Source of the DNA: an uncultured SAR86 cluster bacterium
GTDB taxonomy: Bacteria; Pseudomonadota; Gammaproteobacteria; Magnimaribacterales; D2472
Direction of reading: 5' to 3'
DNA: 64,000 nucleotides
Assembly: GCA_902599315.1 (NCBI GenBank)
Contig: CACKEY010000001.1
Span: 173,328-237,327, forward strand
Shown here: piece by piece, positions 1-64,000 of the stretch
How positions within the stretch are numbered: position 1 is the stretch's first letter
Layout of the letters: the number at the start of each line of letters is the position of its first letter
Made by a program: the position numbers and the translations under genes
The notes under the pieces: generated by a model
The model's database searches: none
What the model saw: only the letters and a program-made list of their open reading frames with translations
Told to the model about the DNA's origin: nothing

Positions 1-50
1 AGGGCATCAAAACATCTAAAATTGCGAAGCTCGATTCTGGAGAAAGCCAC
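1..50 (-). CDS. recF: RecF N-terminal fragment (runs off the window)
   Basis: Hand translation of the minus strand from GTG (50-48) gives MAFSRIELRNFRCFDA, which fits the RecF N-terminal L-x-NFRN pattern. It starts 3 nt after the dnaN stop, in the canonical dnaA-dnaN-recF order. It is too short to appear in the ORF track. Confidence 0.55.
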   Translation of the reverse strand, partial: MAFSRIELRNFRCFDA

Positions 51-53
51 TAC

Positions 54-1151
54 CTATATTAGGAGTGGCATAACAACATATTTAGGGCTATCGCTACTTG
101 GCGGTGTTAGCAGGCAGCTTTTATCAGATCCAAAGAAATTTATATTGCATGTATCTGTTTGCATGTGCGACATGATTTCTTGGAGATAGGTAACATTGAA
201 AGCTATATCTAAATCTTCACCCTTGTATAAAGCTGGGAAGAATTCTTCTGCCTCTTCTTGCTCTGGATTATTAGCTGAAATTCTTACTCCATCTGATGAA
301 GTAATTAATCTAACGCCTTTATATTTTTCACTAGATAAAACAGAGACTCTACTGAGAGTTTCTGAAAATTCCTTAACGTTAATTTCTAACATGGAGCTCT
401 CGCCAGACGGAATAACCTGTTGGTAATCTGGAAACTTTCCATCAATTAATTTACTTTTAAAAATTAGATTTCCAACCAAAAGTTCTAACGAGGAATCATT
501 AATTTTGAGCTCCGCATCACCAGGTTGATCAGAAAGAAATTTGGCCATCTCATTTATAGATTTTCTTGGAATAATGCCTGAAAACGAGTGATCAGAATTT
601 ATAGCAATATTAGCTACTGCCAATCTATGAGCATCAGTTGAAACAGCAGTGATTTGTCTATCGCCAATTGAAATAAAAAGACCATTTAAATAATGTCGCC
701 AATCTTGGTTTCCCATTGCAAAAGATGTATTTTTTATAAGTTCTTGTAGGTCTTTGGCAGGAATTACTAAAGGGTTATCACCGGGATCAATATCAAAAAT
801 AGGAAAGTCTGCACTGGGGAGAGTTGATAGTGAGTACTTACCATTTTTTGTTTTAATATTCAATTTTTCAGATTTTAATGACAAACTAATTTCCTCTCCG
901 TCAGGAATTAATCTGCAAAGCTCGTTTAATTTCTTAGCAGATGTTGTTATTTTTCCAACCGATTCCATGCCTAGTATTGAACCCGTGGTAGTAACCTCTG
1001 ATTCTAAATCTGTGGCTGTTAATTTAAATGAATTTTCGTCGACTTCAAATAGCACATTAGCAAGGATCGGGAGCGTCTGTCTTTTTTCTACAACCCCTAA
1101 TGTAATGTTAAGGGCCGATACAATATCCTCTTTTTTTAGGGTTATTTCCAT
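54..1151 (-). CDS. dnaN: DNA polymerase III beta sliding clamp
   Basis: 365-aa ORF of typical clamp length with a DnaN-like N-terminus (ILANVLFEV...). It lies directly downstream of dnaA with a 0-nt gap. Confidence 0.95.
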   Translation of the reverse strand: MEITLKKEDIVSALNITLGVVEKRQTLPILANVLFEVDENSFKLTATDLESEVTTTGSILGMESVGKITTSAKKLNELCRLIPDGEEISLSLKSEKLNIKTKNGKYSLSTLPSADFPIFDIDPGDNPLVIPAKDLQELIKNTSFAMGNQDWRHYLNGLFISIGDRQITAVSTDAHRLAVANIAINSDHSFSGIIPRKSINEMAKFLSDQPGDAELKINDSSLELLVGNLIFKSKLIDGKFPDYQQVIPSGESSMLEINVKEFSETLSRVSVLSSEKYKGVRLITSSDGVRISANNPEQEEAEEFFPALYKGEDLDIAFNVTYLQEIMSHMQTDTCNINFFGSDKSCLLTPPSSDSPKYVVMPLLI

Positions 1152-2441
1152 TTAGTTTGTAAGTGCCCTATTTAAATTTCTATAGTCTTCTTCAAGGGAT
1201 GGAATTTCTTTTCTTAATTCTTTTATTTTGCTACACGCATGGAGAACGGTCGTATGATCTCTTCCATTAAAAGCCTCTCCTATTTCAGGTAGGCTGTGGT
1301 TGGTTAATGACTTTGTAAGGGCCATGGCTAATTGTCTTGGGCGGGTTATTGAGCGGCTTCTTCTTTTGGAAAGAAGATCGGATAATTTGATGTTGTAATA
1401 CTCGGCAACAGTCTTTTGTATATTGTCAATGCTTACCATCTTCGCTGATATGACAAACAAATCTTTTAATGCATCTTTCACAAAAGGTACGTCTATCTCT
1501 TGATCAGTAAACCTTGAGTTTGCAACAACCCTTTTAAGAGCTCCCTCTAACTCTCTTATATTAGATCTAATTCTTTGTGCAATATAAATAGCACAATCAT
1601 CTGGAAGCTCGACCCCCATAGAATTAGCCTTGCTAAGAAGCACTGCTGCACGAGTTTCAAGCTCAGGAGGCTCTATAATTACAGGTAAACCCCATCCAAG
1701 CCTTGATTTTAAGCGCTCTTCGAGACCATCTATCTCCTTGGGGTATTTATCACATGTAAGTATCATCTGATGATTTCTGTCTAAAAGAGTGTTAAAAGTA
1801 TGAAAAAACTCCTCTTGTGACTGTTCTTTGCCGGCAAAAAACTGAATATCATCAATTAATAAAGCGTCAGCGTTCCTATAAAATTCTTTAAACTCGCTCA
1901 TAGCGCCTAATTGCAGGGCTTTTACCATGTCTGCTACAAACTTTTCTGAATGAACATACACTATTCTTTTTGAGGTGTCTGCGCTGAGAATTTCGTTTCC
2001 GACAGCATGCATAAGATGTGTTTTTCCTAACCCAACCCCGCCGTATATGAACAGGGGGTTATAATCACCCTTAGGGTTTGCTGCCACCTGTTTTGCTGCA
2101 GCAAGGGCCATATGGTTGGATTTTCCCTCTACGAAACTACTAAATGTAAAATTTTTAACAAGGGAAGGTTTGCTTTCTTCTGAAACATTGAGTTTGTCAA
2201 CAAATGTTGACTTATCTAATGTTTTAAATTTTACAACCAGTGATTCGTTAGATTTATTAACCAGGTTTTCTATTATTTGCCCGAGATTTTCTTGAACATA
2301 ATTTAATACAAAGTCATTGGGAGCACTTATTTCTAAATTATTTTCGTTAATATCTGCTTTTAGAGGCTTAATCCAAGTGTTAAACTCTTCTTGAGATAGC
2401 TTGGCTTCAAGCTTTTCAGTACATTCAGACCAAAATTTCAA
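1152..2441 (-). CDS. dnaA: Chromosomal replication initiator DnaA
   Basis: 429-aa ORF with a TTG start. It has the AAA+ Walker A motif [13 protein letters not shown] and a C-terminal DNA-binding region ([10 protein letters not shown]). Confidence 0.97.
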
Positions 2442-2518
2442 TTTTTATATGCCTCCAGTAGAAAAGTTAGTCTAACAAAAACTAACAAGATATCTACAGC
2501 ATAACCATATGTATTTTC

Positions 2519-2527
2519 TGTGGATAA
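2519..2527 (-). promoter_or_regulatory. Perfect consensus DnaA box (TTATCCACA on the minus strand) in the dnaA-rpmH divergent intergenic region
   Basis: The plus strand reads TGTGGATAA at 2519-2527, about 80 nt upstream of the dnaA start. The position suits dnaA autoregulation or an origin element. Confidence 0.6.
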
Positions 2528-2618
2528 CTTGTTAGCATGTAATGTATCTAATTTTTGTTGTTTTTTCTTTCATTTCATACCCAATACTATATAATTTTTG
2601 GCTTAATTTTGAGTAACT

Positions 2619-2753
2619 ATGAAAAGAACATTTCAACCCAGCACACTGAAACGAAAAAGGGCTCATGGCTTTAGAGCGAGAATGGCAACCAAAGCAGGAA
2701 GGGCTGTAATTGCAAACCGAAGAAAAAAAGGTCGCAAGGTTTTAACCGCTTAA
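2619..2753 (+). CDS. rpmH: 50S ribosomal protein L34
   Basis: Hand-found 44-codon ORF, below the ORF-track cutoff: [44 protein letters not shown]. This is the near-universal L34 sequence, and rnpA follows it. Confidence 0.95.
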
Positions 2754-2847
2754 TTATTTAGGCTTCACTATTTCAAAAAAAATCTATCACTCAAACTTTG
2801 CATCAATTTTTTATGATGAAAGCTCGCCTAACGTAAAGCTTAGGATA

Positions 2848-3048
2848 GTGGTTAAAAAGAAAGACTATTCTTTGGCGGTACATCGGAATAAAATTAAGCG
2901 TTGGATTAGAGAAATTTTTCATCATAGTGGTCTCAATGGAGGATATGTTGTGGTTGTCAGATTTGGTTTTTTAGAAATGGGTTATAGAGATGTTTTTAAC
3001 GAATTTAATCCTGTCCTAGAAAAGTTTGCCAGTAAAAAGAGGGTTTAA
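2848..3048 (+). CDS. rnpA: RNase P protein component (the true start is probably upstream of the first canonical start codon)
   Basis: The RnpA RNR-motif region AVHRNKIKRWIREIF is present. The same frame is open back to 2746 and encodes more RnpA-like sequence (FTISKKIYHSNFASIFYDESSPNVKLRIVVKKK) with no ATG/GTG/TTG. GTG at 2848 is the first canonical start. Confidence 0.8.
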   Translation: MVKKKDYSLAVHRNKIKRWIREIFHHSGLNGGYVVVVRFGFLEMGYRDVFNEFNPVLEKFASKKRV

Positions 3049-3050
3049 AT

Positions 3051-3263
3051 TTGAAAAACTTTTTTATATCTATGATTAACTTTTATCAAAAATATTTAAG
3101 TTTTTTATTCGGCAAAAATTGTAGGTTTGAGCCAACATGTTCGCAATATGCAAAAGAAAGTATTGAGGCCCATGGTGTTATTGTTGGTGGTTTCAATTCT
3201 TTAATAAGGATTTTAAAATGTGGGCCATGGTCAGCTGGCGGTATTGATGAGGTAAAAAAATGA
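3051..3263 (+). CDS. yidD: Membrane protein insertion efficiency factor YidD
   Basis: 70-aa ORF with the YidD motif CRFEPTCSQYAKESIEAHG. It sits between rnpA and yidC and overlaps the yidC start by 4 nt. An alternative start is ATG at 3072. Confidence 0.85.
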   Translation: MKNFFISMINFYQKYLSFLFGKNCRFEPTCSQYAKESIEAHGVIVGGFNSLIRILKCGPWSAGGIDEVKK

Positions 3264-4831
3264 ATTGGAGATATTTTTATATAGCTTCGGTGGTTGCTTT
3301 ATCGTATGTTTTGTTTTTATCCTGGAATGCCGAAAAAGAAATCAAACAAGAGGTTGCAGAGGCAACCGCCATAGATATAAATAAAAGTCGGCAAGTTCTC
3401 CCCCCTGGAGAAACAGAAGATTTAATTGAAATACAAAACAGCAAATTAATTGTAAAGATAAGCCCTGTCACAGGAAAAATTTGGGAAGCAAGGCTTAAAG
3501 AACATACCTACCTTAACAACGATGACTCTCTGGGTGTAAGGTTGTTTGGTTTTGATAATGCCGCTGGATTTAAGTTTTATCTTAATAGTGGTTTTGCTTC
3601 TGAGGATCAAAGCTTTGAAACTGTAAATGTGCAACCCTCATCAGTTGAGCTTGCGTCTGCTGATGGCAAAATTAATAAAAATATTGCTCTTAAGGCCGAT
3701 GATTATGAGTTATTAATAAAGGATGTTTGGGTTGGAGATCTTCCTGTTGACCTGCCGGCTCCATACATTGCAATGTATAGAACAGGTGGAAGGGCGCTAG
3801 ATGCAAGGGATAATTTTTTTGAGAACAGCTCCTACACAGGGGTCGCTTTTAATACGCCTGATGAGCCGTATGCAAATAGTAGGCTTAGGTCTATTGACGA
3901 AAGAATAGAATATTTTCAACGGGGTGGCTGGGTTGCCTTTATACAAAAATATTTTATGGCGGCAATTTTAACCCCCTCAGACAGGGTCCAGGCATTGATT
4001 GCGCTTCCTCCGACCTCTGGCTCTGATACATATGTAATGGGGGCTATGTCTAGGGAGGTAAAAGCAAGCGATCTCATGTCTGGTGTAGATCATAGGGTTT
4101 TTATTGGGCCTAAAATTCGTTCTGATTTGATGAGTCGAGCGTCTGATTTAGAACTAACAATTGATATGGGTTGGTTTTGGTTTTTGGCTCAACCCCTGAT
4201 GATGCTGTTAAGCATGATCAATGCTTTTGTTGGTAACTGGGGTGTCTCAATTTTACTTTTGACAGTTTTGGTTAAGTTGCTGCTTTGGCCTATTTCCGCC
4301 AAGGGTTTTTCCAGTATGGCTAAAATGAGAACAGCGCAGCCGAAATTAAAAGAAATACAAGAGAGGTATAAAGACGATAGGACAAAGCTGGGGACAGAGA
4401 TGATGGCACTATATAAAAAAGAGGGCATAAACCCAGCCGGTGGTTGTTTTCCACTTTTTCTTCAAATGCCAGTTTTTATAGCTTTCTTTTTTTGTTTAAG
4501 AGAGAGTGTTGAGCTGAGACATGAATCATTCTTTTTTTGGATACAAGACTTGTCTGCGCCTGATCCATTTTTCATTCTTCCGGTTGTGTTTGCGGCCCTT
4601 ATGTATCTAACTCAACAACTTAACCCTCAGCCACCAGGTATGGATCCAACACAGGCACAAATTATGAAATTTATGCCGGTGATGATCGCCGTTATTTTTG
4701 TGATTATGCCGGCAGGTCTTGTTTTGTACTCTGTTGCAAACAGCGCGATATCTCTTGTTCAACAAAGAACGATGTATAAAAAATATGGCGCATCTGTTAA
4801 TGGGTCAGATGGATCTGGTGGTGGTGGTTAG
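3260..4831 (+). CDS. yidC: Membrane protein insertase YidC
   Basis: 523 aa with an N-terminal TM helix, a large periplasmic domain and the conserved C-terminal 60-kDa IMP core (WGVSILLLTVLVKLLLWPIS...GGCFPLFLQMPVFIAFF). Confidence 0.95.
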   Translation: MNWRYFYIASVVALSYVLFLSWNAEKEIKQEVAEATAIDINKSRQVLPPGETEDLIEIQNSKLIVKISPVTGKIWEARLKEHTYLNNDDSLGVRLFGFDNAAGFKFYLNSGFASEDQSFETVNVQPSSVELASADGKINKNIALKADDYELLIKDVWVGDLPVDLPAPYIAMYRTGGRALDARDNFFENSSYTGVAFNTPDEPYANSRLRSIDERIEYFQRGGWVAFIQKYFMAAILTPSDRVQALIALPPTSGSDTYVMGAMSREVKASDLMSGVDHRVFIGPKIRSDLMSRASDLELTIDMGWFWFLAQPLMMLLSMINAFVGNWGVSILLLTVLVKLLLWPISAKGFSSMAKMRTAQPKLKEIQERYKDDRTKLGTEMMALYKKEGINPAGGCFPLFLQMPVFIAFFFCLRESVELRHESFFFWIQDLSAPDPFFILPVVFAALMYLTQQLNPQPPGMDPTQAQIMKFMPVMIAVIFVIMPAGLVLYSVANSAISLVQQRTMYKKYGASVNGSDGSGGGG

Positions 4832-4842
4832 GGGTTTGTGTT

Positions 4843-6150
4843 TTGATTTTTGCATTAGCAACTCCCGTAGCTCAATCCGCAATTGCTGTGTTTCGAATAT
4901 CTGGTGAGGGTTGTTGTCAAAAATTTAATAGTGTTATTAATAAACCCATCTTAAATTTCCGGGAGGTTTTTTTAAGAGATGTTGTTTGGGAGGGGGTTTT
5001 GGTTGATAGGTGTTCTATTGTTTACTACTCAAGCCCAAGCAGTTATACAGGCGAAGACTCTATAGAGGTTTTTTGTCATGGCGGCCTCTCGGTTATAAAG
5101 TCATTAACTGAAGTTTTTTTATCATTGGGTTTTAGGGAGGCCAACCCTGGGGAATTTTCAAGGATTGCGTTTGAAAACGGTAAGCTTTCTTTAAATGAGG
5201 CTGAGGCTGTTGTTGATTTGATTAATTCAGAAGACGCCGAAAGAAGCCAGCTTTCCTCAGAGGCTGTGGCTGGCAAATTAAGTGATGTGGTTCAGGCGCT
5301 TGGTAAAGAGGTTGATGCCTTAAGGGTTTTTATTGAAGGAAGTATTGATTTTTCAGATGAAGATCATGATTTTATTGTCGCGGGAAACATTGAAGAAAGG
5401 CTGGTTAAAATAAAATTTTCTTTGGCTGATTTAATAGATAGCTCATTGGTTTCAAGTAAAAAACTATCAAAAAATAGGGTTTTGTTTTTTGGCCCCCCTA
5501 ATACAGGTAAATCATCTTTGTTTAATCGTATGCTTGGTTTTGACAGGGCTTTAGTTTCAAACATTCCTGGGACAACAAGAGATCTAATTGACTCTGAGGT
5601 TTTTTATAACAGTGTAAATATGGAGTTGGTAGATTCGGCGGGTGTTCGGGAAACGGATGATTTGATCGAGAGAAGCGGTGTTGCGCTTTCTGGTGATGAG
5701 GTTAAAAATTCTAATTTAATTCTTGTAATTTTAGATCATGATACAGAGGAGCTGTTACCAAGTTTTAAATCTAGGTTGTCTGATAAAAAACACCTGATTG
5801 TTTTTAACAAATCTGATAAGCAGCATCCAAAAAGTTGTTGTGACTGTGTTGTTTCTGCAAAGTCAGGTGATGGTGTGCGGGAGTTAAAAAAGAAAATTTT
5901 TGAATTTATACAAGAGGATAAAGATATTACAAAAAAAACATTTATTATCAGGGAACGACACCTTAAATGTTTTAGCTCAGCTTTATCAAGCCTAAATGCC
6001 TGTATTGAGAAAATTTCTAATGAGCGTGATATTGATGTTGCGGCAGAGGATTTGAGATTGGTGAGATCCTCCTTTGATGAATTTTTGGGTATCAAGCATT
6101 CTGATGATTTGCTTGGTGATATTTTTAAAGATTTCTGCATAGGGAAGTAG
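4843..6150 (+). CDS. mnmE: tRNA modification GTPase MnmE
   Basis: 435 aa with a TTG start, the G1 motif GPPNTGKSSLFN and the C-terminal CIGK motif. Confidence 0.95.
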   Translation: MIFALATPVAQSAIAVFRISGEGCCQKFNSVINKPILNFREVFLRDVVWEGVLVDRCSIVYYSSPSSYTGEDSIEVFCHGGLSVIKSLTEVFLSLGFREANPGEFSRIAFENGKLSLNEAEAVVDLINSEDAERSQLSSEAVAGKLSDVVQALGKEVDALRVFIEGSIDFSDEDHDFIVAGNIEERLVKIKFSLADLIDSSLVSSKKLSKNRVLFFGPPNTGKSSLFNRMLGFDRALVSNIPGTTRDLIDSEVFYNSVNMELVDSAGVRETDDLIERSGVALSGDEVKNSNLILVILDHDTEELLPSFKSRLSDKKHLIVFNKSDKQHPKSCCDCVVSAKSGDGVRELKKKIFEFIQEDKDITKKTFIIRERHLKCFSSALSSLNACIEKISNERDIDVAAEDLRLVRSSFDEFLGIKHSDDLLGDIFKDFCIGK

Positions 6151-6156
6151 ATAAAA

Positions 6157-6298
6157 TGTGGGTAATTTGTGATTAGTTTTTATTTTATTTTTATCCACAT
6201 CTTATTTAGTAGAAAACTACAATTTATGGTGATGGGTTTACATAACTTACTAGGTTCAGTTAGTCTTTTATATAAGGGGCTTATTAGTTTTATGCACA
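6157..6298. other. DnaA-box cluster and candidate oriC in the mnmE-mnmG intergenic region
   Basis: One perfect TTATCCACA at 6191-6199. Two one-mismatch boxes: TGTGGGTAA at 6157-6165 (opposite orientation) and TTATGCACA at 6290-6298. An AT-only tract at 6171-6190 lies just 5' of the perfect box. Confidence 0.45.
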
Positions 6299-6356
6299 AA
6301 AAAAACGCCTCTAACAATAACAACAATAATATATTGTTGTTATAACATTCTTATAT

Positions 6357-8174
6357 ATGTTTGATGTAATAGTAATAGGCGGTGGGCATGCTGGTGTTGA
6401 AGCGGCGCATGCTGTTTTTAGGCAGGGGCTTAAATGTTGTCTTGTCACCTTTAAAAAAGATGCTATTGGTCAGATGTCCTGCAATCCAGCTATAGGTGGT
6501 TTGGGAAAATCACATTTAGTTAGAGAGGTCGATGCCTTAGGGGGTATTATGGCGCAAGCTACAGACCAATCTGGCATTCAGTCGAGAACTCTAAATACAA
6601 GAAAGGGTTTTGCCGTACAAGCACTTCGAGTGCAATGCGACAGAGATAAATACAAAAAAGCAATTCAAGATGCTTTGTATAAGACAACCATTGATATTAA
6701 GGAAGGAGAGGTAGTTGACATTCTTCTTCACAATGAAACGATTAAAGGCGTTGTGTTGAAAAATGGCGAGAAAATAGAATCACTAAAGACCATTCTAACA
6801 ACAGGAACTTTTCTTAATGGGATCATGTATAAAGGCGAAGAGGTTACTCTAGGTGGGCGCGCCGGCGATGATTCATCTGTTCCGCTATCCAAAAAACTCT
6901 ATGATCTGAAACTACCGATGGGAAGGTTGAAAACAGGAACCCCCGCAAGAATCAAACTATCCAGTATTGATCTTAGTGTTATGGATGAACAACCGGGAGA
7001 TCCAAATCCGCCCTCTATGTCAGTTTTGCAACCCCCAGCAAAAACGCTCCCACAAATATCTTGCTATATCACCAGAACAAACAAAAAAACACATCAAATA
7101 ATTTCAAACAATACACACTTATCTGCCATGTATTCAGGAAAAATATCAGGAATAGGACCCCGATATTGCCCATCAATAGAAGATAAAATTAACAGGTTTA
7201 GCGAAAAAGATAGCCATCAAATATTTATAGAACCAGAAGGCCTAGATAAAGATTTAGTTTATCCAAATGGTATTTCAACAAGCTTGCCAAGCGCTGCTCA
7301 GAAAGATTTTGTAGAGTCAATAAATGGGCTTGAAAACTCAGAAATAGAAGAATTTGGTTATGCTGTTGAATATGATTTTATTGATCCAAGATCACTAAAC
7401 CCAACCTTAGAAACAAAGTTTATAGAGAGTTTTTATCTCGCAGGTCAAATTAATGGAACAACGGGTTATGAGGAGGCTGCGGCCCAGGGCTTAATTGCTG
7501 GTATAAACGCAGGCCAATCAATTTTAAAAAAACCTGAGGTCATATTCGACAGAAGCGAAGCATATATAGGTGTGTTAATAGACGACCTAACACTTAACGG
7601 AGTTACAGAACCATATAGAATGTTTACCAGCCGAGCAGAGTATCGACTCATGCTATCTCAAGATACAGCATGCCAAAGACTCACCAAAAAAGGCCGCTCT
7701 CTAGGTCTTATAAGTGATGAAGCTTTTCAATCCTTCATAGAGCTAGAAAATAAATATCAAGCATTTTTAAACCAAATAAAAAAACAAAAAGTTAACATAA
7801 ACGACAAACTAGCTTCGGGTGGCGACCTTCTAAAAAGAACCGACATTGATACAACAGAGTTAAAAAAAGTATTAAAGATTTCAAAAAAAGAAGAAAAGTT
7901 TTTCAACAGAGCATCAAACGAAATTAAATATAAGGGCTATATAGCAAAACAACAAAGAGAGGTAGAGGGCTCCAAAAAAAATGAAAAAACAAGAATACCG
8001 AAAGAAATAGATTATTCGCTTATAAAGGGTCTATCAAACGAAGTGATTGAAAAATTAAACAAACACAAACCAATATCTCTTGGGCAAGCTAGCAGGCTGG
8101 AGGGAATCACACCTGCAGCCATAAATCTACTTGCCATAACAATTAAAAAAAACCAATTACTAGAAAAGGCATAG
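6357..8174 (+). CDS. mnmG: tRNA uridine 5-carboxymethylaminomethyl modification enzyme MnmG (GidA)
   Basis: 605 aa with the N-terminal FAD-binding motif [14 protein letters not shown] and GidA-family length and sequence. Confidence 0.97.
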
Positions 8175-8256
8175 CTCAATCAAAAAACACGACCAACAAC
8201 ACAACCTCATAGAAATCTATGTAGAGGAAATACTAAAATTCAACAAAGCTCACAAT

Positions 8257-8763
8257 TTGGTTGGCCGACACACGAAAGAAGAAATCTATTCACAAGACAT
8301 CCTTGATTGTCAGATGGTTCTAAAACATATACCACCAGAAAAAAAAATACTTGATATTGGAAGCGGAGCCGGGCTCCCAGGCTTGCTTATAGCAATTCTG
8401 CAGCCCCGATCACACATAACAATGTCAGAAAAAAATCAAAAAAAAGCATATTTTATAAAAAAAACAATTCAAACGCTTGGGCTCTCTAACGCTAAAATCA
8501 AAAACAAAGCCATAAGGCCTAACACAACAACAAAAAAACTCTTTGATATTATTACAGCAAGAGCCCTAGCACCAACACCAAAAATAATTAACTGGTCAGA
8601 ACATTTGCTAGCAAAAAATGGTAAATACGTTCTTATGAAGGGAACAATAGAAAAAACAAAAGAAGAGGTTGCTCAGTTGGATAATAATACATACTCTTAC
8701 AATATCCATAAAACAAACATTAAAGACAAGCAGAGGCACATTTTAGAGATAACCAAAAAATGA
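8257..8763 (+). CDS. rsmG: 16S rRNA m7G527 methyltransferase RsmG (the true start is probably upstream)
   Basis: SAM motif ILDIGSGAGLPGL. The frame is open from 8164 and encodes RsmG-like N-terminal residues (HNLIEIYVEEILKFNKAHNL) before the first canonical start, TTG at 8257. Confidence 0.85.
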   Translation: MVGRHTKEEIYSQDILDCQMVLKHIPPEKKILDIGSGAGLPGLLIAILQPRSHITMSEKNQKKAYFIKKTIQTLGLSNAKIKNKAIRPNTTTKKLFDIITARALAPTPKIINWSEHLLAKNGKYVLMKGTIEKTKEEVAQLDNNTYSYNIHKTNIKDKQRHILEITKK

Positions 8764-9515
8764 AACACATTATCGCTATTGCCAATCAAAAAGGAGGAGT
8801 TGGAAAAACAACCACAGCAGTTAACCTTGCCGCAGCCCTCGCGGCGACTAAGCGCAAAGTTCTTTTAATTGACTTAGACCCCCAAGGAAATGCAAGCACA
8901 GCCGCGGGAGTGCCCAAAAATGAGAAAACCCTATATAAGATCTACTATGAAGACCTAAATATAGTAGAGCACATATCAAAGTCACCTAGTGGATATGACG
9001 TCATACCGGGGGGTGAGAATTTAATAGCGTTGGAGGTTTATATCAGAAGCGACAACAAACAAGGTGAACTAAAAAAACAATTAGACCCCCTAGAGTATGA
9101 GTTTATAATAATGGATACACCGCCGTCTTTAAATCAACTAACACTAGAGTCTCTTTTTGCCGCGACAGCGACACTTATACCCCTCCAATGTGAATATTAT
9201 TCCTTAGAAGGCATCTCATCTCTAATAAACACAATAAATATTCTCAAAAACAAAAACCTTACAAACAATAAGGTTTTTGGAATTGTCAGAACAATGGTTG
9301 ATATGAGAAACAATCTAGCAAAAGAGGTGTCTGAAGAGCTCGAAAAACATTTCCCATCCTTGGTTTTTAACACACTCATTCCAAGAAATGTTAAATTAGC
9401 AGAAGCGCCTAGCCATGGAACTTCGGCAATTCAATACATGCCGTCGTCATTTGGCGCAAAAGCTTATTTAGCTCTAGCTGGTGAACTTATCAGGAGAATT
9501 GAAGTTGGTGGATAA
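8760..9515 (+). CDS. parA: Chromosome partitioning ATPase ParA (Soj)
   Basis: 251 aa with the deviant Walker A motif NQKGGVGKTTTAVNLA. Its start overlaps the rsmG stop by 4 nt. Confidence 0.93.
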   Translation: MKHIIAIANQKGGVGKTTTAVNLAAALAATKRKVLLIDLDPQGNASTAAGVPKNEKTLYKIYYEDLNIVEHISKSPSGYDVIPGGENLIALEVYIRSDNKQGELKKQLDPLEYEFIIMDTPPSLNQLTLESLFAATATLIPLQCEYYSLEGISSLINTINILKNKNLTNNKVFGIVRTMVDMRNNLAKEVSEELEKHFPSLVFNTLIPRNVKLAEAPSHGTSAIQYMPSSFGAKAYLALAGELIRRIEVGG

Positions 9516-10347
9516 AATACTTAACACAGGCCTAGACGCATTATTGGGAAATGTTGCGTCTCCCAACAAACAAACCATCAAAGAAATAGAGCTATCTCAA
9601 ATTAAACCAAATCGATTTCAACCCAGGCAATCATTCGACAAGCAAAAAATCACAGAACTTTCACAATCAATTACAAAGCACGGCATTTTATCACCTATCC
9701 TTGTTAGGGAAACAGGAGCTGGAGGCTATGAGCTTATAGCTGGCGAAAGAAGATTAAGAGCAGCAAAAGAAGCTGGACTGCAAACTGCTCCATGTATGAT
9801 TGATTCGGCAGAGGATCAGCTTTCGCTTGAACTTGCCCTTATTGAAAACCTTCAAAGGGAAGACTTAAATCCAATTGAAGAGGCTAGGGGTTACGATCGT
9901 TTAAAAAAAGAGTTTTCTTTGACGCAAGATAAAATTGCAGAAGTTACAGGAAAGGCTAGAAGTTCTGTTGCTAATTCGATGAGGCTTTTAAACCTCCCAT
10001 CATCTATTATTGAGCTCTTGTACTCCGGGGACTTAGAAAAAGGACATGCAAAAATTCTTGCATCAATGGAGCCCAGCGAAGCAGAGGAGCTTGCACAAAA
10101 AATAGTTTCTTTAGGCATGACTGTAAAAGATGCTGCCTCGTCAACCAAAACTAAAAGTACAAAAAGCACCTCCAAAACAAAAAATAGAGATCTTTTAAAC
10201 ATAGAGGAGGAGCTATCTGAAAACATTGGCCACAAAACCCAAATTGATCAACAAACCTCATCAAAAGGAAAAATTTCTATTTCATACTCATCCAAGGATG
10301 AACGTGAAGCAATAATTAACAAATTATTAAAATTAAAGAAAAATTAA
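9481..10347 (+). CDS. parB: Chromosome partitioning protein ParB (Spo0J)
   Basis: ParB box GERRLRAAKEAG followed by an HTH region. The track start is GTG at 9481, which overlaps parA. Starts at TTG 9499, TTG 9505 or GTG 9508 follow GGAG at 9492-9495 and are at least as likely. Confidence 0.92.
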   Translation: MNLSGELKLVDKILNTGLDALLGNVASPNKQTIKEIELSQIKPNRFQPRQSFDKQKITELSQSITKHGILSPILVRETGAGGYELIAGERRLRAAKEAGLQTAPCMIDSAEDQLSLELALIENLQREDLNPIEEARGYDRLKKEFSLTQDKIAEVTGKARSSVANSMRLLNLPSSIIELLYSGDLEKGHAKILASMEPSEAEELAQKIVSLGMTVKDAASSTKTKSTKSTSKTKNRDLLNIEEELSENIGHKTQIDQQTSSKGKISISYSSKDEREAIINKLLKLKKN

Positions 10348-10450
10348 GCTTGTCCTACAGACCATTAATTTTTATAATCTGCCTCGTAAAAAACATACTT
10401 AGCTTAAAATTAACACTTTAAAAAATAATCGGTTATCTGCCATAGGCCTC

Positions 10451-11591
<1,141 letters not shown>

Positions 11592-11604
11592 GTCTTATTT
11601 TTAG

Positions 11605-11841
<237 letters not shown>

Positions 11842-11848
11842 ATAAATA

Positions 11849-12319
11849 ATGAATATTAACGCAACACTCTTGGGTCAAACATTAGCATTTGTTATTTTTG
11901 TAGCAATTTGTTGGAAGTATGTATGGCCTCCTATCATTGCAATAATGGAAGAAAGAGAGAAGCGTATAGCGGATGGTTTAGAGGCAGCAAAAAAAGCAGA
12001 TGATTCCTTGGAGGAAGCACAACTTGCTTTTGATCAAGAGATGAACAAGGCAAAAGCAGAGGCCGCGGAAATATTAGAAAAAGCCAACCTTAGAGCCTCT
12101 CAAATTGTTAACGATGCGACAGCAAAAGCAGAGTCAGAAGCTGAAAAGATTTTATCCTCAGCATCAAAAACCATTGAGAATGACGTCAATAAAGCTAAAG
12201 AAGAGTTAAGGCAAAAAATGTCAGAACTTATTATCGATACTTCTGAAAAAATATTGGGCGATGAAATTAGCCCAGAGAAACATCAAGAGTTGCTCAAAAA
12301 AGCAGCTTCTGAGCTATAA
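11849..12319 (+). CDS. atpF: F0F1 ATP synthase subunit b
   Basis: 156 aa with a single N-terminal TM helix and a long charged Ala/Glu/Lys-rich helix. Operon position supports the call. Confidence 0.9.
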
Positions 12320-12322
12320 AAA

Positions 12323-12859
12323 ATGATAGAACTTTCTCCACTCGCAAGACCCTACGCCAAAGCTATTTTTACGGCAGCTTTAGATGGCGGAAAGCATGAG
12401 TCGGTTGCACAGGATCTTGCCTTGCTGTCAGCTGTGTCTCAAACCAAAGAGGTTGCCAGTTTGATTCAAGATCCACAACTTTCAAAAGAAAAAATAGCCA
12501 ACACTATTATTGGTTTAGCAGACGGAGAAGTGGGTGATTTGTCTAACAAGATGCTGGAACTTCTTGCGGATAACAAAAGACTTAATCTTATTGAAGCAAT
12601 TAATGTAAGCTATCAAGAACTTTTAGAGCAATATAATAAAACTAGTTCTATACTTGTGAATGTTGCCGACCAACCTTCTGAGGATAATAAAAAAATTATC
12701 ACAGAAAAATTGCTTGCAGAACACGGAGAGGGTTCGAATATAGAATTTTCAAAGGATCCCACTATCATGGGCGGCCTGTCAATCAAAATCGGAGATGAAA
12801 CTCTGGATCTATCCATTAGAGGAAAGGTCAAAAAATTAGTAAATCAATTAAATTTTTAA
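12323..12859 (+). CDS. atpH: F0F1 ATP synthase subunit delta
   Basis: 178 aa with an OSCP-like N-terminus (ARPYAKAIF) and the GGLSIKIGD motif near the C-terminus. Operon position supports the call. Confidence 0.9.
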   Translation: MIELSPLARPYAKAIFTAALDGGKHESVAQDLALLSAVSQTKEVASLIQDPQLSKEKIANTIIGLADGEVGDLSNKMLELLADNKRLNLIEAINVSYQELLEQYNKTSSILVNVADQPSEDNKKIITEKLLAEHGEGSNIEFSKDPTIMGGLSIKIGDETLDLSIRGKVKKLVNQLNF

Positions 12860-12868
12860 GGTGAAAAA

Positions 12869-14413
12869 ATGAGCCAACTAAATCCATCAGAAATTTCCAG
12901 CGTTTTAAAGGAAAAAATTTCAGGTCTTGATCTTTCTGCAGAAAGAAAAAATGAAGGTATTATCGTTAGCGTTTCAGACGGGATTGTGAGAATTCACGGT
13001 ATGGGCGACGTCATGTATGGCGAGCTAATAGAGTTTGAAAATGGTGTTCTTGGATTGGCGCTAAATCTTGAGCAAGATTCTGTAGGAGCAGTAGTTTTAG
13101 GAGATTATTTGGGACTAATCGAAGGCCAGAAAGCTGTTTGTACTGGAAGAATTTTAGAGGTTCCAGTGGGCGAAGAGTTACTAGGTAGAGTTGTAGATGC
13201 CTTGGGTAGCCCCATTGATGGTAAGGGAGAAATTAAAACAGATATGACTGCTCCAGTAGAAGTTGTAGCCCCTGGTGTGATTGCTAGGCAGTCAGTTGAT
13301 CAACCGGTTCAAATTGGTTTAAAAGCAGTTGATGCAATGGTACCAATTGGTCGAGGTCAAAGAGAGCTTATTATTGGCGACAGACAGACAGGTAAGACCG
13401 CTGTTGCGGTTGATGCAATCATCAACCAGAAAGGAACCGGTATCAAATGTATATATGTTGCTATTGGCCAAAAACAATCAACCGTCGTTAATGTTGTTAA
13501 AAAGCTTGAAGAACATGGAGCTTTAGAACATACAATTATTGTTTCAGCATCAGCATCTGACCCTGCGCCAATGCAATATCTTTCTGCATACTCAGGTTGT
13601 TCAATGGGTGAATATTTTAGGGATAAAGGTGAAGACGCATTGATTGTGTATGATGACCTCTCCAAACAAGCCGTTGCATATAGACAAGTATCTTTACTTT
13701 TAAAAAGACCTCCAGGAAGAGAGGCCTACCCAGGAGATGTTTTTTATCTTCATTCAAGATTGCTTGAAAGAGCCGCCAGAGTAAATGCTGATTATGTAGA
13801 AAAAGCTACCAACGGAAAGGTGAAAGGAAAAACTGGATCTTTAACCGCACTTCCGATTATTGAAACACAAGCAGGAGATGTTTCAGCTTTTGTTCCAACC
13901 AACGTTATATCAATTACTGATGGTCAAATTTTCTTAGAAACCGACCTTTTTAATTCAGGCATTAGACCTGCTATTAATCCTGGTATTTCTGTTTCTAGGG
14001 TAGGTGGAGCCGCTCAAACTAAGATTATGAAAAAGCTAAGTGGAGGCGTCAGAACCGCATTAGCTCAATATAGAGAACTTGCAGCTTTTTCTCAGTTTGC
14101 ATCTGATCTAGACGATGCAACCAAAGCTCAGCTTGCTAGAGGAATAAGAATTACTGAGCTGATTAAGCAGAAGCAATATTCCCCAATGAGTGTTGCCCAG
14201 CAATCACTGAGTATTTTTGCTGCAGATAGAGGCTATATGGATGATGTTGAGGTCGAAAAGATTGGCAGCTTTGAAGAAGCATTGCATGGCTACTTTACAT
14301 CTGAAAAAGCAGACTTGGAAAAGAGCATTAATGATACCGGTGATTGGAATGATGATATTGAAAAGCAATTCACAGAAGTTGTTGAGAAGTTCAAAAAAAC
14401 ACAAACATTTTAA
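12869..14413 (+). CDS. atpA: F0F1 ATP synthase subunit alpha
   Basis: 514 aa with Walker A GDRQTGKT. The sequence is highly conserved alpha-subunit sequence throughout. Confidence 0.98.
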
Positions 14414-14423
14414 TCTATAAGTA

Positions 14424-16695
<2,272 letters not shown>

Positions 16696-16698
16696 CTA

Positions 16699-17112
16699 AT
16701 GTCCACTATAAAAGTCAGCATAGTTTCATCAAGTGAGGAAATTTACTCTGGTGAAGGCACTATGGTTTTTGCAACTGGGTCCTTGGGTGAAATAGGTATT
16801 GCACCAGGACACACACCTTTATTGACCGGTCTCGCACCTGGGCCCGTGAGAGTACAAAACGGTGATGATGAAAAAACCTTTTTTTGCTCGGGCGGATTTA
16901 TTGAAATACAGCCTGATTTGGTAACATTTTTATCTGATAGAGCAGAACGAGCTGAATCCATGGATGAGGCAGAAGCCACAAAAGCTCAAGAACTCGCTGA
17001 AAAAAACATGCGCGATAAAGAGTCAGAACTAGATTACACCAAAGCAGCTGCACAACTAGCCGAAGCTGCTGCTAGAATCAAAACCATTCAAAAATTAAGA
17101 AAAAACAAGTAA
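16699..17112 (+). CDS. atpC: F0F1 ATP synthase subunit epsilon
   Basis: 137 aa with a beta-sandwich N-terminal part and a helical C-terminus. It is the last gene of the atp operon. Confidence 0.92.
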   Translation: MSTIKVSIVSSSEEIYSGEGTMVFATGSLGEIGIAPGHTPLLTGLAPGPVRVQNGDDEKTFFCSGGFIEIQPDLVTFLSDRAERAESMDEAEATKAQELAEKNMRDKESELDYTKAAAQLAEAAARIKTIQKLRKNK

Positions 17113-17144
17113 GGTATTTGTATCTATATTAACTCGTACTTGTT

Positions 17145-18497
17145 TTGAATATTCATACTATTATCCTTGCAGCTGGTAAGGGCACTCGAATGAACACCAA
17201 TTTGCCAAAGGTTATGCAACCCCTTGGGGGGCAAACTTTAATTTCGCACGTTATTCAAACTGCAAAAGAAAGCAGTGAAAATATAACTGTTATTGTTGGC
17301 CATCAAAAAAATATCTTAAAAACTCATATAGCAAACATCGACCCTAATATAAAAACAGCAGATCAAGATGATCAGCTAGGAACAGCACACGCAGTCAAAA
17401 TGGCTTCGCATTTGATTAAGGATGATGAAAAAATATTAATTCTGTACGGCGATGTTCCCTTGATTAGCTCCAAAACTATAGAGGGACTTATGAATTCTGA
17501 ACACGAGTGCACGCTCCTAACTATGCAATTAAATGATCCAACCGGCTACGGCAGGGTGATTACAAATGGGCAAAACTTAGCTTTAAAAATTATTGAACAA
17601 AAAGATGCATCAGATGACGAACTTAAAATCGAAGAGGTTTTTACAGGTATTTTATTAATTGATGGAAGTTTGCTTAGACCTGCTTTAGAAGAAATTAAGA
17701 ACCAAAATTCAGCTAATGAATATTATCTTACAGACTTGGTGGAGATACTTTCTGGAAAAGGGGTTAAAATAAAATGTATTCATGCAAATCCTGCAGAAGT
17801 TTTGGGGGCAAACAATAAGCATGAATTACATGAGCTAGAATTAATTTTAAGAAAAATGAGCGCTAAAAAATTATTAGAACAAGGAATAACACTTATTGAT
17901 AAAACTCGTGTTGATGTTCGTGGCAAAGTCGTCGCAGGAAAAGATTGTTCTATTGATGTCAATGTTATTTTGGAAGGCGATGTTACCTTAGGCAATAACG
18001 TTACAATTAAATCAAATGTTGTTTTGCAAGATGTCCTCATTGGAGATAACTCGATCATAGAATCATTTAGCCATCTTTCATCAGCTTCAGTTGGTTCGAA
18101 TTGCAACATAGGCCCATATGCCCGCATTAGGGAGGGCACAGAGATAGGTGATAATGCAAAAATTGGTAATTTTGTCGAGACCAAAAAAACTAAACTTGGG
18201 GATGGCGCCAAAGCTAATCATTTAGCTTACTTAGGCGATGCAAACATTGGCGATAAAACTAATGTTGGCGCTGGAACCATTACATGTAATTACGATGGAA
18301 TAAATAAACATAAAACTTCTATTGGTGAAGATAGTTTCATTGGCACAAATTCTTCCTTGGTTGCACCAGTTAATATTGGTAAGGGCGCTTATGTAGGAGC
18401 CGGCTCTGTAATTACAAAAGATGTACCTGATAATGCTTTGGCTGTTGGTCGAGGCAAACAAGTTATCAAAGAAGACTGGGCAAAGAACAAAAAATAA
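17145..18497 (+). CDS. glmU: Bifunctional UDP-GlcNAc pyrophosphorylase / GlcN-1-P acetyltransferase GlmU
   Basis: 450 aa with a TTG start, the LAAGKGTRM nucleotidyltransferase motif and C-terminal hexapeptide (left-handed beta-helix) repeats. Confidence 0.95.
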   Translation: MNIHTIILAAGKGTRMNTNLPKVMQPLGGQTLISHVIQTAKESSENITVIVGHQKNILKTHIANIDPNIKTADQDDQLGTAHAVKMASHLIKDDEKILILYGDVPLISSKTIEGLMNSEHECTLLTMQLNDPTGYGRVITNGQNLALKIIEQKDASDDELKIEEVFTGILLIDGSLLRPALEEIKNQNSANEYYLTDLVEILSGKGVKIKCIHANPAEVLGANNKHELHELELILRKMSAKKLLEQGITLIDKTRVDVRGKVVAGKDCSIDVNVILEGDVTLGNNVTIKSNVVLQDVLIGDNSIIESFSHLSSASVGSNCNIGPYARIREGTEIGDNAKIGNFVETKKTKLGDGAKANHLAYLGDANIGDKTNVGAGTITCNYDGINKHKTSIGEDSFIGTNSSLVAPVNIGKGAYVGAGSVITKDVPDNALAVGRGKQVIKEDWAKNKK

Positions 18498-18498
18498 T

Positions 18499-20325
18499 AT
18501 GTGTGGAATTATAGGGGCGGCATCATCTCGCAACGTAGGAAAGTTATTAGTTCAAGGCCTTCATAAGATGGAGTATCGTGGTTATGACTCAGCAGGTATA
18601 GCCCTCCATCAAAAAGACAGTATTTTTAATTTAAGAACTTTGGGAAAAGTAAGTTTGCTTGAAGATGGAATGATTGAGCATCGGCCAAAAAGCAAACTTG
18701 GAATTGCTCACACTCGCTGGGCAACTCACGGTCAACCTTCTAAAGAAAATGCACACCCACACGCATCAAGTGGAGAGGTTCACATTGTTCACAACGGAAT
18801 TATAGAAAATTACCTTGAGCTTACAGAAAAATTAAAAAAGGCTGGATATGCTTTCCAATCTGAAACTGACTCAGAGGTCATAGCACACTTACTTCATCAA
18901 CACATACAATCAAGCGGCGATTTGCTGTCCGCTATGCATGACGCTATAAAAGAGCTTGATGGCGCTTACGCCATAGCGGCCATTCATATTAAAAATAAAA
19001 ACAGATTAGTCGTTGCAAGAAACAAAAGCCCATTATTGATTGGGCTAGGCCTAGAGGAAAATTTTGCTGCTTCGGACCCCTTAGCTTTATCACAACTTAC
19101 TAATAAGTTTGTATTTCTTGAAGATGGTGATGTTGCAGAAATAACCAAGCAAAGTTATCAAGTTTTCGACGGAAAGAGTTCCCCTGTTAAAAGAGATGTA
19201 ACTGAAATAGACATAGCAGTTAATTCGGCTACTAAAGGAGAATATTCTCACTTTATGGAGAAAGAAATATATGAACAGCCTGATGCTGTTGCCAATACCA
19301 TAAATGGGAAACTTGGAGATGAGGACGTATTAGATAATATATTTGGTTTAGGCTCATCAGAGCTTTTTAGTAAGATTAAAAGAATTCAGTTTGTTGCATG
19401 TGGAACAAGCTTACATGCAGGCAAAGTAGGAAGGTTTTGGTTTGAGCGAATAGCTAAAATTCCATGTTATGTAGATTTTGCGAGTGAGTATAGATATAGA
19501 GAGCCTCTTGTAGAAGAGGGCACATTGTTTGTTACCATTTCACAATCCGGAGAAACCGCAGATACTTTGGCTGCCCTCAAATACGCAAAAGAAAAAGACT
19601 ATTTAAGCACATTGTCAATCTGCAACGTTCCAACCAGTTCGTTGGCTAGAGAATCAGAGCATGTTCTTTTTACTAATGCTGGCCCAGAAATTGGCGTTGC
19701 ATCAACAAAGGCATTTACTACTCAGCTGGCAGGTTTGATGCTGTTAGCCATGTCTATTGCAAAAAGCTTAAATCAAGATAAAGAATTAAGAAAAAAATTG
19801 GCTAGTGAACTAAGAAATTTGCCAAAGGTGATCGATAAGACATTGAAACTATCAAATGAGATCATGAAGATCGTTCCTAATATTGCTGATAAACACAATG
19901 CTTTATTCTTAGGAAGGGGCATGTTTTTTCCAATCGTTCAAGAAGGCGCACTGAAATTGAAAGAAATTTCATACATTCACGCTGAGGCTTACCCAGCAGG
20001 AGAGTTAAAACATGGGCCACTGGCATTGGTCGACGATCAAATTCCAGTGGTGGCATTATCCCCTGAAAATACTTTAACTGAAAAACTAGTCTCCAACCTG
20101 GAGGAGGTAAAGGCAAGGGGCGGCACGCTTTATGTATTTGGTGGAGAAAATTCAAAAATTAAAATCGAAAGAGGTGAATACATTCAAATGCCAGAATGTA
20201 GCGAATTGTTAGCTCCAATTATTTATACCATTCCACTTCAAATTCTTGCATATCAAGTTGCATGCCAAAGAGGCACTGATTTAGATCAACCTAGGAACTT
20301 AGCTAAGTCAGTTACGGTGGAATGA
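18499..20325 (+). CDS. glmS: Glutamine-fructose-6-phosphate aminotransferase GlmS
   Basis: The start is set at ATG 18499 (MCGIIGA, Ntn catalytic Cys2), 1 nt after the glmU stop. The track ORF from 18421 is an upstream extension. The protein has two SIS domains and the universal C-terminus NLAKSVTVE. Confidence 0.97.
   Translation: MCGIIGAASSRNVGKLLVQGLHKMEYRGYDSAGIALHQKDSIFNLRTLGKVSLLEDGMIEHRPKSKLGIAHTRWATHGQPSKENAHPHASSGEVHIVHNGIIENYLELTEKLKKAGYAFQSETDSEVIAHLLHQHIQSSGDLLSAMHDAIKELDGAYAIAAIHIKNKNRLVVARNKSPLLIGLGLEENFAASDPLALSQLTNKFVFLEDGDVAEITKQSYQVFDGKSSPVKRDVTEIDIAVNSATKGEYSHFMEKEIYEQPDAVANTINGKLGDEDVLDNIFGLGSSELFSKIKRIQFVACGTSLHAGKVGRFWFERIAKIPCYVDFASEYRYREPLVEEGTLFVTISQSGETADTLAALKYAKEKDYLSTLSICNVPTSSLARESEHVLFTNAGPEIGVASTKAFTTQLAGLMLLAMSIAKSLNQDKELRKKLASELRNLPKVIDKTLKLSNEIMKIVPNIADKHNALFLGRGMFFPIVQEGALKLKEISYIHAEAYPAGELKHGPLALVDDQIPVVALSPENTLTEKLVSNLEEVKARGGTLYVFGGENSKIKIERGEYIQMPECSELLAPIIYTIPLQILAYQVACQRGTDLDQPRNLAKSVTVE
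20299..20325 (+). repeat. Reference copy of the repeat: the genuine last 27 nt of glmS
   Basis: TTAGCTAAGTCAGTTACGGTGGAATGA encodes L-A-K-S-V-T-V-E-stop. Confidence 0.9.
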
Positions 20326-20355
20326 GTTTGAACAGAGAATTATTAGAATAAAATT

Positions 20356-20742
20356 ATGAAAAAAATAGTTTTTTCTATATTCGCAATTCTATTCATCAAT
20401 GTTGTTAATGCAAAAACCTTGGTTCTAGAATGCAGTCAAATAACTTCAGGATTCTCTCTAAAATCAGAAGTAATAATTAATACGAACACAGGGTTTATTT
20501 CTATGCATGGTTGGATAGTAAAAGATGAATTTGCCTATTCTGAAGAAAGTGGAGAGATAGAAGCATGGGGCATCATTAAAGAGTATGGAAATGACTCTGA
20601 TTTTCGTCATATTAAATACCTTGAAAAGGAAAAAATTCTTGCCTGGTCTGACTCATTTTTTAGACCTCGAGGAGTATTCGGAGATAATCCTCCGCATAAA
20701 TATGTATCCTCAGGTAATTTCCAAATTTTGAAATGCCAATAA
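20356..20742 (+). CDS. Hypothetical secreted protein (cassette unit 1)
   Basis: 128-aa ORF with an N-terminal signal peptide (MKKIVFSIFAILFINVVNA). I recognise no family. Confidence 0.65.
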   Translation: MKKIVFSIFAILFINVVNAKTLVLECSQITSGFSLKSEVIINTNTGFISMHGWIVKDEFAYSEESGEIEAWGIIKEYGNDSDFRHIKYLEKEKILAWSDSFFRPRGVFGDNPPHKYVSSGNFQILKCQ

Positions 20743-20840
20743 AATATCTCTTTCTATTCTGCATATTTTCCATAATTTGCAGTGCAGGGAAAAGATTTTT
20801 ACCATATGAGAAACGATGGATAAAAAATCAAATCACTGTT

Positions 20841-20867
20841 TTGTTCAAGTCAGTGACGGTAGAGTAG
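20841..20867 (+). repeat. glmS 3'-end repeat, copy 1
   Basis: TTGTTCAAGTCAGTGACGGTAGAGTAG would read L-F-K-S-V-T-V-E-stop. It matches the genuine end at 18 of 27 positions by hand count. Confidence 0.75.
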
Positions 20868-20899
20868 ATTTGGAAAATGATTTATATAGGAGATACTAA

Positions 20900-21169
20900 A
20901 TGTTAATAGCAGTAAGAGCAGAAGTTGAGAGCGTTGATCACTGGAGAGAAAAATTTAAGACTCACGATGATTTATTTAAAAGTCAGGGCGTCTCTCTTGC
21001 ACATATGGGAACAGCAAATGATAAAACAGTAATTGCTGTTTTTGAAACAAACGATGTTGATAAGTTTGTAAGAATATTTAATGATCCTTTAACTGCAGAG
21101 GCAATGTCAGAGGATAAAATAACAGGCGGTGTTGAGATGTTTATTCTAGACGAGACCTTTGAATTATAA
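20900..21169 (+). CDS. Hypothetical small soluble protein (cassette unit 2)
   Basis: 89-aa ORF with an AGGAG Shine-Dalgarno 8 nt upstream. I recognise no family with confidence. Confidence 0.6.
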   Translation: MLIAVRAEVESVDHWREKFKTHDDLFKSQGVSLAHMGTANDKTVIAVFETNDVDKFVRIFNDPLTAEAMSEDKITGGVEMFILDETFEL

Positions 21170-21183
21170 AAAACAGGTTGAGT

Positions 21184-21210
21184 TTATTTCAATCAGTCAC
21201 GGTGGAGTAG
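21184..21210 (+). repeat. glmS 3'-end repeat, copy 2
   Basis: TTATTTCAATCAGTCACGGTGGAGTAG would read L-F-Q-S-V-T-V-E-stop and matches the genuine end at 19 of 27 positions. It also shares AACAGAGAAT at the same +6 offset after the stop (21216-21225 versus 20331-20340). Confidence 0.8.
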
Positions 21211-21242
21211 AACAAAACAGAGAATAAAAAGATTGAAGTAAT

Positions 21243-21521
21243 ATGAAAAAGTTTATTGGAATATTCCTGACTTCTGCATTTATATTTGCAGTTTTATTAT
21301 CTGAGTATGATAGTTATTATGGTTCTTGGTTATTTTATGCGCTGGGAATGATGATGGTTGCCCTAGGATATATTTATAAGGGTGAGGAAAATTCAACAAG
21401 TTGTTTTTGGGTTGGTTTATTCATAATGCTGATAACTTTTGTGGGCGCAAATGTTTCAGGAAAAATTTCTATCGAGACTATAGAAATCTTACGTGAGACT
21501 TTGGAAAACATAGAAGAATAG
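21243..21521 (+). CDS. Small membrane protein, paralog of 23991-24251 (cassette unit 3)
   Basis: 92 aa with about three TM helices. It aligns with the 86-aa ORF at 23991 through shared Y-x-D-x-Y, LY-x-LG, G-L-x-I-x-x-ITF-x-G and SG-x-I positions. Confidence 0.65.
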   Translation: MKKFIGIFLTSAFIFAVLLSEYDSYYGSWLFYALGMMMVALGYIYKGEENSTSCFWVGLFIMLITFVGANVSGKISIETIEILRETLENIEE

Positions 21522-21541
21522 TAAGAGTGATTTTTAAAATT

Positions 21542-22657
21542 TTAAATTACTTCCGCAAGAGAATTTAAACAATACTCAATATTCTTTTTATTGGAAGATT
21601 GTCCCATAAGTCCAATGCGCCAAACTTTTCCCGCAAGAACTCCAAGACCAGCTCCAATTTCGAGATTAAATTCGTTTAACAGTCTTTGTCTTGATTCAAG
21701 ATCATTTACACCATCAGGAATATAGATAGCATTTAATTGAGGCAATCTGTCCTCTTCTTTTACTAAAAATTCAATATTTAATTTTTCTAAGCCCTCTCGG
21801 AGTTGAAGATGGTTCTCTTTATGTCTTTTCCATGAATTTTCTAGGCCTTCTTCACTTAACATTATCAAGGCTTCATGAAGTCCATATAATGAATTTATTG
21901 GTGCAGTATGATGATAAGATCGGCCTGCTTCTCCTTCCCAATATGACATGATTAAGTTTAAATCATGAAACCAACTCTTCACTTTTGATTTTCTATTCTT
22001 AATCTTTTCTTTTGCAGCTTTACTAAAACTAATTGGCGATAAACCAGGAGAAGCGGACAAACACTTTTGTGTACCAGAATAAATTGCGTCAATTCCCCAT
22101 TCATCTACTTTTAAAGGAACTCCAGCCAAACCAGTTACAGTATCTACAATTGATAAACATCCGTGGTCATGTGCTAATTTTGTAATTGATTCTGGATCTG
22201 TAAGAGCCCCGGTAGAGGTTTCAGCATGAACTGAAGCAACAATTTTTGCATCCTTATGTTCATTTAAGGCTGATTCAATTTTATTTAAGTCTACTTTTGT
22301 TCCCCATTCATCATCAATAACTATTGGTATTCCACCAAATCGCTCAACATTCTCTTTCATTCTTTCTCCAAAGAACCCATTTTTAGCAATAATTACCTTG
22401 TCATCAGGCTCAACAAGATTCGCAAAGCAAGATTCCATACCTGCCATACCAGGTGCTGATAAGGCAAAAGTTAACTCATTCTGTGTTTGAAATGCATATT
22501 GAAGTAACTGTTTTGTTTCATCCATCATTGTTATAAAAATAGGATCAAGATGACCAATAGTTGGTCTAGCCATAGCCTCCAAAACTCTATCGCAAACGTC
22601 AGATGGACCTGGACCCATTAAAATCCTATTTGGCGGTGTGAATGAATTTATTTTCAT
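21542..22657 (-). CDS. Class V aminotransferase (alanine-glyoxylate / serine-pyruvate aminotransferase family)
   Basis: 371 aa with the N-terminal LMGPGPS motif and the PLP-lysine region SGTQKCLSASPG typical of the AGXT/SPT family. Confidence 0.85.
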   Translation of the reverse strand: MKINSFTPPNRILMGPGPSDVCDRVLEAMARPTIGHLDPIFITMMDETKQLLQYAFQTQNELTFALSAPGMAGMESCFANLVEPDDKVIIAKNGFFGERMKENVERFGGIPIVIDDEWGTKVDLNKIESALNEHKDAKIVASVHAETSTGALTDPESITKLAHDHGCLSIVDTVTGLAGVPLKVDEWGIDAIYSGTQKCLSASPGLSPISFSKAAKEKIKNRKSKVKSWFHDLNLIMSYWEGEAGRSYHHTAPINSLYGLHEALIMLSEEGLENSWKRHKENHLQLREGLEKLNIEFLVKEEDRLPQLNAIYIPDGVNDLESRQRLLNEFNLEIGAGLGVLAGKVWRIGLMGQSSNKKNIEYCLNSLAEVI

Positions 22658-22766
22658 GGCGATATGATACTAGATAAACACTTTTCTTTTGAAAAAATGG
22701 ATAGGAAAAAGTCTAAAAAAAAGTACTTAAGTATAATGGGCATAGGGTTTAATAAAGGTAGATAGT

Positions 22767-22793
22767 TTAATCTATACAGTGACGGCGGAGTAG
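22767..22793 (+). repeat. glmS 3'-end repeat, copy 3 (most decayed)
   Basis: TTAATCTATACAGTGACGGCGGAGTAG would read L-I-Y-T-V-T-A-E-stop and matches the genuine end at 16 of 27 positions. Its 17-nt core matches copies 1 and 2 at 15 of 17 positions. Confidence 0.7.
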
Positions 22794-22826
22794 AAAGATA
22801 AAATTAGCTTTTTTAGGGCTTAAATA

Positions 22827-23117
22827 ATGGAAATAAATTGGGTGATTATAGGTTGGCTAATCGACATGACTCTTAATGGTTTTGTGTGGCTTATCATTGC
22901 AGCATTTTCTTTGTTAATAATTGATGTGACTGACAAATGGACAAGAAAAGCTGTTAAGTTGATGGGTAAAGCTGATGATTGGATAAGAAAATTTATAGAA
23001 GACGACTTATTTGAATTTATTCAAAAGAAGAACCTTAAAATGCTTACTAGCATTATTTTGTTAATTATCTTTGGTATTCTGGCTCAACTAGGAATAATAC
23101 CGAAGCTTATAACTTAA
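22827..23117 (+). CDS. Hypothetical membrane protein
   Basis: 96-aa ORF with two hydrophobic helices. It starts 33 nt after repeat copy 3. Confidence 0.55.
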   Translation: MEINWVIIGWLIDMTLNGFVWLIIAAFSLLIIDVTDKWTRKAVKLMGKADDWIRKFIEDDLFEFIQKKNLKMLTSIILLIIFGILAQLGIIPKLIT

Positions 23118-23277
23118 TATATTAAGATAATGAAAGTAATTTCAAATTTAATCCGTTAGCGGGCGATAAACTTAGTAAAAAAACACGGATTACTTTTAAA
23201 ATAAAATTAAATCACCATATAAATTCTATAGTTGCAAAGTTGTTTCGTTTGCAGAATAAATTTTAGGAGTATCAAAT

Positions 23278-23964
23278 ATGGTTTTAGCAGCCGGTGCACT
23301 CATAGTTCTAGCACTAATATTCGGGCCATCTTTATGGGTGAAGCTGGTTATGAAGAGGTATTCAACTGTAAAGCCTGAAATGCCAGGCACTGGGGGAGAA
23401 CTTGCAAAGCATTTGATTGAGCGATTTTCTTTAAAAGATGTGACGGTCGAAGTAACTGAGCTGGGAGATCATTATGATCCAATTGAAAAAAAAGTTAGGC
23501 TTTTGCGAGAGCACTATGAATCCAAATCGTTAACAGCAATTGCAATTGCCGCACATGAGGTTGGACATGCCATTCAGGATCAGCAAGGTGACAAACGTCT
23601 GGCTACTAGAACAAAGATGGTACCCATTATTGATAAGGTAGCCCGTTGGAGTGCTTTAATTATCTCTTTATCGCCAGTGATCGGTATTATTACGCGGCAT
23701 CCAATGCCATTTTCTTTATTGCTTATCGTTGGGCTATCCGGATTTATCGCTCGCATGATGGTTCATGCGGTGACTCTGCCAATTGAATTTGATGCAAGTT
23801 TTTCCAAGGCTCTTCCTATATTAAGGGAGGGGAATTACGTATCGCAGTCAAACGAAAGAGCCGTTAGCAGCATTCTGAGGGCAGCGGCTCTTACTTATGT
23901 TTCGGCTGCGCTTGCCGACATTTTAAACCTTGGTCGTTGGATCGTTATTCTATCTAGGCGATGA
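23278..23964 (+). CDS. Putative neutral zinc metallopeptidase (YugP-like, Zn_peptidase_2 family)
   Basis: 228 aa with the HExxH motif (AAHEVGHAIQ), an N-terminal TM helix and C-terminal TM helices, as in this family. A GGAG Shine-Dalgarno lies upstream. Confidence 0.75.
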   Translation: MVLAAGALIVLALIFGPSLWVKLVMKRYSTVKPEMPGTGGELAKHLIERFSLKDVTVEVTELGDHYDPIEKKVRLLREHYESKSLTAIAIAAHEVGHAIQDQQGDKRLATRTKMVPIIDKVARWSALIISLSPVIGIITRHPMPFSLLLIVGLSGFIARMMVHAVTLPIEFDASFSKALPILREGNYVSQSNERAVSSILRAAALTYVSAALADILNLGRWIVILSRR

Positions 23965-23990
23965 AACAAACTAGATACTAAAGTATAGTA

Positions 23991-24251
23991 TTGATTATGC
24001 TTAAGTTTCTTCATATCACCGCAGTTATTGGGCTCGCATTATCCATCCTGTTAATGTACTTAGATAATTATTTCTCTCCATTATCTTTGTACATTTTGGG
24101 CCTTGTGTATTTGTTCATTGGATGGAGTGAGCATAAAGCACAATCCAAATCGTATAAACTCTATTTAATTGTTGGGCTGCTTATAACAGTAATTACTTTC
24201 TTAGGTGAGTTCATTTCAGGATATATATTGTTCAAAGCAAATAACTTTTAA
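23991..24251 (+). CDS. Small membrane protein, paralog of 21243-21521
   Basis: 86 aa with three TM helices. Its similarity to the 92-aa ORF at 21243 is described under that feature. Confidence 0.6.
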   Translation: MIMLKFLHITAVIGLALSILLMYLDNYFSPLSLYILGLVYLFIGWSEHKAQSKSYKLYLIVGLLITVITFLGEFISGYILFKANNF

Positions 24252-24270
24252 TTAATGGAAATTATAAAAG

Positions 24271-25359
24271 ATGAGAAGTTTTCTTGTTGATACTCCTCTG
24301 CCGGAGAGTAGATTTAAAAAAGTGTATTTAATTAGCAAAAAAATCAATGTTTTAGCTATGCTTTTCTTGTCTTTATCAGTGCTATCAGAGTCAATGACTG
24401 AGCATGCGATAAATCATGAATCAATTAATAGAACTTACTTAAAATATATTCCAGCAGACCTAGATCTTAAAAATGAAGTTGATTTATTTATTGGAATCCA
24501 CGGCTATACAGGAACAGCTACCGGATTTGAAATGCAAACCACTGGTGGATTTAATGATGCAGCAAACAAATATAAATTTTTAGCAATTTACCCACAAGGG
24601 CTTTACTTTAATAGCGTTGAGGATGACCCTAGCTCATTTGTTTCCTCCTGGAATGATCTGACAGGCTCAAAGACCCAAACACCAAATGGTGAAATATGTG
24701 CAATAGATGCAGATATTTATCCCCAGTATCCTAATTGTAGTGGAGGAGGACGTTGTGCTTGGGCAAGCTGTAGTGATGATCTTGGCTTTATAAAAAAAAT
24801 AATTGATCGCACAAAGGAAGACTATAAGATTAGAGATATATATTTATTAGGCATGAGCAATGGCGGCATGATGGCTCAAGCACTGGCCTGTAAATATCCA
24901 AGCATTTTTAGAGGTGTTGTAAATGTTGTAGGAATGCAACAAAAAGATCTTAGCTGCATTCCTAAAGAACCAGTGAATTTTATTATCTATGGAAGCGTCA
25001 AAGACACGGTCGTTCCCCCAATTAATATCAGAGCATCAGACGGTTACTTTTATGAGCCAATGGAAGATACATTCAATGCTTGGTCAAAACAATTTGGATG
25101 TAAGGCTTTCAAAAAATCAGATTTTAATTTATACGATGATTTTGAAAAAAATATAGCTTCAGATTGCAAGAATGAGGTTCAAGTTATTAGCCTTTTAAAT
25201 AAAGATGCGGGACATTTTTGGCCTGGCATTGATAGAAATGTAGGGTTTTGCTACTCGCTACCTCAATCAAACCTTGATTACTCAGAGTGCAATTTTTCAA
25301 TTGCCAATGAATGGGGCAACGATTTTTTAATAAATCTGTTATTTGACCTTAAAAATTAA
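24271..25359 (+). CDS. Secreted alpha/beta-hydrolase esterase (PHB depolymerase / LpqC-like family)
   Basis: 362 aa with the nucleophile elbow GMSNGG, several Cys pairs and an internal signal-peptide-like segment. An alternative start at GTG 24322 would yield a conventional signal peptide. Confidence 0.7.
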   Translation: MRSFLVDTPLPESRFKKVYLISKKINVLAMLFLSLSVLSESMTEHAINHESINRTYLKYIPADLDLKNEVDLFIGIHGYTGTATGFEMQTTGGFNDAANKYKFLAIYPQGLYFNSVEDDPSSFVSSWNDLTGSKTQTPNGEICAIDADIYPQYPNCSGGGRCAWASCSDDLGFIKKIIDRTKEDYKIRDIYLLGMSNGGMMAQALACKYPSIFRGVVNVVGMQQKDLSCIPKEPVNFIIYGSVKDTVVPPINIRASDGYFYEPMEDTFNAWSKQFGCKAFKKSDFNLYDDFEKNIASDCKNEVQVISLLNKDAGHFWPGIDRNVGFCYSLPQSNLDYSECNFSIANEWGNDFLINLLFDLKN

Positions 25360-25450
25360 GCTAGCAGCTTTAATGTGCCAACAAACTTGTGTTTCAGATC
25401 TAATTACATTATAAAATAAGGACTTAAATACATTCTTTCGGGGGAAAAAG

Positions 25451-27781
25451 ATGTCATCTATTTATTTAAAACCGCTTTTTGAAAAAAAAGCAGATCCAGT
25501 AACCCATATATTAAGGGATATATTCAAAGACAATAATTTTGCCTTGCCATATCTTGGCGCCTTAACACTTGGACTAGGCGTAGCTCAATCATCAAATATT
25601 TCTGCTCAGGAGAATTTAGAGGAAGTTGTTGTAACAGCGAGCAAAAGGTCAGAAAATCTGCAAGACGTTCCAATGAGCGTTCAAGCAATAGGTGCAGCTG
25701 AATTAGACCTCAAGAATGTCAAAGGTCTCGATGATATTGCAAATCTATCTCCAGCCGTTACATTGGATGCCGGCGGGCCAGGTAATTCTACTTTTTATAT
25801 CAGAGGTGTCTCAGATGGTGGATTTGGAAATCCTTCAGGAGCGGCCTCAACAACAGCCTTATATTTAGACGAGCAACCTTTGACCACGATTGGCCAAACA
25901 CCTGATTTGCATGTTTTTGACGTTGAGCGAGTAGAAATTCTTAGTGGGCCACAGGGAACTTTATATGGCTCAAGTTCAACCTCTGGAAACATAAAAATTA
26001 TTACAAAAAAACCCGATGTTACCTCTGTAGATTACGGTTTTGACCTTGAGTATGGGTCCATTGAAGATGGATCAAATGATCAATCGTTAGAAGCATATAT
26101 AAATATGCCTCTCGGTGCTAATACTGCTGTAAGAGTTAGCGCATATGATCTTCAAGATGGAGGTTGGATTGATAACGAACTGTCAACCAAAACTTTTACA
26201 AATAGCGGCTATACAATTGATAACAGCGCATTTGCAGAAGATGATTACAATGAACTTAATAAAAGTGGATATCGAATTAGATTAGCTTCAGAAATCATGG
26301 GGCAAAACCTTGATCTTTCTATGCTTGATCAAACTTCTGAATTTGGTGGATCTTGGGAGACTGATGAAGCTGTCGGTCCGAGATCAAATTCTCGATTTAA
26401 TGAAGAGTATTTTGATGATGATTTTAGTCAAATTTCATTATCATTGAGCGGCGATTTAAACGATAACGTTGAATATATTTTTACAGCCTCATCTTTTGAA
26501 AGGGATGTTGAATACACTTATGACTATTCAGAATATGTAGAATATTATAATTATGATGGTCCCACCTATACCTGTGACTATTATGACTACTATTATTATT
26601 ACAATATTTCAGGTTGCCAGGATCCAAGAATGTCATACACGCAAATCGACGATCATGAAAGAGATTCATATGAAGTAAGAATTCAATCAAAAGGCGACTC
26701 AGGTTTTCAGTGGATACTTGGCGCCTTTAGTGAATCCTCTAAAAGAGATTATGAAATTGCTTACCTGTGGCCTGGATCAAATCCAGGTAATTTGTCATGG
26801 AATGTTCCCAATGGCCAGTGGTGGAATCTTGATAACACAAGAGAGGAGGATACAGAGGCCTTTTTTGGAGAAGGTCGATTCAACCTTAATGATAAAACCA
26901 AGTTAACCTTAGGTTTTAGATCATATGATCAGGACACTATGGTAAACGCAAAAGATGGTTATTTTGGTGTATTTGATGGTGTAGATAAGGTGTTTAATTC
27001 CAGTGATTCAGGAGTTGTACCAAAAGTGAATATAGCTCACAACTTAAATGATGATGTGATGTTGTATGGAACCTACTCAGAGGGCTTTAGGGCCAGCGGT
27101 ATTAATAGGGTCAGGCCCGCTCAAACTGCTTTTATTCCTGAAACATATGACTCTGATTATTTGGAAAGTCTTGAGCTTGGATTCAAGTCAACCCTTGCAG
27201 ACGGAAAGCTTATTCTAAATGGAGCATACTTCATGATGGATTGGAGTGATTTTCAATCTACCACATATAATTTGGCATATTCCACAGTAGCCTTTGTTGA
27301 TAATGTGGGTAATGCAGAAATTAATGGTCTTGAACTTGATGCCACCTACAAACCTAATGACTCATTAACTTTGTCAGGCTATGTTGTTTCTAATGATCCC
27401 TCTTTATCAGAAGATTACTATGATGTGTCTGGAGTTCTTCAGGCTAATTCAGGAAATAGACTTGCATACGTTCCCGAGCTCTCTTATGTTTTAGGATTAG
27501 ATAAGGTGTTAAGTATCTTTGGTATGCCCGGATATGTGTCCGTTGATTACTCATATACTGGTGATAGGTACACCAGTCAGGCCAATGAGCTTAAGTTGCC
27601 GTCATATGCTATAGCCAATATGAGAGTTGGTGTTGAATCAAATAATAGGTCTATGGAAGTCTTTATTAGCAATCTTACTGATGAAAATGGATATCTATCA
27701 AGGTATAACGATTTTGGAGATATTAGAAGGACTCAAAATAGGCCAAGAGTTATTGGTTTAAGATTCAAGTATAGATACTAG
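25451..27781 (+). CDS. TonB-dependent outer-membrane receptor
   Basis: 776 aa with a signal peptide, a plug domain (EEVVVTASKR...ILSGPQGTLYGSSSTSG) and a beta-barrel ending in the terminal aromatic residues FKYRY. Confidence 0.93.
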   Translation: MSSIYLKPLFEKKADPVTHILRDIFKDNNFALPYLGALTLGLGVAQSSNISAQENLEEVVVTASKRSENLQDVPMSVQAIGAAELDLKNVKGLDDIANLSPAVTLDAGGPGNSTFYIRGVSDGGFGNPSGAASTTALYLDEQPLTTIGQTPDLHVFDVERVEILSGPQGTLYGSSSTSGNIKIITKKPDVTSVDYGFDLEYGSIEDGSNDQSLEAYINMPLGANTAVRVSAYDLQDGGWIDNELSTKTFTNSGYTIDNSAFAEDDYNELNKSGYRIRLASEIMGQNLDLSMLDQTSEFGGSWETDEAVGPRSNSRFNEEYFDDDFSQISLSLSGDLNDNVEYIFTASSFERDVEYTYDYSEYVEYYNYDGPTYTCDYYDYYYYYNISGCQDPRMSYTQIDDHERDSYEVRIQSKGDSGFQWILGAFSESSKRDYEIAYLWPGSNPGNLSWNVPNGQWWNLDNTREEDTEAFFGEGRFNLNDKTKLTLGFRSYDQDTMVNAKDGYFGVFDGVDKVFNSSDSGVVPKVNIAHNLNDDVMLYGTYSEGFRASGINRVRPAQTAFIPETYDSDYLESLELGFKSTLADGKLILNGAYFMMDWSDFQSTTYNLAYSTVAFVDNVGNAEINGLELDATYKPNDSLTLSGYVVSNDPSLSEDYYDVSGVLQANSGNRLAYVPELSYVLGLDKVLSIFGMPGYVSVDYSYTGDRYTSQANELKLPSYAIANMRVGVESNNRSMEVFISNLTDENGYLSRYNDFGDIRRTQNRPRVIGLRFKYRY

Positions 27782-27801
27782 ATATAATTCTATAAATCAA
27801 A

Positions 27802-27825
27802 AGCCTTTATCAAAAGATGAAGGCT
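27802..27825. terminator. Possible bidirectional terminator hairpin between the convergent TBDR and BCCT genes
   Basis: AGCCTT-(12 nt)-AAGGCT, a 6-bp stem. On the minus strand it is followed directly by TTTTGATTT. On the plus strand a T6 run lies 6 nt downstream. The stem is short and weak. Confidence 0.3.
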
Positions 27826-29307
27826 CTATGCTTTTTTAGTTGCAATAATATTTTTAACTATAGAAATCATCAGCAATAGATATACAAACAATAACGGAAC
27901 TGAGAATATAACCATTATCCACTTAAATGAATCAACTCCCCCAAGAAACATCAAGAGGGTAGGTTGAATAACAAGTAAGATCGCAAATATCAACCTTAAA
28001 TTACCTGAGCTCTCAATATTTGATCTTTTCATAGATGCTGAAGCTAGAATGTATGAGGTAGAGTCATAGGTTGTACATAAAAAGATAATACAAATTATTC
28101 CAAAACCAATTAAAAGAAAGTTACTAAAACTCAATGTCGATAAAGTTTTAATTATTATTTGCTCTCTATTTAGAATCCCGTCTTCTAATAGCTTGGGCGA
28201 ATTCAAAAGCTCTGATTCAAATAGATAGATTGATAAATTTGATAATACAGACATGCTTATCATGCAACCAACGCTGCCAATAAATATTACTCCTAGAATA
28301 ATAGATCTCAATGATTTGCCATTAGATATGTTAACAATGAAGGCGCCGACCATTGGGGCTAATGCCATCCACCAAGCCCAATAAAAAACCGACCAATCTT
28401 TACTGATTGCTGTACCAGTTGTGAAACTGAATTCAGGATATTGCTTAAATAAGAACAAGTAACTCTCGATTGATTTAGAAAAAATATATTGCGTTGGCCC
28501 TAGAATAAAAACCAAGACCAAAAATAATAAAACTAAAATAATATTAAAGTTACTTAGCCTCTTTATTCCTTTTTGAATTCCAAGATATGCACTGGTTGCA
28601 AATATTGACAGACAAACAGCTATCGTAAAAATATCCAGATTAAAAGTTTTTTCAATATTGAAGACATTTGATAAGATCGAAGAAATTAAAGGGAAGGACA
28701 AGCCAAGTCCAACTCCTGCTCCACAAAGTATCGCTCCAATGAACAATGAATCAAATAAAACCTCCAAGAATTTATTTTTGATATTAAATATTCCTGAAAA
28801 TGTTAATTTAGATTTTTGATTGTTTGTGATTGCCAACCCAAACGCAATTGCAGGCAAGCAATATATAGCCCAAGCAGTAAATGACCAATGAAAAATAGGA
28901 TAAGTTCTTGAATACAACAACGCGGTATCAATATCTAAGCTCTGGGATCTTAATATATTAAAATAATCTATCCATTCAATTGTTGCCCAGTACAAAAGAG
29001 CTGCGCCAATACCCGCGGCAAAGAGCATTGAACCCCATGAAAAAAATGAATGTGTTTCCTTATTCTGTAAAGAAATTTTTATATCACCATATTTTGATAG
29101 CGCAATAAAGATTAGAAAAATTAATACCGAAAAACTTCCATACATATAGGTTGGTTCAAAAATGATTGTCAAAGAGTCATATAATTTGAAAAGTAGCTTT
29201 GAACTTCCAACAGGATCAGACAACACATATATTGATAAGAGCAAAGATAGTACAATCGAAAGTGAGATAATAGTTTTATTCCATTCTGCACTTATTTTTA
29301 TAAACAT
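27826..29307 (-). CDS. BCCT family (betaine/carnitine/choline-type) transporter
   Basis: 493 aa, polytopic, with BCCT signatures (SWGSMLFAAGIGAALLYW and the Trp-rich VFYWAWWMALAPMVGAFI). Confidence 0.88.
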   Translation of the reverse strand: MFIKISAEWNKTIISLSIVLSLLLSIYVLSDPVGSSKLLFKLYDSLTIIFEPTYMYGSFSVLIFLIFIALSKYGDIKISLQNKETHSFFSWGSMLFAAGIGAALLYWATIEWIDYFNILRSQSLDIDTALLYSRTYPIFHWSFTAWAIYCLPAIAFGLAITNNQKSKLTFSGIFNIKNKFLEVLFDSLFIGAILCGAGVGLGLSFPLISSILSNVFNIEKTFNLDIFTIAVCLSIFATSAYLGIQKGIKRLSNFNIILVLLFLVLVFILGPTQYIFSKSIESYLFLFKQYPEFSFTTGTAISKDWSVFYWAWWMALAPMVGAFIVNISNGKSLRSIILGVIFIGSVGCMISMSVLSNLSIYLFESELLNSPKLLEDGILNREQIIIKTLSTLSFSNFLLIGFGIICIIFLCTTYDSTSYILASASMKRSNIESSGNLRLIFAILLVIQPTLLMFLGGVDSFKWIMVIFSVPLLFVYLLLMISIVKNIIATKKA

Positions 29308-31281
29308 ATGTCAGAGAATACCAACCTTAAGATTGCATTAGATAACGCTAGTGATTTATTTAACAATAATAATTTAAATGAATGTATAGAACAACTTGAA
29401 GAAATTTTAAATATCCATCCTTCAAACCTTAAAGCCTTGTCTTTGCTTTTAGATATCAATATAAAATTAAATAGGGCTGAGAAAGCTTTAAAAATTATCA
29501 AAAAACTAATTCAACTTGAACCTGATAGTAAGGAGCACCATGAAAAATTAGTAAAAGTTCATCAATTTCTTAATGACAACAGAGCATACGAGTCTGCATT
29601 AATTGATTTTCATAAAAAATTTCCATCCATTACAACCGCTCGTTTAATTTCAAATATTCATATTGAAAATGATAGGGAAGAGGAATCTGATCAAGTTATT
29701 CAGAGCTTCTTTGAGTCAGATAAAAAATACGGCGATTTATATAAGGGAATTAGACACGTCAAAGCAGGTAGATTAAAGCTTGCTGAAGATGCATATAAAC
29801 GAGTTCTTAAAAAAGATAAGAATAATATAGATGCTTTAAGGTTATTAGGGCTGCTTGCATTTAAAACAAAAGATTATGAGGTATCTGAGAGACTTTTTTT
29901 AAGAGTCCTTGAATTAGATCCAACTTTTTCATTAGCTTGGGATAACCTTGCAAAACTTTATAGGATTCAAAATAAACTTTCAAAGTCTGTCCCAGCATTT
30001 AAGAATCTCATTCAGTTGGATCCAAATAATTTTGAAGCATTGGTATCTTTAGGAACTGTTTATATTAAGTTATCTCAATATCAAGAAGGTATTAAATTAT
30101 ACGAAAAGTCATTAAAAATTAATCCTGAAAATCCTCGAGTCTTTCTCAGTCTTGGCCACGCATTGAAAACAGTTGGAGAGAGAAAAAGATGTGAGGATGC
30201 ATATCAAAATGCAATAAAGTATTTTCCATTATCTGGTGAGGCATATTGGAGCTTAGCAAATCTAAAGACTTATGAATTCTCAGATAAAGAAATTATTAAC
30301 ATGGAGTCATCTCTTAACAGAAACATACATCCAAAAGAGCTAATTCAGATGCACTTTGCACTCGGAAAAGCCTATGAGTCAAAAAAACATTTTGATAAAT
30401 CATTTAAACATTATGCTCAAGGGAATTGGCAACAAAGAAAGCAGCTAAGTTATAACGCCGAAGACTATAAAATTTCTATCGATAGCTTAATAGATTTTTT
30501 TGAAAGCAATCGTGATCTTTACAACTTAAAAGCTAAATCAAGTTTTGAAGATCCAATTTTTATTTTGGGTTTACCTAGATCAGGATCAACAATGATCGAA
30601 CAGATCCTTGCATCTCATTCTTTAATAGAGGGCACACAAGAATTACCAAATATTTTGGCCATTTCTAGAGATATAAAGTTAATTGATCAAGAAAATGGGT
30701 ATCCAGATAACTTATTAGTACTTGACCAATCTTCATTTGAAGAGCTAGGAGAAAAATACATTGATGAAACAAAATGGGCCAGATCTTCTAAACCATTTTT
30801 TATTGATAAAATGCCAAACAATTTTGTCCACATAGGACTTATAAAATTAATTTTACCCAAGGCTAAGATAATAGATGCAAGAAGAAATCCAATGGACGCT
30901 TGTTTTAGCTGCTTTAAACAGTATTTTGCTAAAGGCCAACATTTTACTTATGACCTAGATGATATTGCTAGATATTACAAAGACTATATTAGGCTAATGG
31001 ATTATTGGAAAAAGCTTTTTCCAGGTGAAATTTTTACAATCAATTATGAGGATGTTATCAAAAATCCTAATGAAAGAATTGCAGATCTATTAGAATTTTG
31101 TAACGTGAAGTTCGAAGAGAATTGTTTAAATTTTCATAAATCAAAACGGCCAGTAAAAACTGCAAGTTCTGAACAAGTCAGGCAGCCAATGTATAAGACC
31201 GGTTTAGATTATTGGATGAATTATGCAGATCATCTAGAAATTTTGACGAAACATTTTTGCGAGGGCGAAAAAAAAATCTAA
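29308..31281 (+). CDS. TPR-repeat protein with a C-terminal sulfotransferase domain
   Basis: 657 aa with N-terminal TPR repeats. The C-terminal domain carries the PAPS 5'-phosphosulfate-binding loop GLPRSGSTM. Confidence 0.85.
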   Translation: MSENTNLKIALDNASDLFNNNNLNECIEQLEEILNIHPSNLKALSLLLDINIKLNRAEKALKIIKKLIQLEPDSKEHHEKLVKVHQFLNDNRAYESALIDFHKKFPSITTARLISNIHIENDREEESDQVIQSFFESDKKYGDLYKGIRHVKAGRLKLAEDAYKRVLKKDKNNIDALRLLGLLAFKTKDYEVSERLFLRVLELDPTFSLAWDNLAKLYRIQNKLSKSVPAFKNLIQLDPNNFEALVSLGTVYIKLSQYQEGIKLYEKSLKINPENPRVFLSLGHALKTVGERKRCEDAYQNAIKYFPLSGEAYWSLANLKTYEFSDKEIINMESSLNRNIHPKELIQMHFALGKAYESKKHFDKSFKHYAQGNWQQRKQLSYNAEDYKISIDSLIDFFESNRDLYNLKAKSSFEDPIFILGLPRSGSTMIEQILASHSLIEGTQELPNILAISRDIKLIDQENGYPDNLLVLDQSSFEELGEKYIDETKWARSSKPFFIDKMPNNFVHIGLIKLILPKAKIIDARRNPMDACFSCFKQYFAKGQHFTYDLDDIARYYKDYIRLMDYWKKLFPGEIFTINYEDVIKNPNERIADLLEFCNVKFEENCLNFHKSKRPVKTASSEQVRQPMYKTGLDYWMNYADHLEILTKHFCEGEKKI

Positions 31282-31361
31282 ACAATTATTTTTTTAAGAT
31301 CAAATTCTTTAAATTTTTGATAAAATTAAAAATATATATCATGAGAAGGATTTATTTCCTC

Positions 31362-31389
31362 TCCAACCTGCCTACTCCGGCAAGGTGGA
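31362..31389 (+). promoter_or_regulatory. Stable imperfect hairpin in the leader of the homocysteine methyltransferase gene
   Basis: TCCAACCTGCC-TACTCC-GGCAAGGTGGA forms 10 bp with two single-nucleotide bulges. Its 5' arm (CTCCA) is also complementary to the TGGAG of the downstream Shine-Dalgarno at 31416-31420. It is not followed by a U-run. Confidence 0.3.
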
Positions 31390-31426
31390 AAAAAGATATG
31401 GCGTTCAGCAAATAATGGAGGTGTGA

Positions 31427-32377
31427 ATGTCTTTAAAAACGAAAATTAAAAAACCATTAATACTTGATTCAGCCTTGGGTACCGAGCTTGAAAATCGTGG
31501 CGAATACCTCCCAAGTTTTAAAACTTCTATTTGGTCAGCACATTGCTTAATACATAAGCCAGAAGTTATTAAACAAATACATGTTGATAACATTGAAGCT
31601 GGAGCTGATGTAATTACCACATCAAATTATCAGGCTACTCCAGAATTACTAATTAGAGATCCAAAGGCTCCCTCATATGAAGATCTTGCAAAAAAATCAC
31701 TTGAATTATGTAAAGAAGCTGTTGTTGAAACTGGAGCAAATACCAAGATCGCTGGTTGCTTTCCACCAATTCACATAACCTTTAGGCCTGATTTAAGTGC
31801 AAAGGAAAAAAAATTGAAAAAGTTTTATGCAACCCTAGGCGAAATTTACAAAGATGATGTTGATTTAATTATTTGTGAAACAATGGCATCAATTTATGAG
31901 GGTATTATTGCAGCATCAACTGCTAAAAATTTTACAGACCAAGTCTGGTTAAGTTGGACAACAAGGGGAAATAAACTTAACAGACTCCCAAGTACAGAGT
32001 TATTAGATCTTGCAATTGATGAAGGGTTAAAATTAAATGTTGATTGTCAACTGGTAAATTGTGTTCATGCAGATACTGCTAGCATGGCAATTGAAAAACT
32101 TAAAAAAGAAAAAAGTTTTGGTATATATGCAAACTCCTCTATATATAAAAAAAATAAGTTAGAGGGTTTTGTTACTGACTCTGACGAATGGCATTATCAC
32201 AATCATCAACATATCAATCATTTAGAGTATAGAGAGTTTGTTTCTGAATGGATTACTAAAGGAGCCTCAGTGATAGGCGGTTGTTGCAGAACAACAACTT
32301 CTCACATAAAAGAAATTAGGAAAATTGTTGATGCACTAGACTTTAAATTTAAAAATGTAAACGCTAAAAAATTCTAG
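31427..32377 (+). CDS. Homocysteine S-methyltransferase family protein (MmuM/BHMT-like)
   Basis: 316 aa with the motifs GADVITTSNYQAT and zinc-ligand GGCCRTT. Confidence 0.88.
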   Translation: MSLKTKIKKPLILDSALGTELENRGEYLPSFKTSIWSAHCLIHKPEVIKQIHVDNIEAGADVITTSNYQATPELLIRDPKAPSYEDLAKKSLELCKEAVVETGANTKIAGCFPPIHITFRPDLSAKEKKLKKFYATLGEIYKDDVDLIICETMASIYEGIIAASTAKNFTDQVWLSWTTRGNKLNRLPSTELLDLAIDEGLKLNVDCQLVNCVHADTASMAIEKLKKEKSFGIYANSSIYKKNKLEGFVTDSDEWHYHNHQHINHLEYREFVSEWITKGASVIGGCCRTTTSHIKEIRKIVDALDFKFKNVNAKKF

Positions 32378-32808
32378 TTATTTCTAGTTCTAATTTTTGC
32401 GCACTCCACAACATCGCAGTAGGTTTTTTCCCATCTTTCAAAAGTTTGATAATCCCCAAAATCAATATTTATTTTGAATGAGTTTTTATCGCCCATAAAG
32501 TTTGGTTTAAAGGAGATTACTTCGCCTTCAAGCGATTCAGTACTACTTTCTATAATCGTTTCGGTTACTTTCCCATCTTTAATAACATATCTGCCCTTAT
32601 TAAAGTTCATTTTATTTTCTAAATAAAAAATAATTACAAATTCTCCATTCATGTACATCTTAATCGGAGTAGGGTTTGGCACATCTTGATATTTTTCATC
32701 TACTGCATATTCAACCAGCCTCCAGGTTCCCATTAAGTCACCCTTAATAGCACTATGCCCATAAGAAAAAGAAGAAAAAATAAAAAGTAGTAGTAATATA
32801 TTTTTCAT
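32374..32808 (-). CDS. Hypothetical secreted protein
   Basis: 144 aa with a signal peptide (MKNILLLLFIFSSFSYG). It is convergent with the previous gene, and the two stops share CTAG at 32374-32377. Confidence 0.6.
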   Translation of the reverse strand: MKNILLLLFIFSSFSYGHSAIKGDLMGTWRLVEYAVDEKYQDVPNPTPIKMYMNGEFVIIFYLENKMNFNKGRYVIKDGKVTETIIESSTESLEGEVISFKPNFMGDKNSFKINIDFGDYQTFERWEKTYCDVVECAKIRTRNN

Positions 32809-32847
32809 AACGAATAACTCAATTTAATATTTATTTAAAAAGTAAGT

Positions 32848-33951
32848 TCATCTTAACTTTGTAATACTAAATATTTCATTTTTAAATTGGATTTCTTTTG
32901 ATTTATCTATGACTCTCCTTATCTTTTTTTGAAGCATTGTATTATTTTCCAATGCTTGAATATCTTTTTCTGCTATTTGACCAACATATAACATATTTGC
33001 CCATTTAGCATCTGTGTTATGGCCGAATAATTCCGTAACTGTTTTATCCGGCGCTCGTTTAAATGTGAAATAATAATTTTGAGGTTTAGAAAACTTATAA
33101 ATATTATTTTCTCCAAATGGGTTATCTTTTAAATGTTCAATGATATCTTTTGCTTTATTTGGAAAAGCTTCTTTATCTTTAAACGCTAACTTTAAGACCT
33201 TTTGAACAGAGTCTCCTCCAACTGAGTGAGTTATTAAAAGCTTTCCTGATTTATTCAATAACCTCATCAAGGGCCCAATAACATTTTTTACTTTTACGTT
33301 TACAGATGATGCCGCTCTGTATGCCTGGGATGCTAGTATCAAATCATAGTTATTGTTTTTGTAATTATTTTTCAAAAACTTCTTTAGATGTTTTTCATTG
33401 TCTTCTCTATAAACTCGGATAATGCACGGAGACGAGTATGCAGTTCGATCTTTTTTATCAATTTCTATTCCCCAATTTTTTTTAATAAAATTTCCTAAAA
33501 GATTTCCAGTTATTTGAGAATTAAAGTCAAACGAGTTGTTACTTTTAAGGACTAAATTAAATTCTTTAATTTTCTTATCTTTAATTTTATTTGAATTCTC
33601 AATTAATCCTAGTTCAGCAAATTTTACATTAGTCATCGTTATTAATAGATTTGGGTGCTCAACAAATCTATCTGGCATTTTCTCAAGTGTATTTTTTAAG
33701 TCTTCATAACTGATTTCTTTTCCAGTAATTAATAGGGAAGAGTATGGATGATATTTATGAAAGCTTTTAATAATATTAGAGAAGATTGTTCCGTCACCTG
33801 TCCCAGCATCTAAAATTCTTAAATATGATTTGTTATCAGATAAGCTTGCAATATGTGAATAAACTTTTTCAGAAATTGCTTTTTTCTCTCCTGTATTTTG
33901 AATAAACGATAAATACTTTAATCGATCATCAAAGAATCTTTTTTTGCCCAT
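32848..33951 (-). CDS. Hypothetical protein with a SAM-methyltransferase-like motif I
   Basis: 367 aa. ILDAGTGDGT resembles motif I of the class I methyltransferase fold. The rest is unrecognised and Lys/Asn-rich. Confidence 0.45.
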   Translation of the reverse strand: MGKKRFFDDRLKYLSFIQNTGEKKAISEKVYSHIASLSDNKSYLRILDAGTGDGTIFSNIIKSFHKYHPYSSLLITGKEISYEDLKNTLEKMPDRFVEHPNLLITMTNVKFAELGLIENSNKIKDKKIKEFNLVLKSNNSFDFNSQITGNLLGNFIKKNWGIEIDKKDRTAYSSPCIIRVYREDNEKHLKKFLKNNYKNNNYDLILASQAYRAASSVNVKVKNVIGPLMRLLNKSGKLLITHSVGGDSVQKVLKLAFKDKEAFPNKAKDIIEHLKDNPFGENNIYKFSKPQNYYFTFKRAPDKTVTELFGHNTDAKWANMLYVGQIAEKDIQALENNTMLQKKIRRVIDKSKEIQFKNEIFSITKLR

Positions 33952-34021
33952 TTTTTACTTTTTATGATGTTAAATTAATAATAATCTAAAATATCAGCAT
34001 AAGTAACCTTATAGAGGAATT

Positions 34022-34381
34022 ATGAAAAAGATTAACCTGCAAGATAAATTTAAGCAGTTTAGCGATCATTGGTCTCCAAAAATCATTGAAGAGATGAATG
34101 ATTATCAATTTAAACTTGTGAAAATTGAGAATGATTTTACTTGGCATAAACATGAAGACACAGATGAAACGTTCTTTGTTGTTGAAGGCAAAATGGGCAT
34201 TGAGTTTGAGGACGAAATTATAGAATTAGCTGCAGGAGAGATGATTGTTATTCCAAAAGGAAAAAAACACAAACCCTTTGCTGATGATGAGGCAAAAATT
34301 ATGCTTATTGAACCCAAAGGAATTACAAATACTGGAGATGTAGCTAACAACTTCACGGTTGCAAATGATCAATGGATCTAA
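34022..34381 (+). CDS. Cupin domain protein
   Basis: 119 aa with a cupin-like H-x-H...E core (WHKHEDTDETFFVVEG...IPKGKKH). Confidence 0.7.
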   Translation: MKKINLQDKFKQFSDHWSPKIIEEMNDYQFKLVKIENDFTWHKHEDTDETFFVVEGKMGIEFEDEIIELAAGEMIVIPKGKKHKPFADDEAKIMLIEPKGITNTGDVANNFTVANDQWI

Positions 34382-34397
34382 GGCGATATAAAACTTT

Positions 34398-34844
34398 ATG
34401 AACAACAAAATCCCCCCTCCAATAGTTACCCTAATATGCGGATTAGGGATTTACTTTTCTAGGCCGTTTTTCCCTGAATATATTCATAGCTTAAATAATA
34501 TTTTAAGTATTTTTATTTTATTAGCTGGCTTTGGCATTTTATTTATCTCAGCTGCATCTTTTAAAAAACACCAAACAACAATTAATCCTCTCAAACCTGA
34601 ACAAGCTTCATCTTTGGTTATTTCCGGAGTCTTCCGCTTTTCAAGAAATCCAATGTATCTCGGGATGGTTTTTATCTTAATATCTGTATCAATAAAATTT
34701 AATTTAATAGGAGGCTTATTGATAACCTCAATGTTTGCTTTATTCATTACAAAATTTCAAATTATTCCAGAAGAAGCAGCAATGCATAAATTGTTTCCAG
34801 AAGAATTTGCTTCTTACAAGAAAAATACTAGAAGGTGGATATAA
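34398..34844 (+). CDS. Isoprenylcysteine carboxyl methyltransferase (ICMT/PEMT-like) family membrane protein
   Basis: 148 aa with four TM helices and the motif FRFSRNPMYLGM, plus a C-terminal E-E-x-x-x-x-F-G/P-like region. Confidence 0.75.
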   Translation: MNNKIPPPIVTLICGLGIYFSRPFFPEYIHSLNNILSIFILLAGFGILFISAASFKKHQTTINPLKPEQASSLVISGVFRFSRNPMYLGMVFILISVSIKFNLIGGLLITSMFALFITKFQIIPEEAAMHKLFPEEFASYKKNTRRWI

Positions 34845-34968
34845 GCTTTTGCAGCGCTTTTAGTTCAAGATAGATGCTCAATTAAAAACACTTACCCTCT
34901 CATCTTTCAAGCAGTAAAAAATATGTTTTAATAAAAAGTATATTTTTATGCAAATTAAAGGAGAAAAT

Positions 34969-35406
34969 ATGAAAAATATTATGTTAGCTATGATCCTAGT
35001 AGCTTTTTCAAGCCCAACTTTTAGTAATGATCATGAAGGTGAGGGATTCCTTCACCTAGAAAAACGTCAGGCTGACGCGGTTATGACTGTGACCAATGTT
35101 GACATAGGAGACGAATCATCAACGATTAGTGCCACGGGAAAAATGGGAGTATATGGAACAGTCTATGTTACCTATAACCTAACTTATGTAACTAGAACCA
35201 GTGGCTTTGTTACTGGAAATGGCAGGGGTGCACTCGATGCTGATAATGTTGCTGCAGGTGCATTTAGGGGCGTGTGGAATCGAGAGGGCTCAACAATCAA
35301 GATACGTCAAATTGTTCAAATTAGTGATGGCACCCAGAATTTAGATGTAATCGATATTGATATGTTGAAAGATACATTTGTCATAAAGGCCTATATTTTA
35401 AAATAA
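34969..35406 (+). CDS. Hypothetical secreted protein
   Basis: The start is set at ATG 34969, preceded by AAGGAG, giving the signal peptide MKNIMLAMILVAFSSPTFS. The track ORF starts at 34948. Confidence 0.6.
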   Translation: MKNIMLAMILVAFSSPTFSNDHEGEGFLHLEKRQADAVMTVTNVDIGDESSTISATGKMGVYGTVYVTYNLTYVTRTSGFVTGNGRGALDADNVAAGAFRGVWNREGSTIKIRQIVQISDGTQNLDVIDIDMLKDTFVIKAYILK

Positions 35407-35409
35407 TAA

Positions 35410-35727
35410 ATGAAAAAAAAACCCAATCTACAACAATGGGAGATTAAATATCAAAATCATAATATTTTGATTTCTAATTGGTGGGGTTGGAATCTTAAGG
35501 GATCTGCAGATCTATATATTGATAATCAACATCTTGACCAGAATACAAGCATGATCCCTGATACAAGCAAGCCTTTTTTAAAAAATTATAACTTTTCTAA
35601 TGACATTGATTCAGTAGAAGTCTTTATAGGCGGATTTTTTTCTGTCAAGATTTCTGTTCTTGTAAATGGCAAAAACATATACAAAGACCCATTAAATATG
35701 ATCGACAGATTATTTATAAAAAATTAA
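35410..35727 (+). CDS. Hypothetical protein
   Basis: 105-aa ORF starting 3 nt after the previous gene. I recognise no family. Confidence 0.5.
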   Translation: MKKKPNLQQWEIKYQNHNILISNWWGWNLKGSADLYIDNQHLDQNTSMIPDTSKPFLKNYNFSNDIDSVEVFIGGFFSVKISVLVNGKNIYKDPLNMIDRLFIKN

Positions 35728-35793
35728 TTTGATATAAGTGGATAGAATTTTGCAAAGGTGAAATGTCTGTAAAATTAGTTTAATATTACAATT

Positions 35794-35838
35794 ATGTGTG
35801 AATGTTGTAGTTGCTGTACTTGCGATTGTTGCTCATAA
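35794..35838 (+). CDS. Polycysteine mini-ORF (MCECCSCCTCDCCS), either a candidate leader peptide or a metal-binding micropeptide
   Basis: Hand-found: ATG followed by 13 codons, 9 of them Cys (TGT/TGC), then TAA. There is no clear Shine-Dalgarno. An 8-bp perfect hairpin (ATTGTTGC-TCATAA-GCAACAAT, 35825-35846) encloses the stop codon. It lies 63 nt upstream of the MBL gene. Confidence 0.35.
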   Translation: MCECCSCCTCDCCS

Positions 35839-35901
35839 GCAACAATTAAGCTGGTAGTTAATATCCATCGTCTGGCGGTATCCCCCGCGCGTGTGAAATA
35901 A

Positions 35902-36699
35902 ATGCTTATTAAGCAAATACCCATAAGAAATAACCTAAAAAATTACATGTATTTATTAGCATGTGAGAAAACTCACGAGGCAATTGCAATTGATCCGTTG
36001 GATCATGCTTTATGTCTTCAAGCTGCTAAAGATAAGGGGTGGACAATAAAAACAGTTGCTAATACCCATCATCATCATGATCACATTGGCGGTAATGGCC
36101 CTGTTATTTCCGCCACAAATGCAAAATTAGTTGCTCACGTTGAAGCCATGGACGCCATTCCAAATGTTGATAGAGGTTTAAATGCTGGAGATGAGTTGAC
36201 GTGTGGAGAGCTAACTTTGAAGATAATGGATACTCCCGGTCATACAATGAGCCATATTTGTTTATATTATGAGGGTAGCGATACTGAAATGCCCGCTTTA
36301 TTTTGTGGCGACACTTTATTCAATGCAGGGGTAGGGCGATGTGATTTTGGAGGAGAACCATCAATTCTTCATAAAACATTTGAAGAGCAGATTTTTTTAC
36401 TTTCAGACAGTGTTCGCATATATCCAGGACATGATTACATTGAAAATAATTTAGAGTTTACATTAGATAGAGAGCCAGATAATCAGTCCGCTAAAAAATT
36501 AAGAGATAAGTTTAAAAGCGGTCTAGATGCTGAAAGCTTTATAAGCGATATCGGGTTAGAAAGAGAAATCAACGTTTTTTTTAGACTCGATGAGCATCAG
36601 GTTCGAGTTGGAATCGCAGATTCATTAAAAATTGATGTGAATAGTTTAGATCGTCAAAAGACCTTTATTTGCTTAAGGGGATTGCGTGACAATTGGTAA
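35902..36699 (+). CDS. MBL-fold hydrolase, hydroxyacylglutathione hydrolase (GloB)-like, possibly persulfide-dioxygenase-like
   Basis: 265 aa with the metal motif THHHHDHIGGN. GDTLFNAGVGRCDF and YPGHDY are shared with the glyoxalase II and ETHE1 families. Confidence 0.8.
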   Translation: MLIKQIPIRNNLKNYMYLLACEKTHEAIAIDPLDHALCLQAAKDKGWTIKTVANTHHHHDHIGGNGPVISATNAKLVAHVEAMDAIPNVDRGLNAGDELTCGELTLKIMDTPGHTMSHICLYYEGSDTEMPALFCGDTLFNAGVGRCDFGGEPSILHKTFEEQIFLLSDSVRIYPGHDYIENNLEFTLDREPDNQSAKKLRDKFKSGLDAESFISDIGLEREINVFFRLDEHQVRVGIADSLKIDVNSLDRQKTFICLRGLRDNW

Positions 36700-36726
36700 T
36701 CAATTAAATATACACTCACAAAAGTT

Positions 36727-37368
36727 ATGCACTTAATGCCAATAATCAAATGGACTTCCTTTAGCATCATATTTTTTACTTCTATTCTTTTGCCTTTAAT
36801 TTTTTTGGAAACCCCATTATCAACTTATGCAGATGCTGCATTGGCTTGGGCAGGAACCAATAAAATGGCCATTTCATTAATAGTAATTGGTGCGTTAACA
36901 GCAGATGTAATCTTGCCAGTGCCTAACGGTCTTACTAATACTTTGTCTGGGATGTCGCTGGGCTGGAGCTTATCTTCAATTGTAGTTTGGATAGGCCTCA
37001 ATTTAGGAGCCTGCATTGGATATTTACTTGGTAGAATTGCAGCTCGCCCAATTGCAAAGATGATTATTTCTAATGAAGAATTTAATGATGCTGAAAAAGC
37101 GTTGAAAAACTTTAATACTCTTGGATTAATCTTATCTAGACCAGTCCCGGGTTTTGCTGAGCTTATAACTTTAAGTGCAGGTTTATCTAAAATGCCTTTT
37201 AAGAATTTTATTTTTGTTGTTGGGATAACTAATTTAGGGGTTGCGATAGTTTTTTCAGGAATAGGTGCTGCAGCAATAGATAGTAACTCCTCTTTTCTTG
37301 CATTTACTGGTGCTGCGGTTTTACCTGCTTTATGTTATTTTTTTTATAACAAATTTTACAAAACTTAA
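36727..37368 (+). CDS. TVP38/TMEM64 (DedA-related, SNARE-associated) family membrane protein
   Basis: 213 aa, polytopic, with VTT-domain-like segments (LPVPNGLTNTLSG...SRPVPGF). Confidence 0.55.
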   Translation: MHLMPIIKWTSFSIIFFTSILLPLIFLETPLSTYADAALAWAGTNKMAISLIVIGALTADVILPVPNGLTNTLSGMSLGWSLSSIVVWIGLNLGACIGYLLGRIAARPIAKMIISNEEFNDAEKALKNFNTLGLILSRPVPGFAELITLSAGLSKMPFKNFIFVVGITNLGVAIVFSGIGAAAIDSNSSFLAFTGAAVLPALCYFFYNKFYKT

Positions 37369-37377
37369 TACCGCTCT

Positions 37378-37914
37378 GTGACTGAGTTTAAAAATCTTAT
37401 TGTTCTCGGCCCATTGATTTATGCTATTCATCACTTTGAAGAACATATTATTTTTAATTTTAGAGACTGGCGACTTACTTATTTTGCAGATAACAATGCG
37501 ATTGCTACAGAAGAGGTGCTTATAAGATTAATTTCATTGTTATTGATAATGGTCTTTATACACCTATTAAAAAATAACAGAGGCAGTGCCCACATTGTTC
37601 TATTCTTCTTAATGACCACTCAGGTAGTCAATGCACTGTTTCATGTCTTCTTTAGTTTTTATTTTGCTGATTTTAGCCCTGGCGCTATTACAGGTGTGTT
37701 GCTTTATCTTCCTATTAATTTCTTAATATTCAAAGCTGCATTTCAAGAAGGTTTTATTAAAAGCTATCTAGAATTATTTTTTATTTTTATTGCAGGGATG
37801 TCATGTTTCGCTTTATTTGAAATTATAGGACCACAAGTAATAGCATATACAGTCCTAATGACACCAATTTACTATATTATAATGAATAGAATTGAGAATA
37901 AGGTAACTGCATAG
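37378..37914 (+). CDS. HXXEE domain-containing membrane protein
   Basis: 178 aa with a GTG start, an N-terminal HHFEEH motif and multiple TM helices. Confidence 0.6.
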   Translation: MTEFKNLIVLGPLIYAIHHFEEHIIFNFRDWRLTYFADNNAIATEEVLIRLISLLLIMVFIHLLKNNRGSAHIVLFFLMTTQVVNALFHVFFSFYFADFSPGAITGVLLYLPINFLIFKAAFQEGFIKSYLELFFIFIAGMSCFALFEIIGPQVIAYTVLMTPIYYIIMNRIENKVTA

Positions 37915-37974
37915 CAAGCATAAAAATTACTTGTGAAAAATAATTATCTTCAATAGAATCATTCTTCGAAAATT

Positions 37975-38370
37975 ATGAATACGCAATTAAAAGCAGACAA
38001 ACTATCAATCACATTGTCGATGGCATGTATGATTCACTGCCTGTTAATGCCCTCATTTTTAATTCTGACCTCTGGTTTTCTAGCCCTCACAATTGATAAC
38101 GAGCTTATTCACAAAATCTTTTTAATATTGGTTATACCAATAAGTCTGCATGCTTTGATTTCTGGATTTCAAAACCACAAAATCACATCCTATATGTATT
38201 TAGGCATTTCAGGTCTTTGGCTCTTAATTTTTGCTGTCTTTTTTGGAGATGGCGTTTTTGGAGAGCTGGCTGAACAAATTTTAACCTTTTTAGGCTCATT
38301 AATAGTCGCTTATTCGCATTATCAAAACTTTCAAGCGTGCAGAAAACTTGATTGTGATTGTCATGATTAA
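37975..38370 (+). CDS. MerC-domain membrane protein with a Cys/His-rich tail
   Basis: 131 aa with four TM helices, a first helix carrying SMACMIHC, and the C-terminus CRKLDCDCHD. Confidence 0.65.
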   Translation: MNTQLKADKLSITLSMACMIHCLLMPSFLILTSGFLALTIDNELIHKIFLILVIPISLHALISGFQNHKITSYMYLGISGLWLLIFAVFFGDGVFGELAEQILTFLGSLIVAYSHYQNFQACRKLDCDCHD

Positions 38371-38912
38371 TGGCAAAGATTACTCTACGAAAATTTCATA
38401 AATACATTAGTCTGCTAATAGCAATCCAGTTGCTGTTGTGGACAATATCTGGCATTTATTTTTCTTTTAACAAAATAGAAAATATTCGAGGAGAGCAGTA
38501 TCTTGTAGCTTCAACAAAAGCACCAATTGATACAAGTTTTAATGCAGATAAGCTTAATTTTAACGCTGCAAAAAAAATTGTAGAAAAAAAAACAACTCTT
38601 ATTCCTCAGAGCATCGAAATAATTGAAGAATCAAAAAGAGGATCTGAATACAGGGGAAGAGAATTGCCTTTGTATAAAGTGATATCTCTTACAAAACTTG
38701 GCAAAGAGGTCAACGTTTATCAAAACCCATTTACTGGTGAAATCGTTGCCATAAGATCCTCTGAATGGCGGATTTGGGATCTGATGTGGGGCTTGCATAT
38801 AATGGATTGGGTTGACCGAGATAATATTGATAATATACTTTTAAAAATTTTTTCATTTATTGCTCTATTTACGTCTATTTCCGGTGTAATACTTTTTTTT
38901 AAAAAATCATGA
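38370..38912 (+). CDS. PepSY domain-containing membrane protein
   Basis: 180 aa with the N-terminal LRKFHKYISLL TM segment typical of PepSY-TM proteins and a C-terminal TM helix. Its start overlaps the MerC stop by 1 nt. Confidence 0.6.
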   Translation: MAKITLRKFHKYISLLIAIQLLLWTISGIYFSFNKIENIRGEQYLVASTKAPIDTSFNADKLNFNAAKKIVEKKTTLIPQSIEIIEESKRGSEYRGRELPLYKVISLTKLGKEVNVYQNPFTGEIVAIRSSEWRIWDLMWGLHIMDWVDRDNIDNILLKIFSFIALFTSISGVILFFKKS

Positions 38913-40012
38913 AATTTCTTTTACTAAAAATATTTTTTCTCCTTTCAACTTTTCTTTTTGCTGAAGTTGATTCATTAGAACATGATCATGCAATGCATGA
39001 CCATTCAGCAATGACAGAAATGGATTCAAGCCATCATTCCATGAGCCACGGCTTTATTCCAATTGGGATAATGGGAAATATGCATCATAAAGGTTTCATG
39101 TTATCCATTAAACATGGGCGAATGAAAATGGATGGCAATATTTTAGACGGAAAAAATATTAGCGACTCAGAGATTCTTAGTATGAGAAATCCCCTTAGCA
39201 CTATGCCTACCAATCTTTCCATTATTCCTAAAAACATGGACATGAAGATGACCATGATTGATGCCATGTTTGCGCCCAACAATAATTTTACTTTTATGTT
39301 GATGGCAACCTATGTTTCCAAAGACATGAACCTAAGTTCATTTTCTCCCATGATGGCAAGAAACCTAGTGGGACAATTTAGTACATCTGCAAGCGATCTT
39401 TCAAGCCTTACTCTTAGCGGTCTCTTTAATATTAGTCAAACCGATAATTCAAAATGGCATGGAGAGATTTCACTAAAAGAATCAATTGGCAAAAATGACT
39501 CTACGGCAATGGCATTAACACCTATGGGAAAAAAAATAAAAATGATCATGCCCTATGCAATGCAGCCTGGGGATGACTCTACAAGCCTAATCTTTGGTTT
39601 AACCAATTTAAGAGAATTAGGTGAAGGTATTTTCTTGGGCAATCAGCTTAAAAGAAAAAATGTTGTCTCAGAGGCAGATTGGTCTTTTGGCGATGCAACA
39701 GAGCTTAGCTCATGGGTACAATATTCATTATCAAAGATAATGTCTATCTCATCTAGACTAAAGTTTGTTGACGCAGATAGCTTGTCTGGAAGAAACCCAT
39801 TAATTATGGCCCCAGTCCAAACTGCAAATCCAAATAATTATGGTGGTAAAGAATTACACTTGGGCCTAGGTATGAATTTAAACTTGGATCTCTTACCTGG
39901 TGGCAAAGATACCATTGGCATTGAAATACTAAAACCTCTTGATCAAGATAAAAATAACCTTCAAATGAAAACAGACTATCAAATTATTATTGGATATCAA
40001 AAAAGTTTATAA
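38909..40012 (+). CDS. Secreted His/Met-rich protein, possible outer-membrane beta-barrel
   Basis: 367 aa with a signal peptide followed by EHDHAMHDHSAMTEMDSSHHSMSHG. The rest has alternating beta-strand-like character. It overlaps the PepSY gene by 4 nt (ATGA). Confidence 0.5.
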   Translation: MKFLLLKIFFLLSTFLFAEVDSLEHDHAMHDHSAMTEMDSSHHSMSHGFIPIGIMGNMHHKGFMLSIKHGRMKMDGNILDGKNISDSEILSMRNPLSTMPTNLSIIPKNMDMKMTMIDAMFAPNNNFTFMLMATYVSKDMNLSSFSPMMARNLVGQFSTSASDLSSLTLSGLFNISQTDNSKWHGEISLKESIGKNDSTAMALTPMGKKIKMIMPYAMQPGDDSTSLIFGLTNLRELGEGIFLGNQLKRKNVVSEADWSFGDATELSSWVQYSLSKIMSISSRLKFVDADSLSGRNPLIMAPVQTANPNNYGGKELHLGLGMNLNLDLLPGGKDTIGIEILKPLDQDKNNLQMKTDYQIIIGYQKSL

Positions 40013-40026
40013 GCAGGGAAATAAAG

Positions 40027-40869
40027 ATGTTTACAAAGCTAGATCATTTAATTGTTGCTGTTAAAGATTTAGAGGAGGCAGAAAACAACTATAAAAAATT
40101 ATTTGGCTTCCCTCCAGTTTGGAAGGGTACTCACAAAGATTTAGGAACAAGCAATTCACTGTTTAATTTTGAAAATACATATTTTGAACTTTTATCTGCT
40201 TCTGGCAATGGCGCGGGTGCTGATCTAGTTAATCATTATCTTGCGCAAAGTGGAGAGGGCTTGATAGGAATGGTTTTTGCAACCGAAGATATAAATTCAG
40301 CAAGGCATTCCCTTTTAGAAAAAGGATTTCTAGTTGAAGAGCCATCCAGTGGACAAGGAATAAATAATTCTGATCAACAGACAAGAAATTGGAAAAATTT
40401 ATTTTTGCCTCCTGAGCTTACTAGAGGTATATTTTCATTTGTAATAGAGCACTTAGATGAGAATCTCCCTCAATCAAAAGCGTTAAATGCCTCTTCACCC
40501 CATAAATTGGATCACGTTGTAATTAATACCAATGATGCTGACGGTTTTATTAAAATTTACAAAGATGCTTTTAATATTCGACTTGCTTTAGACAAAATCA
40601 TTGAGCACTGGAACAAACGAATGCTTTTTTTTCGACTCAATAAAACCACGATTGAGGTCATTGAGCAAAAAGATGATTTGTCATCCAATGATCAAATGTG
40701 GGGACTTGCCTGGGATGTAAAGGATATAGAAAAGGCTCACAAAAGACTCACAACTGAGGGGATTGAAGTTACACCTGTGCAAAAAGGCATCAAAGAAAAA
40801 ACCCTTGTTGCAACAATTAAATCACACAATCATAATGTGCCTACTTTACTCATTCAGCATTTAAATTAA
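40027..40869 (+). CDS. VOC (glyoxalase/bleomycin-resistance/dioxygenase) family protein, two-domain
   Basis: 280 aa with two repeats that each start with LDH-hydrophobic-V (KLDHLIVAV and KLDHVVINT), typical of VOC modules. Confidence 0.7.
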   Translation: MFTKLDHLIVAVKDLEEAENNYKKLFGFPPVWKGTHKDLGTSNSLFNFENTYFELLSASGNGAGADLVNHYLAQSGEGLIGMVFATEDINSARHSLLEKGFLVEEPSSGQGINNSDQQTRNWKNLFLPPELTRGIFSFVIEHLDENLPQSKALNASSPHKLDHVVINTNDADGFIKIYKDAFNIRLALDKIIEHWNKRMLFFRLNKTTIEVIEQKDDLSSNDQMWGLAWDVKDIEKAHKRLTTEGIEVTPVQKGIKEKTLVATIKSHNHNVPTLLIQHLN

Positions 40870-42131
40870 TGAAAAATATAACCTTATTTGTAATAACAAC
40901 CTCTTTATTGAGCTTTTCCCTTTCTTCAACTGTCAATGAAGCAACCATTCATTCTGAAAAAATTATTCTTGGATCAGGTTGTTTTTGGGGAGCTGAAAAA
41001 GGTTATGAAGCATTACCAGGAGTAATAGACGCAGTTTCTGGATATGCTGATGGAAATGGTATTCGTCCGACCTATAGAGAAATTACAAAGTTAAAAAATA
41101 AGTTTAATGTTAATAACCATGCTGAAGTAGTTGAGGTTACATACAACAAGAATATTATTTCAACAGAAAAACTTTTAATGCATTTTTTTGAATCTCATGA
41201 TCCAACTCAAATAAATAGACAAGGTAATGACATAGGAACCCAATATAGATCTATTATTTTGTACAGCAATGAAGAACAAAAGAGGATCATTGAAAGCGTA
41301 GTTCAAACCTTTCAAACACTCTTATCAAATGAAGGATATGGGGTTATCGCTACCTCAGTTAAGCCAATTGAAAAATTTTATATGGCCGAAAACTATCATC
41401 AGGATTACATTGCAAAAAATCCAAATGGATATTGCCCCGATCACTCTACAGGAGTTAAGTTTGCCAAAACTAATGAGCCATCTTTAATAGATAATTCTGA
41501 ACTATTAAAAGAAAAAAAAATAATAGTTATTGAAGCAGAAGGATTTTGTCCCTATTGTGAAAAATTTAACGTAAATGTTGTAAATAATTATGATGGTGAT
41601 ATTCCAGTTATTTTTAGATTTGCACACCAATTAGAGGGCCTTGAAATTGATTCTCCTACATGGGCCACTCCAACTATTTTATTCTTAGAAAATGGCAAAG
41701 AGGTTTTTGCTCATCAAGGATATTTAAATCCAAAGGAATTTTATCAGGCCCTTGGTTACTTTAAATTGGGAGATTCAGAGGCTTACCGAGTTGCATTTGA
41801 AAAAGGGACAGATGCAAGATTTTGCAAAGAATATGAGATATTCAAGGATACGCCTGATGGAATTTTCGTAGATAAGCTAAGCGGAGCACCATTATTTGAT
41901 ACAAAAGATAGATTTAATTCTTCCACAGGCTGGCTTTCTTTTACTAAACCTATTGAAGGATCTGTTTATTCTATGCCTGACAATAGTTATGGGATGAGAA
42001 GAACTGAAATTAGATCAGTGACTTCTGATATACACCTTGGCCATGTTTTTTCTGACGGACCAAATGGTATGCCAAGATATTGCATCAATGCTACTGTTCT
42101 TGAATTCAAACAAAGATCATCAGAAACTTAA
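40869..42131 (+). CDS. msrAB: Periplasmic methionine sulfoxide reductase fusion: MsrA, a CPYC thioredoxin/glutaredoxin-like domain, and MsrB
   Basis: 420 aa with a signal peptide. The MsrA motif is GSGCFWGAEKGY, the central segment is GFCPYCEKF, and the MsrB motifs are GWLSF and HLGHVFSDGP...RYCIN. Confidence 0.88.
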   Translation: MKNITLFVITTSLLSFSLSSTVNEATIHSEKIILGSGCFWGAEKGYEALPGVIDAVSGYADGNGIRPTYREITKLKNKFNVNNHAEVVEVTYNKNIISTEKLLMHFFESHDPTQINRQGNDIGTQYRSIILYSNEEQKRIIESVVQTFQTLLSNEGYGVIATSVKPIEKFYMAENYHQDYIAKNPNGYCPDHSTGVKFAKTNEPSLIDNSELLKEKKIIVIEAEGFCPYCEKFNVNVVNNYDGDIPVIFRFAHQLEGLEIDSPTWATPTILFLENGKEVFAHQGYLNPKEFYQALGYFKLGDSEAYRVAFEKGTDARFCKEYEIFKDTPDGIFVDKLSGAPLFDTKDRFNSSTGWLSFTKPIEGSVYSMPDNSYGMRRTEIRSVTSDIHLGHVFSDGPNGMPRYCINATVLEFKQRSSET

Positions 42132-42197
42132 TAAAACCCCTTTTTTAATTAACATCTGCTTTCATCAAATCAATTTATAGGTATAAACTATCATGTA

Positions 42198-42470
42198 ATG
42201 AATATATCTATTCTTTTGGTCCTGATATCGGCCGCACTCCTTTTTTTAGGCCACTTTACCTTAGCGTTAATTTTTTTTATATCAGCAGTTTTATTCTTTC
42301 TTATTGTTTTTGTTTTCGGGAGATTTTTTGATCATTTATATTGGGAAAACAAAAATAACACAATAAATAATGAAAGTGATTTAGATCATACTGATAATAA
42401 ACTTTCTCAGTTCCTATATGAGCAATATCTAAAAGGGGTTTATTGGAACGATAAACGAAAAAACAGATGA
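42198..42470 (+). CDS. Hypothetical small membrane protein
   Basis: 90 aa with two N-terminal TM helices. It overlaps the next gene by 4 nt. Confidence 0.5.
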   Translation: MNISILLVLISAALLFLGHFTLALIFFISAVLFFLIVFVFGRFFDHLYWENKNNTINNESDLDHTDNKLSQFLYEQYLKGVYWNDKRKNR

Positions 42471-43495
42471 TATTATCCATCACCCTTGATCGTAAAAAGG
42501 GTGGAATAGCAAACAGTTTAATCTCTTATTCTAAAGCGCTTGATTTAATTGGAGAAAAACATTTTATCATTTTGCCCAACGATGCCGCTGTGAAAGATGA
42601 CTTATTAAATTTACCAAATGTTCAAATTTTTTCTATTAAAAAATCTTTACTTTACTTTCATCTTTTAACCAAATTTATTTTTAAGCGAGACTATAAAAAT
42701 CATATTGAAGATTCTAAGTGGATATTTATTCATAACTCAAAGTTGATTAATTTTTTTAATCAATATAGTTTTAAACTCGGAATGATCAATCATTCTGGCA
42801 AGCTTCGAAATACCCTTCATAGGGCTTTTAATATATTTTTAACTCACTCGGGATATGAAAGATTTATTTCTCACTATCCTGATAATGAATCCACTAATCT
42901 CGTTATTCCACATGGATTTAAACAATTGCAGGAAGCTTTAAGCTTAAAAAAAAATAAAGTCCTAAAAGTAATTTCTGCAGGTAGATTTGTAACTAAAAAA
43001 GGTTTTAATGACTTAATAAAAGCAGCTGAAAAACTGCAAAAAGACAATTTTCCAGTACAAATAGAACTTTTTGGCTCTGGGCCACTAGAAGCGGAGTTAA
43101 GAAAAAAAATAAATGACCTGGCTTTAAAAAATATCCGATTGATTGGATGGACTGAAGATTTGCATAATGAATTTAGAAAAGCAGATGTTTTTTGTATAAC
43201 CTCTTTAGAGGAACCATTTGGTTTAATTATTGGAGAAGCAATGATGAGCGGATTGCCCGTTATTTCCACTCAAACTGACGGAGCCATGGAAATTTTTGGG
43301 ACAGAGCCAGAGAAAAAGGGCGCAATCTATGTAGATTTTTCTTCTCCTGATGAAATAAAAAATGCAATTCAAGCTCTTAGCAACGATGAAAAAAGACTTT
43401 TACTTGCTCAAAACGCACATGACAACATCAATACGAATTTTAGTTTGGAAAGATTATCGAGGAAATTGAAGGATTTATTTGAATATGCAGATTAA
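42467..43495 (+). CDS. Glycosyltransferase family 4 (GT-B, GT1-clan)
   Basis: 342 aa with the E-x7-E region EEPFGLIIGEAMMSGLPVIST. Confidence 0.85.
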   Translation: MILSITLDRKKGGIANSLISYSKALDLIGEKHFIILPNDAAVKDDLLNLPNVQIFSIKKSLLYFHLLTKFIFKRDYKNHIEDSKWIFIHNSKLINFFNQYSFKLGMINHSGKLRNTLHRAFNIFLTHSGYERFISHYPDNESTNLVIPHGFKQLQEALSLKKNKVLKVISAGRFVTKKGFNDLIKAAEKLQKDNFPVQIELFGSGPLEAELRKKINDLALKNIRLIGWTEDLHNEFRKADVFCITSLEEPFGLIIGEAMMSGLPVISTQTDGAMEIFGTEPEKKGAIYVDFSSPDEIKNAIQALSNDEKRLLLAQNAHDNINTNFSLERLSRKLKDLFEYAD

Positions 43496-44510
43496 CGTTG
43501 GCCATCTTACCGAAGGTATTTCTGGGCACGATGGCCAGGCTTTAGGGGTTATAAAAAATTTAGTTGATTCCGGTTATAACATAAATGTAACAACTATCTC
43601 TGTTGGATGGAGCATTAGGCTTACGAGGGGAATTTTAAAATTCATATCAAGAAAATTATCAAGATTTCCAAATCCAATTAATATAAATTTAATAACCAAG
43701 TGTTATGCATTTTCATCCTTTAGAAATATAGATATTTTTATATCTTCTGGTGCAAATCTTGCTCCTTTAAATTTGGCACTTACAAAACAAAACAATGCAA
43801 AAAATATTCACTTAAGCTCAAAACGAGACTGGCATATCCAAGACTTTACGGCATACATAACAACAAAAAAAATTTCACCTTTAAAAAATAATCTAAGCCC
43901 AGATATTGTGCCAAATTTATTTGATCCCGCTAAGTGCAGGCAGGCAGGACAGACTTTCATTAAAGAAAATAATTTAAATGAGGATAAGTTTTCATTATTG
44001 ATACTGGGAGGAAATGGAATTGGATATGAATATGATATGAATGAATGGGAGGAAATCTTAAGGAATTTTTCTGACTTCTGCACAAACAGTAATACAAAAC
44101 CTCTTTTCATTACCTCACCGAGGACACCTACTGAAGTTGAAAATATCATTCAATCAAAATATGACACCTCTTTTTCAGTCCTATTTCATTCTGAAAATAA
44201 AAGAGGCAGTTTTTCTCATCTTTTGTACATAGCATCTAATATATTTGTCACTGAAGATAGCTCAACAATGTTATCAGAAGCTATTTCTTCAGGAAAAAGA
44301 GTAGTATCTATATATCCTCAAAATATTCATGCCCCAGAAAAATATTCAGAAATTATACGAAAGTATGAAGCGCTTAATTTTGTTACAAGAAGGAATATCA
44401 CTGGAATTTGTGATGGCCCTTTTAATGAAATGATAGATATTTCTTTTGAAGTAAATCAAGCATTTGTTGAATTTAATAAATTATTAATTGAGTTATTGTT
44501 TGACCGGTAA
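43479..44510 (+). CDS. ELM1/DUF1022-family putative glycosyltransferase
   Basis: 343 aa. The N-terminal LTEGISGHDGQALGV resembles the ELM1-family d-G-k-x-G-x-x-x-Q-x-x-G motif. It overlaps the GT4 gene by 17 nt. Confidence 0.5.
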   Translation: MNMQINVGHLTEGISGHDGQALGVIKNLVDSGYNINVTTISVGWSIRLTRGILKFISRKLSRFPNPININLITKCYAFSSFRNIDIFISSGANLAPLNLALTKQNNAKNIHLSSKRDWHIQDFTAYITTKKISPLKNNLSPDIVPNLFDPAKCRQAGQTFIKENNLNEDKFSLLILGGNGIGYEYDMNEWEEILRNFSDFCTNSNTKPLFITSPRTPTEVENIIQSKYDTSFSVLFHSENKRGSFSHLLYIASNIFVTEDSSTMLSEAISSGKRVVSIYPQNIHAPEKYSEIIRKYEALNFVTRRNITGICDGPFNEMIDISFEVNQAFVEFNKLLIELLFDR

Positions 44511-44563
44511 ACAATCTTTTTATTAAATTTAACTCCTTGCATTTTGATATACTGATAAAACAA

Positions 44564-45154
44564 ATGAAACTTAAAACCATATTTTGTATAGGCATGTTTG
44601 CCCTAAGCAGCTTTTCATTTTCAAATGAAAAAAGTATTGCAGAATGTGCAAAAATTGAAGATCCTAATCTAAGACTAAAATGTTATGACAGTTTTCTTTT
44701 AAGTTCGCCTCCTCAGGAAAAGAAAGAAAGTGCTCCATCCATGGAAAATGCAGATAATTACTTTAAGCCTCCTCCTAATAAAATTACAGTTGAGCCGATT
44801 CAGTCTGTTGAACCCTCGCAGGAGTTAAAACAAGCTCAAATTAAAATTCAAGAGACTGAAAGTGAATTGAAAAAGGTAAAAAGCGAATTAAAAAAAGCAC
44901 AAGAAATAGAAAGGGAGTTAAGAAAAGAGGATAAAGATGTCTTAGGAACTATAGTTAGTGTAAAAAAGACAGGAAATTATAAAATTGATATTACTCTTGA
45001 TAATGGTCAGGTCTGGCGATCTGTAGAGTCTGTATATAATAGGTTGCCAGTAAAAAAATCACAAAAAGTGATTATTTCCAAAGCTGCAATTAGCGGGCAC
45101 ATTTTGAGGGTAACAGGCAAAAAGGTTGCTATCAGAGTAAGAAAAATAAGTTAA
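44564..45154 (+). CDS. Hypothetical secreted coiled-coil protein
   Basis: The start is set at ATG 44564, giving the signal peptide MKLKTIFCIGMFALSSFSFS. The track start is TTG at 44537. The central segment is charged and coiled-coil-like. Confidence 0.55.
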   Translation: MKLKTIFCIGMFALSSFSFSNEKSIAECAKIEDPNLRLKCYDSFLLSSPPQEKKESAPSMENADNYFKPPPNKITVEPIQSVEPSQELKQAQIKIQETESELKKVKSELKKAQEIERELRKEDKDVLGTIVSVKKTGNYKIDITLDNGQVWRSVESVYNRLPVKKSQKVIISKAAISGHILRVTGKKVAIRVRKIS

Positions 45155-45157
45155 TTT

Positions 45158-45997
45158 ATGACCGAAATATCTGTAAATGAAGTTTATGCCATAGGTGCCC
45201 CAATAGTCCTGACGATGATCTTTATAGAAATTCTTATTTCAAATTTTAGAAACCAGAACTTTTATAAAAGGGGTGACACACTCTGCACCATTGGCTTGCT
45301 CTCTGGAAATATAATGATTGCTTTTGCAATCAAAGGCATGGTTTTAGCTTTACATATTTATTTGTATCAGTTTAGGGTCTTTGACTTTGCAAATCAGATA
45401 CCTATTTGGATTTTATGGGTCATCACATTTATTAGTATTGATTTAGTGTTTTACGTTTATCACAGAATGTCTCATCGCGTTAGATTTCTTTGGGCTATTC
45501 ATCTTAGCCATCATTCAAGTGAGGAAATGAATTTCGCAGTTTCGTTTAGGCAGGCTTGGTTTGGACCAATTTCTAAGATACCTTTTTTTATGGTATTGCC
45601 CTTACTAGGATTTGATCCAACTATAATTGCTGTAGCAGGAGTAATAAGTACCTTGTGGGGAATAGTTGGACATACTCAAGTTATTGGTAAATTGGGACTG
45701 CTTGAATGGATTTTTAATACCCCATCCCACCATAGGGTTCACCATGGCTCAAATAAACAATACATAGATAAAAATTACGGAAATTTATTAATTATCTGGG
45801 ACCGCTTATTTGGTACCTTTGAGCCGGAAGATGAGGAAGTGAAGTTTGGACTTGTAAATAATGTTAATACTTTCAATCCAGTTAAAGTTACCTTTATGGC
45901 ATGGATGTCTATGATCAATGATTTAAAACAGAAAAATAGTTTCATTGAAATAATAAAAGTAATCTTTGGCCCACCAATTACACATACAAAAGAATAA
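45158..45997 (+). CDS. Sterol desaturase / fatty acid hydroxylase superfamily protein
   Basis: 279 aa, membrane-bound, with His boxes HRMSH, HLSHHSSEE and HHRVHHG. Confidence 0.85.
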   Translation: MTEISVNEVYAIGAPIVLTMIFIEILISNFRNQNFYKRGDTLCTIGLLSGNIMIAFAIKGMVLALHIYLYQFRVFDFANQIPIWILWVITFISIDLVFYVYHRMSHRVRFLWAIHLSHHSSEEMNFAVSFRQAWFGPISKIPFFMVLPLLGFDPTIIAVAGVISTLWGIVGHTQVIGKLGLLEWIFNTPSHHRVHHGSNKQYIDKNYGNLLIIWDRLFGTFEPEDEEVKFGLVNNVNTFNPVKVTFMAWMSMINDLKQKNSFIEIIKVIFGPPITHTKE

Positions 45998-46041
45998 TTT
46001 CGAAAAGAATTTTCTTTATCCAATCGTGAGCAAGATAAAAC

Positions 46042-46404
46042 ATGATAAATGATGTTTATAAAATATTAACTGAAGATGAATGGATGAAAGGAAAAGTTTC
46101 ATCAAAAATTATAACTAAGCTTGATCTTAAAGATGGATTTGTACATCTCTCCAAAGCATCTCAGTTGAATGCATCTCTTTCATTGTATTTTGAGAATGAG
46201 CAAAGGGTGGTTCTCCTGCAGATTAATAAATCTAAAATTAAGAATAATTTAAAATACGAATTTTCAAGCAAATCCAATGATAGGCATGGCAAATTTCCTC
46301 ATTTTTATGGGATTCTTAATACAAACATGATTTCAAAAATATGGCAGCTTGAGAGGTCAGCATTTTGCATACCACAAGAAGTTTTATTCCAAGCGGAGCA
46401 ATAA
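46042..46404 (+). CDS. DUF952 family protein
   Basis: 120 aa with the GFVHLS and FPHFYG motifs characteristic of DUF952. Confidence 0.65.
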   Translation: MINDVYKILTEDEWMKGKVSSKIITKLDLKDGFVHLSKASQLNASLSLYFENEQRVVLLQINKSKIKNNLKYEFSSKSNDRHGKFPHFYGILNTNMISKIWQLERSAFCIPQEVLFQAEQ

Positions 46405-46407
46405 GAA

Positions 46408-46770
46408 ATGGAAGACTTAGAAGTAATACTAAAAAGATTTGATCAACCCGATGAGATTACAAACTTTGCAAAAGGTAAATTTGAAAAAATTACTATCAAT
46501 AATATGGTGTTAGGAAGGGCGACATATCAACCTGGCTGGAAATGGTCTGAAGATGTTGGACCTGGTATAGGAAAACCATTTTGTGATGTTGAGCATGTTG
46601 GTATGGTTGTTTCAGGAAGTGCAACAGCGTCATTCCCAGATGGAGAAACTACAGTCATGAAAGCAGGAGACATTTTTTATGTCCCATCTAGACCACACGA
46701 TAGCTGGGTGATTGGAGATGAGCCCTATGTTTCGATTCATTTCCTCGGTGCAAATTCGTATGCTAAATAA
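46408..46770 (+). CDS. Cupin domain protein
   Basis: 120 aa of beta-rich, cupin-like sequence (EHVGMVVSG...GDIFYVPSRPHDSW). Confidence 0.65.
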   Translation: MEDLEVILKRFDQPDEITNFAKGKFEKITINNMVLGRATYQPGWKWSEDVGPGIGKPFCDVEHVGMVVSGSATASFPDGETTVMKAGDIFYVPSRPHDSWVIGDEPYVSIHFLGANSYAK

Positions 46771-46815
46771 ACAATCTATGCGTTAGAATAAATTTTTTAA
46801 TTATTTATTTATAAA

Positions 46816-47295
46816 ATGAAATTTTTTCTTACTATTTCTATCCTTGCCCTCTCAATAAATTTTATTCATGCAGGACACCATGAAGACTTGGTTATGGATG
46901 GACAAAATCCATTTATTCTCATTGCTCGCATTCAAGTAAAACCAGACATGGTGGATGATTACCTTGAGATAGCTGATGAGGTTGATAAAGCTGTTGAATT
47001 GAGTGAGCCAGGCATGCTTTTTCATAATTTCGATGCAGATCCTGATAATCCTCTAGCATTTACATGGACAGAGGTTTATTCAAACAGCAATGCTTTTATA
47101 AAACATGATGCCAACCCACCAGTACAAGAATATGTTGCAAAGCATGCTGAGTTGGCTGATGGCTTTACAATTGAAATTTACGGTAATGTTTCAAAAAGTG
47201 TCATCGATACAATCAATCGCCTTGGGATTCCACTAAAGCATTTCAAAACAACAAGAGTTGGCTATGTTCGAGAAAAAAATTTTCAAGAATACTAA
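46816..47295 (+). CDS. Secreted ABM (antibiotic biosynthesis monooxygenase-like) domain protein
   Basis: 159 aa with a signal peptide and a ferredoxin-like ABM pattern (ILIARIQVKPDMVDDYL...FTWTEVYSNSNAFIKH). Confidence 0.55.
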   Translation: MKFFLTISILALSINFIHAGHHEDLVMDGQNPFILIARIQVKPDMVDDYLEIADEVDKAVELSEPGMLFHNFDADPDNPLAFTWTEVYSNSNAFIKHDANPPVQEYVAKHAELADGFTIEIYGNVSKSVIDTINRLGIPLKHFKTTRVGYVREKNFQEY

Positions 47296-47310
47296 AAGTC
47301 TTGAAAATTT

Positions 47311-47694
47311 ATGAAAATACTTAAAGAAGAAATCAAACTCCAATGTCCAGCAAATGAATTATGGGCAATTTTATCTGATCTAAGAAGAAGTGATTGGGTC
47401 CCCTCTATTGAAGAAATTGTATTGAATGACGACTGTCGGTCCTTTGAAATGAAAGGAATGGGCAAGATCACAGAAAAAATACTTAAGTGTCATGAGCAAG
47501 AAATGATTCTTCAATATTCTGCTATTGAGACACCCGCACCAATAGAACATCATCTTGCAACTATGCAAATATTTCCAATCAATGAACAAGAGTGCTTATT
47601 GACCTGGATCACTGAGATCTCGCCAGATATTTTTGCAGAAAGCATTCATCACGGCATGCTCAGTTCAATTGATGGAATTAAAAAAATAATTTAG
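47311..47694 (+). CDS. SRPBCC (START/polyketide cyclase-dehydrase-like) family protein
   Basis: 127 aa. The N-terminal IKLQCPANELWAILSDLRRSDW is typical of SRPBCC proteins. Confidence 0.6.
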   Translation: MKILKEEIKLQCPANELWAILSDLRRSDWVPSIEEIVLNDDCRSFEMKGMGKITEKILKCHEQEMILQYSAIETPAPIEHHLATMQIFPINEQECLLTWITEISPDIFAESIHHGMLSSIDGIKKII

Positions 47695-47696
47695 AA

Positions 47697-48329
47697 ATGC
47701 TTTGCAAAATTTGTGGCTCAGAGCATGTTGAAAGCTTTCAGACCTCTGATCAAAAAACTTACTGGAACTGTCTTTATTGCAATGGCAAATTTTTAGATGA
47801 AGATTATTTGCCCTCAAGCCTTGATGAGAAAGAGCGTTATTTAGAGCACAATAATGAAATTAATGATCCTGAGTACAGATCATTTCTATCAAAGCTTGCA
47901 AGGCCCTTAAAAGAAAAAATTCTACCGAACTCCACTGGGCTTGATTTTGGATGTGGCCATGGTCCTGCGCTAGCAGACATTTTAAAAAAAGATGGCTTCA
48001 ATGTTTCTTTATATGATCCATTCTTTTATCCAAACAAAGATGTTTTGACCAAGCAATACGATTTTATAACTTGCACAGAAACTGTAGAGCACTTCCATAA
48101 TCCTTGGAATGAATTTAATACACTAAACGCCCTTCTTAAGCCAAATGGGTGGTTGGGTATTATGACTTCATTTTTAACCTCAGACGTAATGTTTGAAAAT
48201 TGGTATTATCGAAGAGATCCAACACATGTAACCTTTTATTGTGAAAAAACTTTTGAAGTGATAGCTTCACAAAGGAATTGGATTTGTGAGATAAGATCGA
48301 AAGATATAGCGCTTATAAGAAAAAAATAA
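47697..48329 (+). CDS. Class I SAM-dependent methyltransferase with an N-terminal zinc ribbon
   Basis: 210 aa with CKICGS...CLYCNG followed by SAM motif I GLDFGCGHG. Confidence 0.75.
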   Translation: MLCKICGSEHVESFQTSDQKTYWNCLYCNGKFLDEDYLPSSLDEKERYLEHNNEINDPEYRSFLSKLARPLKEKILPNSTGLDFGCGHGPALADILKKDGFNVSLYDPFFYPNKDVLTKQYDFITCTETVEHFHNPWNEFNTLNALLKPNGWLGIMTSFLTSDVMFENWYYRRDPTHVTFYCEKTFEVIASQRNWICEIRSKDIALIRKK

Positions 48330-49642
48330 TGAATAAAACACCATCTACTTTAATGCAGCGTTTAAAATTTATTGGGCCTAGCATTATTGTAACTGGCAGT
48401 GTTGTGGGGAGCGGTTCAATTGCTTTATCGCCATTGCTTGGTGCTGCAACCGGCTTCACCTTACTTTGGTGGCTTTTATTAAGTCTTTGGAGCAAACCAC
48501 TCATTCAAGCTGAAATAAGTCGATATGTAATTGCCACAAATAAGACTTTTTTAGAAGCTTTTTCAGATATGCCTGGGCCAAAAACAAATTTCAGAGGTAA
48601 ACAAGCCTCTTGGCTAGTTTGGTTTATGTTCATAGGTGTAGTGCCCTCTGTTGCAGGCATGGGCGGTCTTGCAGGAGCTGTTGCAGAAGCTGGGCACATG
48701 ATGGTACCGATATTAAGCGTAGAAACATGGGTTATAGCAGCATGTTTTATTACCTGGTTTATTTTATATCTTGGAACTTATCAAACACTGGAGAAACTTC
48801 TTCTCGGCATGGTTTTCTTTTTTTCAGTGGTGACATTGGTGATTGCTATTGCAATGCAATCTACTCCATATGCAATTACTGGCTCTCAAATTCTAGGCGG
48901 CTTCTCGTTTACGTTTCCATTTGAACATGCAGCACTGGCTTTAGCAGTTTTTGGCTTCACTGGAATAAGTTACGGAGAAATTATGGCGTACACCTATTGG
49001 TGTCTAGAGAAAGGCTATGCCAAACATGGCGATGATTTAAACCAACTGAAAGCTTGGATTAAAGTCATGCAAACAGATGTTTGGGCAACAGTCTTTTTTG
49101 TAACCATTGGCACTCTTCCATTTTTTCTTTTAGGTGCAGCTGTCCTAAATACATTAGGTTTATATCCGCCACCAGATGGCGACATTATTCAAACTCTCTT
49201 GAATATGTTTACTTCTATCTTGGGAACCTGGGCCAAATGGTTTTTTATTCCTCTCGCCTTCTTTGTTCTTTTTTCTACTCTACTTTCAGGGACTGCGGCA
49301 TTTACAAGAACTATTTCAGACTATTTAATCTCAATTGGATTTGTTGATGAGCAAAAAAATACCCGCAAGCATTTAATTAAAATTATTGCATTAGTTGTAC
49401 CTTTATTTTCTTGCATTGCTTATTTTTTGCTTCCTAATCCAATCACTCTATTATTGATCGCAGGAATTTGGGCAGCAGTTGGTCTTCCAATAATAAATAT
49501 AGGTGCTATATATCTTACAAGTAAATTAAGCATGGAATTGCAGCCCAAACCAGTTACAAGGATTATTTTATGGATCACTTTGATCTTACAAGTTTCCATG
49601 GCATTCCTAATTTTATTCAGTCAGATAGTTGGCTTTGGCTAG
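48329..49642 (+). CDS. Nramp-family divalent metal cation transporter
   Basis: 437 aa with about 11 TM helices. The N-terminal GPSIIVTGSVVGSGSIALSPLLGAATGFTLLWW resembles Nramp TM1 and TM2. Its start overlaps the previous stop by 1 nt. Confidence 0.7.
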   Translation: MNKTPSTLMQRLKFIGPSIIVTGSVVGSGSIALSPLLGAATGFTLLWWLLLSLWSKPLIQAEISRYVIATNKTFLEAFSDMPGPKTNFRGKQASWLVWFMFIGVVPSVAGMGGLAGAVAEAGHMMVPILSVETWVIAACFITWFILYLGTYQTLEKLLLGMVFFFSVVTLVIAIAMQSTPYAITGSQILGGFSFTFPFEHAALALAVFGFTGISYGEIMAYTYWCLEKGYAKHGDDLNQLKAWIKVMQTDVWATVFFVTIGTLPFFLLGAAVLNTLGLYPPPDGDIIQTLLNMFTSILGTWAKWFFIPLAFFVLFSTLLSGTAAFTRTISDYLISIGFVDEQKNTRKHLIKIIALVVPLFSCIAYFLLPNPITLLLIAGIWAAVGLPIINIGAIYLTSKLSMELQPKPVTRIILWITLILQVSMAFLILFSQIVGFG

Positions 49643-49705
49643 ACTTAGATTTTTAAAAGTCGCCTTAATAACATAAAATGCCCGACTAGATTAAGGATAA
49701 CTAAG

Positions 49706-50365
49706 ATGAGCAAATTAAATACCAAAAGACCTTTTATACATCCCGAAGGATGGAAGTTTGCAGCAATATTCTTTGTAATCTCAGTTTCTGTATACCCATT
49801 TTTTATAACTCTTTCAGTTATCGGTTTCATGCTTACTATTTTTACTCTTTGGTTTTTTCGTGATCCAGAAAGAAATACACCACAGGACTCAAACTTAATT
49901 ATCAGCTCGGCAGATGGAAAGGTTTGTTTAATTGATGAAGCATACCCCCCAGAAGAGCTGCCAATAGAACCACAAAAAATGAAGCGCATCTGTGTTTTTA
50001 TGAACGTTTTCAATGTTCATGTAAATAGAAGCCCCGTTCAGGGTAATGTTGATCATATTGTGTATAAAGAAGGTAAATTTTTAAATGCTAGCTTAGACAA
50101 AGCAAGCGACAAGAATGAAAGAAGCAGTTTAGTTTTAAATACTCAAAATGGAACAAAAATTATAGTTGTTCAAATTGCAGGCTTAATTGCTAGGAGAATT
50201 CTTGGGTTTATATCCCTGAATCATAATCTTGCCCAAGGCGAGAGATTTGGACTAATAAGATTTGGTTCGCGTGTTGATATATACATACCAATTGATGCAA
50301 TTATAAAATGTAAGGTTGGAGATAAGGTTACTGCAGGAGAATCAGTTTTGGCATCTTTTCAATAA
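49706..50365 (+). CDS. psd: Phosphatidylserine decarboxylase proenzyme (short form)
   Basis: 219 aa with N-terminal TM helices and a C-terminal self-cleavage-type motif FGSRVD. pssA is adjacent. Confidence 0.85.
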   Translation: MSKLNTKRPFIHPEGWKFAAIFFVISVSVYPFFITLSVIGFMLTIFTLWFFRDPERNTPQDSNLIISSADGKVCLIDEAYPPEELPIEPQKMKRICVFMNVFNVHVNRSPVQGNVDHIVYKEGKFLNASLDKASDKNERSSLVLNTQNGTKIIVVQIAGLIARRILGFISLNHNLAQGERFGLIRFGSRVDIYIPIDAIIKCKVGDKVTAGESVLASFQ

Positions 50366-50370
50366 TCTGC

Positions 50371-51111
50371 ATGAAAAAAATAGATTTCAAAGTTTTACTG
50401 CCTAATGTTATTACCCTTGCTGGGCTAAGTTTTGGTTTAAGTGCAATAAGATTTGCTTTGGAAGGAAACTTTAATTTAGCAATTGTTAACATTTTATTCG
50501 CTGGTATCTGTGACGTATTAGATGGAATGCTGGCTAGACTGCTGCGCAGTGAGTCTGATCTTGGCGCTCAACTAGACTCACTTTCAGATTTTTTGAGCTT
50601 TGGCATTGCCCCTGGACTTCTGATTTACATGTCTATTTTTAGTCAGAGCAGCAGCATAGGTGCCTTTGCGTGCTTAGCTTTTATTATTTTTTCATGCTTA
50701 AGACTGGCTCTTTACAATGTTAGGCTTGAATCATCCAAGGCATTAGATGAAGCTACTGAGCACTTTTTTATTGGAGTACCGACCCCCATGGGAGCAGTAC
50801 TGATTCTCCTCCCTTTAACTCATTCATTTATGGGCTATAACTGGGCTTTCGAAAACCTGAACTTTGTTGCTGGTTATATTATTTTAATTAGTGGTCTGCT
50901 TGTGAGCAGAATTCCAACTTTTTCAATCAAAAGAAAGCAGTTTTTCATTCATTCAAAGCTTGGCTTTTTAGTCTTATTTTCTTTAGTTTCGTTAAGTATG
51001 ATTAATTTTTTATGGGCCACTCTTAATCTTTTTGCTTTAATTTATTTATTGACGATCCCATTTTCTGTTATAGCTTGGCAAAGTGGGTCTAATAGAGGCT
51101 CCACTCAATAA
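50371..51111 (+). CDS. pssA: CDP-diacylglycerol-serine O-phosphatidyltransferase
   Basis: 246 aa with the CDP-alcohol phosphatidyltransferase motif DVLDGMLARLL...GAQLDSLSD. Confidence 0.88.
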   Translation: MKKIDFKVLLPNVITLAGLSFGLSAIRFALEGNFNLAIVNILFAGICDVLDGMLARLLRSESDLGAQLDSLSDFLSFGIAPGLLIYMSIFSQSSSIGAFACLAFIIFSCLRLALYNVRLESSKALDEATEHFFIGVPTPMGAVLILLPLTHSFMGYNWAFENLNFVAGYIILISGLLVSRIPTFSIKRKQFFIHSKLGFLVLFSLVSLSMINFLWATLNLFALIYLLTIPFSVIAWQSGSNRGSTQ

Positions 51112-51142
51112 AGCGGAGCCATTCTTTTTTACAATCAGTAAA

Positions 51143-51751
51143 TTAGTTCTTAGGAGAAGACTCGGGTTGATAAGAGTAATAACCAACTAACGGTATCATG
51201 AGGTGTGCGTAAGGAGAGCCTTTGAACATTACATATGGTGCTCCAGTGGTGTAGTCAGTAGATTGACCATCTAACGATGCGGGGTCTTTAGGCATAAGCA
51301 TCATATGAGGACCAGATTCTATATAGTGCATATGTCCAGCATCTTTTTGTCCGTCTGTCCCGACAGTAAAATTATCTACGCCCAAGTCACCATGTATCAT
51401 CCACATCCACCCATCACCTTCCATTTCAGGAATAGTTCCAGCTTTGTATGCATTGGCCCATGCCACAGAGTTTTTATCGGAACATGCAGGCGCAGCATCA
51501 TGAGGATTTTTAAAGCCATTTTCTGGCATTGGCATAAAAGCCTCACACCTCCATCCATTTGTCCCCTCTCTTATAACTGACCCATCTGCACCAATTACGG
51601 TTGCAAAGTCACCAATAAAATCTGGAGCAGCTGAAGTATAGGCCCATATTTGCCATTTTTCAGAAGCATGTGATCCATATGGCTCATTTGCAGAAAGATT
51701 AATCGAGATAGAAATGATCAACAACGAAAATAAGTTTAATTTTTTATACAT
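51143..51751 (-). CDS. Hypothetical secreted protein
   Basis: The start is set at ATG 51751, giving the signal peptide MYKKLNLFSLLIISISINLSA. The track ORF extends to 51790. I recognise no family. Confidence 0.6.
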   Translation of the reverse strand: MYKKLNLFSLLIISISINLSANEPYGSHASEKWQIWAYTSAAPDFIGDFATVIGADGSVIREGTNGWRCEAFMPMPENGFKNPHDAAPACSDKNSVAWANAYKAGTIPEMEGDGWMWMIHGDLGVDNFTVGTDGQKDAGHMHYIESGPHMMLMPKDPASLDGQSTDYTTGAPYVMFKGSPYAHLMIPLVGYYSYQPESSPKN

Positions 51752-51799
51752 TTTGGTTTCTCCAATAAAAACTTTATAGTTACATAGCATATTTAAACT

Positions 51800-52102
51800 A
51801 TGAAAACTTTCCTTAAAATTATTGCATATTTTTGCATTGGTACAACTCCTTTTCAGATTCTAATTGTTTTATGGGCTATTCAAATTGTACTTTCATCTGA
51901 GTACAACCTTTTTTCATTATCAAATATAGAATTTATAAGAAATCACTTCTCATTATTAATTCCTGTGGTTGATTGGTTCTATTCTTGGTTTTGGAATTTT
52001 TGGCTGGATTTTGTATTTTCACTATCTCTAATTTTATCCCAGACATTCAAAGCAGTTGTTAGTACATTGTTAGGTTTGTGGATACTTAAAAAAATTAACT
52101 AA
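51800..52102 (+). CDS. Hypothetical membrane protein
   Basis: 100 aa with three hydrophobic helices. It ends 3 nt upstream of the SMR gene. Confidence 0.5.
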   Translation: MKTFLKIIAYFCIGTTPFQILIVLWAIQIVLSSEYNLFSLSNIEFIRNHFSLLIPVVDWFYSWFWNFWLDFVFSLSLILSQTFKAVVSTLLGLWILKKIN

Positions 52103-52105
52103 AAA

Positions 52106-52429
52106 ATGTCACCATACTTATCTTTATTAGGAGCAATTGTTTTTGAGGTTGCAGGCACTCTAATGCTTCCAATGACAAAAGAATTTACTGAAAAAATTCC
52201 TACAATTTTTATGAGTATTTTTTACTTTGCTTCATTTTATTTTTTAACTCTTGCGCTTAGAGCAATACCCCTGGCGATTGTATATGCCTGCTGGAGTGGT
52301 CTGGGCGTTCTCTCGATTGCTATTCTTTCTTACTTTCTTTACGGACAAGCCCTGAGTTGGCAGGCAATAGCCGGACTTTTTCTTATAGTAAACGGTGTGA
52401 TTCTTGTTAACATATATTCCACTAACTAA
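52106..52429 (+). CDS. Small multidrug resistance (SMR) family transporter
   Basis: 107 aa with four TM helices and the essential TM1 glutamate in GAIVFEVAGT. Confidence 0.85.
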   Translation: MSPYLSLLGAIVFEVAGTLMLPMTKEFTEKIPTIFMSIFYFASFYFLTLALRAIPLAIVYACWSGLGVLSIAILSYFLYGQALSWQAIAGLFLIVNGVILVNIYSTN

Positions 52430-52446
52430 TTTTATATATTAAAACC

Positions 52447-53151
52447 ATGGCTGAAAAACTAGCGACCCTTTCTCAAGAGAGCGATATATCAATAATTAAA
52501 CTTGATGACGGAAAAGCAAATGCTTTTTCATTTGAAATGCTTACTAAAGTTAACGAATTACTTTCACAAGTACCGAGAGATACTGGCGCGCTTGTTATTA
52601 CTGGTAGAAGTGGATTGTTTTCTGGAGGGTTTGACTTAAAAACGATGGCTACTGGTGACATGGAAAAGATTACAAAGATGGTTCAGATGGGCTATCGTTT
52701 GCTTTTGGAGCTTTATTCATTTGATCGACCAATAATTGCAGCGGTTTCGGGTCACTCAATCGCATTAGGTTTATTTGTTACATGCTCAGCAGATTATCGG
52801 ATTGCAATAGATGGTGAGTATATATGTCAGGCAAACGAAGTTCGAAATAACATGGACATTCCAACACCAATAATGGAAATCCTTAAGGCTAGAATTAATA
52901 AGAACTACTTTTATCCTGCTGTTTATCATTCTGATGCTTATTCTATGCAGAAATCAATTGCGGTTGGCTTTATTGATGAGGTTGTCCCTCACACTGAGTT
53001 CATGAATAGAGTAATGGAAAAAGCAAAAGAACTGGCATCTCTACCTCATCCATTTTATGCAAATACAAAAAAATCTGCTCAAGAAGATGTAAGAAAAAAA
53101 ATATCAAATGCCATAGATAAATATGAAAATTTAACTGGCCTCAAAAATTAG
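52447..53151 (+). CDS. Enoyl-CoA hydratase/isomerase (crotonase) family protein
   Basis: 234 aa with crotonase-fold motifs (GKANAFS...TGRSGLFSGGFDL...IAAVSGHSIALG). Confidence 0.8.
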   Translation: MAEKLATLSQESDISIIKLDDGKANAFSFEMLTKVNELLSQVPRDTGALVITGRSGLFSGGFDLKTMATGDMEKITKMVQMGYRLLLELYSFDRPIIAAVSGHSIALGLFVTCSADYRIAIDGEYICQANEVRNNMDIPTPIMEILKARINKNYFYPAVYHSDAYSMQKSIAVGFIDEVVPHTEFMNRVMEKAKELASLPHPFYANTKKSAQEDVRKKISNAIDKYENLTGLKN

Positions 53152-53184
53152 AACTAGATACTAAAACCATATAGACTACTCCAA

Positions 53185-53775
53185 ATGAGTAAATATAAAA
53201 CTTTTATTCCTCAGCATTTACGTGCATACAGACCAAGACCACTAAGATGGCTTGGTAAAATACTAATGAAACTAACTGGCTGGAAAACAACTGGGCATCT
53301 TCCTAAAGATGAGCGAGTGGTGCTTATTGCTGGTCCACACACTTCAAATTGGGACTTTGTTCTTGCAATGTCACTTATCTTAAGTCTAGATGTTCATATT
53401 CATTGGGTAGGCAAGCACTCTATATTTAAAAAAGGTTTTCGCAGACTGCTGAGAAAAATGGGAGGAATTCCTGTAAATAGAGCTAATCCTCAAGCTTTAA
53501 AGCAAGAAATTCATAACATAACTGAAAAATATAAAGGATTTGTTATTGCCATTTCCCCTGAGGGAACAAGAAAAAAAGTTGAAAGATTAAAAACTGGATT
53601 TTTGCGAATTGCAAACGAAACAAATAGCAGGATTATGATGGCAGGAATTGACTTTTCAAATAAAACTGTTGAACTCGGGGATTTTTTTAGTCCCACTGGC
53701 GATGTTGAGAAGGACCTCGAATTTATAAAAGAATACTTTGCTAACTTTGCTGGAAAGCGCCCAGAATTATCTTAA
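53185..53775 (+). CDS. Lysophospholipid (1-acyl-sn-glycerol-3-phosphate-type) acyltransferase family protein
   Basis: 196 aa with the H-x4-D motif (HTSNWD) and a PEGTR block. Confidence 0.75.
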   Translation: MSKYKTFIPQHLRAYRPRPLRWLGKILMKLTGWKTTGHLPKDERVVLIAGPHTSNWDFVLAMSLILSLDVHIHWVGKHSIFKKGFRRLLRKMGGIPVNRANPQALKQEIHNITEKYKGFVIAISPEGTRKKVERLKTGFLRIANETNSRIMMAGIDFSNKTVELGDFFSPTGDVEKDLEFIKEYFANFAGKRPELS

Positions 53776-53808
53776 CCGCTCAAATAGTTGTATTTTGAGT
53801 AAAAAAAT

Positions 53809-54309
53809 ATGAATACCAATTATAGATTGAGTTCTTTTAATATCTCTAATTGTTGTCAATTTGAAATTGACGCAATATTTAAACTTAACCAGCAAAATAC
53901 TCCCAAGGTTGGGTCGCTTGAATCTATCGAGCATCTAAAAAGGTTAATCGAACTTAGTGCATATAATTTATTGATGCTTCATGACAAAGAAATTGTTGGA
54001 TTTATAATTTGTATGAGAGAAGGTTCTATATATGAATCAGAAAATTATAAATTTTTTAAACAGAGACTAAAAAAATTTCTTTACGTCGATAGAGTTGCGA
54101 TTGATGAGAATCACAGAAGATCGGGTTTAGGTATAGCTATCTATAAAAATATCTTTGCTCATGCCAACAATGAAAATTTACCTATAGCATTGGAGGTCAA
54201 TACTCAGCCTGTAAATCAACCCTCATTAAACTTTCATGAGAAGATGGGTTTTGTGAGAATCGGTAGACGAGATTTTGATGATCATAGCGTCGCGTATTTT
54301 TTAAAATAA
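53809..54309 (+). CDS. GNAT family N-acetyltransferase
   Basis: 166 aa with acetyl-CoA motif A RRSGLGIAIY. Confidence 0.8.
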   Translation: MNTNYRLSSFNISNCCQFEIDAIFKLNQQNTPKVGSLESIEHLKRLIELSAYNLLMLHDKEIVGFIICMREGSIYESENYKFFKQRLKKFLYVDRVAIDENHRRSGLGIAIYKNIFAHANNENLPIALEVNTQPVNQPSLNFHEKMGFVRIGRRDFDDHSVAYFLK

Positions 54310-54313
54310 CATA

Positions 54314-55036
54314 ATGAAATCTATCTTTTCATTTTTCTTATTAATATTTTTGCTAGCAGGATGCAGTGACACCTCTTTGCCTCCAATTAAGATAAGTGAT
54401 TTTGAAAATGATACTTCTGTTAAAAATTTAGGCATTAGGTTGATGGATCTTCCTTATGGTTTGAATTCGATGGAGCCAAGTTTAGCTGAAGTTCAGGAAA
54501 TATTTATCTCAGTACATGGAGGAAATAGTGAAGGTTATGAATGGATATACCCTTTAAAAAAAATAAATACAAAATTGAGGCATATGTATTTTTATCGCTG
54601 GCCCGATAATAGCTGTTTTCAAAACTCTGTAAAAAAGTTAAAGGATGAAATTACTAGTATTTTGAATCAAGATAAGTCCATAAAAAAAATTTCTTTAATA
54701 GGGCATAGTTACGGAGGTATATTAGTTACTCAGCTCCTAAAAGATTGGAATCTTTCGACTCCCATTGAAATTCACGTTATAGCATCACCTTTGTTAGGCA
54801 CCCCAATGTTAAATTCAATGTGTGCCTATGAACCTATTTCAGCAATACCAAAAAAATCAGTTCTTTATGAGTGGAGAACTCAATTTCAGCTTGATAATGT
54901 ATTTAAAAATCTAAATGAAGATCCTCAAAGAATTGAACTTAATGGAAGTTTGGTAACAACACTTCCAGATACTTATAAAGGTAATAGATTAGGACATAAT
55001 TGGTCAATCAGCTGGGTTGCAGATGAGGCTTTCTAA
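54314..55036 (+). CDS. Lipoprotein, alpha/beta-hydrolase-like
   Basis: 240 aa with a lipobox (LLAGC) and the nucleophile elbow GHSYGG. Confidence 0.65.
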   Translation: MKSIFSFFLLIFLLAGCSDTSLPPIKISDFENDTSVKNLGIRLMDLPYGLNSMEPSLAEVQEIFISVHGGNSEGYEWIYPLKKINTKLRHMYFYRWPDNSCFQNSVKKLKDEITSILNQDKSIKKISLIGHSYGGILVTQLLKDWNLSTPIEIHVIASPLLGTPMLNSMCAYEPISAIPKKSVLYEWRTQFQLDNVFKNLNEDPQRIELNGSLVTTLPDTYKGNRLGHNWSISWVADEAF

Positions 55037-55101
55037 TCACTCAAGTGCTATTTAATGTTACAGAAGCTTCAGTTAAACTTACTTTTTCAAAAGGACTCAA
55101 T

Positions 55102-56076
55102 ATGACACTGCCAAAAATTTTACAAGATAATTTATCAATACCAGTTATTGGCGCTCCACTTTTTTTAGTATCAGGTCCTGAATTAGTCATTGCACAATGC
55201 AAGGCCGGAATTGTTGGCTCCTTTCCTGCTTTGAATGCCCGGCCTCAACATGTACTTGAAGAATGGCTGATAAGAATTAAAGAGGAATTGGCTCAAGCAA
55301 AAATTGATAATCCTAGTTTACCAGTTGCCCCCTTTGCAGTGAATCAAATCTGTCATGGTTCAAATGATAGATTAATGGGAGACATGGAGCTGTGTGTTAA
55401 ACACGAAGCCCCAATTATTATTACATCATTAAGACCGCCTGAAGAAATAGTTACTGCCGCTCATTCATATGGTGGACTTGTTTATCATGATGTTATCAGT
55501 GTTAGACACGCTAAGAAAGCTGCAGAGCAGGGAGTTGATGGTTTAATTTTAGTTTGTGCAGGAGCTGGAGGTCATGCTGGCACATTATCACCTTTTGCAT
55601 TAGTTCGAGAGGTAAGGGAATTTTTCGATGGAACTATAATTCTATCGGGCTCAATAAGCTCTGGAAGTGCAGTTGCATCTAGCCTAGCTTTAGGTGCTGA
55701 TCTTGCATATCTAGGAACGAGATTTATTGCTACTGAAGAAGCAAATGCTGATCAAGGCTACAAACAAATGCTCATTGAAAGCGCTGCAGATGATATTGTG
55801 TATTCTTCATTGTTTACAGGAGTTCACGGTAACTATCTAAAAGGATCGGTTGAAAATGCAGGATTAGATCCTAACAACCTTCCTGAGGCTGACAAATCCT
55901 CAATGAATTTTGGTTCTGGTGGCAATACAGACGCAAAAGCTTGGAAAGATATCTGGGGATCTGGTCAAGGCATTGGCTCAATCAAAGACTCACCATCAGT
56001 TCAAACTTTGGTCAATAAATTAACCTCAGAATTTAAAGAGGCAGTTGACGATTTAAAGCAAAAATCTGTTTATTAG
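55102..56076 (+). CDS. Nitronate monooxygenase (2-nitropropane dioxygenase, NMO) family protein
   Basis: The start is set at ATG 55102 (MTLPKIL...), preceded by AAAGGA. The track start is 55045. FMN-binding TIM-barrel motifs are present (GAPLFLVSGPEL...CAGAGGHAG...LGTRF). Confidence 0.85.
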   Translation: MTLPKILQDNLSIPVIGAPLFLVSGPELVIAQCKAGIVGSFPALNARPQHVLEEWLIRIKEELAQAKIDNPSLPVAPFAVNQICHGSNDRLMGDMELCVKHEAPIIITSLRPPEEIVTAAHSYGGLVYHDVISVRHAKKAAEQGVDGLILVCAGAGGHAGTLSPFALVREVREFFDGTIILSGSISSGSAVASSLALGADLAYLGTRFIATEEANADQGYKQMLIESAADDIVYSSLFTGVHGNYLKGSVENAGLDPNNLPEADKSSMNFGSGGNTDAKAWKDIWGSGQGIGSIKDSPSVQTLVNKLTSEFKEAVDDLKQKSVY

Positions 56077-56088
56077 ATTTAATTTAAG

Positions 56089-56505
56089 TTATAAGTCTCC
56101 ATCTTTTCTATGCTCACTGCGATCAACTTCAAATTTTTCTCCATACCTTGCTTCAAGTTTATCTTGGTTTTCCTTAATGACTTCATATGGATCAAGTTTT
56201 AATGCCATGCAGGCAGTAACCCAGTACCACATAATATCGCCAAGCTCTCTTTTCATATGAAAAATATTTTCTTCTGATGATGGCTTTCCCTGAAGAAACA
56301 TCTTTTTTACTATTTCCACAAACTCACCTGTTTCGCTTCCCAATCCAAGTGCAGCTGTTAATAGTCTTGTAGACTCTATTTGAGATGAAGAATCAATTTC
56401 CTTCATGCGAGCATCTAAACTCCCTTGATCCAGGCTTGGCTCACTTGTTACCTTGGTAACAAAATCTCCATAACTATTTAAAAACTCTTTTACTTCAGTG
56501 CTCAT
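56089..56505 (-). CDS. MazG-like nucleotide pyrophosphohydrolase
   Basis: 138 aa with the all-alpha NTP-PPase motifs ETGEFVE and RELGDIMWYW. Confidence 0.8.
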   Translation of the reverse strand: MSTEVKEFLNSYGDFVTKVTSEPSLDQGSLDARMKEIDSSSQIESTRLLTAALGLGSETGEFVEIVKKMFLQGKPSSEENIFHMKRELGDIMWYWVTACMALKLDPYEVIKENQDKLEARYGEKFEVDRSEHRKDGDL

Positions 56506-56522
56506 AAATTTCTCCTATTTTC

Positions 56523-57518
56523 TTAAAGCGGATTAATTTTCCAATCAAGAGATTCAAGAAAGCTAGATTCGGTAGCTTTTTCTATATCTAAAACTAAGTT
56601 ATTTTTTAAATCTATGCCGCTGATTAAAGCATAGTCTTCTAGAGATCTCTCCTTACCAAGGCTCAAAGGTTCTTCAACCTTGTCAGCAAATAAATCATCG
56701 AGCCTATTTAAACTTTTCTTATCTAATTCGGTCCATTTAACAGCTCTCTTTTGATCATCCTCTGGATCCCAATGCAGCTTTCTTGGTATATCGCTGGTAT
56801 CCGTATAAAGATGAAATAAAGGAACATCAGGGATATGGAAAAATGAGTAACCATTAGTAAATGCCCTCATTGCTAGTGAAAGTTCCTCCCCATAAAAATA
56901 GTAATTTGGATCATATGGAATTTCTTTGACAAAGGCGCCTTTGGTAAAGATACAGCCTGCGGCCAATAATATTGCATGAGTAATGTCAGTATGTTTTGTT
57001 GGAATGCCTATTTGTCTTGAAAATGAGCCTTTTAAAAATAAACTATCTTTTCTGTAAGTTATCACTTGGGTATGCTTATCTCCAGTGTTAAGTTCGAATA
57101 AACCCTTTTCAAAATCCAAGACTTTAAAGCTTCTAGGATAGGAGGTAATAATTGGTTTTTTAAAATACTCATCAATTTCTTGGTTGGCAGATATTTTTTC
57201 AAGCTGCTTGATAAAAATGGAATCCCATTCAGGCGCAAATTGTGTATGGGAGTCAACCTGCAAAAAGAAATCTTCTTCGTTAAAAAAACTTTGAGCTCTA
57301 TGTCGGGCCCAACATGGGCCTTTTGAAAACAAAGGATCTACATGATCATAATGAATTTGATCTGAAAATGTTACTCCATTAATATCAATCGTATTATCTG
57401 ATTGATCGCAGATGCTAAAAATCAGATCATTTTTATTCTCAGCGTTTTCATAGGCACTAAAAATTGTCGATACCAATAAAGGGTCTTGATAAGAGGCGAT
57501 TGAAATAAATATACTCAT
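56523..57518 (-). CDS. Glycosyltransferase of the GlcNAc family (Skp1 hydroxyproline GlcNAc-transferase Gnt1-like)
   Basis: The N-terminal IFISIASYQDPLLVSTI...LIFSICDQ matches my recollection of the family hallmark (FVSIASYRD...I.WQ). The start is set at ATG 57518 (MSIFISIAS). The track ORF extends to TTG at 57551. Confidence 0.55.
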   Translation of the reverse strand: MSIFISIASYQDPLLVSTIFSAYENAENKNDLIFSICDQSDNTIDINGVTFSDQIHYDHVDPLFSKGPCWARHRAQSFFNEEDFFLQVDSHTQFAPEWDSIFIKQLEKISANQEIDEYFKKPIITSYPRSFKVLDFEKGLFELNTGDKHTQVITYRKDSLFLKGSFSRQIGIPTKHTDITHAILLAAGCIFTKGAFVKEIPYDPNYYFYGEELSLAMRAFTNGYSFFHIPDVPLFHLYTDTSDIPRKLHWDPEDDQKRAVKWTELDKKSLNRLDDLFADKVEEPLSLGKERSLEDYALISGIDLKNNLVLDIEKATESSFLESLDWKINPL

Positions 57519-57520
57519 TT

Positions 57521-57550
57521 TGTATGCGTTCTCTACTTTCTTAGCATACA
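57521..57550. promoter_or_regulatory. Inverted repeat (candidate operator) in the GT / P4H divergent intergenic region
   Basis: TGTATGC-(16 nt)-GCATACA, with perfect 7-bp arms, lies within the 45 nt between the divergent starts at 57518 and 57564. Confidence 0.35.
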
Positions 57551-57563
57551 ATTATTTCTACTA

Positions 57564-58202
57564 ATGACTAAGGAATATCCAAAAAAAATTGCTGATAATG
57601 TGATAATGCATGCGGCTGACCCAATTCTGTATGTCGTTGATAGCTTTTTAAGTAATGATGAATGCGAGGCTTTTATCAAGGCTTCTGAGGGTAAACTCAA
57701 GCCTTCAACAGTAATAAGCCCTGATAAACATGTCCAACATGAAAGCAGAACAAGTGAGAATTGCTGGATAGAGCATGATGCGAATGAAATTATTCATGAA
57801 GTAAGTAAAAGATTCTCGATTTTAGTCCAAATGCCAATAAGAAATGCTGAACAGTATCAGCTTGTTTATTATAGAAAGGGAGCTCAATATAAACCCCATT
57901 TTGACTCATTCGATTATGAAACTGAAGATGGAAAAAATAACTGGGAGCCAGGTGGCCAGAGAATGGTAACGGTTATTGCATATTTAAATGATGTGGAGGA
58001 GGGAGGTGAAACAGGTTTTCCAGAGCTTGATATTAATGTTCCAGCAAAAAAAGGAGATGTAGTTGTTTTTCATAATACCCTCCTAAATGATTCAGCAACT
58101 TATCCAAAGATTAATCCAAAATCACTTCATGGGGGCATGCCCGTAATTATGGGTGAAAAGTGGATGGTAAATCTTTGGTTTAGAGAAAACCTCAGATACT
58201 AG
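57564..58202 (+). CDS. Prolyl 4-hydroxylase (2-oxoglutarate/Fe(II)-dependent oxygenase, P4Hc type)
   Basis: 212 aa with the H-x-D facial triad (KPHFDSF), the distal His (SLHGGMPV) and a 2OG-binding Lys (GEKWMVNLW). Confidence 0.85.
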   Translation: MTKEYPKKIADNVIMHAADPILYVVDSFLSNDECEAFIKASEGKLKPSTVISPDKHVQHESRTSENCWIEHDANEIIHEVSKRFSILVQMPIRNAEQYQLVYYRKGAQYKPHFDSFDYETEDGKNNWEPGGQRMVTVIAYLNDVEEGGETGFPELDINVPAKKGDVVVFHNTLLNDSATYPKINPKSLHGGMPVIMGEKWMVNLWFRENLRY

Positions 58203-59045
58203 TTACTTTAACTTTAAAGAACTCTGACTAGTTACAATATTAAACAAATGATCCTGAGCTTCTGGCTTAAGTTGAGCCACTCCAACCGCCAAAACATCAA
58301 TAATTGCCATGTAAGCTAGTCTTGAGGTTAGCGGTCTAGTTAATCTTGCATTTTCTCCAACATCAATATCTAGAGAAATATCGCATATTCTTGAAAGGGG
58401 AGTATTTGAGGGCATTAGGCCAATTACAATAACTCCAGAGCTTTTAACTGTTTTTATGCTCTCAACCAAAGCCGCTGTGTTGCCAGATTGAGATATTGCC
58501 ACAACCACATCTCTATTATTAAGAGAGTTTGCTGACATAAACTGAATGTGAGGATCAGAAATACAGGAGGAGGGTATTTTTAGTCGAAAAAATTTGTGTT
58601 GAGCGTCCATGGCTATTGGTACCGAACCTCCAAAAGCATAGAATTCAACTCTTTTAGCATTAGCCAATGTCTCAATTGCCTCTTCAAGTGAAGTTTGATC
58701 GAGCTGCGATCTAACATTCAAAATTTCACTGATGGTGCTATCGAATACTTTTTCAGTTAGCTCTTGAATAGAATCTTCAGGATTTATTTCATATGAATTA
58801 AAATAATCATCTGCAGCAAGTTGTTGAGCAAGAGTCAATTTAAACTTTTGAAAACCATCGAAATTTACGGCTTTACAAAACCTTATTAAGGTTGGCTCGC
58901 TGATTCCTATCTCCTCAGATGCTTGTGCAGTTGTTAGCTCAATAATTGCACTTGGCTTATTTAAAATAAATTCAGCAACTTTCACTTCAGACTTTCTTAA
59001 GTTAGGAAGTGCAATTTTAATTTCTCTTAATAATTTAGTTTGCAT
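58203..59045 (-). CDS. RpiR/HexR family transcriptional regulator (HTH plus SIS domain)
   Basis: 280 aa with an N-terminal HTH_6 region (SEEIGISEPTLIRFCKAV) and a C-terminal SIS domain (ISQSGNT). Its stop abuts the P4H stop with 0 nt between them. Confidence 0.85.
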   Translation of the reverse strand: MQTKLLREIKIALPNLRKSEVKVAEFILNKPSAIIELTTAQASEEIGISEPTLIRFCKAVNFDGFQKFKLTLAQQLAADDYFNSYEINPEDSIQELTEKVFDSTISEILNVRSQLDQTSLEEAIETLANAKRVEFYAFGGSVPIAMDAQHKFFRLKIPSSCISDPHIQFMSANSLNNRDVVVAISQSGNTAALVESIKTVKSSGVIVIGLMPSNTPLSRICDISLDIDVGENARLTRPLTSRLAYMAIIDVLAVGVAQLKPEAQDHLFNIVTSQSSLKLK

Positions 59046-59087
59046 AAAGGTTAGAATAGGCTTCTTAGACTAAAAAATGAACCCCTA

Positions 59088-61262
59088 ATGGATGTTTCTC
59101 ACATACTAGAAAATTTAAATGATCCGCAGCGAGATGCTGTTACCTCGGAAGATCAAAGTCTTTTGGTTTTGGCAGGAGCGGGCTCAGGTAAGACCAGGGT
59201 ATTAGTTCATAGAATCGCATGGAGTGTAGAGGCGATGGGTCTGAACCCATCATCTATTATGGCTGTAACCTTTACTAACAAAGCAGCTCAAGAAATGCAA
59301 TCAAGAATTCAAGAGTTACTTCAATCACCAGTCGGTGATATGTGGTGTGGAACTTTTCATGGTCTTGCGCACAGAACACTTAAGCGATTTTATAAAGATG
59401 CAGGACTTATTTCTGGATTTACAATTCTTGATAGCGATGACCAATTACGAATTGTGAAGCGCTTGATTAAAGAAGCTGGTCTCGATGATGGTGCATGGCC
59501 TCCCAAACAAATACAGTGGCAAATTAATAGCTGGAAGGATGAGGGAATTCGCGCTGATAAAGTTAACGACAATGGCGATTTTTATGCTCAAACAGTAAAA
59601 GGTATTTATAAACGTTACGAAGAGGCTTGCTTAAATGATAGTTTGGTAGATTTTGCTGAGTTATTACTCAAGGCTTATGAGTTAGTTAAAGAAAACAAAA
59701 CCGTTAAAGAATTTTTTCACAACAGATTCAAAGCTATCTTGGTAGATGAATTTCAGGATACCAATACCATTCAATATAACTGGCTGAAAGAGATAGCTTC
59801 GGATATATCTTCCATCACTGCTGTTGGAGACGATGATCAATCTATATATGGTTGGCGGGGAGCAAAAGTTGAGAATGTTTCATCTTTTGAGGCAAGTTTT
59901 AAAAAAGCTAAAATTATTCGATTAGAACAAAATTATCGTTCAACAAGTGTAATTTTAAGTGCAGCCAATGCCTTGATTGATAACAATCAAAATCGTTTAG
60001 GAAAAAATCTATGGACTGATTCTCTCGAGGGTGAACCCATAACTCTTTATCAAGCATACAACGAGCAGGATGAGGCAAGATTTATTGCTGGCACCATTAA
60101 AAATTGGATGGACAGCGGCGAATTTTATCAAGATGTGGGAATTGTTTATAGATCTAATGCGCAGTCAAGAGCTTTAGAAGAAGCACTATTGCGAATCAAT
60201 ATTCCTTATCGAATTTATGGTGGTCTAAGGTTTTATGAGCGCATGGAAATTAAAAACGCTATGAGTTATTTAAAGGTGGTCTTTAATCCACATGATAACC
60301 CTGCGTTTGAGCGTTCTATCGCAAATCCAACTAGAGGCATTGGAGTGAAATCTCAGGCAAAAATTAGAGAAGCCGCTAAATCATACAACCTTTCTTATAT
60401 TAAGGCAGCGGCTAAATTACTAGATGAAGGTAAAATGGGTGGAAAAGCTGGTCAAGGCTTAAGGGCATACCTGGAATTTATTACCAATTGCATAGAACTT
60501 CTTGATACAACTCCTTTGTCTGATTTGATGGAACTTATCATACAAAAATCTGGTCTTTATCAGTATCATAAAAAAGAAGCAGGCGAGAAGGGTAAAACTA
60601 GAATAGAAAACTTAGAAGAACTAGTCACCTCTGCAAAAAACTTTGAGCAATCATTTGAAAAAGAAAAGTCTCATAAAGAGATTGCAGAAATTTTCTTAGA
60701 TACTGTTTCATTGGATGCTGGAGATACCCAAGCTGACGAGTTTCAAGATGCCGTTCAGCTAATGACTTTACATTCAGCCAAAGGTTTAGAATTCCCATTG
60801 GTTTTTATTACGGGTCTAGAGGAAACTCTTTTTCCTCACGGGCGATCAATTGAATCTCCATCTCAACTTGAGGAGGAGAGAAGGCTCTGCTATGTGGGAA
60901 TTACTCGTGCCATGAAAAAGCTTTATTTAACCCATGCAGAATCAAGGAGGCTCCATGGATCTGACGTGTTCAATCCCGCTTCAAGATTTTTAAAAGAAAT
61001 TCCCCCTGTTTTTATTGAGGAAATAAGACCTCGAGCTTCTGTGACAACTTCATATGTTCGAAAACCAAAAAAATCAACCATGGACTTTAAAAAGGAAGTT
61101 GGCATTGGATTAGGGCAAAAAGTAGTTCATCCTACCTTTGGACTCGGTGTCGTTTTAAACTATGAGGGATCGGGTGAATCAGCAAGAGTTCAAATTAATT
61201 TTGAAAAAGCTGGTAGTAAATGGTTGGTACTTGCTTTTGCTAAATTGGAGATGTTGGGATGA
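59088..61262 (+). CDS. uvrD: DNA helicase II (UvrD), SF1 family
   Basis: 724 aa with Walker A AGAGSGKT, DEFQDT and the remaining SF1 helicase motifs. The length matches UvrD rather than Rep. Confidence 0.88.
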   Translation: MDVSHILENLNDPQRDAVTSEDQSLLVLAGAGSGKTRVLVHRIAWSVEAMGLNPSSIMAVTFTNKAAQEMQSRIQELLQSPVGDMWCGTFHGLAHRTLKRFYKDAGLISGFTILDSDDQLRIVKRLIKEAGLDDGAWPPKQIQWQINSWKDEGIRADKVNDNGDFYAQTVKGIYKRYEEACLNDSLVDFAELLLKAYELVKENKTVKEFFHNRFKAILVDEFQDTNTIQYNWLKEIASDISSITAVGDDDQSIYGWRGAKVENVSSFEASFKKAKIIRLEQNYRSTSVILSAANALIDNNQNRLGKNLWTDSLEGEPITLYQAYNEQDEARFIAGTIKNWMDSGEFYQDVGIVYRSNAQSRALEEALLRINIPYRIYGGLRFYERMEIKNAMSYLKVVFNPHDNPAFERSIANPTRGIGVKSQAKIREAAKSYNLSYIKAAAKLLDEGKMGGKAGQGLRAYLEFITNCIELLDTTPLSDLMELIIQKSGLYQYHKKEAGEKGKTRIENLEELVTSAKNFEQSFEKEKSHKEIAEIFLDTVSLDAGDTQADEFQDAVQLMTLHSAKGLEFPLVFITGLEETLFPHGRSIESPSQLEEERRLCYVGITRAMKKLYLTHAESRRLHGSDVFNPASRFLKEIPPVFIEEIRPRASVTTSYVRKPKKSTMDFKKEVGIGLGQKVVHPTFGLGVVLNYEGSGESARVQINFEKAGSKWLVLAFAKLEMLG

Positions 61263-62356
61263 AAAATTTTTTAATAATTGGCTTAACTTTAAGCTTCCTA
61301 TTGTCCTGTGGACAAGCGGATCAAAATACTAAGAGCGAGGTAAAGGTTCAAAATTATTCATGGTCATTGGTAACTACTTGGCCAAAGAACTATCCTGGAC
61401 TTGGAATGGCTCCAGAGCGTTTTAGTAAACTGGTAAATGAAATGTCGCAAGGTCAGCTCAAAGTTACAGTTTATGGAGCTGGAGAATTTGTTCCTGCTAT
61501 GGGTGTCTTTGATGCGGTCTCTTCAGGTGCTGTCGAAATGGGGCATGGCGGTGCTTATTACTGGAAGGGTAAAGTTCCAGCCGCTCAGTTTTTTGCAGGA
61601 GTCCCATTCGGTTTTACTGCTGATGAAATCAATGCTTGGGTAAATCGAGGAGGTGGTCTAGAGCTATGGGAAGACCTATATAAACCCTTCAACATGAAGC
61701 CACTTCCAGGTGGTAATACTGGCACTCAAATGTTTGGTTGGTTTAATAAAGAGATTAACTCTCTTGAAGACATCAAGGGATTAAAAATGCGTTTTCCTGG
61801 ATTTGGGGGCGAAGTTTTTAGGAGAGCTGGCGGAATTCCGGTAAATATTCCCGGAGGGGAGTTGTACACTGCCATGCAAACAGGCACCATCGATGCAGTT
61901 GAATGGGTAGGTCCATACAACGATCTTGCTTTTGGATTTCAGCAAGTCGCAAAATATTATTATTATCCTGGCTGGCATGAACCGGGTTCCATGTTGGAAT
62001 TCACCATTAATTTAGATGCCTGGAATTCCTTACCACCTCATCTTCAATCTATTGTTACGGTAGCAGCCAAAGCTGTTAATCAAGATTTACTCGATGAGTA
62101 CACGGCGTCAAATAACAGAGCTTTACAGGACTTGATAACCAAACATGATGTTAAATTAAGAAAACTACCAGATGATGTAATTAATGAATTCCGTAACATT
62201 TCTGAGGAGATTTTAGAAACCTCCGCAGCCACTGATCCAGCTGTAAGAAAAGTTTATGATTCATTTAAAACCTTTATGGCAGAAGTAAAGAGCTTTCATG
62301 CCATAGCTGAGGATGCGTTTGTTGAGGCGCGAACTAATAGTGACGAAGATTCCTGA
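61259..62356 (+). CDS. TRAP transporter substrate-binding lipoprotein (DctP family); no DctQM partner in the window
   Basis: 365 aa with a lipobox (LLSCG) and DctP-like sequence (WSLVTTWPKN...MFGWFNKEI...GGELYTAMQTGTIDAVEW). Confidence 0.8.
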   Translation: MKNFLIIGLTLSFLLSCGQADQNTKSEVKVQNYSWSLVTTWPKNYPGLGMAPERFSKLVNEMSQGQLKVTVYGAGEFVPAMGVFDAVSSGAVEMGHGGAYYWKGKVPAAQFFAGVPFGFTADEINAWVNRGGGLELWEDLYKPFNMKPLPGGNTGTQMFGWFNKEINSLEDIKGLKMRFPGFGGEVFRRAGGIPVNIPGGELYTAMQTGTIDAVEWVGPYNDLAFGFQQVAKYYYYPGWHEPGSMLEFTINLDAWNSLPPHLQSIVTVAAKAVNQDLLDEYTASNNRALQDLITKHDVKLRKLPDDVINEFRNISEEILETSAATDPAVRKVYDSFKTFMAEVKSFHAIAEDAFVEARTNSDEDS

Positions 62357-62945
62357 ATTTCTTGATTTAGGTGAGCAAGCTTATGAGGATACTTATGAGC
62401 AAATGCGCTCTCTTATAAAAGCTCAGTCTTTTAAAGATCAGGTTTGGTTATTAGAGCATCCTTCAGTTTTTACTTTAGGCACAGCGGCAAATCCATCGAA
62501 TGTGTTAAATCCGGGTGATATTCCTGTTATACAAACTGATAGAGGTGGTGAAGTAACATTTCATGGACCGGGCCAACTTGTTATTTATTTCTTACTTGAT
62601 ATTAAATCAAAAAAAATAGGTCCAAAAACCATGGTTGCAAATTTACAATTGATCATCCAAAAAGTTTTGCGGCATTACTCAATTGAAAGCTCTTTTATCG
62701 AAGGAGCTCCCGGAGTTTATGTAGAAAATAAAAAAATAGCATCCATCGGATTGAGATTTTCAGGCGGGAGAAGTTATCACGGCATCAGTATAAATGTTGA
62801 CATGAACTTAACTCCCTTTAGCTTAATTAATCCATGCGGATATAAAGGTTTAGAAGTTGTACAAATTAGCGATTTTGATTCAAATGTTACTCTTGAAGAT
62901 GTAAAATCTGTCGCAATAAAAGAAATACAAACAGTATTTAGTTAA
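62313..62945 (+). CDS. lipB: Octanoyltransferase LipB
   Basis: LipB motifs are present ([31 protein letters not shown]). The track start at ATG 62313 overlaps the previous gene by 44 nt. GTG at 62340, with GAGG 12 nt upstream, is a plausible alternative. Confidence 0.88.
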
Positions 62946-63928
62946 TGGAAATAATACCAACACAAAAGATCATTAATAGAGATGGCATTAAAGCTATTAA
63001 AAATGGTCAAAAGGTCAACAAGTATTCATCTGTACCAAATCAGAAGAAGCCTGAGTGGATAAGAGTTAAAGCTTCCTCTAATGGTAATTTTAGTTCTGTC
63101 AAACAACAGGTAGAAGATAAACGCCTCAATACTGTATGTGAAGAGGCCATGTGCCCTAACATATCGGAATGTTGGTCTGCAGGAACTGCAACTTTTATGT
63201 TGATGGGTTCAGTTTGTACCAGAGCTTGCAAATTTTGTTCAGTCGATACAGGAAATCCAAAAGGCTGGCTCGATCTTGACGAACCCATGCATACTGCCAA
63301 AGCCGTTAAAACCATGGGGCTTAAATATGTGGTTCTAACTTCGGTAAATAGAGACGATTTAGAGGATGGTGGAGCTGAGCACTATGCACAAACGGTTAAA
63401 GCCATTAAAGAACTCAATCCCAATACCGCAGTTGAGGCATTAACCCCAGATTTCAAAGGCCTATCCTCATCCATTGAGACTTTAGTTAATTGTGGGCTGG
63501 AAGTTTTTGCTCAAAATGTGGAGACAGTGAAACGACTTACCCATCCGGTAAGAGATATAAGAGCAGGGTACGAACAGACTCTTGGGGTTTTGGCAGAATC
63601 AAAAAGAATTAATCCAAATGTTCTTACAAAGACAAGTTTAATTCTTGGTCTGGGAGAAACAGAGCAAGAAATTGAAGAAACTATGGATGATTTAATTGCT
63701 CACAAAGTGGACATCTTAACTTTAGGTCAATATTTGAGACCAACTCTCAATCATCTTCCGGTTGAAAGATGGGTTACTCCCAAAGAATTTGATCGCTATC
63801 GTGAGATAGGATTGAAAAAAGGATTCTTGGAAGTTGTTTCCGGACCTATGGTCAGATCAAGCTATCGTGCTGAAAGAGCGTTAGAGAAAAATAATGCAGG
63901 TCTTAATCTTGCTAGTGGGCAAAGTTAA
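62945..63928 (+). CDS. lipA: Lipoyl synthase LipA
   Basis: 327 aa with the radical-SAM motif CTRACKFC plus an N-terminal [12 protein letters not shown] cluster. Its start overlaps the lipB stop by 1 nt. Confidence 0.96.
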
Positions 63929-64000
63929 AGATTGTTACAAAAAGAATTCCTGTTCCCAAAACTCCAGTAATACAGATTAAAAAATCCACAAAGAAAACTT
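63912..64000 (-). CDS. Possible C-terminal fragment of a membrane protein (gene continues beyond the window)
   Basis: Hand translation of the minus strand gives ...[28 protein letters not shown]-stop. The stop at 63914-63912 overlaps the lipA 3' end by 17 nt. Only 29 codons are visible. Confidence 0.25.

What the first reader, a model, noticed from the sequence alone, without database searches (positions are those of the whole stretch)
35794..35846. A 14-codon polycysteine mini-ORF with a hairpin over its stop codon, upstream of an MBL/GloB-like gene
ATG TGT GAA TGT TGT AGT TGC TGT ACT TGC GAT TGT TGC TCA TAA encodes MCECCSCCTCDCCS, with 9 Cys in 14 residues. A perfect 8-bp hairpin (ATTGTTGC-TCATAA-GCAACAAT, 35825-35846) encloses the last codons and the stop. 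The repeated TGTTGC Cys codons offer alternative pairings for the 3' arm. There is no clear Shine-Dalgarno, so translation could be leaderless.

Two readings are possible.

First, it could be a cysteine-sensing leader peptide. Polycysteine leader sORFs acting as Cys-responsive attenuators have been reported in mycobacteria, to my recollection, but I know of none in proteobacteria. The downstream enzyme is of the glutathione or persulfide-handling type.

Second, it could be a metallothionein-like micropeptide. It sits at the head of a run of metal-associated genes (MerC-domain, PepSY, His/Met-rich protein).
Basis: partly seen in the sequence, partly recalled or inferred. Interest (0 to 1): 0.6.

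Follow-up and report, generated by a model that had tools for sequence, protein, structure and literature searches.

The report
Leaderless eight-cysteine micro-gene in SAR86
The 14-codon cysteine-rich mini-gene is real and belongs to an apparently undescribed family conserved in the abundant marine bacterium SAR86 and in marine phages; it most likely makes a tiny metallothionein-like peptide rather than acting as a cysteine-sensing switch, though neither function has been tested.

Summary
The sORF (35794-35838, MCECCSCCTCDCCS) and the 8-bp hairpin over its stop are present as described. It has 8 Cys, not 9, and the hairpin alone is at chance level.

The window is SAR86. About 45 loci carry a 14-15-codon sORF, MC[DEK]CC[SDK]CC[ENQTD]C[ATSDN]CC[SAPDG](K). 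Three things argue for translation: synonymous TGT/TGC changes at every Cys codon, Ser encoded by both AGY and TCN, and no hydrophobic residue at any free position.

A -10 box sits at -12 to -7 relative to the A of the ATG in 40 of 40 unique sequences. This predicts a leaderless mRNA.

Each locus has one copy, including the whole 64-kb window. The downstream gene varies: GloB-like MBL, MerC, PepSY_TM, a His/Met-rich outer-membrane barrel, HXXEE, NosD-like, TauD and others. In two loci it is convergent. None is a cysteine-biosynthesis gene. No conserved alternative RNA structure or terminator was found. The closest relative lacks the whole 174-nt cassette.

About 38 marine phage contigs carry 8-Cys sORFs with Shine-Dalgarno sites inside operons.

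Best reading: a trans-acting, metallothionein-like Cys8 peptide linked to thiophilic-metal genes (confidence 0.45). A cysteine-sensing leader is less likely (0.2). No function has been tested.

The parts
35746..35776 (.). Possible operator: an inverted repeat, AATTTTGCA (35746-35754), 13 nt, TGTAAAATT (35768-35776), lying over the -35 region of the sORF promoter.
   Evidence: The same position (-47 to -18) holds AATTAGCAA-N12-TTGCTAATT in L002, L003, L115 and L149. The window differs from these at symmetry-related positions of both arms. It is found only in the MBL-linked subgroup. A function is inferred, not shown.
35781..35787 (+). -10 promoter element, read as TAATAT (35781-35786) or, in the family register, AATATT (35782-35787). 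It lies 6-7 nt before the ATG.
   Evidence: Across 40 unique sequences: T-12 in 38, A-11 in 40, T-10 in 35, A-9 in 39, T-7 in 40, and C or T at -1 in 36. There is also an upstream T-R-G-T motif at -17 to -14. The window's copy matches the consensus worst, at 4 of 6, and has a 1-nt insertion. No usable -35 element was found.
35794..35838 (+). Leaderless 14-codon sORF encoding MCECCSCCTCDCCS (8 Cys), including the TAA stop.
   Evidence: The family has 37 unique nucleotide sequences and 26 unique peptides. Length is fixed at 14-15 codons. Both Cys codons are used at every Cys position. No other reading frame is conserved.
35824..35847 (+). Hairpin enclosing the last codons and the stop codon. The core is 35825-35832 paired with 35839-35846.
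   Evidence: It is kept in 6 of 8 MBL-linked loci. L115 has one change that still allows a G.U pair. There are no compensatory double changes. It is absent in L005 and L182. No U-tract follows it in the window.
35839..35901 (+). Spacer between the sORF and the MBL gene. It includes a GC-rich stretch at 35866-35895 that is unique to this window.
   Evidence: The spacer does not align with those of relatives beyond the hairpin's 3' arm. No terminator was detected.
35902..36699 (+). GloB-like metallo-beta-lactamase-fold hydrolase; a probable hydroxyacylglutathione hydrolase.
36727..37368 (+). VTT/DedA-family membrane protein.
37378..37914 (+). HXXEE-domain membrane protein. In other lineages the sORF lies directly upstream or downstream of this gene.
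37975..38370 (+). MerC-family membrane protein with a Cys/His-rich C-terminal tail (CRKLDCDCHD).
38370..38912 (+). PepSY_TM membrane protein. Its end overlaps the start of the next gene.
38909..40012 (+). Outer-membrane beta-barrel channel with a disordered N-terminal segment rich in His and Met, and many invariant Met residues.
   Evidence: AlphaFold2 gives pLDDT 76.7. The best Foldseek matches are the COG4313 channel 4rl8, FapF and FadL. It has no Pfam, NCBIfam or PDB sequence match.

Best explanation
This is a small stand-alone gene, not a leader sequence.

- **Promoter (inferred).** A -10-driven promoter, possibly guarded by a palindromic operator in this subgroup, starts transcription at the A of the ATG.
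- **Translation (inferred).** Ribosomes would therefore load on a leaderless mRNA and make a 14-residue peptide with eight cysteine thiols.
- **Function (inferred).** The peptide acts in trans as a metallothionein-like thiolate ligand. It would serve as a sink, buffer or chaperone for a thiophilic metal, with Cu(I) the best guess and Zn, Cd or Hg possible. The metal would be handled by the neighbouring envelope genes: the His/Met-rich outer-membrane channel, the PepSY_TM protein and the MerC-type importer.
- **Hairpin (inferred).** The hairpin over the stop codon is a lineage-specific accessory. It may stabilise the 3' end or weakly reduce read-through into the MBL gene. It is not a sensor.

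**Shown here:** the sORF exists; it is conserved with a coding-type substitution pattern; the promoter geometry is fixed; there is one copy per locus; its gene neighbours are as described; phages carry SD-led 8-Cys counterparts.

**Not shown:** transcription, translation, metal binding, the identity of the metal, and any link to the operon's activity.
For: 1. **Coding-type conservation.** There are 37 unique nucleotide versions and 26 unique peptides. Length is fixed at 14-15 codons. TGT and TGC are both used at all eight Cys positions. Ser is encoded by AGY and by TCN at the same position. Most members end in Lys. No other frame is conserved.
2. **Hydrophilic free positions.** These hold only D, E, S, K, N, Q, T, A, P and G. 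None is hydrophobic or aromatic, although 42% of random sense codons at this base composition would be. This matches the composition rule for metallothioneins (established knowledge).
3. **Leaderless promoter geometry** in 40 of 40 unique sequences.
4. **One copy per locus.** This holds for every 9-21-kb locus and for the 64-kb window.
5. **Shifting position in one gene cluster.** The sORF sits before MBL-MerC-PepSY-barrel, before MerC, before PepSY, before the barrel, or before or after HXXEE. Conserved neighbourhood with shuffled order suggests a functional link rather than cis-control of one gene.
6. **Unrelated or convergent next genes elsewhere.** Examples are an esterase, a methyltransferase, a NosD-like beta-helix protein, TauD, DUF6607 and PNP_UDP. 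In L097 and L158 the next gene is convergent.
7. **Metal theme in the neighbourhood.**
   - The MerC protein has a Cys/His-rich tail.
   - The outer-membrane barrel has a His/Met-rich disordered N-terminus and about 14 invariant Met residues.
   - HupE/UreJ and a TonB-dependent receptor lie in the same cluster.
   - A CsoR/RcnR-type repressor lies beside a barrel homologue in a lineage without the sORF.
8. **Phage counterparts.** About 38 IMG/VR phage contigs carry 13-16-codon sORFs with eight Cys, an AGGAG-type Shine-Dalgarno site and tight operon packing. One variant, MCKCCKCCTCTCPECN, changes the C-terminal spacing but keeps eight Cys.
9. **Higher conservation than the neighbour.** Window versus L002 is about 89% identical in nucleotides across the sORF. 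The MBL protein is 78% identical and the spacer does not align.
Against: - No expression, peptide or metal-binding data exist.
- There is no detectable homology to any metallothionein family. The peptide is too short for the HMM tools.
- Cysteine is costly for SAR86, which cannot assimilate sulfate.
- The Cys spacing in most family members was fixed by my search pattern.
- The link with the metal-type genes could be plain synteny within one variable genome region.
- The closest relative lacks the cassette, so it is dispensable there.
- The assignment of a metal rests on family names and composition, not on tests.
Confidence: 0.45

Rival explanations
1. The sORF is a cis-acting sensor of cysteine supply (Cys-tRNA charging), like the mycobacterial polycysteine leaderless sORFs. 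Ribosomes would stall in the Cys codons when cysteine is scarce. This would change RNA structure, Rho-dependent polarity or translational coupling, and so set expression of the MBL-MerC-PepSY operon.
For: - The architecture matches the mycobacterial system: a leaderless first cistron with runs of Cys codons.
- SAR86 lacks sulfate assimilation, so cysteine supply is a meaningful signal.
- The sORF is usually followed by genes on the same strand.
- The stop-spanning hairpin's 3' arm is conserved in 6 of 8 MBL-linked loci.
- In L005, which lacks the hairpin, the Cys codons can pair with ACAAACAAC at the MBL start.
- A few downstream genes relate to sulfur or glutathione: the GloB-like MBL, TauD, and PNP_UDP, which resembles MTA nucleosidase.
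Against: - None of the downstream genes is a cysteine-biosynthesis or cysteine-uptake gene, and they are very heterogeneous.
- The next gene is convergent in L097 and L158.
- The distance to the next start ranges from 12 to over 100 nt, with no conserved sequence.
- No compensatory pairs were found. Fold z-scores are near 0. There is no terminator.
- Only one copy is seen per locus of up to 64 kb, so there is no sign of a multi-operon regulon.
- Peptide-level selection at non-Cys positions is not needed for a sensor.
- The phage versions have Shine-Dalgarno sites and sit inside operons.
- The closest relative keeps the MBL gene without the cassette.
Confidence: 0.2
2. The peptide acts in trans but not as a metal sink. 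It could be a thiol or redox buffer, an electrophile scavenger, a persulfide or Fe-S carrier, or a substrate modified by a neighbouring protein such as HXXEE.
For: - The evidence for translation and peptide-level selection is the same as for the best explanation.
- The surrounding region is rich in thiol and glutathione enzymes: GloB-like MBL, glyoxalase-fold proteins, MsrAB, MAPEG, glutaredoxin and GFA.
- The sORF lies directly beside HXXEE in about 10 loci.
- In phage locus L206 the next gene resembles IscU/NifU by eye; I did not check this with a profile search.
Against: - No known modifying enzyme is nearby (no radical SAM, YcaO or MbnB type).
- There is no leader or core organisation in 14 residues.
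- The most frequent partners are metal-type membrane proteins, not redox enzymes.
Confidence: 0.2
3. The sORF has no function of its own. It would be a by-product of a conserved promoter or RNA element, or a short-lived cassette.
For: - The cassette is absent from the closest relative and from all more distant MBL orthologues.
- The window's copy has the weakest -10 box in the family.
Against: - Substitutions follow codon structure, and the position of the stop is fixed.
- The sORF is conserved across lineages whose neighbouring proteins are only 50-80% identical.
- Independent phage versions exist.
Confidence: 0.05

Closest known systems
Mycobacterial polycysteine leaderless sORFs, the 'Cys ribulon' (Canestrari et al., bioRxiv 10.1101/834739)
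   Same: Both are unannotated leaderless sORFs that start at the transcription start site. Both carry consecutive Cys codons and are usually the first cistron ahead of genes on the same strand. In both, some non-Cys residues are conserved.
   Different: - The mycobacterial sORFs precede cysteine and sulfur metabolism operons. They occur at several loci per genome. They act through an RNA duplex that hides the downstream ribosome-binding site.
- Here the downstream genes are heterogeneous and metal-type. Only one copy is seen per locus. No conserved duplex was found.
- Phage versions here have Shine-Dalgarno sites.
- The host is a gammaproteobacterium, where leaderless mRNAs are uncommon.
Metallothioneins, especially the very small ones: the roughly 25-residue Neurospora Cu-metallothionein, mycobacterial MymT, and cyanobacterial or pseudomonad SmtA/BmtA (from my own knowledge)
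   Same: Both are very rich in Cys, arranged as CxC and CC motifs. The remaining residues are only small or hydrophilic, with no aromatics. A C-terminal Ser/Ala-Lys is common. Both sit in a metal-related gene context.
   Different: - This peptide is only 14-15 residues with 53-57% Cys, far shorter and more Cys-dense than any metallothionein I know of.
- No sequence homology is detectable.
- Metal binding is untested.
- It is translated from a leaderless mRNA.
Classical leader-peptide transcription attenuators (trpL, hisL and similar)
   Same: Both are short upstream ORFs enriched in one amino acid, with a hairpin nearby.
   Different: No terminator with a U-tract follows the hairpin in the window. 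There is no antiterminator alternative and no biosynthetic operon downstream.
Envelope copper systems that include a Met/His-rich outer-membrane protein, such as PcoB/CopB (from my own knowledge)
   Same: The operon's last gene encodes an outer-membrane barrel with an N-terminal extension rich in Met and His.
   Different: It does not match the CopB Pfam family. Its partners are MerC and PepSY_TM, not a multicopper oxidase. Whether it imports or exports metal is unknown.

Membership tests
Mycobacterial-type polycysteine leaderless sORF attenuator (Cys ribulon) | The mRNA is leaderless: the transcription start coincides with the start codon. | tested here: met
   Tested at sequence level only. 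The -10 hexamer lies at -12 to -7 in 40 of 40 unique sequences, with a pyrimidine at -1 in 36 of 40. No transcription-start data are available.
Mycobacterial-type polycysteine leaderless sORF attenuator (Cys ribulon) | At least two consecutive Cys codons in a short ORF. | tested here: met
   There are three CC pairs and eight Cys in total.
Mycobacterial-type polycysteine leaderless sORF attenuator (Cys ribulon) | The sORF is the first cistron of an operon for cysteine or sulfur metabolism. | tested here: not met
   Downstream genes include a GloB-like MBL, MerC, PepSY_TM, an outer-membrane barrel, HXXEE, an esterase, a methyltransferase, a NosD-like protein, TauD, DUF6607 and PNP_UDP. Two loci have a convergent next gene.
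Mycobacterial-type polycysteine leaderless sORF attenuator (Cys ribulon) | An RNA duplex involving the Cys-codon tract hides the downstream start region, and a stalled ribosome opens it. | tested here: not met
   RNAalifold finds only the stop-spanning hairpin, with no compensatory pairs. Fold z-scores run from -0.6 to +0.2. A pairing between the Cys codons and the MBL start is seen only in L005.
Mycobacterial-type polycysteine leaderless sORF attenuator (Cys ribulon) | Several such sORFs per genome form a regulon. | tested here: inconclusive
   One copy was found per 9-21-kb locus and in the 64-kb window. Whole genomes could not be scanned.
Mycobacterial-type polycysteine leaderless sORF attenuator (Cys ribulon) | Expression of the downstream genes responds to cysteine. 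| not testable with these tools
   This needs reporter assays or proteomics with and without cysteine.
Metallothionein (operational definition) | Low molecular weight and very high Cys content, arranged as CxC, CC or CxxC motifs. | tested here: met
   The peptides are 14-15 residues with 8 Cys in the pattern C-x-CC-x-CC-x-C-x-CC. A phage variant ends in CxCxxC and still has 8 Cys.
Metallothionein (operational definition) | No aromatic or hydrophobic residues; the remaining residues are small or polar. | tested here: met
   None occurs at the free positions of 26 unique peptides, against 42% expected from random codons.
Metallothionein (operational definition) | Binds d10 metal ions in thiolate clusters. 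| not testable with these tools
   This needs metal titration of the synthetic peptide.
Metallothionein (operational definition) | Sequence homology to a described metallothionein family. | tested here: inconclusive
The similarity is compositional only.
Intrinsic terminator or classical attenuator hairpin | A GC-rich stem followed directly by a U-tract, with a competing antiterminator structure. | tested here: not met
   In the window the hairpin is followed by AAGCUGGUA. The terminator scan finds nothing at this site. Relatives have only a weak, displaced T-run.

The most novel reading that the evidence does not exclude
SAR86, one of the most abundant bacteria of the surface ocean, and marine T4-like phages may encode the smallest known gene-encoded metallothionein-type peptide. 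It would be 13-16 residues with eight thiolates. In the bacterium it would be made from a leaderless mRNA and wired to an outer-membrane channel, PepSY_TM and MerC route for a thiophilic metal. That would be a previously unseen player in marine copper, zinc, cadmium or mercury and thiol chemistry, and a new kind of phage auxiliary gene.
Probability: 0.4. Interest if true: 0.85.

Novelty: new variant of a known kind. Interest (0 to 1): 0.7.

Why it matters
- **It escapes annotation.** Gene callers and protein databases ignore 14-codon ORFs. The protein tools here also refuse queries under 20 residues. Yet this family recurs in Tara, GOS and JGI marine assemblies and in phage contigs.
- **If it binds metal,** it sets a new lower size limit for gene-encoded metallothioneins. 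It would also tie SAR86 and its phages to trace-metal and thiol cycling in the ocean.
- **If it senses cysteine,** it extends ribosome-based cysteine regulation beyond mycobacteria to a sulfur-auxotrophic marine gammaproteobacterium.
- **Either way,** it adds a strong case for leaderless translation in Gammaproteobacteria, based on promoter geometry in 40 of 40 sequences.
- **It is easy to test,** because the peptide can be made by chemical synthesis.

Tried and rejected
- **Rfam.** The gathering-threshold scan of the window and a permissive scan of 35600-36100 found nothing at the sORF. The only real hit is a SAM-I/IV riboswitch elsewhere. No tRNA genes were found.
- **RNA folding.** I folded 35760-35920 and the sORF-to-MBL regions of relatives. 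Energies were no better than shuffles. RNAalifold showed no covariation.
- **Promoter and terminator scan.** The scan requires a -35 element, so it misses the sORF promoter. It finds no terminator after the sORF.
- **Protein database look-up.** Annotation status in protein databases therefore could not be checked.
- **Exact MBL protein.** It is not on record.
- **Phage isolates.** The contigs are distantly related to Pelagibacter phage HTVC008M and Methylophilales phage Melnitz. Neither has room for the sORF at the matching site, and the sORF region has no blastn match among isolates.
- **Literature.** Searches for SAR86 with metallothionein, SAR86 with leaderless, and small bacterial metallothionein sORFs found no description of this family.
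- **Ideas considered and dropped.**
  - A RiPP precursor: there is no leader region and no modifying enzyme nearby.
  - A type I toxin: the peptide is not hydrophobic.
  - A mobile MITE-like cassette: there are no terminal repeats, only a short AAAT(T)AA at both edges of the indel.
  - A conserved ORF on the other strand: none exists.
- **Search artefact.** About two thirds of the metagenome pattern hits were (TGY)n trinucleotide repeats and were discarded.

Full report
**Observation**

The sequence is as described. ATG is at 35794, followed by 13 further codons and a TAA at 35836-35838, giving MCECCSCCTCDCCS. The arms ATTGTTGC (35825-35832) and GCAACAAT (35839-35846) pair perfectly around TCATAA. 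With G.U pairs the stem reaches 10 pairs, at about -11 kcal/mol.

Two corrections are needed. The peptide has eight cysteines, not nine. The hairpin is not unusual in itself: the window holds 21 perfect 8-bp hairpins against 13.6 in shuffles. Local folds are no more stable than shuffled sequence, with z-scores near -0.6.

The sORF itself is far from chance. A degenerate pattern for its Cys spacing has no match in 100 shuffles of the window, even with three mismatches allowed. Rfam has nothing at this site.

**Organism and neighbours**

The downstream gene (35902-36699) carries Lactamase_B and HAGH_C domains and scores 185 bits against TIGR03413 GloB, whose cutoff is 200.8. Its best genomic matches are SAR86 single-cell and metagenome assemblies, at 94% and 78% identity.

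The genes that follow are:
- VTT/DedA;
- HXXEE;
- MerC, which ends in CRKLDCDCHD;
- PepSY_TM;
- a 367-residue His/Met-rich protein.

The His/Met-rich protein has no family match. With an alignment of 32 homologues, all of them unnamed or labelled hypothetical protein, AlphaFold2 gives a beta-barrel at pLDDT 76.7. Its N-terminal segment (residues 14-48) is disordered and His/Met-rich. Foldseek places it with outer-membrane channels: COG4313 4rl8, FapF and FadL. About 14 Met positions are invariant.

**Conservation at orthologous MBL loci**

Of the 80 genome loci holding an MBL relative, three have a poly-Cys sORF about 67 nt upstream: L002 and L003 (MCDCCSCCNCDCCS) and L005 (MCECCSCCQCDCCS). 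All three are SAR86, with MBL identity of 78%.

The other gammaproteobacterial orthologues, at 50-79% identity, lack it. So does the closest relative, L001 at 94%. In L001 the stop codon of the upstream 105-residue gene abuts the MBL ATG. The whole 174-nt block 35728-35901, comprising promoter, sORF and spacer, is present in the window and absent there.

**A family**

Besides (TGY)n repeats, it returned about 41 loci with a 14-15-codon sORF. Its form is MC[DE]CC[SDK]CC[ENQTD]C[ATSDN]CC[SAPDG](K). Loci anchored on the barrel gene added more members without using the pattern. One of these has K at position 3.

Across 37 unique nucleotide versions and 26 unique peptides:
- every Cys position uses both TGT and TGC;
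- Ser is encoded by AGY and by TCN at the same position;
- the stop position is fixed;
- the free positions hold only D, E, S, K, N, Q, T, A, P and G, whereas 42% of random sense codons at this composition would be hydrophobic.

No other frame is conserved. The Cys spacing of pattern-derived members was imposed by my query. The residues at the free positions were not.

**Leaderless promoter**

Aligned on the ATG, 40 unique upstream sequences show T-12 in 38, A-11 in 40, T-10 in 35, A-9 in 39 and T-7 in 40. Position -1 is C or T in 36, and a T-R-G-T motif lies at -17 to -14.

This is a canonical -10 hexamer placed so that transcription should begin at the A of the ATG. Missing Shine-Dalgarno sites are normal in this genome, where only 11 of 52 long ORFs have one, so that absence is not evidence.

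The window's copy has the weakest -10 box, TAATAT or AATATT, with a 1-nt insertion and no usable -35 element. In the MBL-linked subgroup an inverted repeat spans -47 to -18: AATTAGCAA-N12-TTGCTAATT. In the window it is AATTTTGCA-N13-TGTAAAATT, changed at symmetry-related positions of both arms. This may be an operator.

**Leader or gene?**

Every locus has exactly one copy. That includes five loci of 17-21 kb (L234-L237 and L239) and the 64-kb window.

The gene after the sORF varies:
- MBL-MerC-PepSY_TM-barrel, in 9 loci;
- MerC;
- PepSY_TM-barrel;
- the barrel alone;
- HXXEE, which in other lineages lies just upstream instead;
- a BD-FAE esterase;
- a methyltransferase;
- a NosD-like beta-helix protein with a probable c-type cytochrome (only weak Pfam hits), starting only 12 nt after the stop;
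- TauD;
- DUF6607;
- PNP_UDP;
- an SMR transporter.

In L097 and L158 the next gene is convergent. None of these genes makes or imports cysteine.

The distance from the sORF stop to the next start ranges from 12 to over 100 nt. Beyond the hairpin's 3' arm the spacers do not align. RNAalifold on six MBL-linked regions finds only the stop-spanning hairpin, with no compensatory pair. The hairpin is missing in L005 and L182, and other subgroups have different small hairpins over the stop. No terminator follows the hairpin in the window.

**Phage counterparts**

Two scans of IMG/VR found about 38 phage contigs with 13-16-codon sORFs. Their forms are MC[STKR]CCKCC[NS]C[TND]CC(E) and MCKCCKCCTCTCPECN. 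Each has eight Cys, hydrophilic free positions, an AGGAG-type Shine-Dalgarno site, and a stop that touches the next gene's ribosome site or start codon.

The second form changes the C-terminal spacing but keeps eight cysteines. Their contexts vary. In L206 the next gene looks like IscU/NifU by eye, which I did not check with a profile search. The contigs are distantly related to T4-like marine phages, but the cultured isolates lack the sORF.

**Interpretation**

Five observations argue that the peptide itself is the product:
- the coding-type substitution pattern;
- selection for hydrophilic residues;
- a single copy per locus;
- a shifting position within one gene cluster;
- SD-led phage versions inside operons.

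Its composition follows the metallothionein rule. Its most frequent partners are a MerC-type transporter, a PepSY_TM protein and an outer-membrane channel rich in Met and His. HupE/UreJ and a TonB-dependent receptor lie in the same cluster. A CsoR/RcnR-type repressor lies beside a barrel homologue in a lineage without the sORF.

I therefore favour a trans-acting Cys8 thiolate peptide that buffers or passes on a thiophilic metal, with Cu(I) the best guess (confidence 0.45). Metal binding and the identity of the metal are inference only.

The cysteine-sensor reading (0.2) copies the architecture of the mycobacterial system. It is also ecologically sensible, since SAR86 cannot assimilate sulfate and only 0.95% of codons in the window's long ORFs are Cys. 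But it fails two defining features tested here: a cysteine-metabolism operon downstream and a conserved occluding duplex. The two readings are not mutually exclusive.

**Novelty**

Literature searches found no description of this family. It cannot be filed by homology under any metallothionein family. It also fails key membership tests for the mycobacterial attenuators. I rate it a new variant of a known kind.

Noticed in passing
window 31331-31425 (+): A SAM-I/IV riboswitch (RF01725, 70.6 bits) lies directly upstream of a 316-residue ORF at 31427-32377. I read that ORF as a homocysteine S-methyltransferase by eye. A gene upstream of the same cluster in L239 carries the S-methyl_trans domain.
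   Followed up: no
L201-L231 and L249-L281 (IMG/VR phage contigs), e.g. L212 2638-2679 (+): Marine phage contigs carry 13-16-codon sORFs with eight Cys and a Shine-Dalgarno site, packed inside operons. The forms are MC[STKR]CCKCC[NS]C[TND]CC(E) and MCKCCKCCTCTCPECN. The contigs are distantly related to T4-like phages HTVC008M and Melnitz, whose genomes lack the sORF at the matching site. In L206 the next gene looks like IscU/NifU.
   Followed up: partly
window 35746-35776; L002 at -47 to -18 relative to the sORF ATG: An inverted repeat overlaps the -35 region of the sORF promoter in the MBL-linked subgroup only. The window and L002 differ at symmetry-related positions of both arms. It may be a binding site for a dimeric regulator.
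   Followed up: partly
window 35728-35901 versus L001 about 3990-4000: The closest relative, SAR86 single-cell assembly AG-337-O06, lacks the whole 174-nt promoter-sORF-spacer block. Its upstream gene's stop abuts the MBL ATG. Both edges of the block in the window read AAAT(T)AA.
   Followed up: partly
window 35866-35895: A GC-rich stretch (CGTCTGGCGGTATCCCCCGCGCGTGTG) sits in an otherwise AT-rich spacer. It has no second copy in the window or in the 248 loci fetched by then. Relatives have unrelated AT-rich spacers.
   Followed up: partly
window 35862-35871; L009, L012 and L022 just upstream of the MBL start: The motif AATATCCATC, or a close variant, recurs just upstream of the MBL start in Pseudomonadales metagenome genomes that lack the sORF.
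   Followed up: no
L245 5631-5903 (-) and 6001-7047 (+): In a lineage without the sORF, a CsoR/RcnR-type metal-sensing repressor (PF02583) is divergently placed beside the homologue of the His/Met-rich barrel. MerC and DUF6607 genes lie nearby.
   Followed up: no
L095 (- strand), sORF at oriented position 4117-4164: The sORF is in frame with an upstream ORF of about 480 residues, with no stop codon between them. I read that ORF as sulfatase-like by eye. An annotator would call the sORF a C-terminal tail of that protein.
   Followed up: no
sORF family: Codon use is polarised. The 5' Cys codons are mostly TGT and the 3' ones mostly TGC. Overall 50% are TGC, against 35% in the window's long ORFs. 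GAG is used in 25 of 27 Glu at position 9, and AAG in 19 of 30 Lys at position 15.
   Followed up: partly
L234 6548-7795 and 14092-15045: The cluster around the sORF in this SAR86 lineage also holds a weak SBP56 match (the selenium-binding protein family; its members include methanethiol oxidases, from my own knowledge), DUF3604, a rotamase and a HupE/UreJ-type metal transporter.
   Followed up: no

What the first reader, a model, noticed from the sequence alone, without database searches (positions are those of the whole stretch)
56523..58202. Divergent pair of a prolyl 4-hydroxylase and a Skp1-type GlcNAc-transferase-like gene, a candidate bacterial hydroxyproline-glycosylation module
The plus-strand gene is a clear P4Hc-type 2OG/Fe(II) oxygenase, with H-x-D, a distal His and a 2OG-binding Lys. 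The divergent minus-strand gene starts IFISIASYQDPLLVSTI...LIFSICDQ. I recognise this as the hallmark of the GlcNAc glycosyltransferase family, named after Gnt1, the enzyme that adds GlcNAc to hydroxyproline of Skp1 in Dictyostelium and Toxoplasma.

In those eukaryotes a cytoplasmic P4H (PhyA) and Gnt1 act consecutively on one proline as an oxygen-sensing modification. Finding both activities head to head, 45 nt apart or 12 nt with the alternative start, suggests the same two-step chemistry on an unknown bacterial or phage target.

A MazG-like pyrophosphohydrolase is co-oriented 17 nt downstream of the glycosyltransferase. An RpiR regulator abuts the P4H.
Basis: partly seen in the sequence, partly recalled or inferred. 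Interest (0 to 1): 0.6.

Follow-up and report, generated by a model that had tools for sequence, protein, structure and literature searches.

The report
Bacterial prolyl-hydroxylase plus GT60 glycosyltransferase pair
An abundant ocean bacterium (SAR86) carries, head to head, a collagen-type proline hydroxylase and a protein-type sugar transferase; the same two enzymes are fused in other bacteria, where they sit beside exported proteins with proline/threonine repeats, so the pair probably decorates an exported protein that is still unidentified.

Summary
The window comes from a SAR86 gammaproteobacterium. ORF 56523-57518(-) is a clear PF11397/GT60 glycosyltransferase (E 5.5e-44, invariant DxH). 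Its predicted fold is closest to polypeptide GalNAc-transferases. ORF 57564-58202(+) is a prolyl 4-hydroxylase with an intact HxD...H...K site.

The P4H is collagen-type (B. anthracis, Chlamydomonas and human C-P4H, E about 1e-30). It is not the PhyA/PHD type used on Skp1.

Coupling of the two activities is supported in three ways:
- The P4H<>GT-MazG trio is kept in every SAR86 locus long enough to show it, with three different left flanks.
- 12 of 150 GT60 cluster representatives carry a fused P4H-like domain.
- In other bacteria, GT60 genes (some fused to or near a P4H, some without one) lie next to exported proteins or peptides with (TPAP)n or (TP)n repeats.

Within SAR86, GT and P4H are hypervariable inside a conserved backbone.

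Three things are unresolved: the SAR86 substrate, the donor sugar, and whether the sugar goes on Hyp or Thr. Most GT60 genes have no P4H nearby, so a Hyp linkage is not required. I rate it a new variant of a known kind, of moderate to high interest.

The parts
56523..57518 (-). GT60 (PF11397 'GlcNAc') GT-A glycosyltransferase, 331 aa, with no signal peptide or transmembrane segment. It has the DxH motif at D89-S-H91.
   Evidence: Pfam E 5.5e-44. D89 and H91 are invariant, and H228 and H236 are conserved. The AF2 model has pLDDT 96.7. The best PDB folds are GT27 polypeptide GalNAc-transferases, E about 1e-9, TM about 0.57. No GT60 structure has been solved.
57519..57551 (-). Possible 11-codon N-terminal extension from an upstream TTG. 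It is probably not translated.
   Evidence: Homologues start at M(S/K)IF. Nearly all database gene calls are 331 aa and a few are 338 aa.
57519..57563 (.). 45-nt divergent intergenic spacer between the GT and P4H starts.
   Evidence: The promoter scan is not above the shuffled expectation, with 8 sites found against 10.8 expected, so a shared regulatory region is only inferred.
57564..58202 (+). Collagen-type prolyl 4-hydroxylase, minimal catalytic domain, 212 aa, cytoplasmic. Active-site residues are H112-x-D114, H189 and K199.
   Evidence: PF13640 E 1.3e-15. PDB hits are B. anthracis P4H 3itq (2.6e-30), Chlamydomonas P4H 2jig (8.6e-29), human C-P4H alpha-2 7zsc (4.6e-25) and PBCV-1 P4H 5c5t (2.1e-17). 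The active-site residues are aligned.
56089..56505 (-). MazG-like NTP pyrophosphohydrolase, 17 nt downstream of the GT and co-oriented. It is the conserved third member of the trio, and its role in the module is unknown.
   Evidence: PF03819. It hits phrog_229 at E 1.6e-41. It is present next to the GT in every SAR86 locus long enough to show it, whatever the flanks. It is 72-96% identical across loci, so it behaves like backbone and is not hypervariable.
58203..59045 (-). RpiR/HexR-type regulator (HTH_6 plus SIS), convergent with the P4H. It is a flanking backbone gene, not part of the module.
   Evidence: It is absent from the flank in L016, L018, L020 and L043, which still keep the trio.

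Best explanation
The two genes encode a cytoplasmic protein-modification pair that acts on the same substrate. That substrate is a proline-containing segment, probably Pro/Thr-rich, of a protein or peptide that is later exported or displayed on the surface.

Proposed steps:
1. The P4H uses O2, 2-oxoglutarate and Fe(II) to convert peptidyl-Pro to 4-Hyp.
2. The GT60 enzyme, a retaining GT-A with a DxH metal site, transfers a HexNAc to a side-chain hydroxyl of the same segment, either Hyp or Thr/Ser. The donor is most likely UDP-GlcNAc, by family precedent.

What is shown: the enzyme families, the intact catalytic motifs, the absence of export signals, the recurrent fusion or adjacency of the two domains, and the adjacency of GT60 (with or without P4H) to PT-repeat exoproteins in other bacteria.

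What is inferred: that the SAR86 pair shares one substrate, that this substrate is exported and PT-rich, the donor sugar, and the acceptor residue.

The hypervariability of both genes within SAR86 fits a product exposed to diversifying selection, for example by phage or grazers.
For: Enzyme identity:
- The GT model (pLDDT 96.7) is closest to polypeptide GalNAc-transferases.

Fusions:
- 12 of the 150 best 50%-identity cluster representatives of GT homologues contain a P4H-like domain.
- Pfam confirms PF11397 plus PF13640 in P0164, P0210, P0134, P0159, P0209 and P0122, and in the Burkholderiales protein of L076.
- More fusions appear, including one from Ramlibacter and one from Prymnesium.

Conserved adjacency in SAR86:
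- Adjacency holds in all 55 syntenic SAR86-type loci, down to 43% GT and 37% P4H identity.
- It holds with three different left flanks.

Candidate substrates next to the genes in other bacteria:
- L084-86: an operon of GT60-P4H fusion, then TpsB, then a TpsA whose C-terminal part is (TPAP)n.
- L088: a TPS exoprotein with PT(S)-rich repeats two genes upstream of a fusion.
- L087: a TbpB-like lipoprotein with (TP)11 after the lipobox, directly upstream of a fusion.
- L078, Ramlibacter albus: a TPS exoprotein of more than 1950 aa with (PAPT)n, divergent from GT60.
- L079, Vreelandella: a PT-repeat protein adjacent to GT60.
- L092: a protein with a PT linker directly upstream of GT60.
- L090: a double-glycine leader peptide with a PT-rich core, directly upstream of GT60 and a C39-ABC/HlyD/OEP exporter.
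- L082: a stand-alone P4H two genes from a PKD protein with (TP)n.

Hypervariability in SAR86:
- Among genome pairs with UvrD at least 90% identical, GT identity falls to 40% (median 74%) and P4H to 41% (median 85%). MazG stays at or above 84% and HexR at or above 87%.
- There are 12 GT types and 5 P4H types across 6 backbone clades.
- The partial Mantel correlation of GT with P4H, given the flanks, is r = 0.48, reached by 0 of 2000 permutations.
Against: - No substrate was found for SAR86. There is no Pro-rich or PT-repeat ORF in the 64-kb window or in any of the SAR86 loci fetched, and whole SAR86 genomes could not be searched.
- The PT-repeat association comes from other lineages whose GT60 is only 35-40% identical. 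The SAR86 P4H is only distantly related to the fused P4H domains (E 6e-14 to P0164).
- Most GT60 genes lack a nearby P4H, so the two activities are separable.
- Adjacency within SAR86 is largely vertical synteny. Correlated divergence of neighbouring genes can result from shared recombination tracts rather than shared function.
- The PT-repeat enrichment has no formal genome-wide background. High-GC loci also throw up spurious Pro-rich antisense ORFs. I counted only long ORFs or ORFs with a Pfam hit, plus the leader peptide in L090.
Confidence: 0.5

Rival explanations
1. The two enzymes are functionally independent. They sit together because of inherited gene order in a streamlined genome, and both happen to lie in a recombination-prone variable spot. 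Each has its own substrate.
For: - The whole neighbourhood (DctP-UvrD-HexR ... MazG-NMO) is syntenic across SAR86.
- SAR86 has a second GT60 paralogue in an unrelated conserved locus (AlgH-GT60-GGT-MscS) with no P4H.
- 10 of 11 non-SAR86 genome loci have no P4H.
- In L045 only the GT was replaced (48% identity), while the P4H stayed at 92%.
Against: - Fusion of the two domains in one polypeptide recurs in several bacterial lineages and in a haptophyte.
- The trio is kept when the flanks change.
- Fusions and lone GT60 genes sit beside the same kind of PT-repeat protein.
Confidence: 0.2
2. This is a strict Skp1-like system. A single proline of a cytoplasmic regulatory protein is hydroxylated in an O2-dependent way and then capped with GlcNAc on the Hyp, serving as an oxygen sensor.
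For: - Both enzymes are cytoplasmic, like PhyA and Gnt1, with no signal peptide or transmembrane segment (model).
- The GT is in the same family as Gnt1.
- The invariably linked MazG carries invariant prolines, for example in VTSEPS, and could in principle be a fixed partner or target. This is untested speculation.
Against: - The P4H is collagen-type with Lys as 2OG ligand. No PHD or PhyA appears among the PDB hits.
- Bacteria lack Skp1 (established knowledge).
- Hypervariable enzymes fit poorly with a conserved housekeeping target.
- The contexts in other bacteria point to exported repeat proteins, not regulators.
- All three MazG prolines are invariant, so conservation does not single out a site.
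Confidence: 0.1
3. The substrate is not a protein. The GT builds or decorates a glycan, lipid or nucleotide-derived molecule, the 2OG oxygenase hydroxylates a small molecule, and MazG is part of that chemistry.
For: - MazG is always linked, and a MazG fragment travels with a transferred GT allele in Porticoccaceae.
- Some GT60 genes lie in sugar-nucleotide or polysaccharide loci: L093 after the rml-type genes, and the L082 P4H in an EPS/exosortase locus.
- Giant proteins with 4-8 GT60 domains look like glycan-building machines.
- Jumbo-phage homologues sit beside NUDIX and carbamoyltransferase genes.
Against: - The P4H is about 30% identical to enzymes that act on peptidyl proline.
- The GT fold is closest to polypeptide GalNAc-transferases.
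- The characterised GT60 enzymes act on polypeptides (PMC8724618).
- GT60 fusions to a PqqD/RRE-like domain and the adjacent leader peptide with its exporter point to peptide substrates.
- MazG behaves as conserved backbone, unlike the two variable genes.
Confidence: 0.1

Closest known systems
PhyA/Gnt1 Skp1 hydroxyproline-glycosylation pathway (Dictyostelium, Toxoplasma)
   Same: A cytoplasmic 2OG/Fe(II) prolyl 4-hydroxylase is combined with a soluble GT60 GlcNAc-transferase, both without secretory signals. The GT belongs to the same Pfam/CAZy family.
   Different: The P4H here is collagen-type with Lys as 2OG ligand, not PHD/PhyA-type. Bacteria have no Skp1. No further glycan-extending GTs are adjacent. 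The enzymes are hypervariable. Contexts in other bacteria suggest multi-site repeat substrates that are exported. The acceptor residue is unknown.
Protist polypeptide alpha-GlcNAc-transferases (GT60; T. cruzi, Dictyostelium) and metazoan GT27 ppGalNAc-Ts (mucin-type O-glycosylation)
   Same: GT60 membership, the DxH motif, and a fold closest to GT27. The candidate substrates in bacteria are Thr/Pro-rich repeats that resemble mucin domains.
   Different: The eukaryotic enzymes are Golgi type II membrane proteins. This one is soluble and cytoplasmic, and it is paired or fused with a P4H.
Plant, algal and chlorovirus collagen-type P4Hs with Hyp-O-glycosyltransferases (HRGP pathway; Cr-P4H-1, PBCV-1 P4H)
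   Same: The P4H subfamily is the same (2jig at 8.6e-29 and 5c5t at 2.1e-17). These enzymes hydroxylate Pro-rich repeats such as (SP)n or (PAPK)n (my knowledge), and glycosylation follows.
   Different: The plant Hyp-glycosyltransferases belong to other GT families (my knowledge: GT31, GT95, GT77) and work in the ER/Golgi. Here the GT is GT60 and the compartment is the bacterial cytoplasm.
Bifunctional hydroxylase-glycosyltransferases of collagen (LH3/PLOD3; mimivirus L230)
   Same: A 2OG oxygenase and a GT-A glycosyltransferase are fused in one polypeptide and act one after the other on a repeat protein. This is analogous to the bacterial GT60-P4H fusions. UniRef labels the Prymnesium fusion 'procollagen-lysine 5-dioxygenase'.
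   Different: Those enzymes hydroxylate lysine and add Gal or Glc to Hyl (my knowledge). They have a different oxygenase subfamily and a different GT family.
HMW1C/HMW1A-HMW1B of Haemophilus (cytoplasmic glycosylation of a two-partner-secretion adhesin)
   Same: The operon logic matches L084-86: a cytoplasmic modifying enzyme is encoded with a TpsB transporter and a TpsA exoprotein.
   Different: HMW1C is a GT41 N-glycosyltransferase that acts on Asn (my knowledge). No hydroxylase is involved. No TPS system was seen next to the SAR86 pair.

Membership tests
CAZy GT60 / Pfam PF11397 'GlcNAc' glycosyltransferases | Significant match to the family profile above the curated cutoff | tested here: met
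   E 5.5e-44, 151.5 bits against a cutoff of 21. The database clusters also carry PF11397.
CAZy GT60 / Pfam PF11397 'GlcNAc' glycosyltransferases | GT-A fold with a DxH metal-binding motif (in place of DxD), shared with GT27 | tested here: met
   D89-S-H91 is invariant in 50 homologues. The DxH feature is described in PMC7185993. The AF2 model has a GT-A fold closest to GT27.
CAZy GT60 / Pfam PF11397 'GlcNAc' glycosyltransferases | Retaining transfer of GlcNAc from UDP-GlcNAc to a polypeptide hydroxyl | not testable with these tools
   This needs an enzyme assay. Only family precedent supports it (PMC8724618).
Gnt1 subfamily (Skp1 Hyp GlcNAc-transferase) | Groups with Dictyostelium and Toxoplasma Gnt1 rather than with pp-alpha-GlcNAcTs | not tested
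   No reference Gnt1 sequence or structure could be obtained. There is no GT60 entry in the PDB, and the afdb50 library was not available.
Gnt1 subfamily (Skp1 Hyp GlcNAc-transferase) | Partner hydroxylase of the PhyA/PHD type, with Skp1 as target | tested here: not met
   The partner is a collagen-type P4H, and no PHD or PhyA hit appears at E <= 0.1. Skp1 is a eukaryotic protein (established knowledge).
Gnt1 subfamily (Skp1 Hyp GlcNAc-transferase) | Soluble cytoplasmic enzyme without a membrane anchor | tested here: met
   The sequence starts directly with the first beta-strand of the Rossmann-like domain (E3-10 in the model). There is no hydrophobic N-terminus.
Collagen-type prolyl 4-hydroxylases (P4Hc; BaP4H, Cr-P4H-1, C-P4H alpha, PBCV-1 P4H) | Sequence similarity to characterised members over the whole catalytic domain | tested here: met
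   3itq at 2.6e-30 (residues 13-208), 2jig at 8.6e-29, 7zsc at 4.6e-25 and 5c5t at 2.1e-17.
Collagen-type prolyl 4-hydroxylases (P4Hc; BaP4H, Cr-P4H-1, C-P4H alpha, PBCV-1 P4H) | His-x-Asp...His iron triad and a Lys that binds the C5 carboxylate of 2OG | tested here: met
   H112-x-D114, H189 and K199 align with the corresponding residues of B. anthracis P4H.
Collagen-type prolyl 4-hydroxylases (P4Hc; BaP4H, Cr-P4H-1, C-P4H alpha, PBCV-1 P4H) | Hydroxylates peptidyl proline in Pro-rich repeats | not testable with these tools
   This needs an assay. The only indirect support is PT-repeat proteins next to related genes in other bacteria.
Two-partner-secretion adhesin glycosylation systems (HMW1C-like logic) | Modifying enzyme encoded with TpsB and TpsA | tested here: not met
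   It is met for the fusion loci L084-86, L088 and L078. It is not met for the SAR86 locus or window, which has no TPS, ShlB or PT-repeat gene.

The most novel reading that the evidence does not exclude
Bacteria have a previously undescribed cytoplasmic O-glycosylation system that resembles mucin or HRGP glycosylation. A collagen-type P4H and a GT60 transferase, either as separate genes or fused, hydroxylate Pro/Thr-rich linkers of TPS exoproteins, surface lipoproteins and leader-peptide bacteriocins and add HexNAc to them before export. In SAR86, one of the most abundant ocean heterotrophs, this is an O2-dependent and strain-variable surface modification with Hyp-linked sugar. The bacterial system would be the prokaryotic relative of both the eukaryotic Skp1 Hyp-GlcNAc pathway and protist mucin-type O-GlcNAc initiation.
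Probability: 0.25. Interest if true: 0.8.

Novelty: new variant of a known kind. Interest (0 to 1): 0.6.

Why it matters
No bacterial GT60 enzyme and no bacterial Hyp-glycosylation system turned up in the literature I could search. That library is limited.

If the pair works as proposed, four things follow:
- It would add a new protein O-glycosylation route to bacteria, one that depends on O2 and 2-oxoglutarate.
- It would give a function to the widespread but unexplained bacterial and phage 'prolyl 4-hydroxylase' genes.
- It would explain the PT-repeat 'linkers' of many exoproteins as modification sites.
- It would bear on the origin of the eukaryotic Skp1 and mucin-type pathways.

In SAR86 the sharp allele turnover of both genes inside a conserved backbone marks them as a strain-level diversity hotspot. 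Such a hotspot is plausibly linked to phage or grazer pressure. The hypothesis can be tested directly in cultured relatives that carry GT60 next to a PT-repeat exoprotein, namely Ramlibacter albus GTP1 and Vreelandella salicampi BH103.

Tried and rejected
- **Viral contig scan.** A scan of viral contigs with the GT found no relatives. GenBank phages gave only four Xanthomonas/Stenotrophomonas jumbo phages at 27-29% identity, with no P4H nearby in Xoo-sp13.
- **Genome scan.** It succeeded with 15 sequences, but the 80 loci kept are dominated by SAR86.
- **afdb50 fold search.** This library was unavailable, so Gnt1 versus pp-GlcNAcT placement could not be tested. Two key West-lab papers were not held.
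- **Search for a substrate.** I looked for a substrate in the window and in the SAR86 loci using Pro-rich windows, collagen-like G-x-y runs, xP repeats and PT-type low complexity. I found only antisense or spurious ORFs.
- **Promoter and terminator scan.** The divergent region is not above the shuffled expectation.
- **Defence-system library.** There was only a generic '2OG' Cas-associated profile hit for the P4H, and nothing for the GT or MazG. I rejected a defence-system reading.
- **MazG as the substrate.** All three prolines are invariant in 53 orthologues, so conservation does not discriminate. I keep this only as speculation.
- **Co-variation of GT and P4H.** The co-variation is significant. 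I do not count it as proof of co-evolution, because adjacent genes share recombination tracts.
- **Literature searches.** Searches for bacterial GT60, PF11397 or SAR86 P4H found nothing relevant.
Full report
**1. What is in the sequence**

The window comes from a SAR86-cluster gammaproteobacterium. The GT protein is 100% identical to clusters found on SAR86 contigs, and the related genome loci are SAR86 SAGs and MAGs.

- The GT runs 56523-57518(-) from the ATG. An in-frame TTG lies at 57551.
- The P4H runs 57564-58202(+).
- MazG runs 56089-56505(-), 17 nt downstream of the GT.
- An RpiR/HexR-type regulator runs 58203-59045(-) and abuts the P4H stop.

The gap between the divergent starts is 45 nt, or 12 nt with the TTG start. 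Homologues align from M(S/K)IF and most gene calls are 331 aa, so the ATG is the better start.

**2. Family assignments**

*The glycosyltransferase*
- The GT matches Pfam PF11397 'Glycosyltransferase (GlcNAc)' at E 5.5e-44, 151.5 bits against a cutoff of 21.
- In an alignment of 50 diverse homologues, D89 and H91 (QVDSHT) are invariant. GT27 and GT60 are reported to carry DxH in place of DxD (PMC7185993).
- No GT60 structure has been solved.
- An AlphaFold model built on that alignment is very confident (pLDDT 96.7, pTM 0.94).
- Its best PDB matches are polypeptide GalNAc-transferases of GT27: human T2, T1, T4 and T7, and Toxoplasma T3 (E about 1e-9, TM about 0.57).

*The prolyl hydroxylase*
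- The P4H matches PF13640.
- In the PDB it matches only collagen-type prolyl 4-hydroxylases:
  - B. anthracis P4H, 2.6e-30
  - Chlamydomonas P4H-1, 8.6e-29
  - human C-P4H alpha-2, 4.6e-25
  - chlorovirus PBCV-1 P4H, 2.1e-17
  - transmembrane P4H, 9.6e-10
- The alignment shows H112-x-D114, H189 and K199 in register with the catalytic residues.
- No PHD2, PhyA or PPHD entry appears at E <= 0.1.
However, the hydroxylase belongs to the collagen/HRGP branch, not to the PhyA/PHD branch that modifies Skp1.

*Other points*
- Neither protein has a signal peptide or membrane anchor, so both should act in the cytoplasm.
- MazG matches PF03819 and, strongly, phage MazG families (phrog_229, 1.6e-41).

**3. 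Co-occurrence**

*Within SAR86*
- A genome scan with a GT alignment gave 545 confirmed relatives, and the best 80 loci were kept.
- In 55 of these, essentially all SAR86-type, the arrangement P4H<>GT-MazG is present. GT identity to the window falls as low as 43% and P4H identity as low as 37%.
- Much of this is vertical synteny (DctP-UvrD-HexR-[P4H<>GT-MazG]-NMO).
- The trio nevertheless persists when the flanks change. HexR is missing in L016 and L043, and a TonB-receptor-like gene replaces the whole left flank in L018 and L020.

*Beyond SAR86*
- The strongest evidence is gene fusion. Of the 150 best 50%-identity cluster representatives of GT homologues (3729 clusters at E <= 0.001), 12 contain a P4H-like domain.
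- Pfam confirms PF11397 plus PF13640 in proteins of 619 to 2461 aa. Some have several GT60 domains, two oxygenase domains and an AhpC/TSA domain.
- A Burkholderiales genome (L076) encodes a 621-aa GT60-P4H fusion followed by a GT60-methyltransferase.
- A search with that fusion found more examples, including one from Ramlibacter and a haptophyte (Prymnesium) protein with P4H, ShK and GT60 domains.
- In L094 a separate P4H lies three genes from a GT60.
- The coupling is not obligatory. Ten of the 11 non-SAR86 genome loci lack a P4H within about 6 kb. So do a second SAR86 paralogue (in a conserved AlgH-GT60-GGT-MscS locus) and loci L090, L092 and L093.

**4. What the enzymes probably act on**

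Neighbourhoods in other bacteria repeatedly contain an exported protein with a Pro/Thr repeat next to the GT60 or P4H gene:

| Locus | Modifying gene | Adjacent protein or peptide |
|---|---|---|
| L084-86 | GT60-P4H fusion, plus a second divergent fusion | Operon continues with TpsB (POTRA/ShlB) and a TpsA with TPS domain; its sequence runs into ...PTPAPTPAPTPAPT... at the contig end |
| L088/89 | Fusion | TPS-domain protein with 12% Pro and 15% Thr and PAPTSTP repeats, two genes upstream |
| L087 | Fusion | TbpB-like lipoprotein with (TP)11 just after the lipobox, directly upstream |
| L078 (Ramlibacter albus) | Lone GT60 | Divergent TPS exoprotein of more than 1950 aa with (PAPT)n |
| L079 (Vreelandella salicampi) | GT60 | 1269-aa protein with Pfam 'PT repeat', abutting |
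| L092 | GT60 | DUF6519 protein with a PT linker, directly upstream |
| L082/83 | Stand-alone P4H | PKD protein with (TP)n, two genes away |
| L090/91 | GT60 | Uncalled small ORF (see below), then an AprE/HlyD, C39-peptidase ABC and OEP exporter |

The small ORF in L090/91 encodes MRILTLEEMKRVAGG|SGTS...APPVTTAPPTTPPITTPAPTTGI. This is a textbook double-glycine leader followed by a PT-rich core.

One GT60 is also fused to a PqqD/RRE-like domain.

Together with the ppGalNAc-T-like fold, this argues that bacterial GT60 enzymes glycosylate Pro/Thr-rich peptide segments of proteins destined for export. It also argues that P4H, where present, modifies the same segments.

Two caveats apply. I have no measured genome-wide background for PT-repeat proteins, and high-GC loci also produced spurious Pro-rich antisense ORFs, which I did not count.

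**5. The SAR86 pair specifically**

I found no candidate substrate in the 64-kb window or in any SAR86 locus fetched. Whole SAR86 genomes could not be searched with these tools. The extension of the PT-repeat model to SAR86 is therefore an inference.

A feature specific to SAR86 is hypervariability:
- Among genome pairs whose UvrD is at least 90% identical, GT identity ranges down to 40% (median 74%) and P4H down to 41% (median 85%). MazG and HexR never fall below 84% and 87%.
- There are 12 GT types and 5 P4H types across 6 backbone clades.
- Against L045, the DNA is 88-93% identical on both sides but unalignable over most of the GT gene (window 57244-56516). The proteins are 48% identical.
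- That L045 allele is 67% identical to the GT of a Porticoccaceae genome (L046), which also carries a MazG fragment upstream. GT alleles therefore move between lineages.
- GT and P4H divergences are correlated after controlling for the flanks (partial Mantel r = 0.48, 0 of 2000 permutations). Physical linkage could produce this on its own.
- This pattern is typical of genes whose products are exposed to diversifying selection. That fits a surface or secreted glycoprotein better than a conserved cytoplasmic regulator.

**6. Mechanism proposed**

1. The P4H (Fe(II), 2OG, O2) converts peptidyl-Pro to 4-Hyp in a Pro-containing segment of a cytoplasmic precursor.
2. The GT60 enzyme (DxH with a divalent metal, retaining) transfers HexNAc, probably from UDP-GlcNAc, to a hydroxyl of the same segment.
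3. The product is exported.

*Shown:* the families, the motifs, the cytoplasmic location, the fusions and adjacency, and the PT-repeat neighbours elsewhere.

*Inferred:* a shared substrate in SAR86, the donor sugar, the acceptor residue and export.

I put about 0.65 on functional coupling and about 0.3 on the sugar being Hyp-linked. The role of the always-linked MazG is unexplained.

**7. Comparison with known systems**

- The pair works like the eukaryotic P4H-then-glycosyltransferase systems. It shares the GT family and the cytoplasmic location with PhyA/Gnt1 on Skp1.
- It shares the P4H subfamily and the repeat-type substrates with plant, algal and chlorovirus HRGP modification.
- It shares the GT family and TP-rich acceptors with protist mucin-type pp-alpha-GlcNAcTs.
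- The fused forms parallel LH3 and mimivirus L230. The TPS-linked forms parallel HMW1C and HMW1A.
- It is a member of GT60 and of the collagen-type P4H family. It is not a member of the Skp1 pathway, because the partner hydroxylase type and the target are not met.

**8. Novelty and verdict**

I found no description of a bacterial GT60 enzyme, a bacterial P4H-GT60 module or its link to PT-repeat exoproteins in the searchable library. Databases only label these proteins 'GlcNAc-transferase family protein' or 'prolyl 4-hydroxylase'.

I rate it a new variant of a known kind. Interest is 0.6.

Noticed in passing
L090:7666-7845 (+), with GT60 at 8001-9035 and the exporter at 9125-13887: An uncalled 59-aa ORF has a double-glycine leader (MRILTLEEMKRVAGG) and a PT-rich core (…APPVTTAPPTTPPITTPAPTTGI). 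It lies directly upstream of a GT60 gene and an AprE/HlyD, C39-peptidase ABC and OEP exporter. This looks like a gene cluster for a glycosylated bacteriocin or RiPP that uses a GT60 enzyme.
   Followed up: partly
L085:3-2729 (-); L078:2-5851 (-); L088:285-2513 (+): Two-partner-secretion (TPS-domain) exoproteins with long (TPAP)n, (PAPT)n or PAPTSTP repeats are encoded next to GT60, or next to GT60-P4H fusions, in three unrelated contexts. In L084-86 the order is fusion, then TpsB, then TpsA.
   Followed up: partly
P0122 (2461 aa), P0134, P0159, P0209, P0330, P0332: Giant bacterial proteins have several GT60 domains (up to eight matched stretches in P0122), one or two P4H-like 2OG-oxygenase domains and an AhpC/TSA (peroxiredoxin-like) domain. 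One comes from an alphaproteobacterial MAG. The role of the thioredoxin-fold domain is unexplained.
   Followed up: partly
L053, L055-L059, L062, L063, L065-L070 (GT at about 6001-7000): SAR86 genomes carry a second GT60 paralogue, 40-46% identical, in a different conserved operon-like locus: AlgH/DUF179, GT60, gamma-glutamyltranspeptidase, MscS channel. No P4H is nearby.
   Followed up: partly
L046:5714-5842 and 6001-6999 (Porticoccaceae bacterium nBUS_09): This GT is 67% identical to one SAR86 GT allele type (L045) but only 47% identical to the window's GT. A 42-aa MazG-like fragment lies just upstream. This looks like a remnant of horizontal transfer of a GT-MazG piece between SAR86 and Porticoccaceae.
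   Followed up: partly
window 56089-56505 (-): The MazG-like gene is invariably linked to the GT across SAR86 and resembles phage MazG families more than any solved structure (phrog_229 at 1.6e-41; no PDB hit at E <= 0.01). It is unclear why it travels with the pair.
   Followed up: partly
window 29308-31281 (+), within the low-GC stretch at about 28-46 kb: A 657-aa TPR-repeat plus sulfotransferase (PF13469) protein lies here. The same low-GC region (29-35% GC against about 37%) also holds a GT4 glycosyltransferase (42467-43495) and an ELM1-like protein (43479-44510). This could be another variable region for envelope or protein modification. Separately, a sulfotransferase-P4H fusion (P0312) appeared.
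   Followed up: no
L001 (Xanthomonas phage Xoo-sp13, 225561-226913) and three other jumbo phages: Jumbo phages of Xanthomonas and Stenotrophomonas encode a 450-aa GT60 homologue (27-29% identity). In Xoo-sp13 it sits next to a carbamoyltransferase and near a NUDIX hydrolase. No P4H is nearby.
   Followed up: partly
L013:5316-6015; L049 and L073 (GT match starts at 6413 and 6322): In a few SAR86 MAGs the P4H is split into two ORFs, or the GT alignment is broken. These are either assembly frameshifts or occasional pseudogenisation of the pair.
   Followed up: no
L092:1-10266: A GT60 and a GT1-type gene follow Baseplate_J and DUF6519 genes, in what looks like a phage-tail-like or contractile-injection cluster. 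The DUF6519 protein has a PT linker (…LPPLPTPSPTPTPS…).
   Followed up: no
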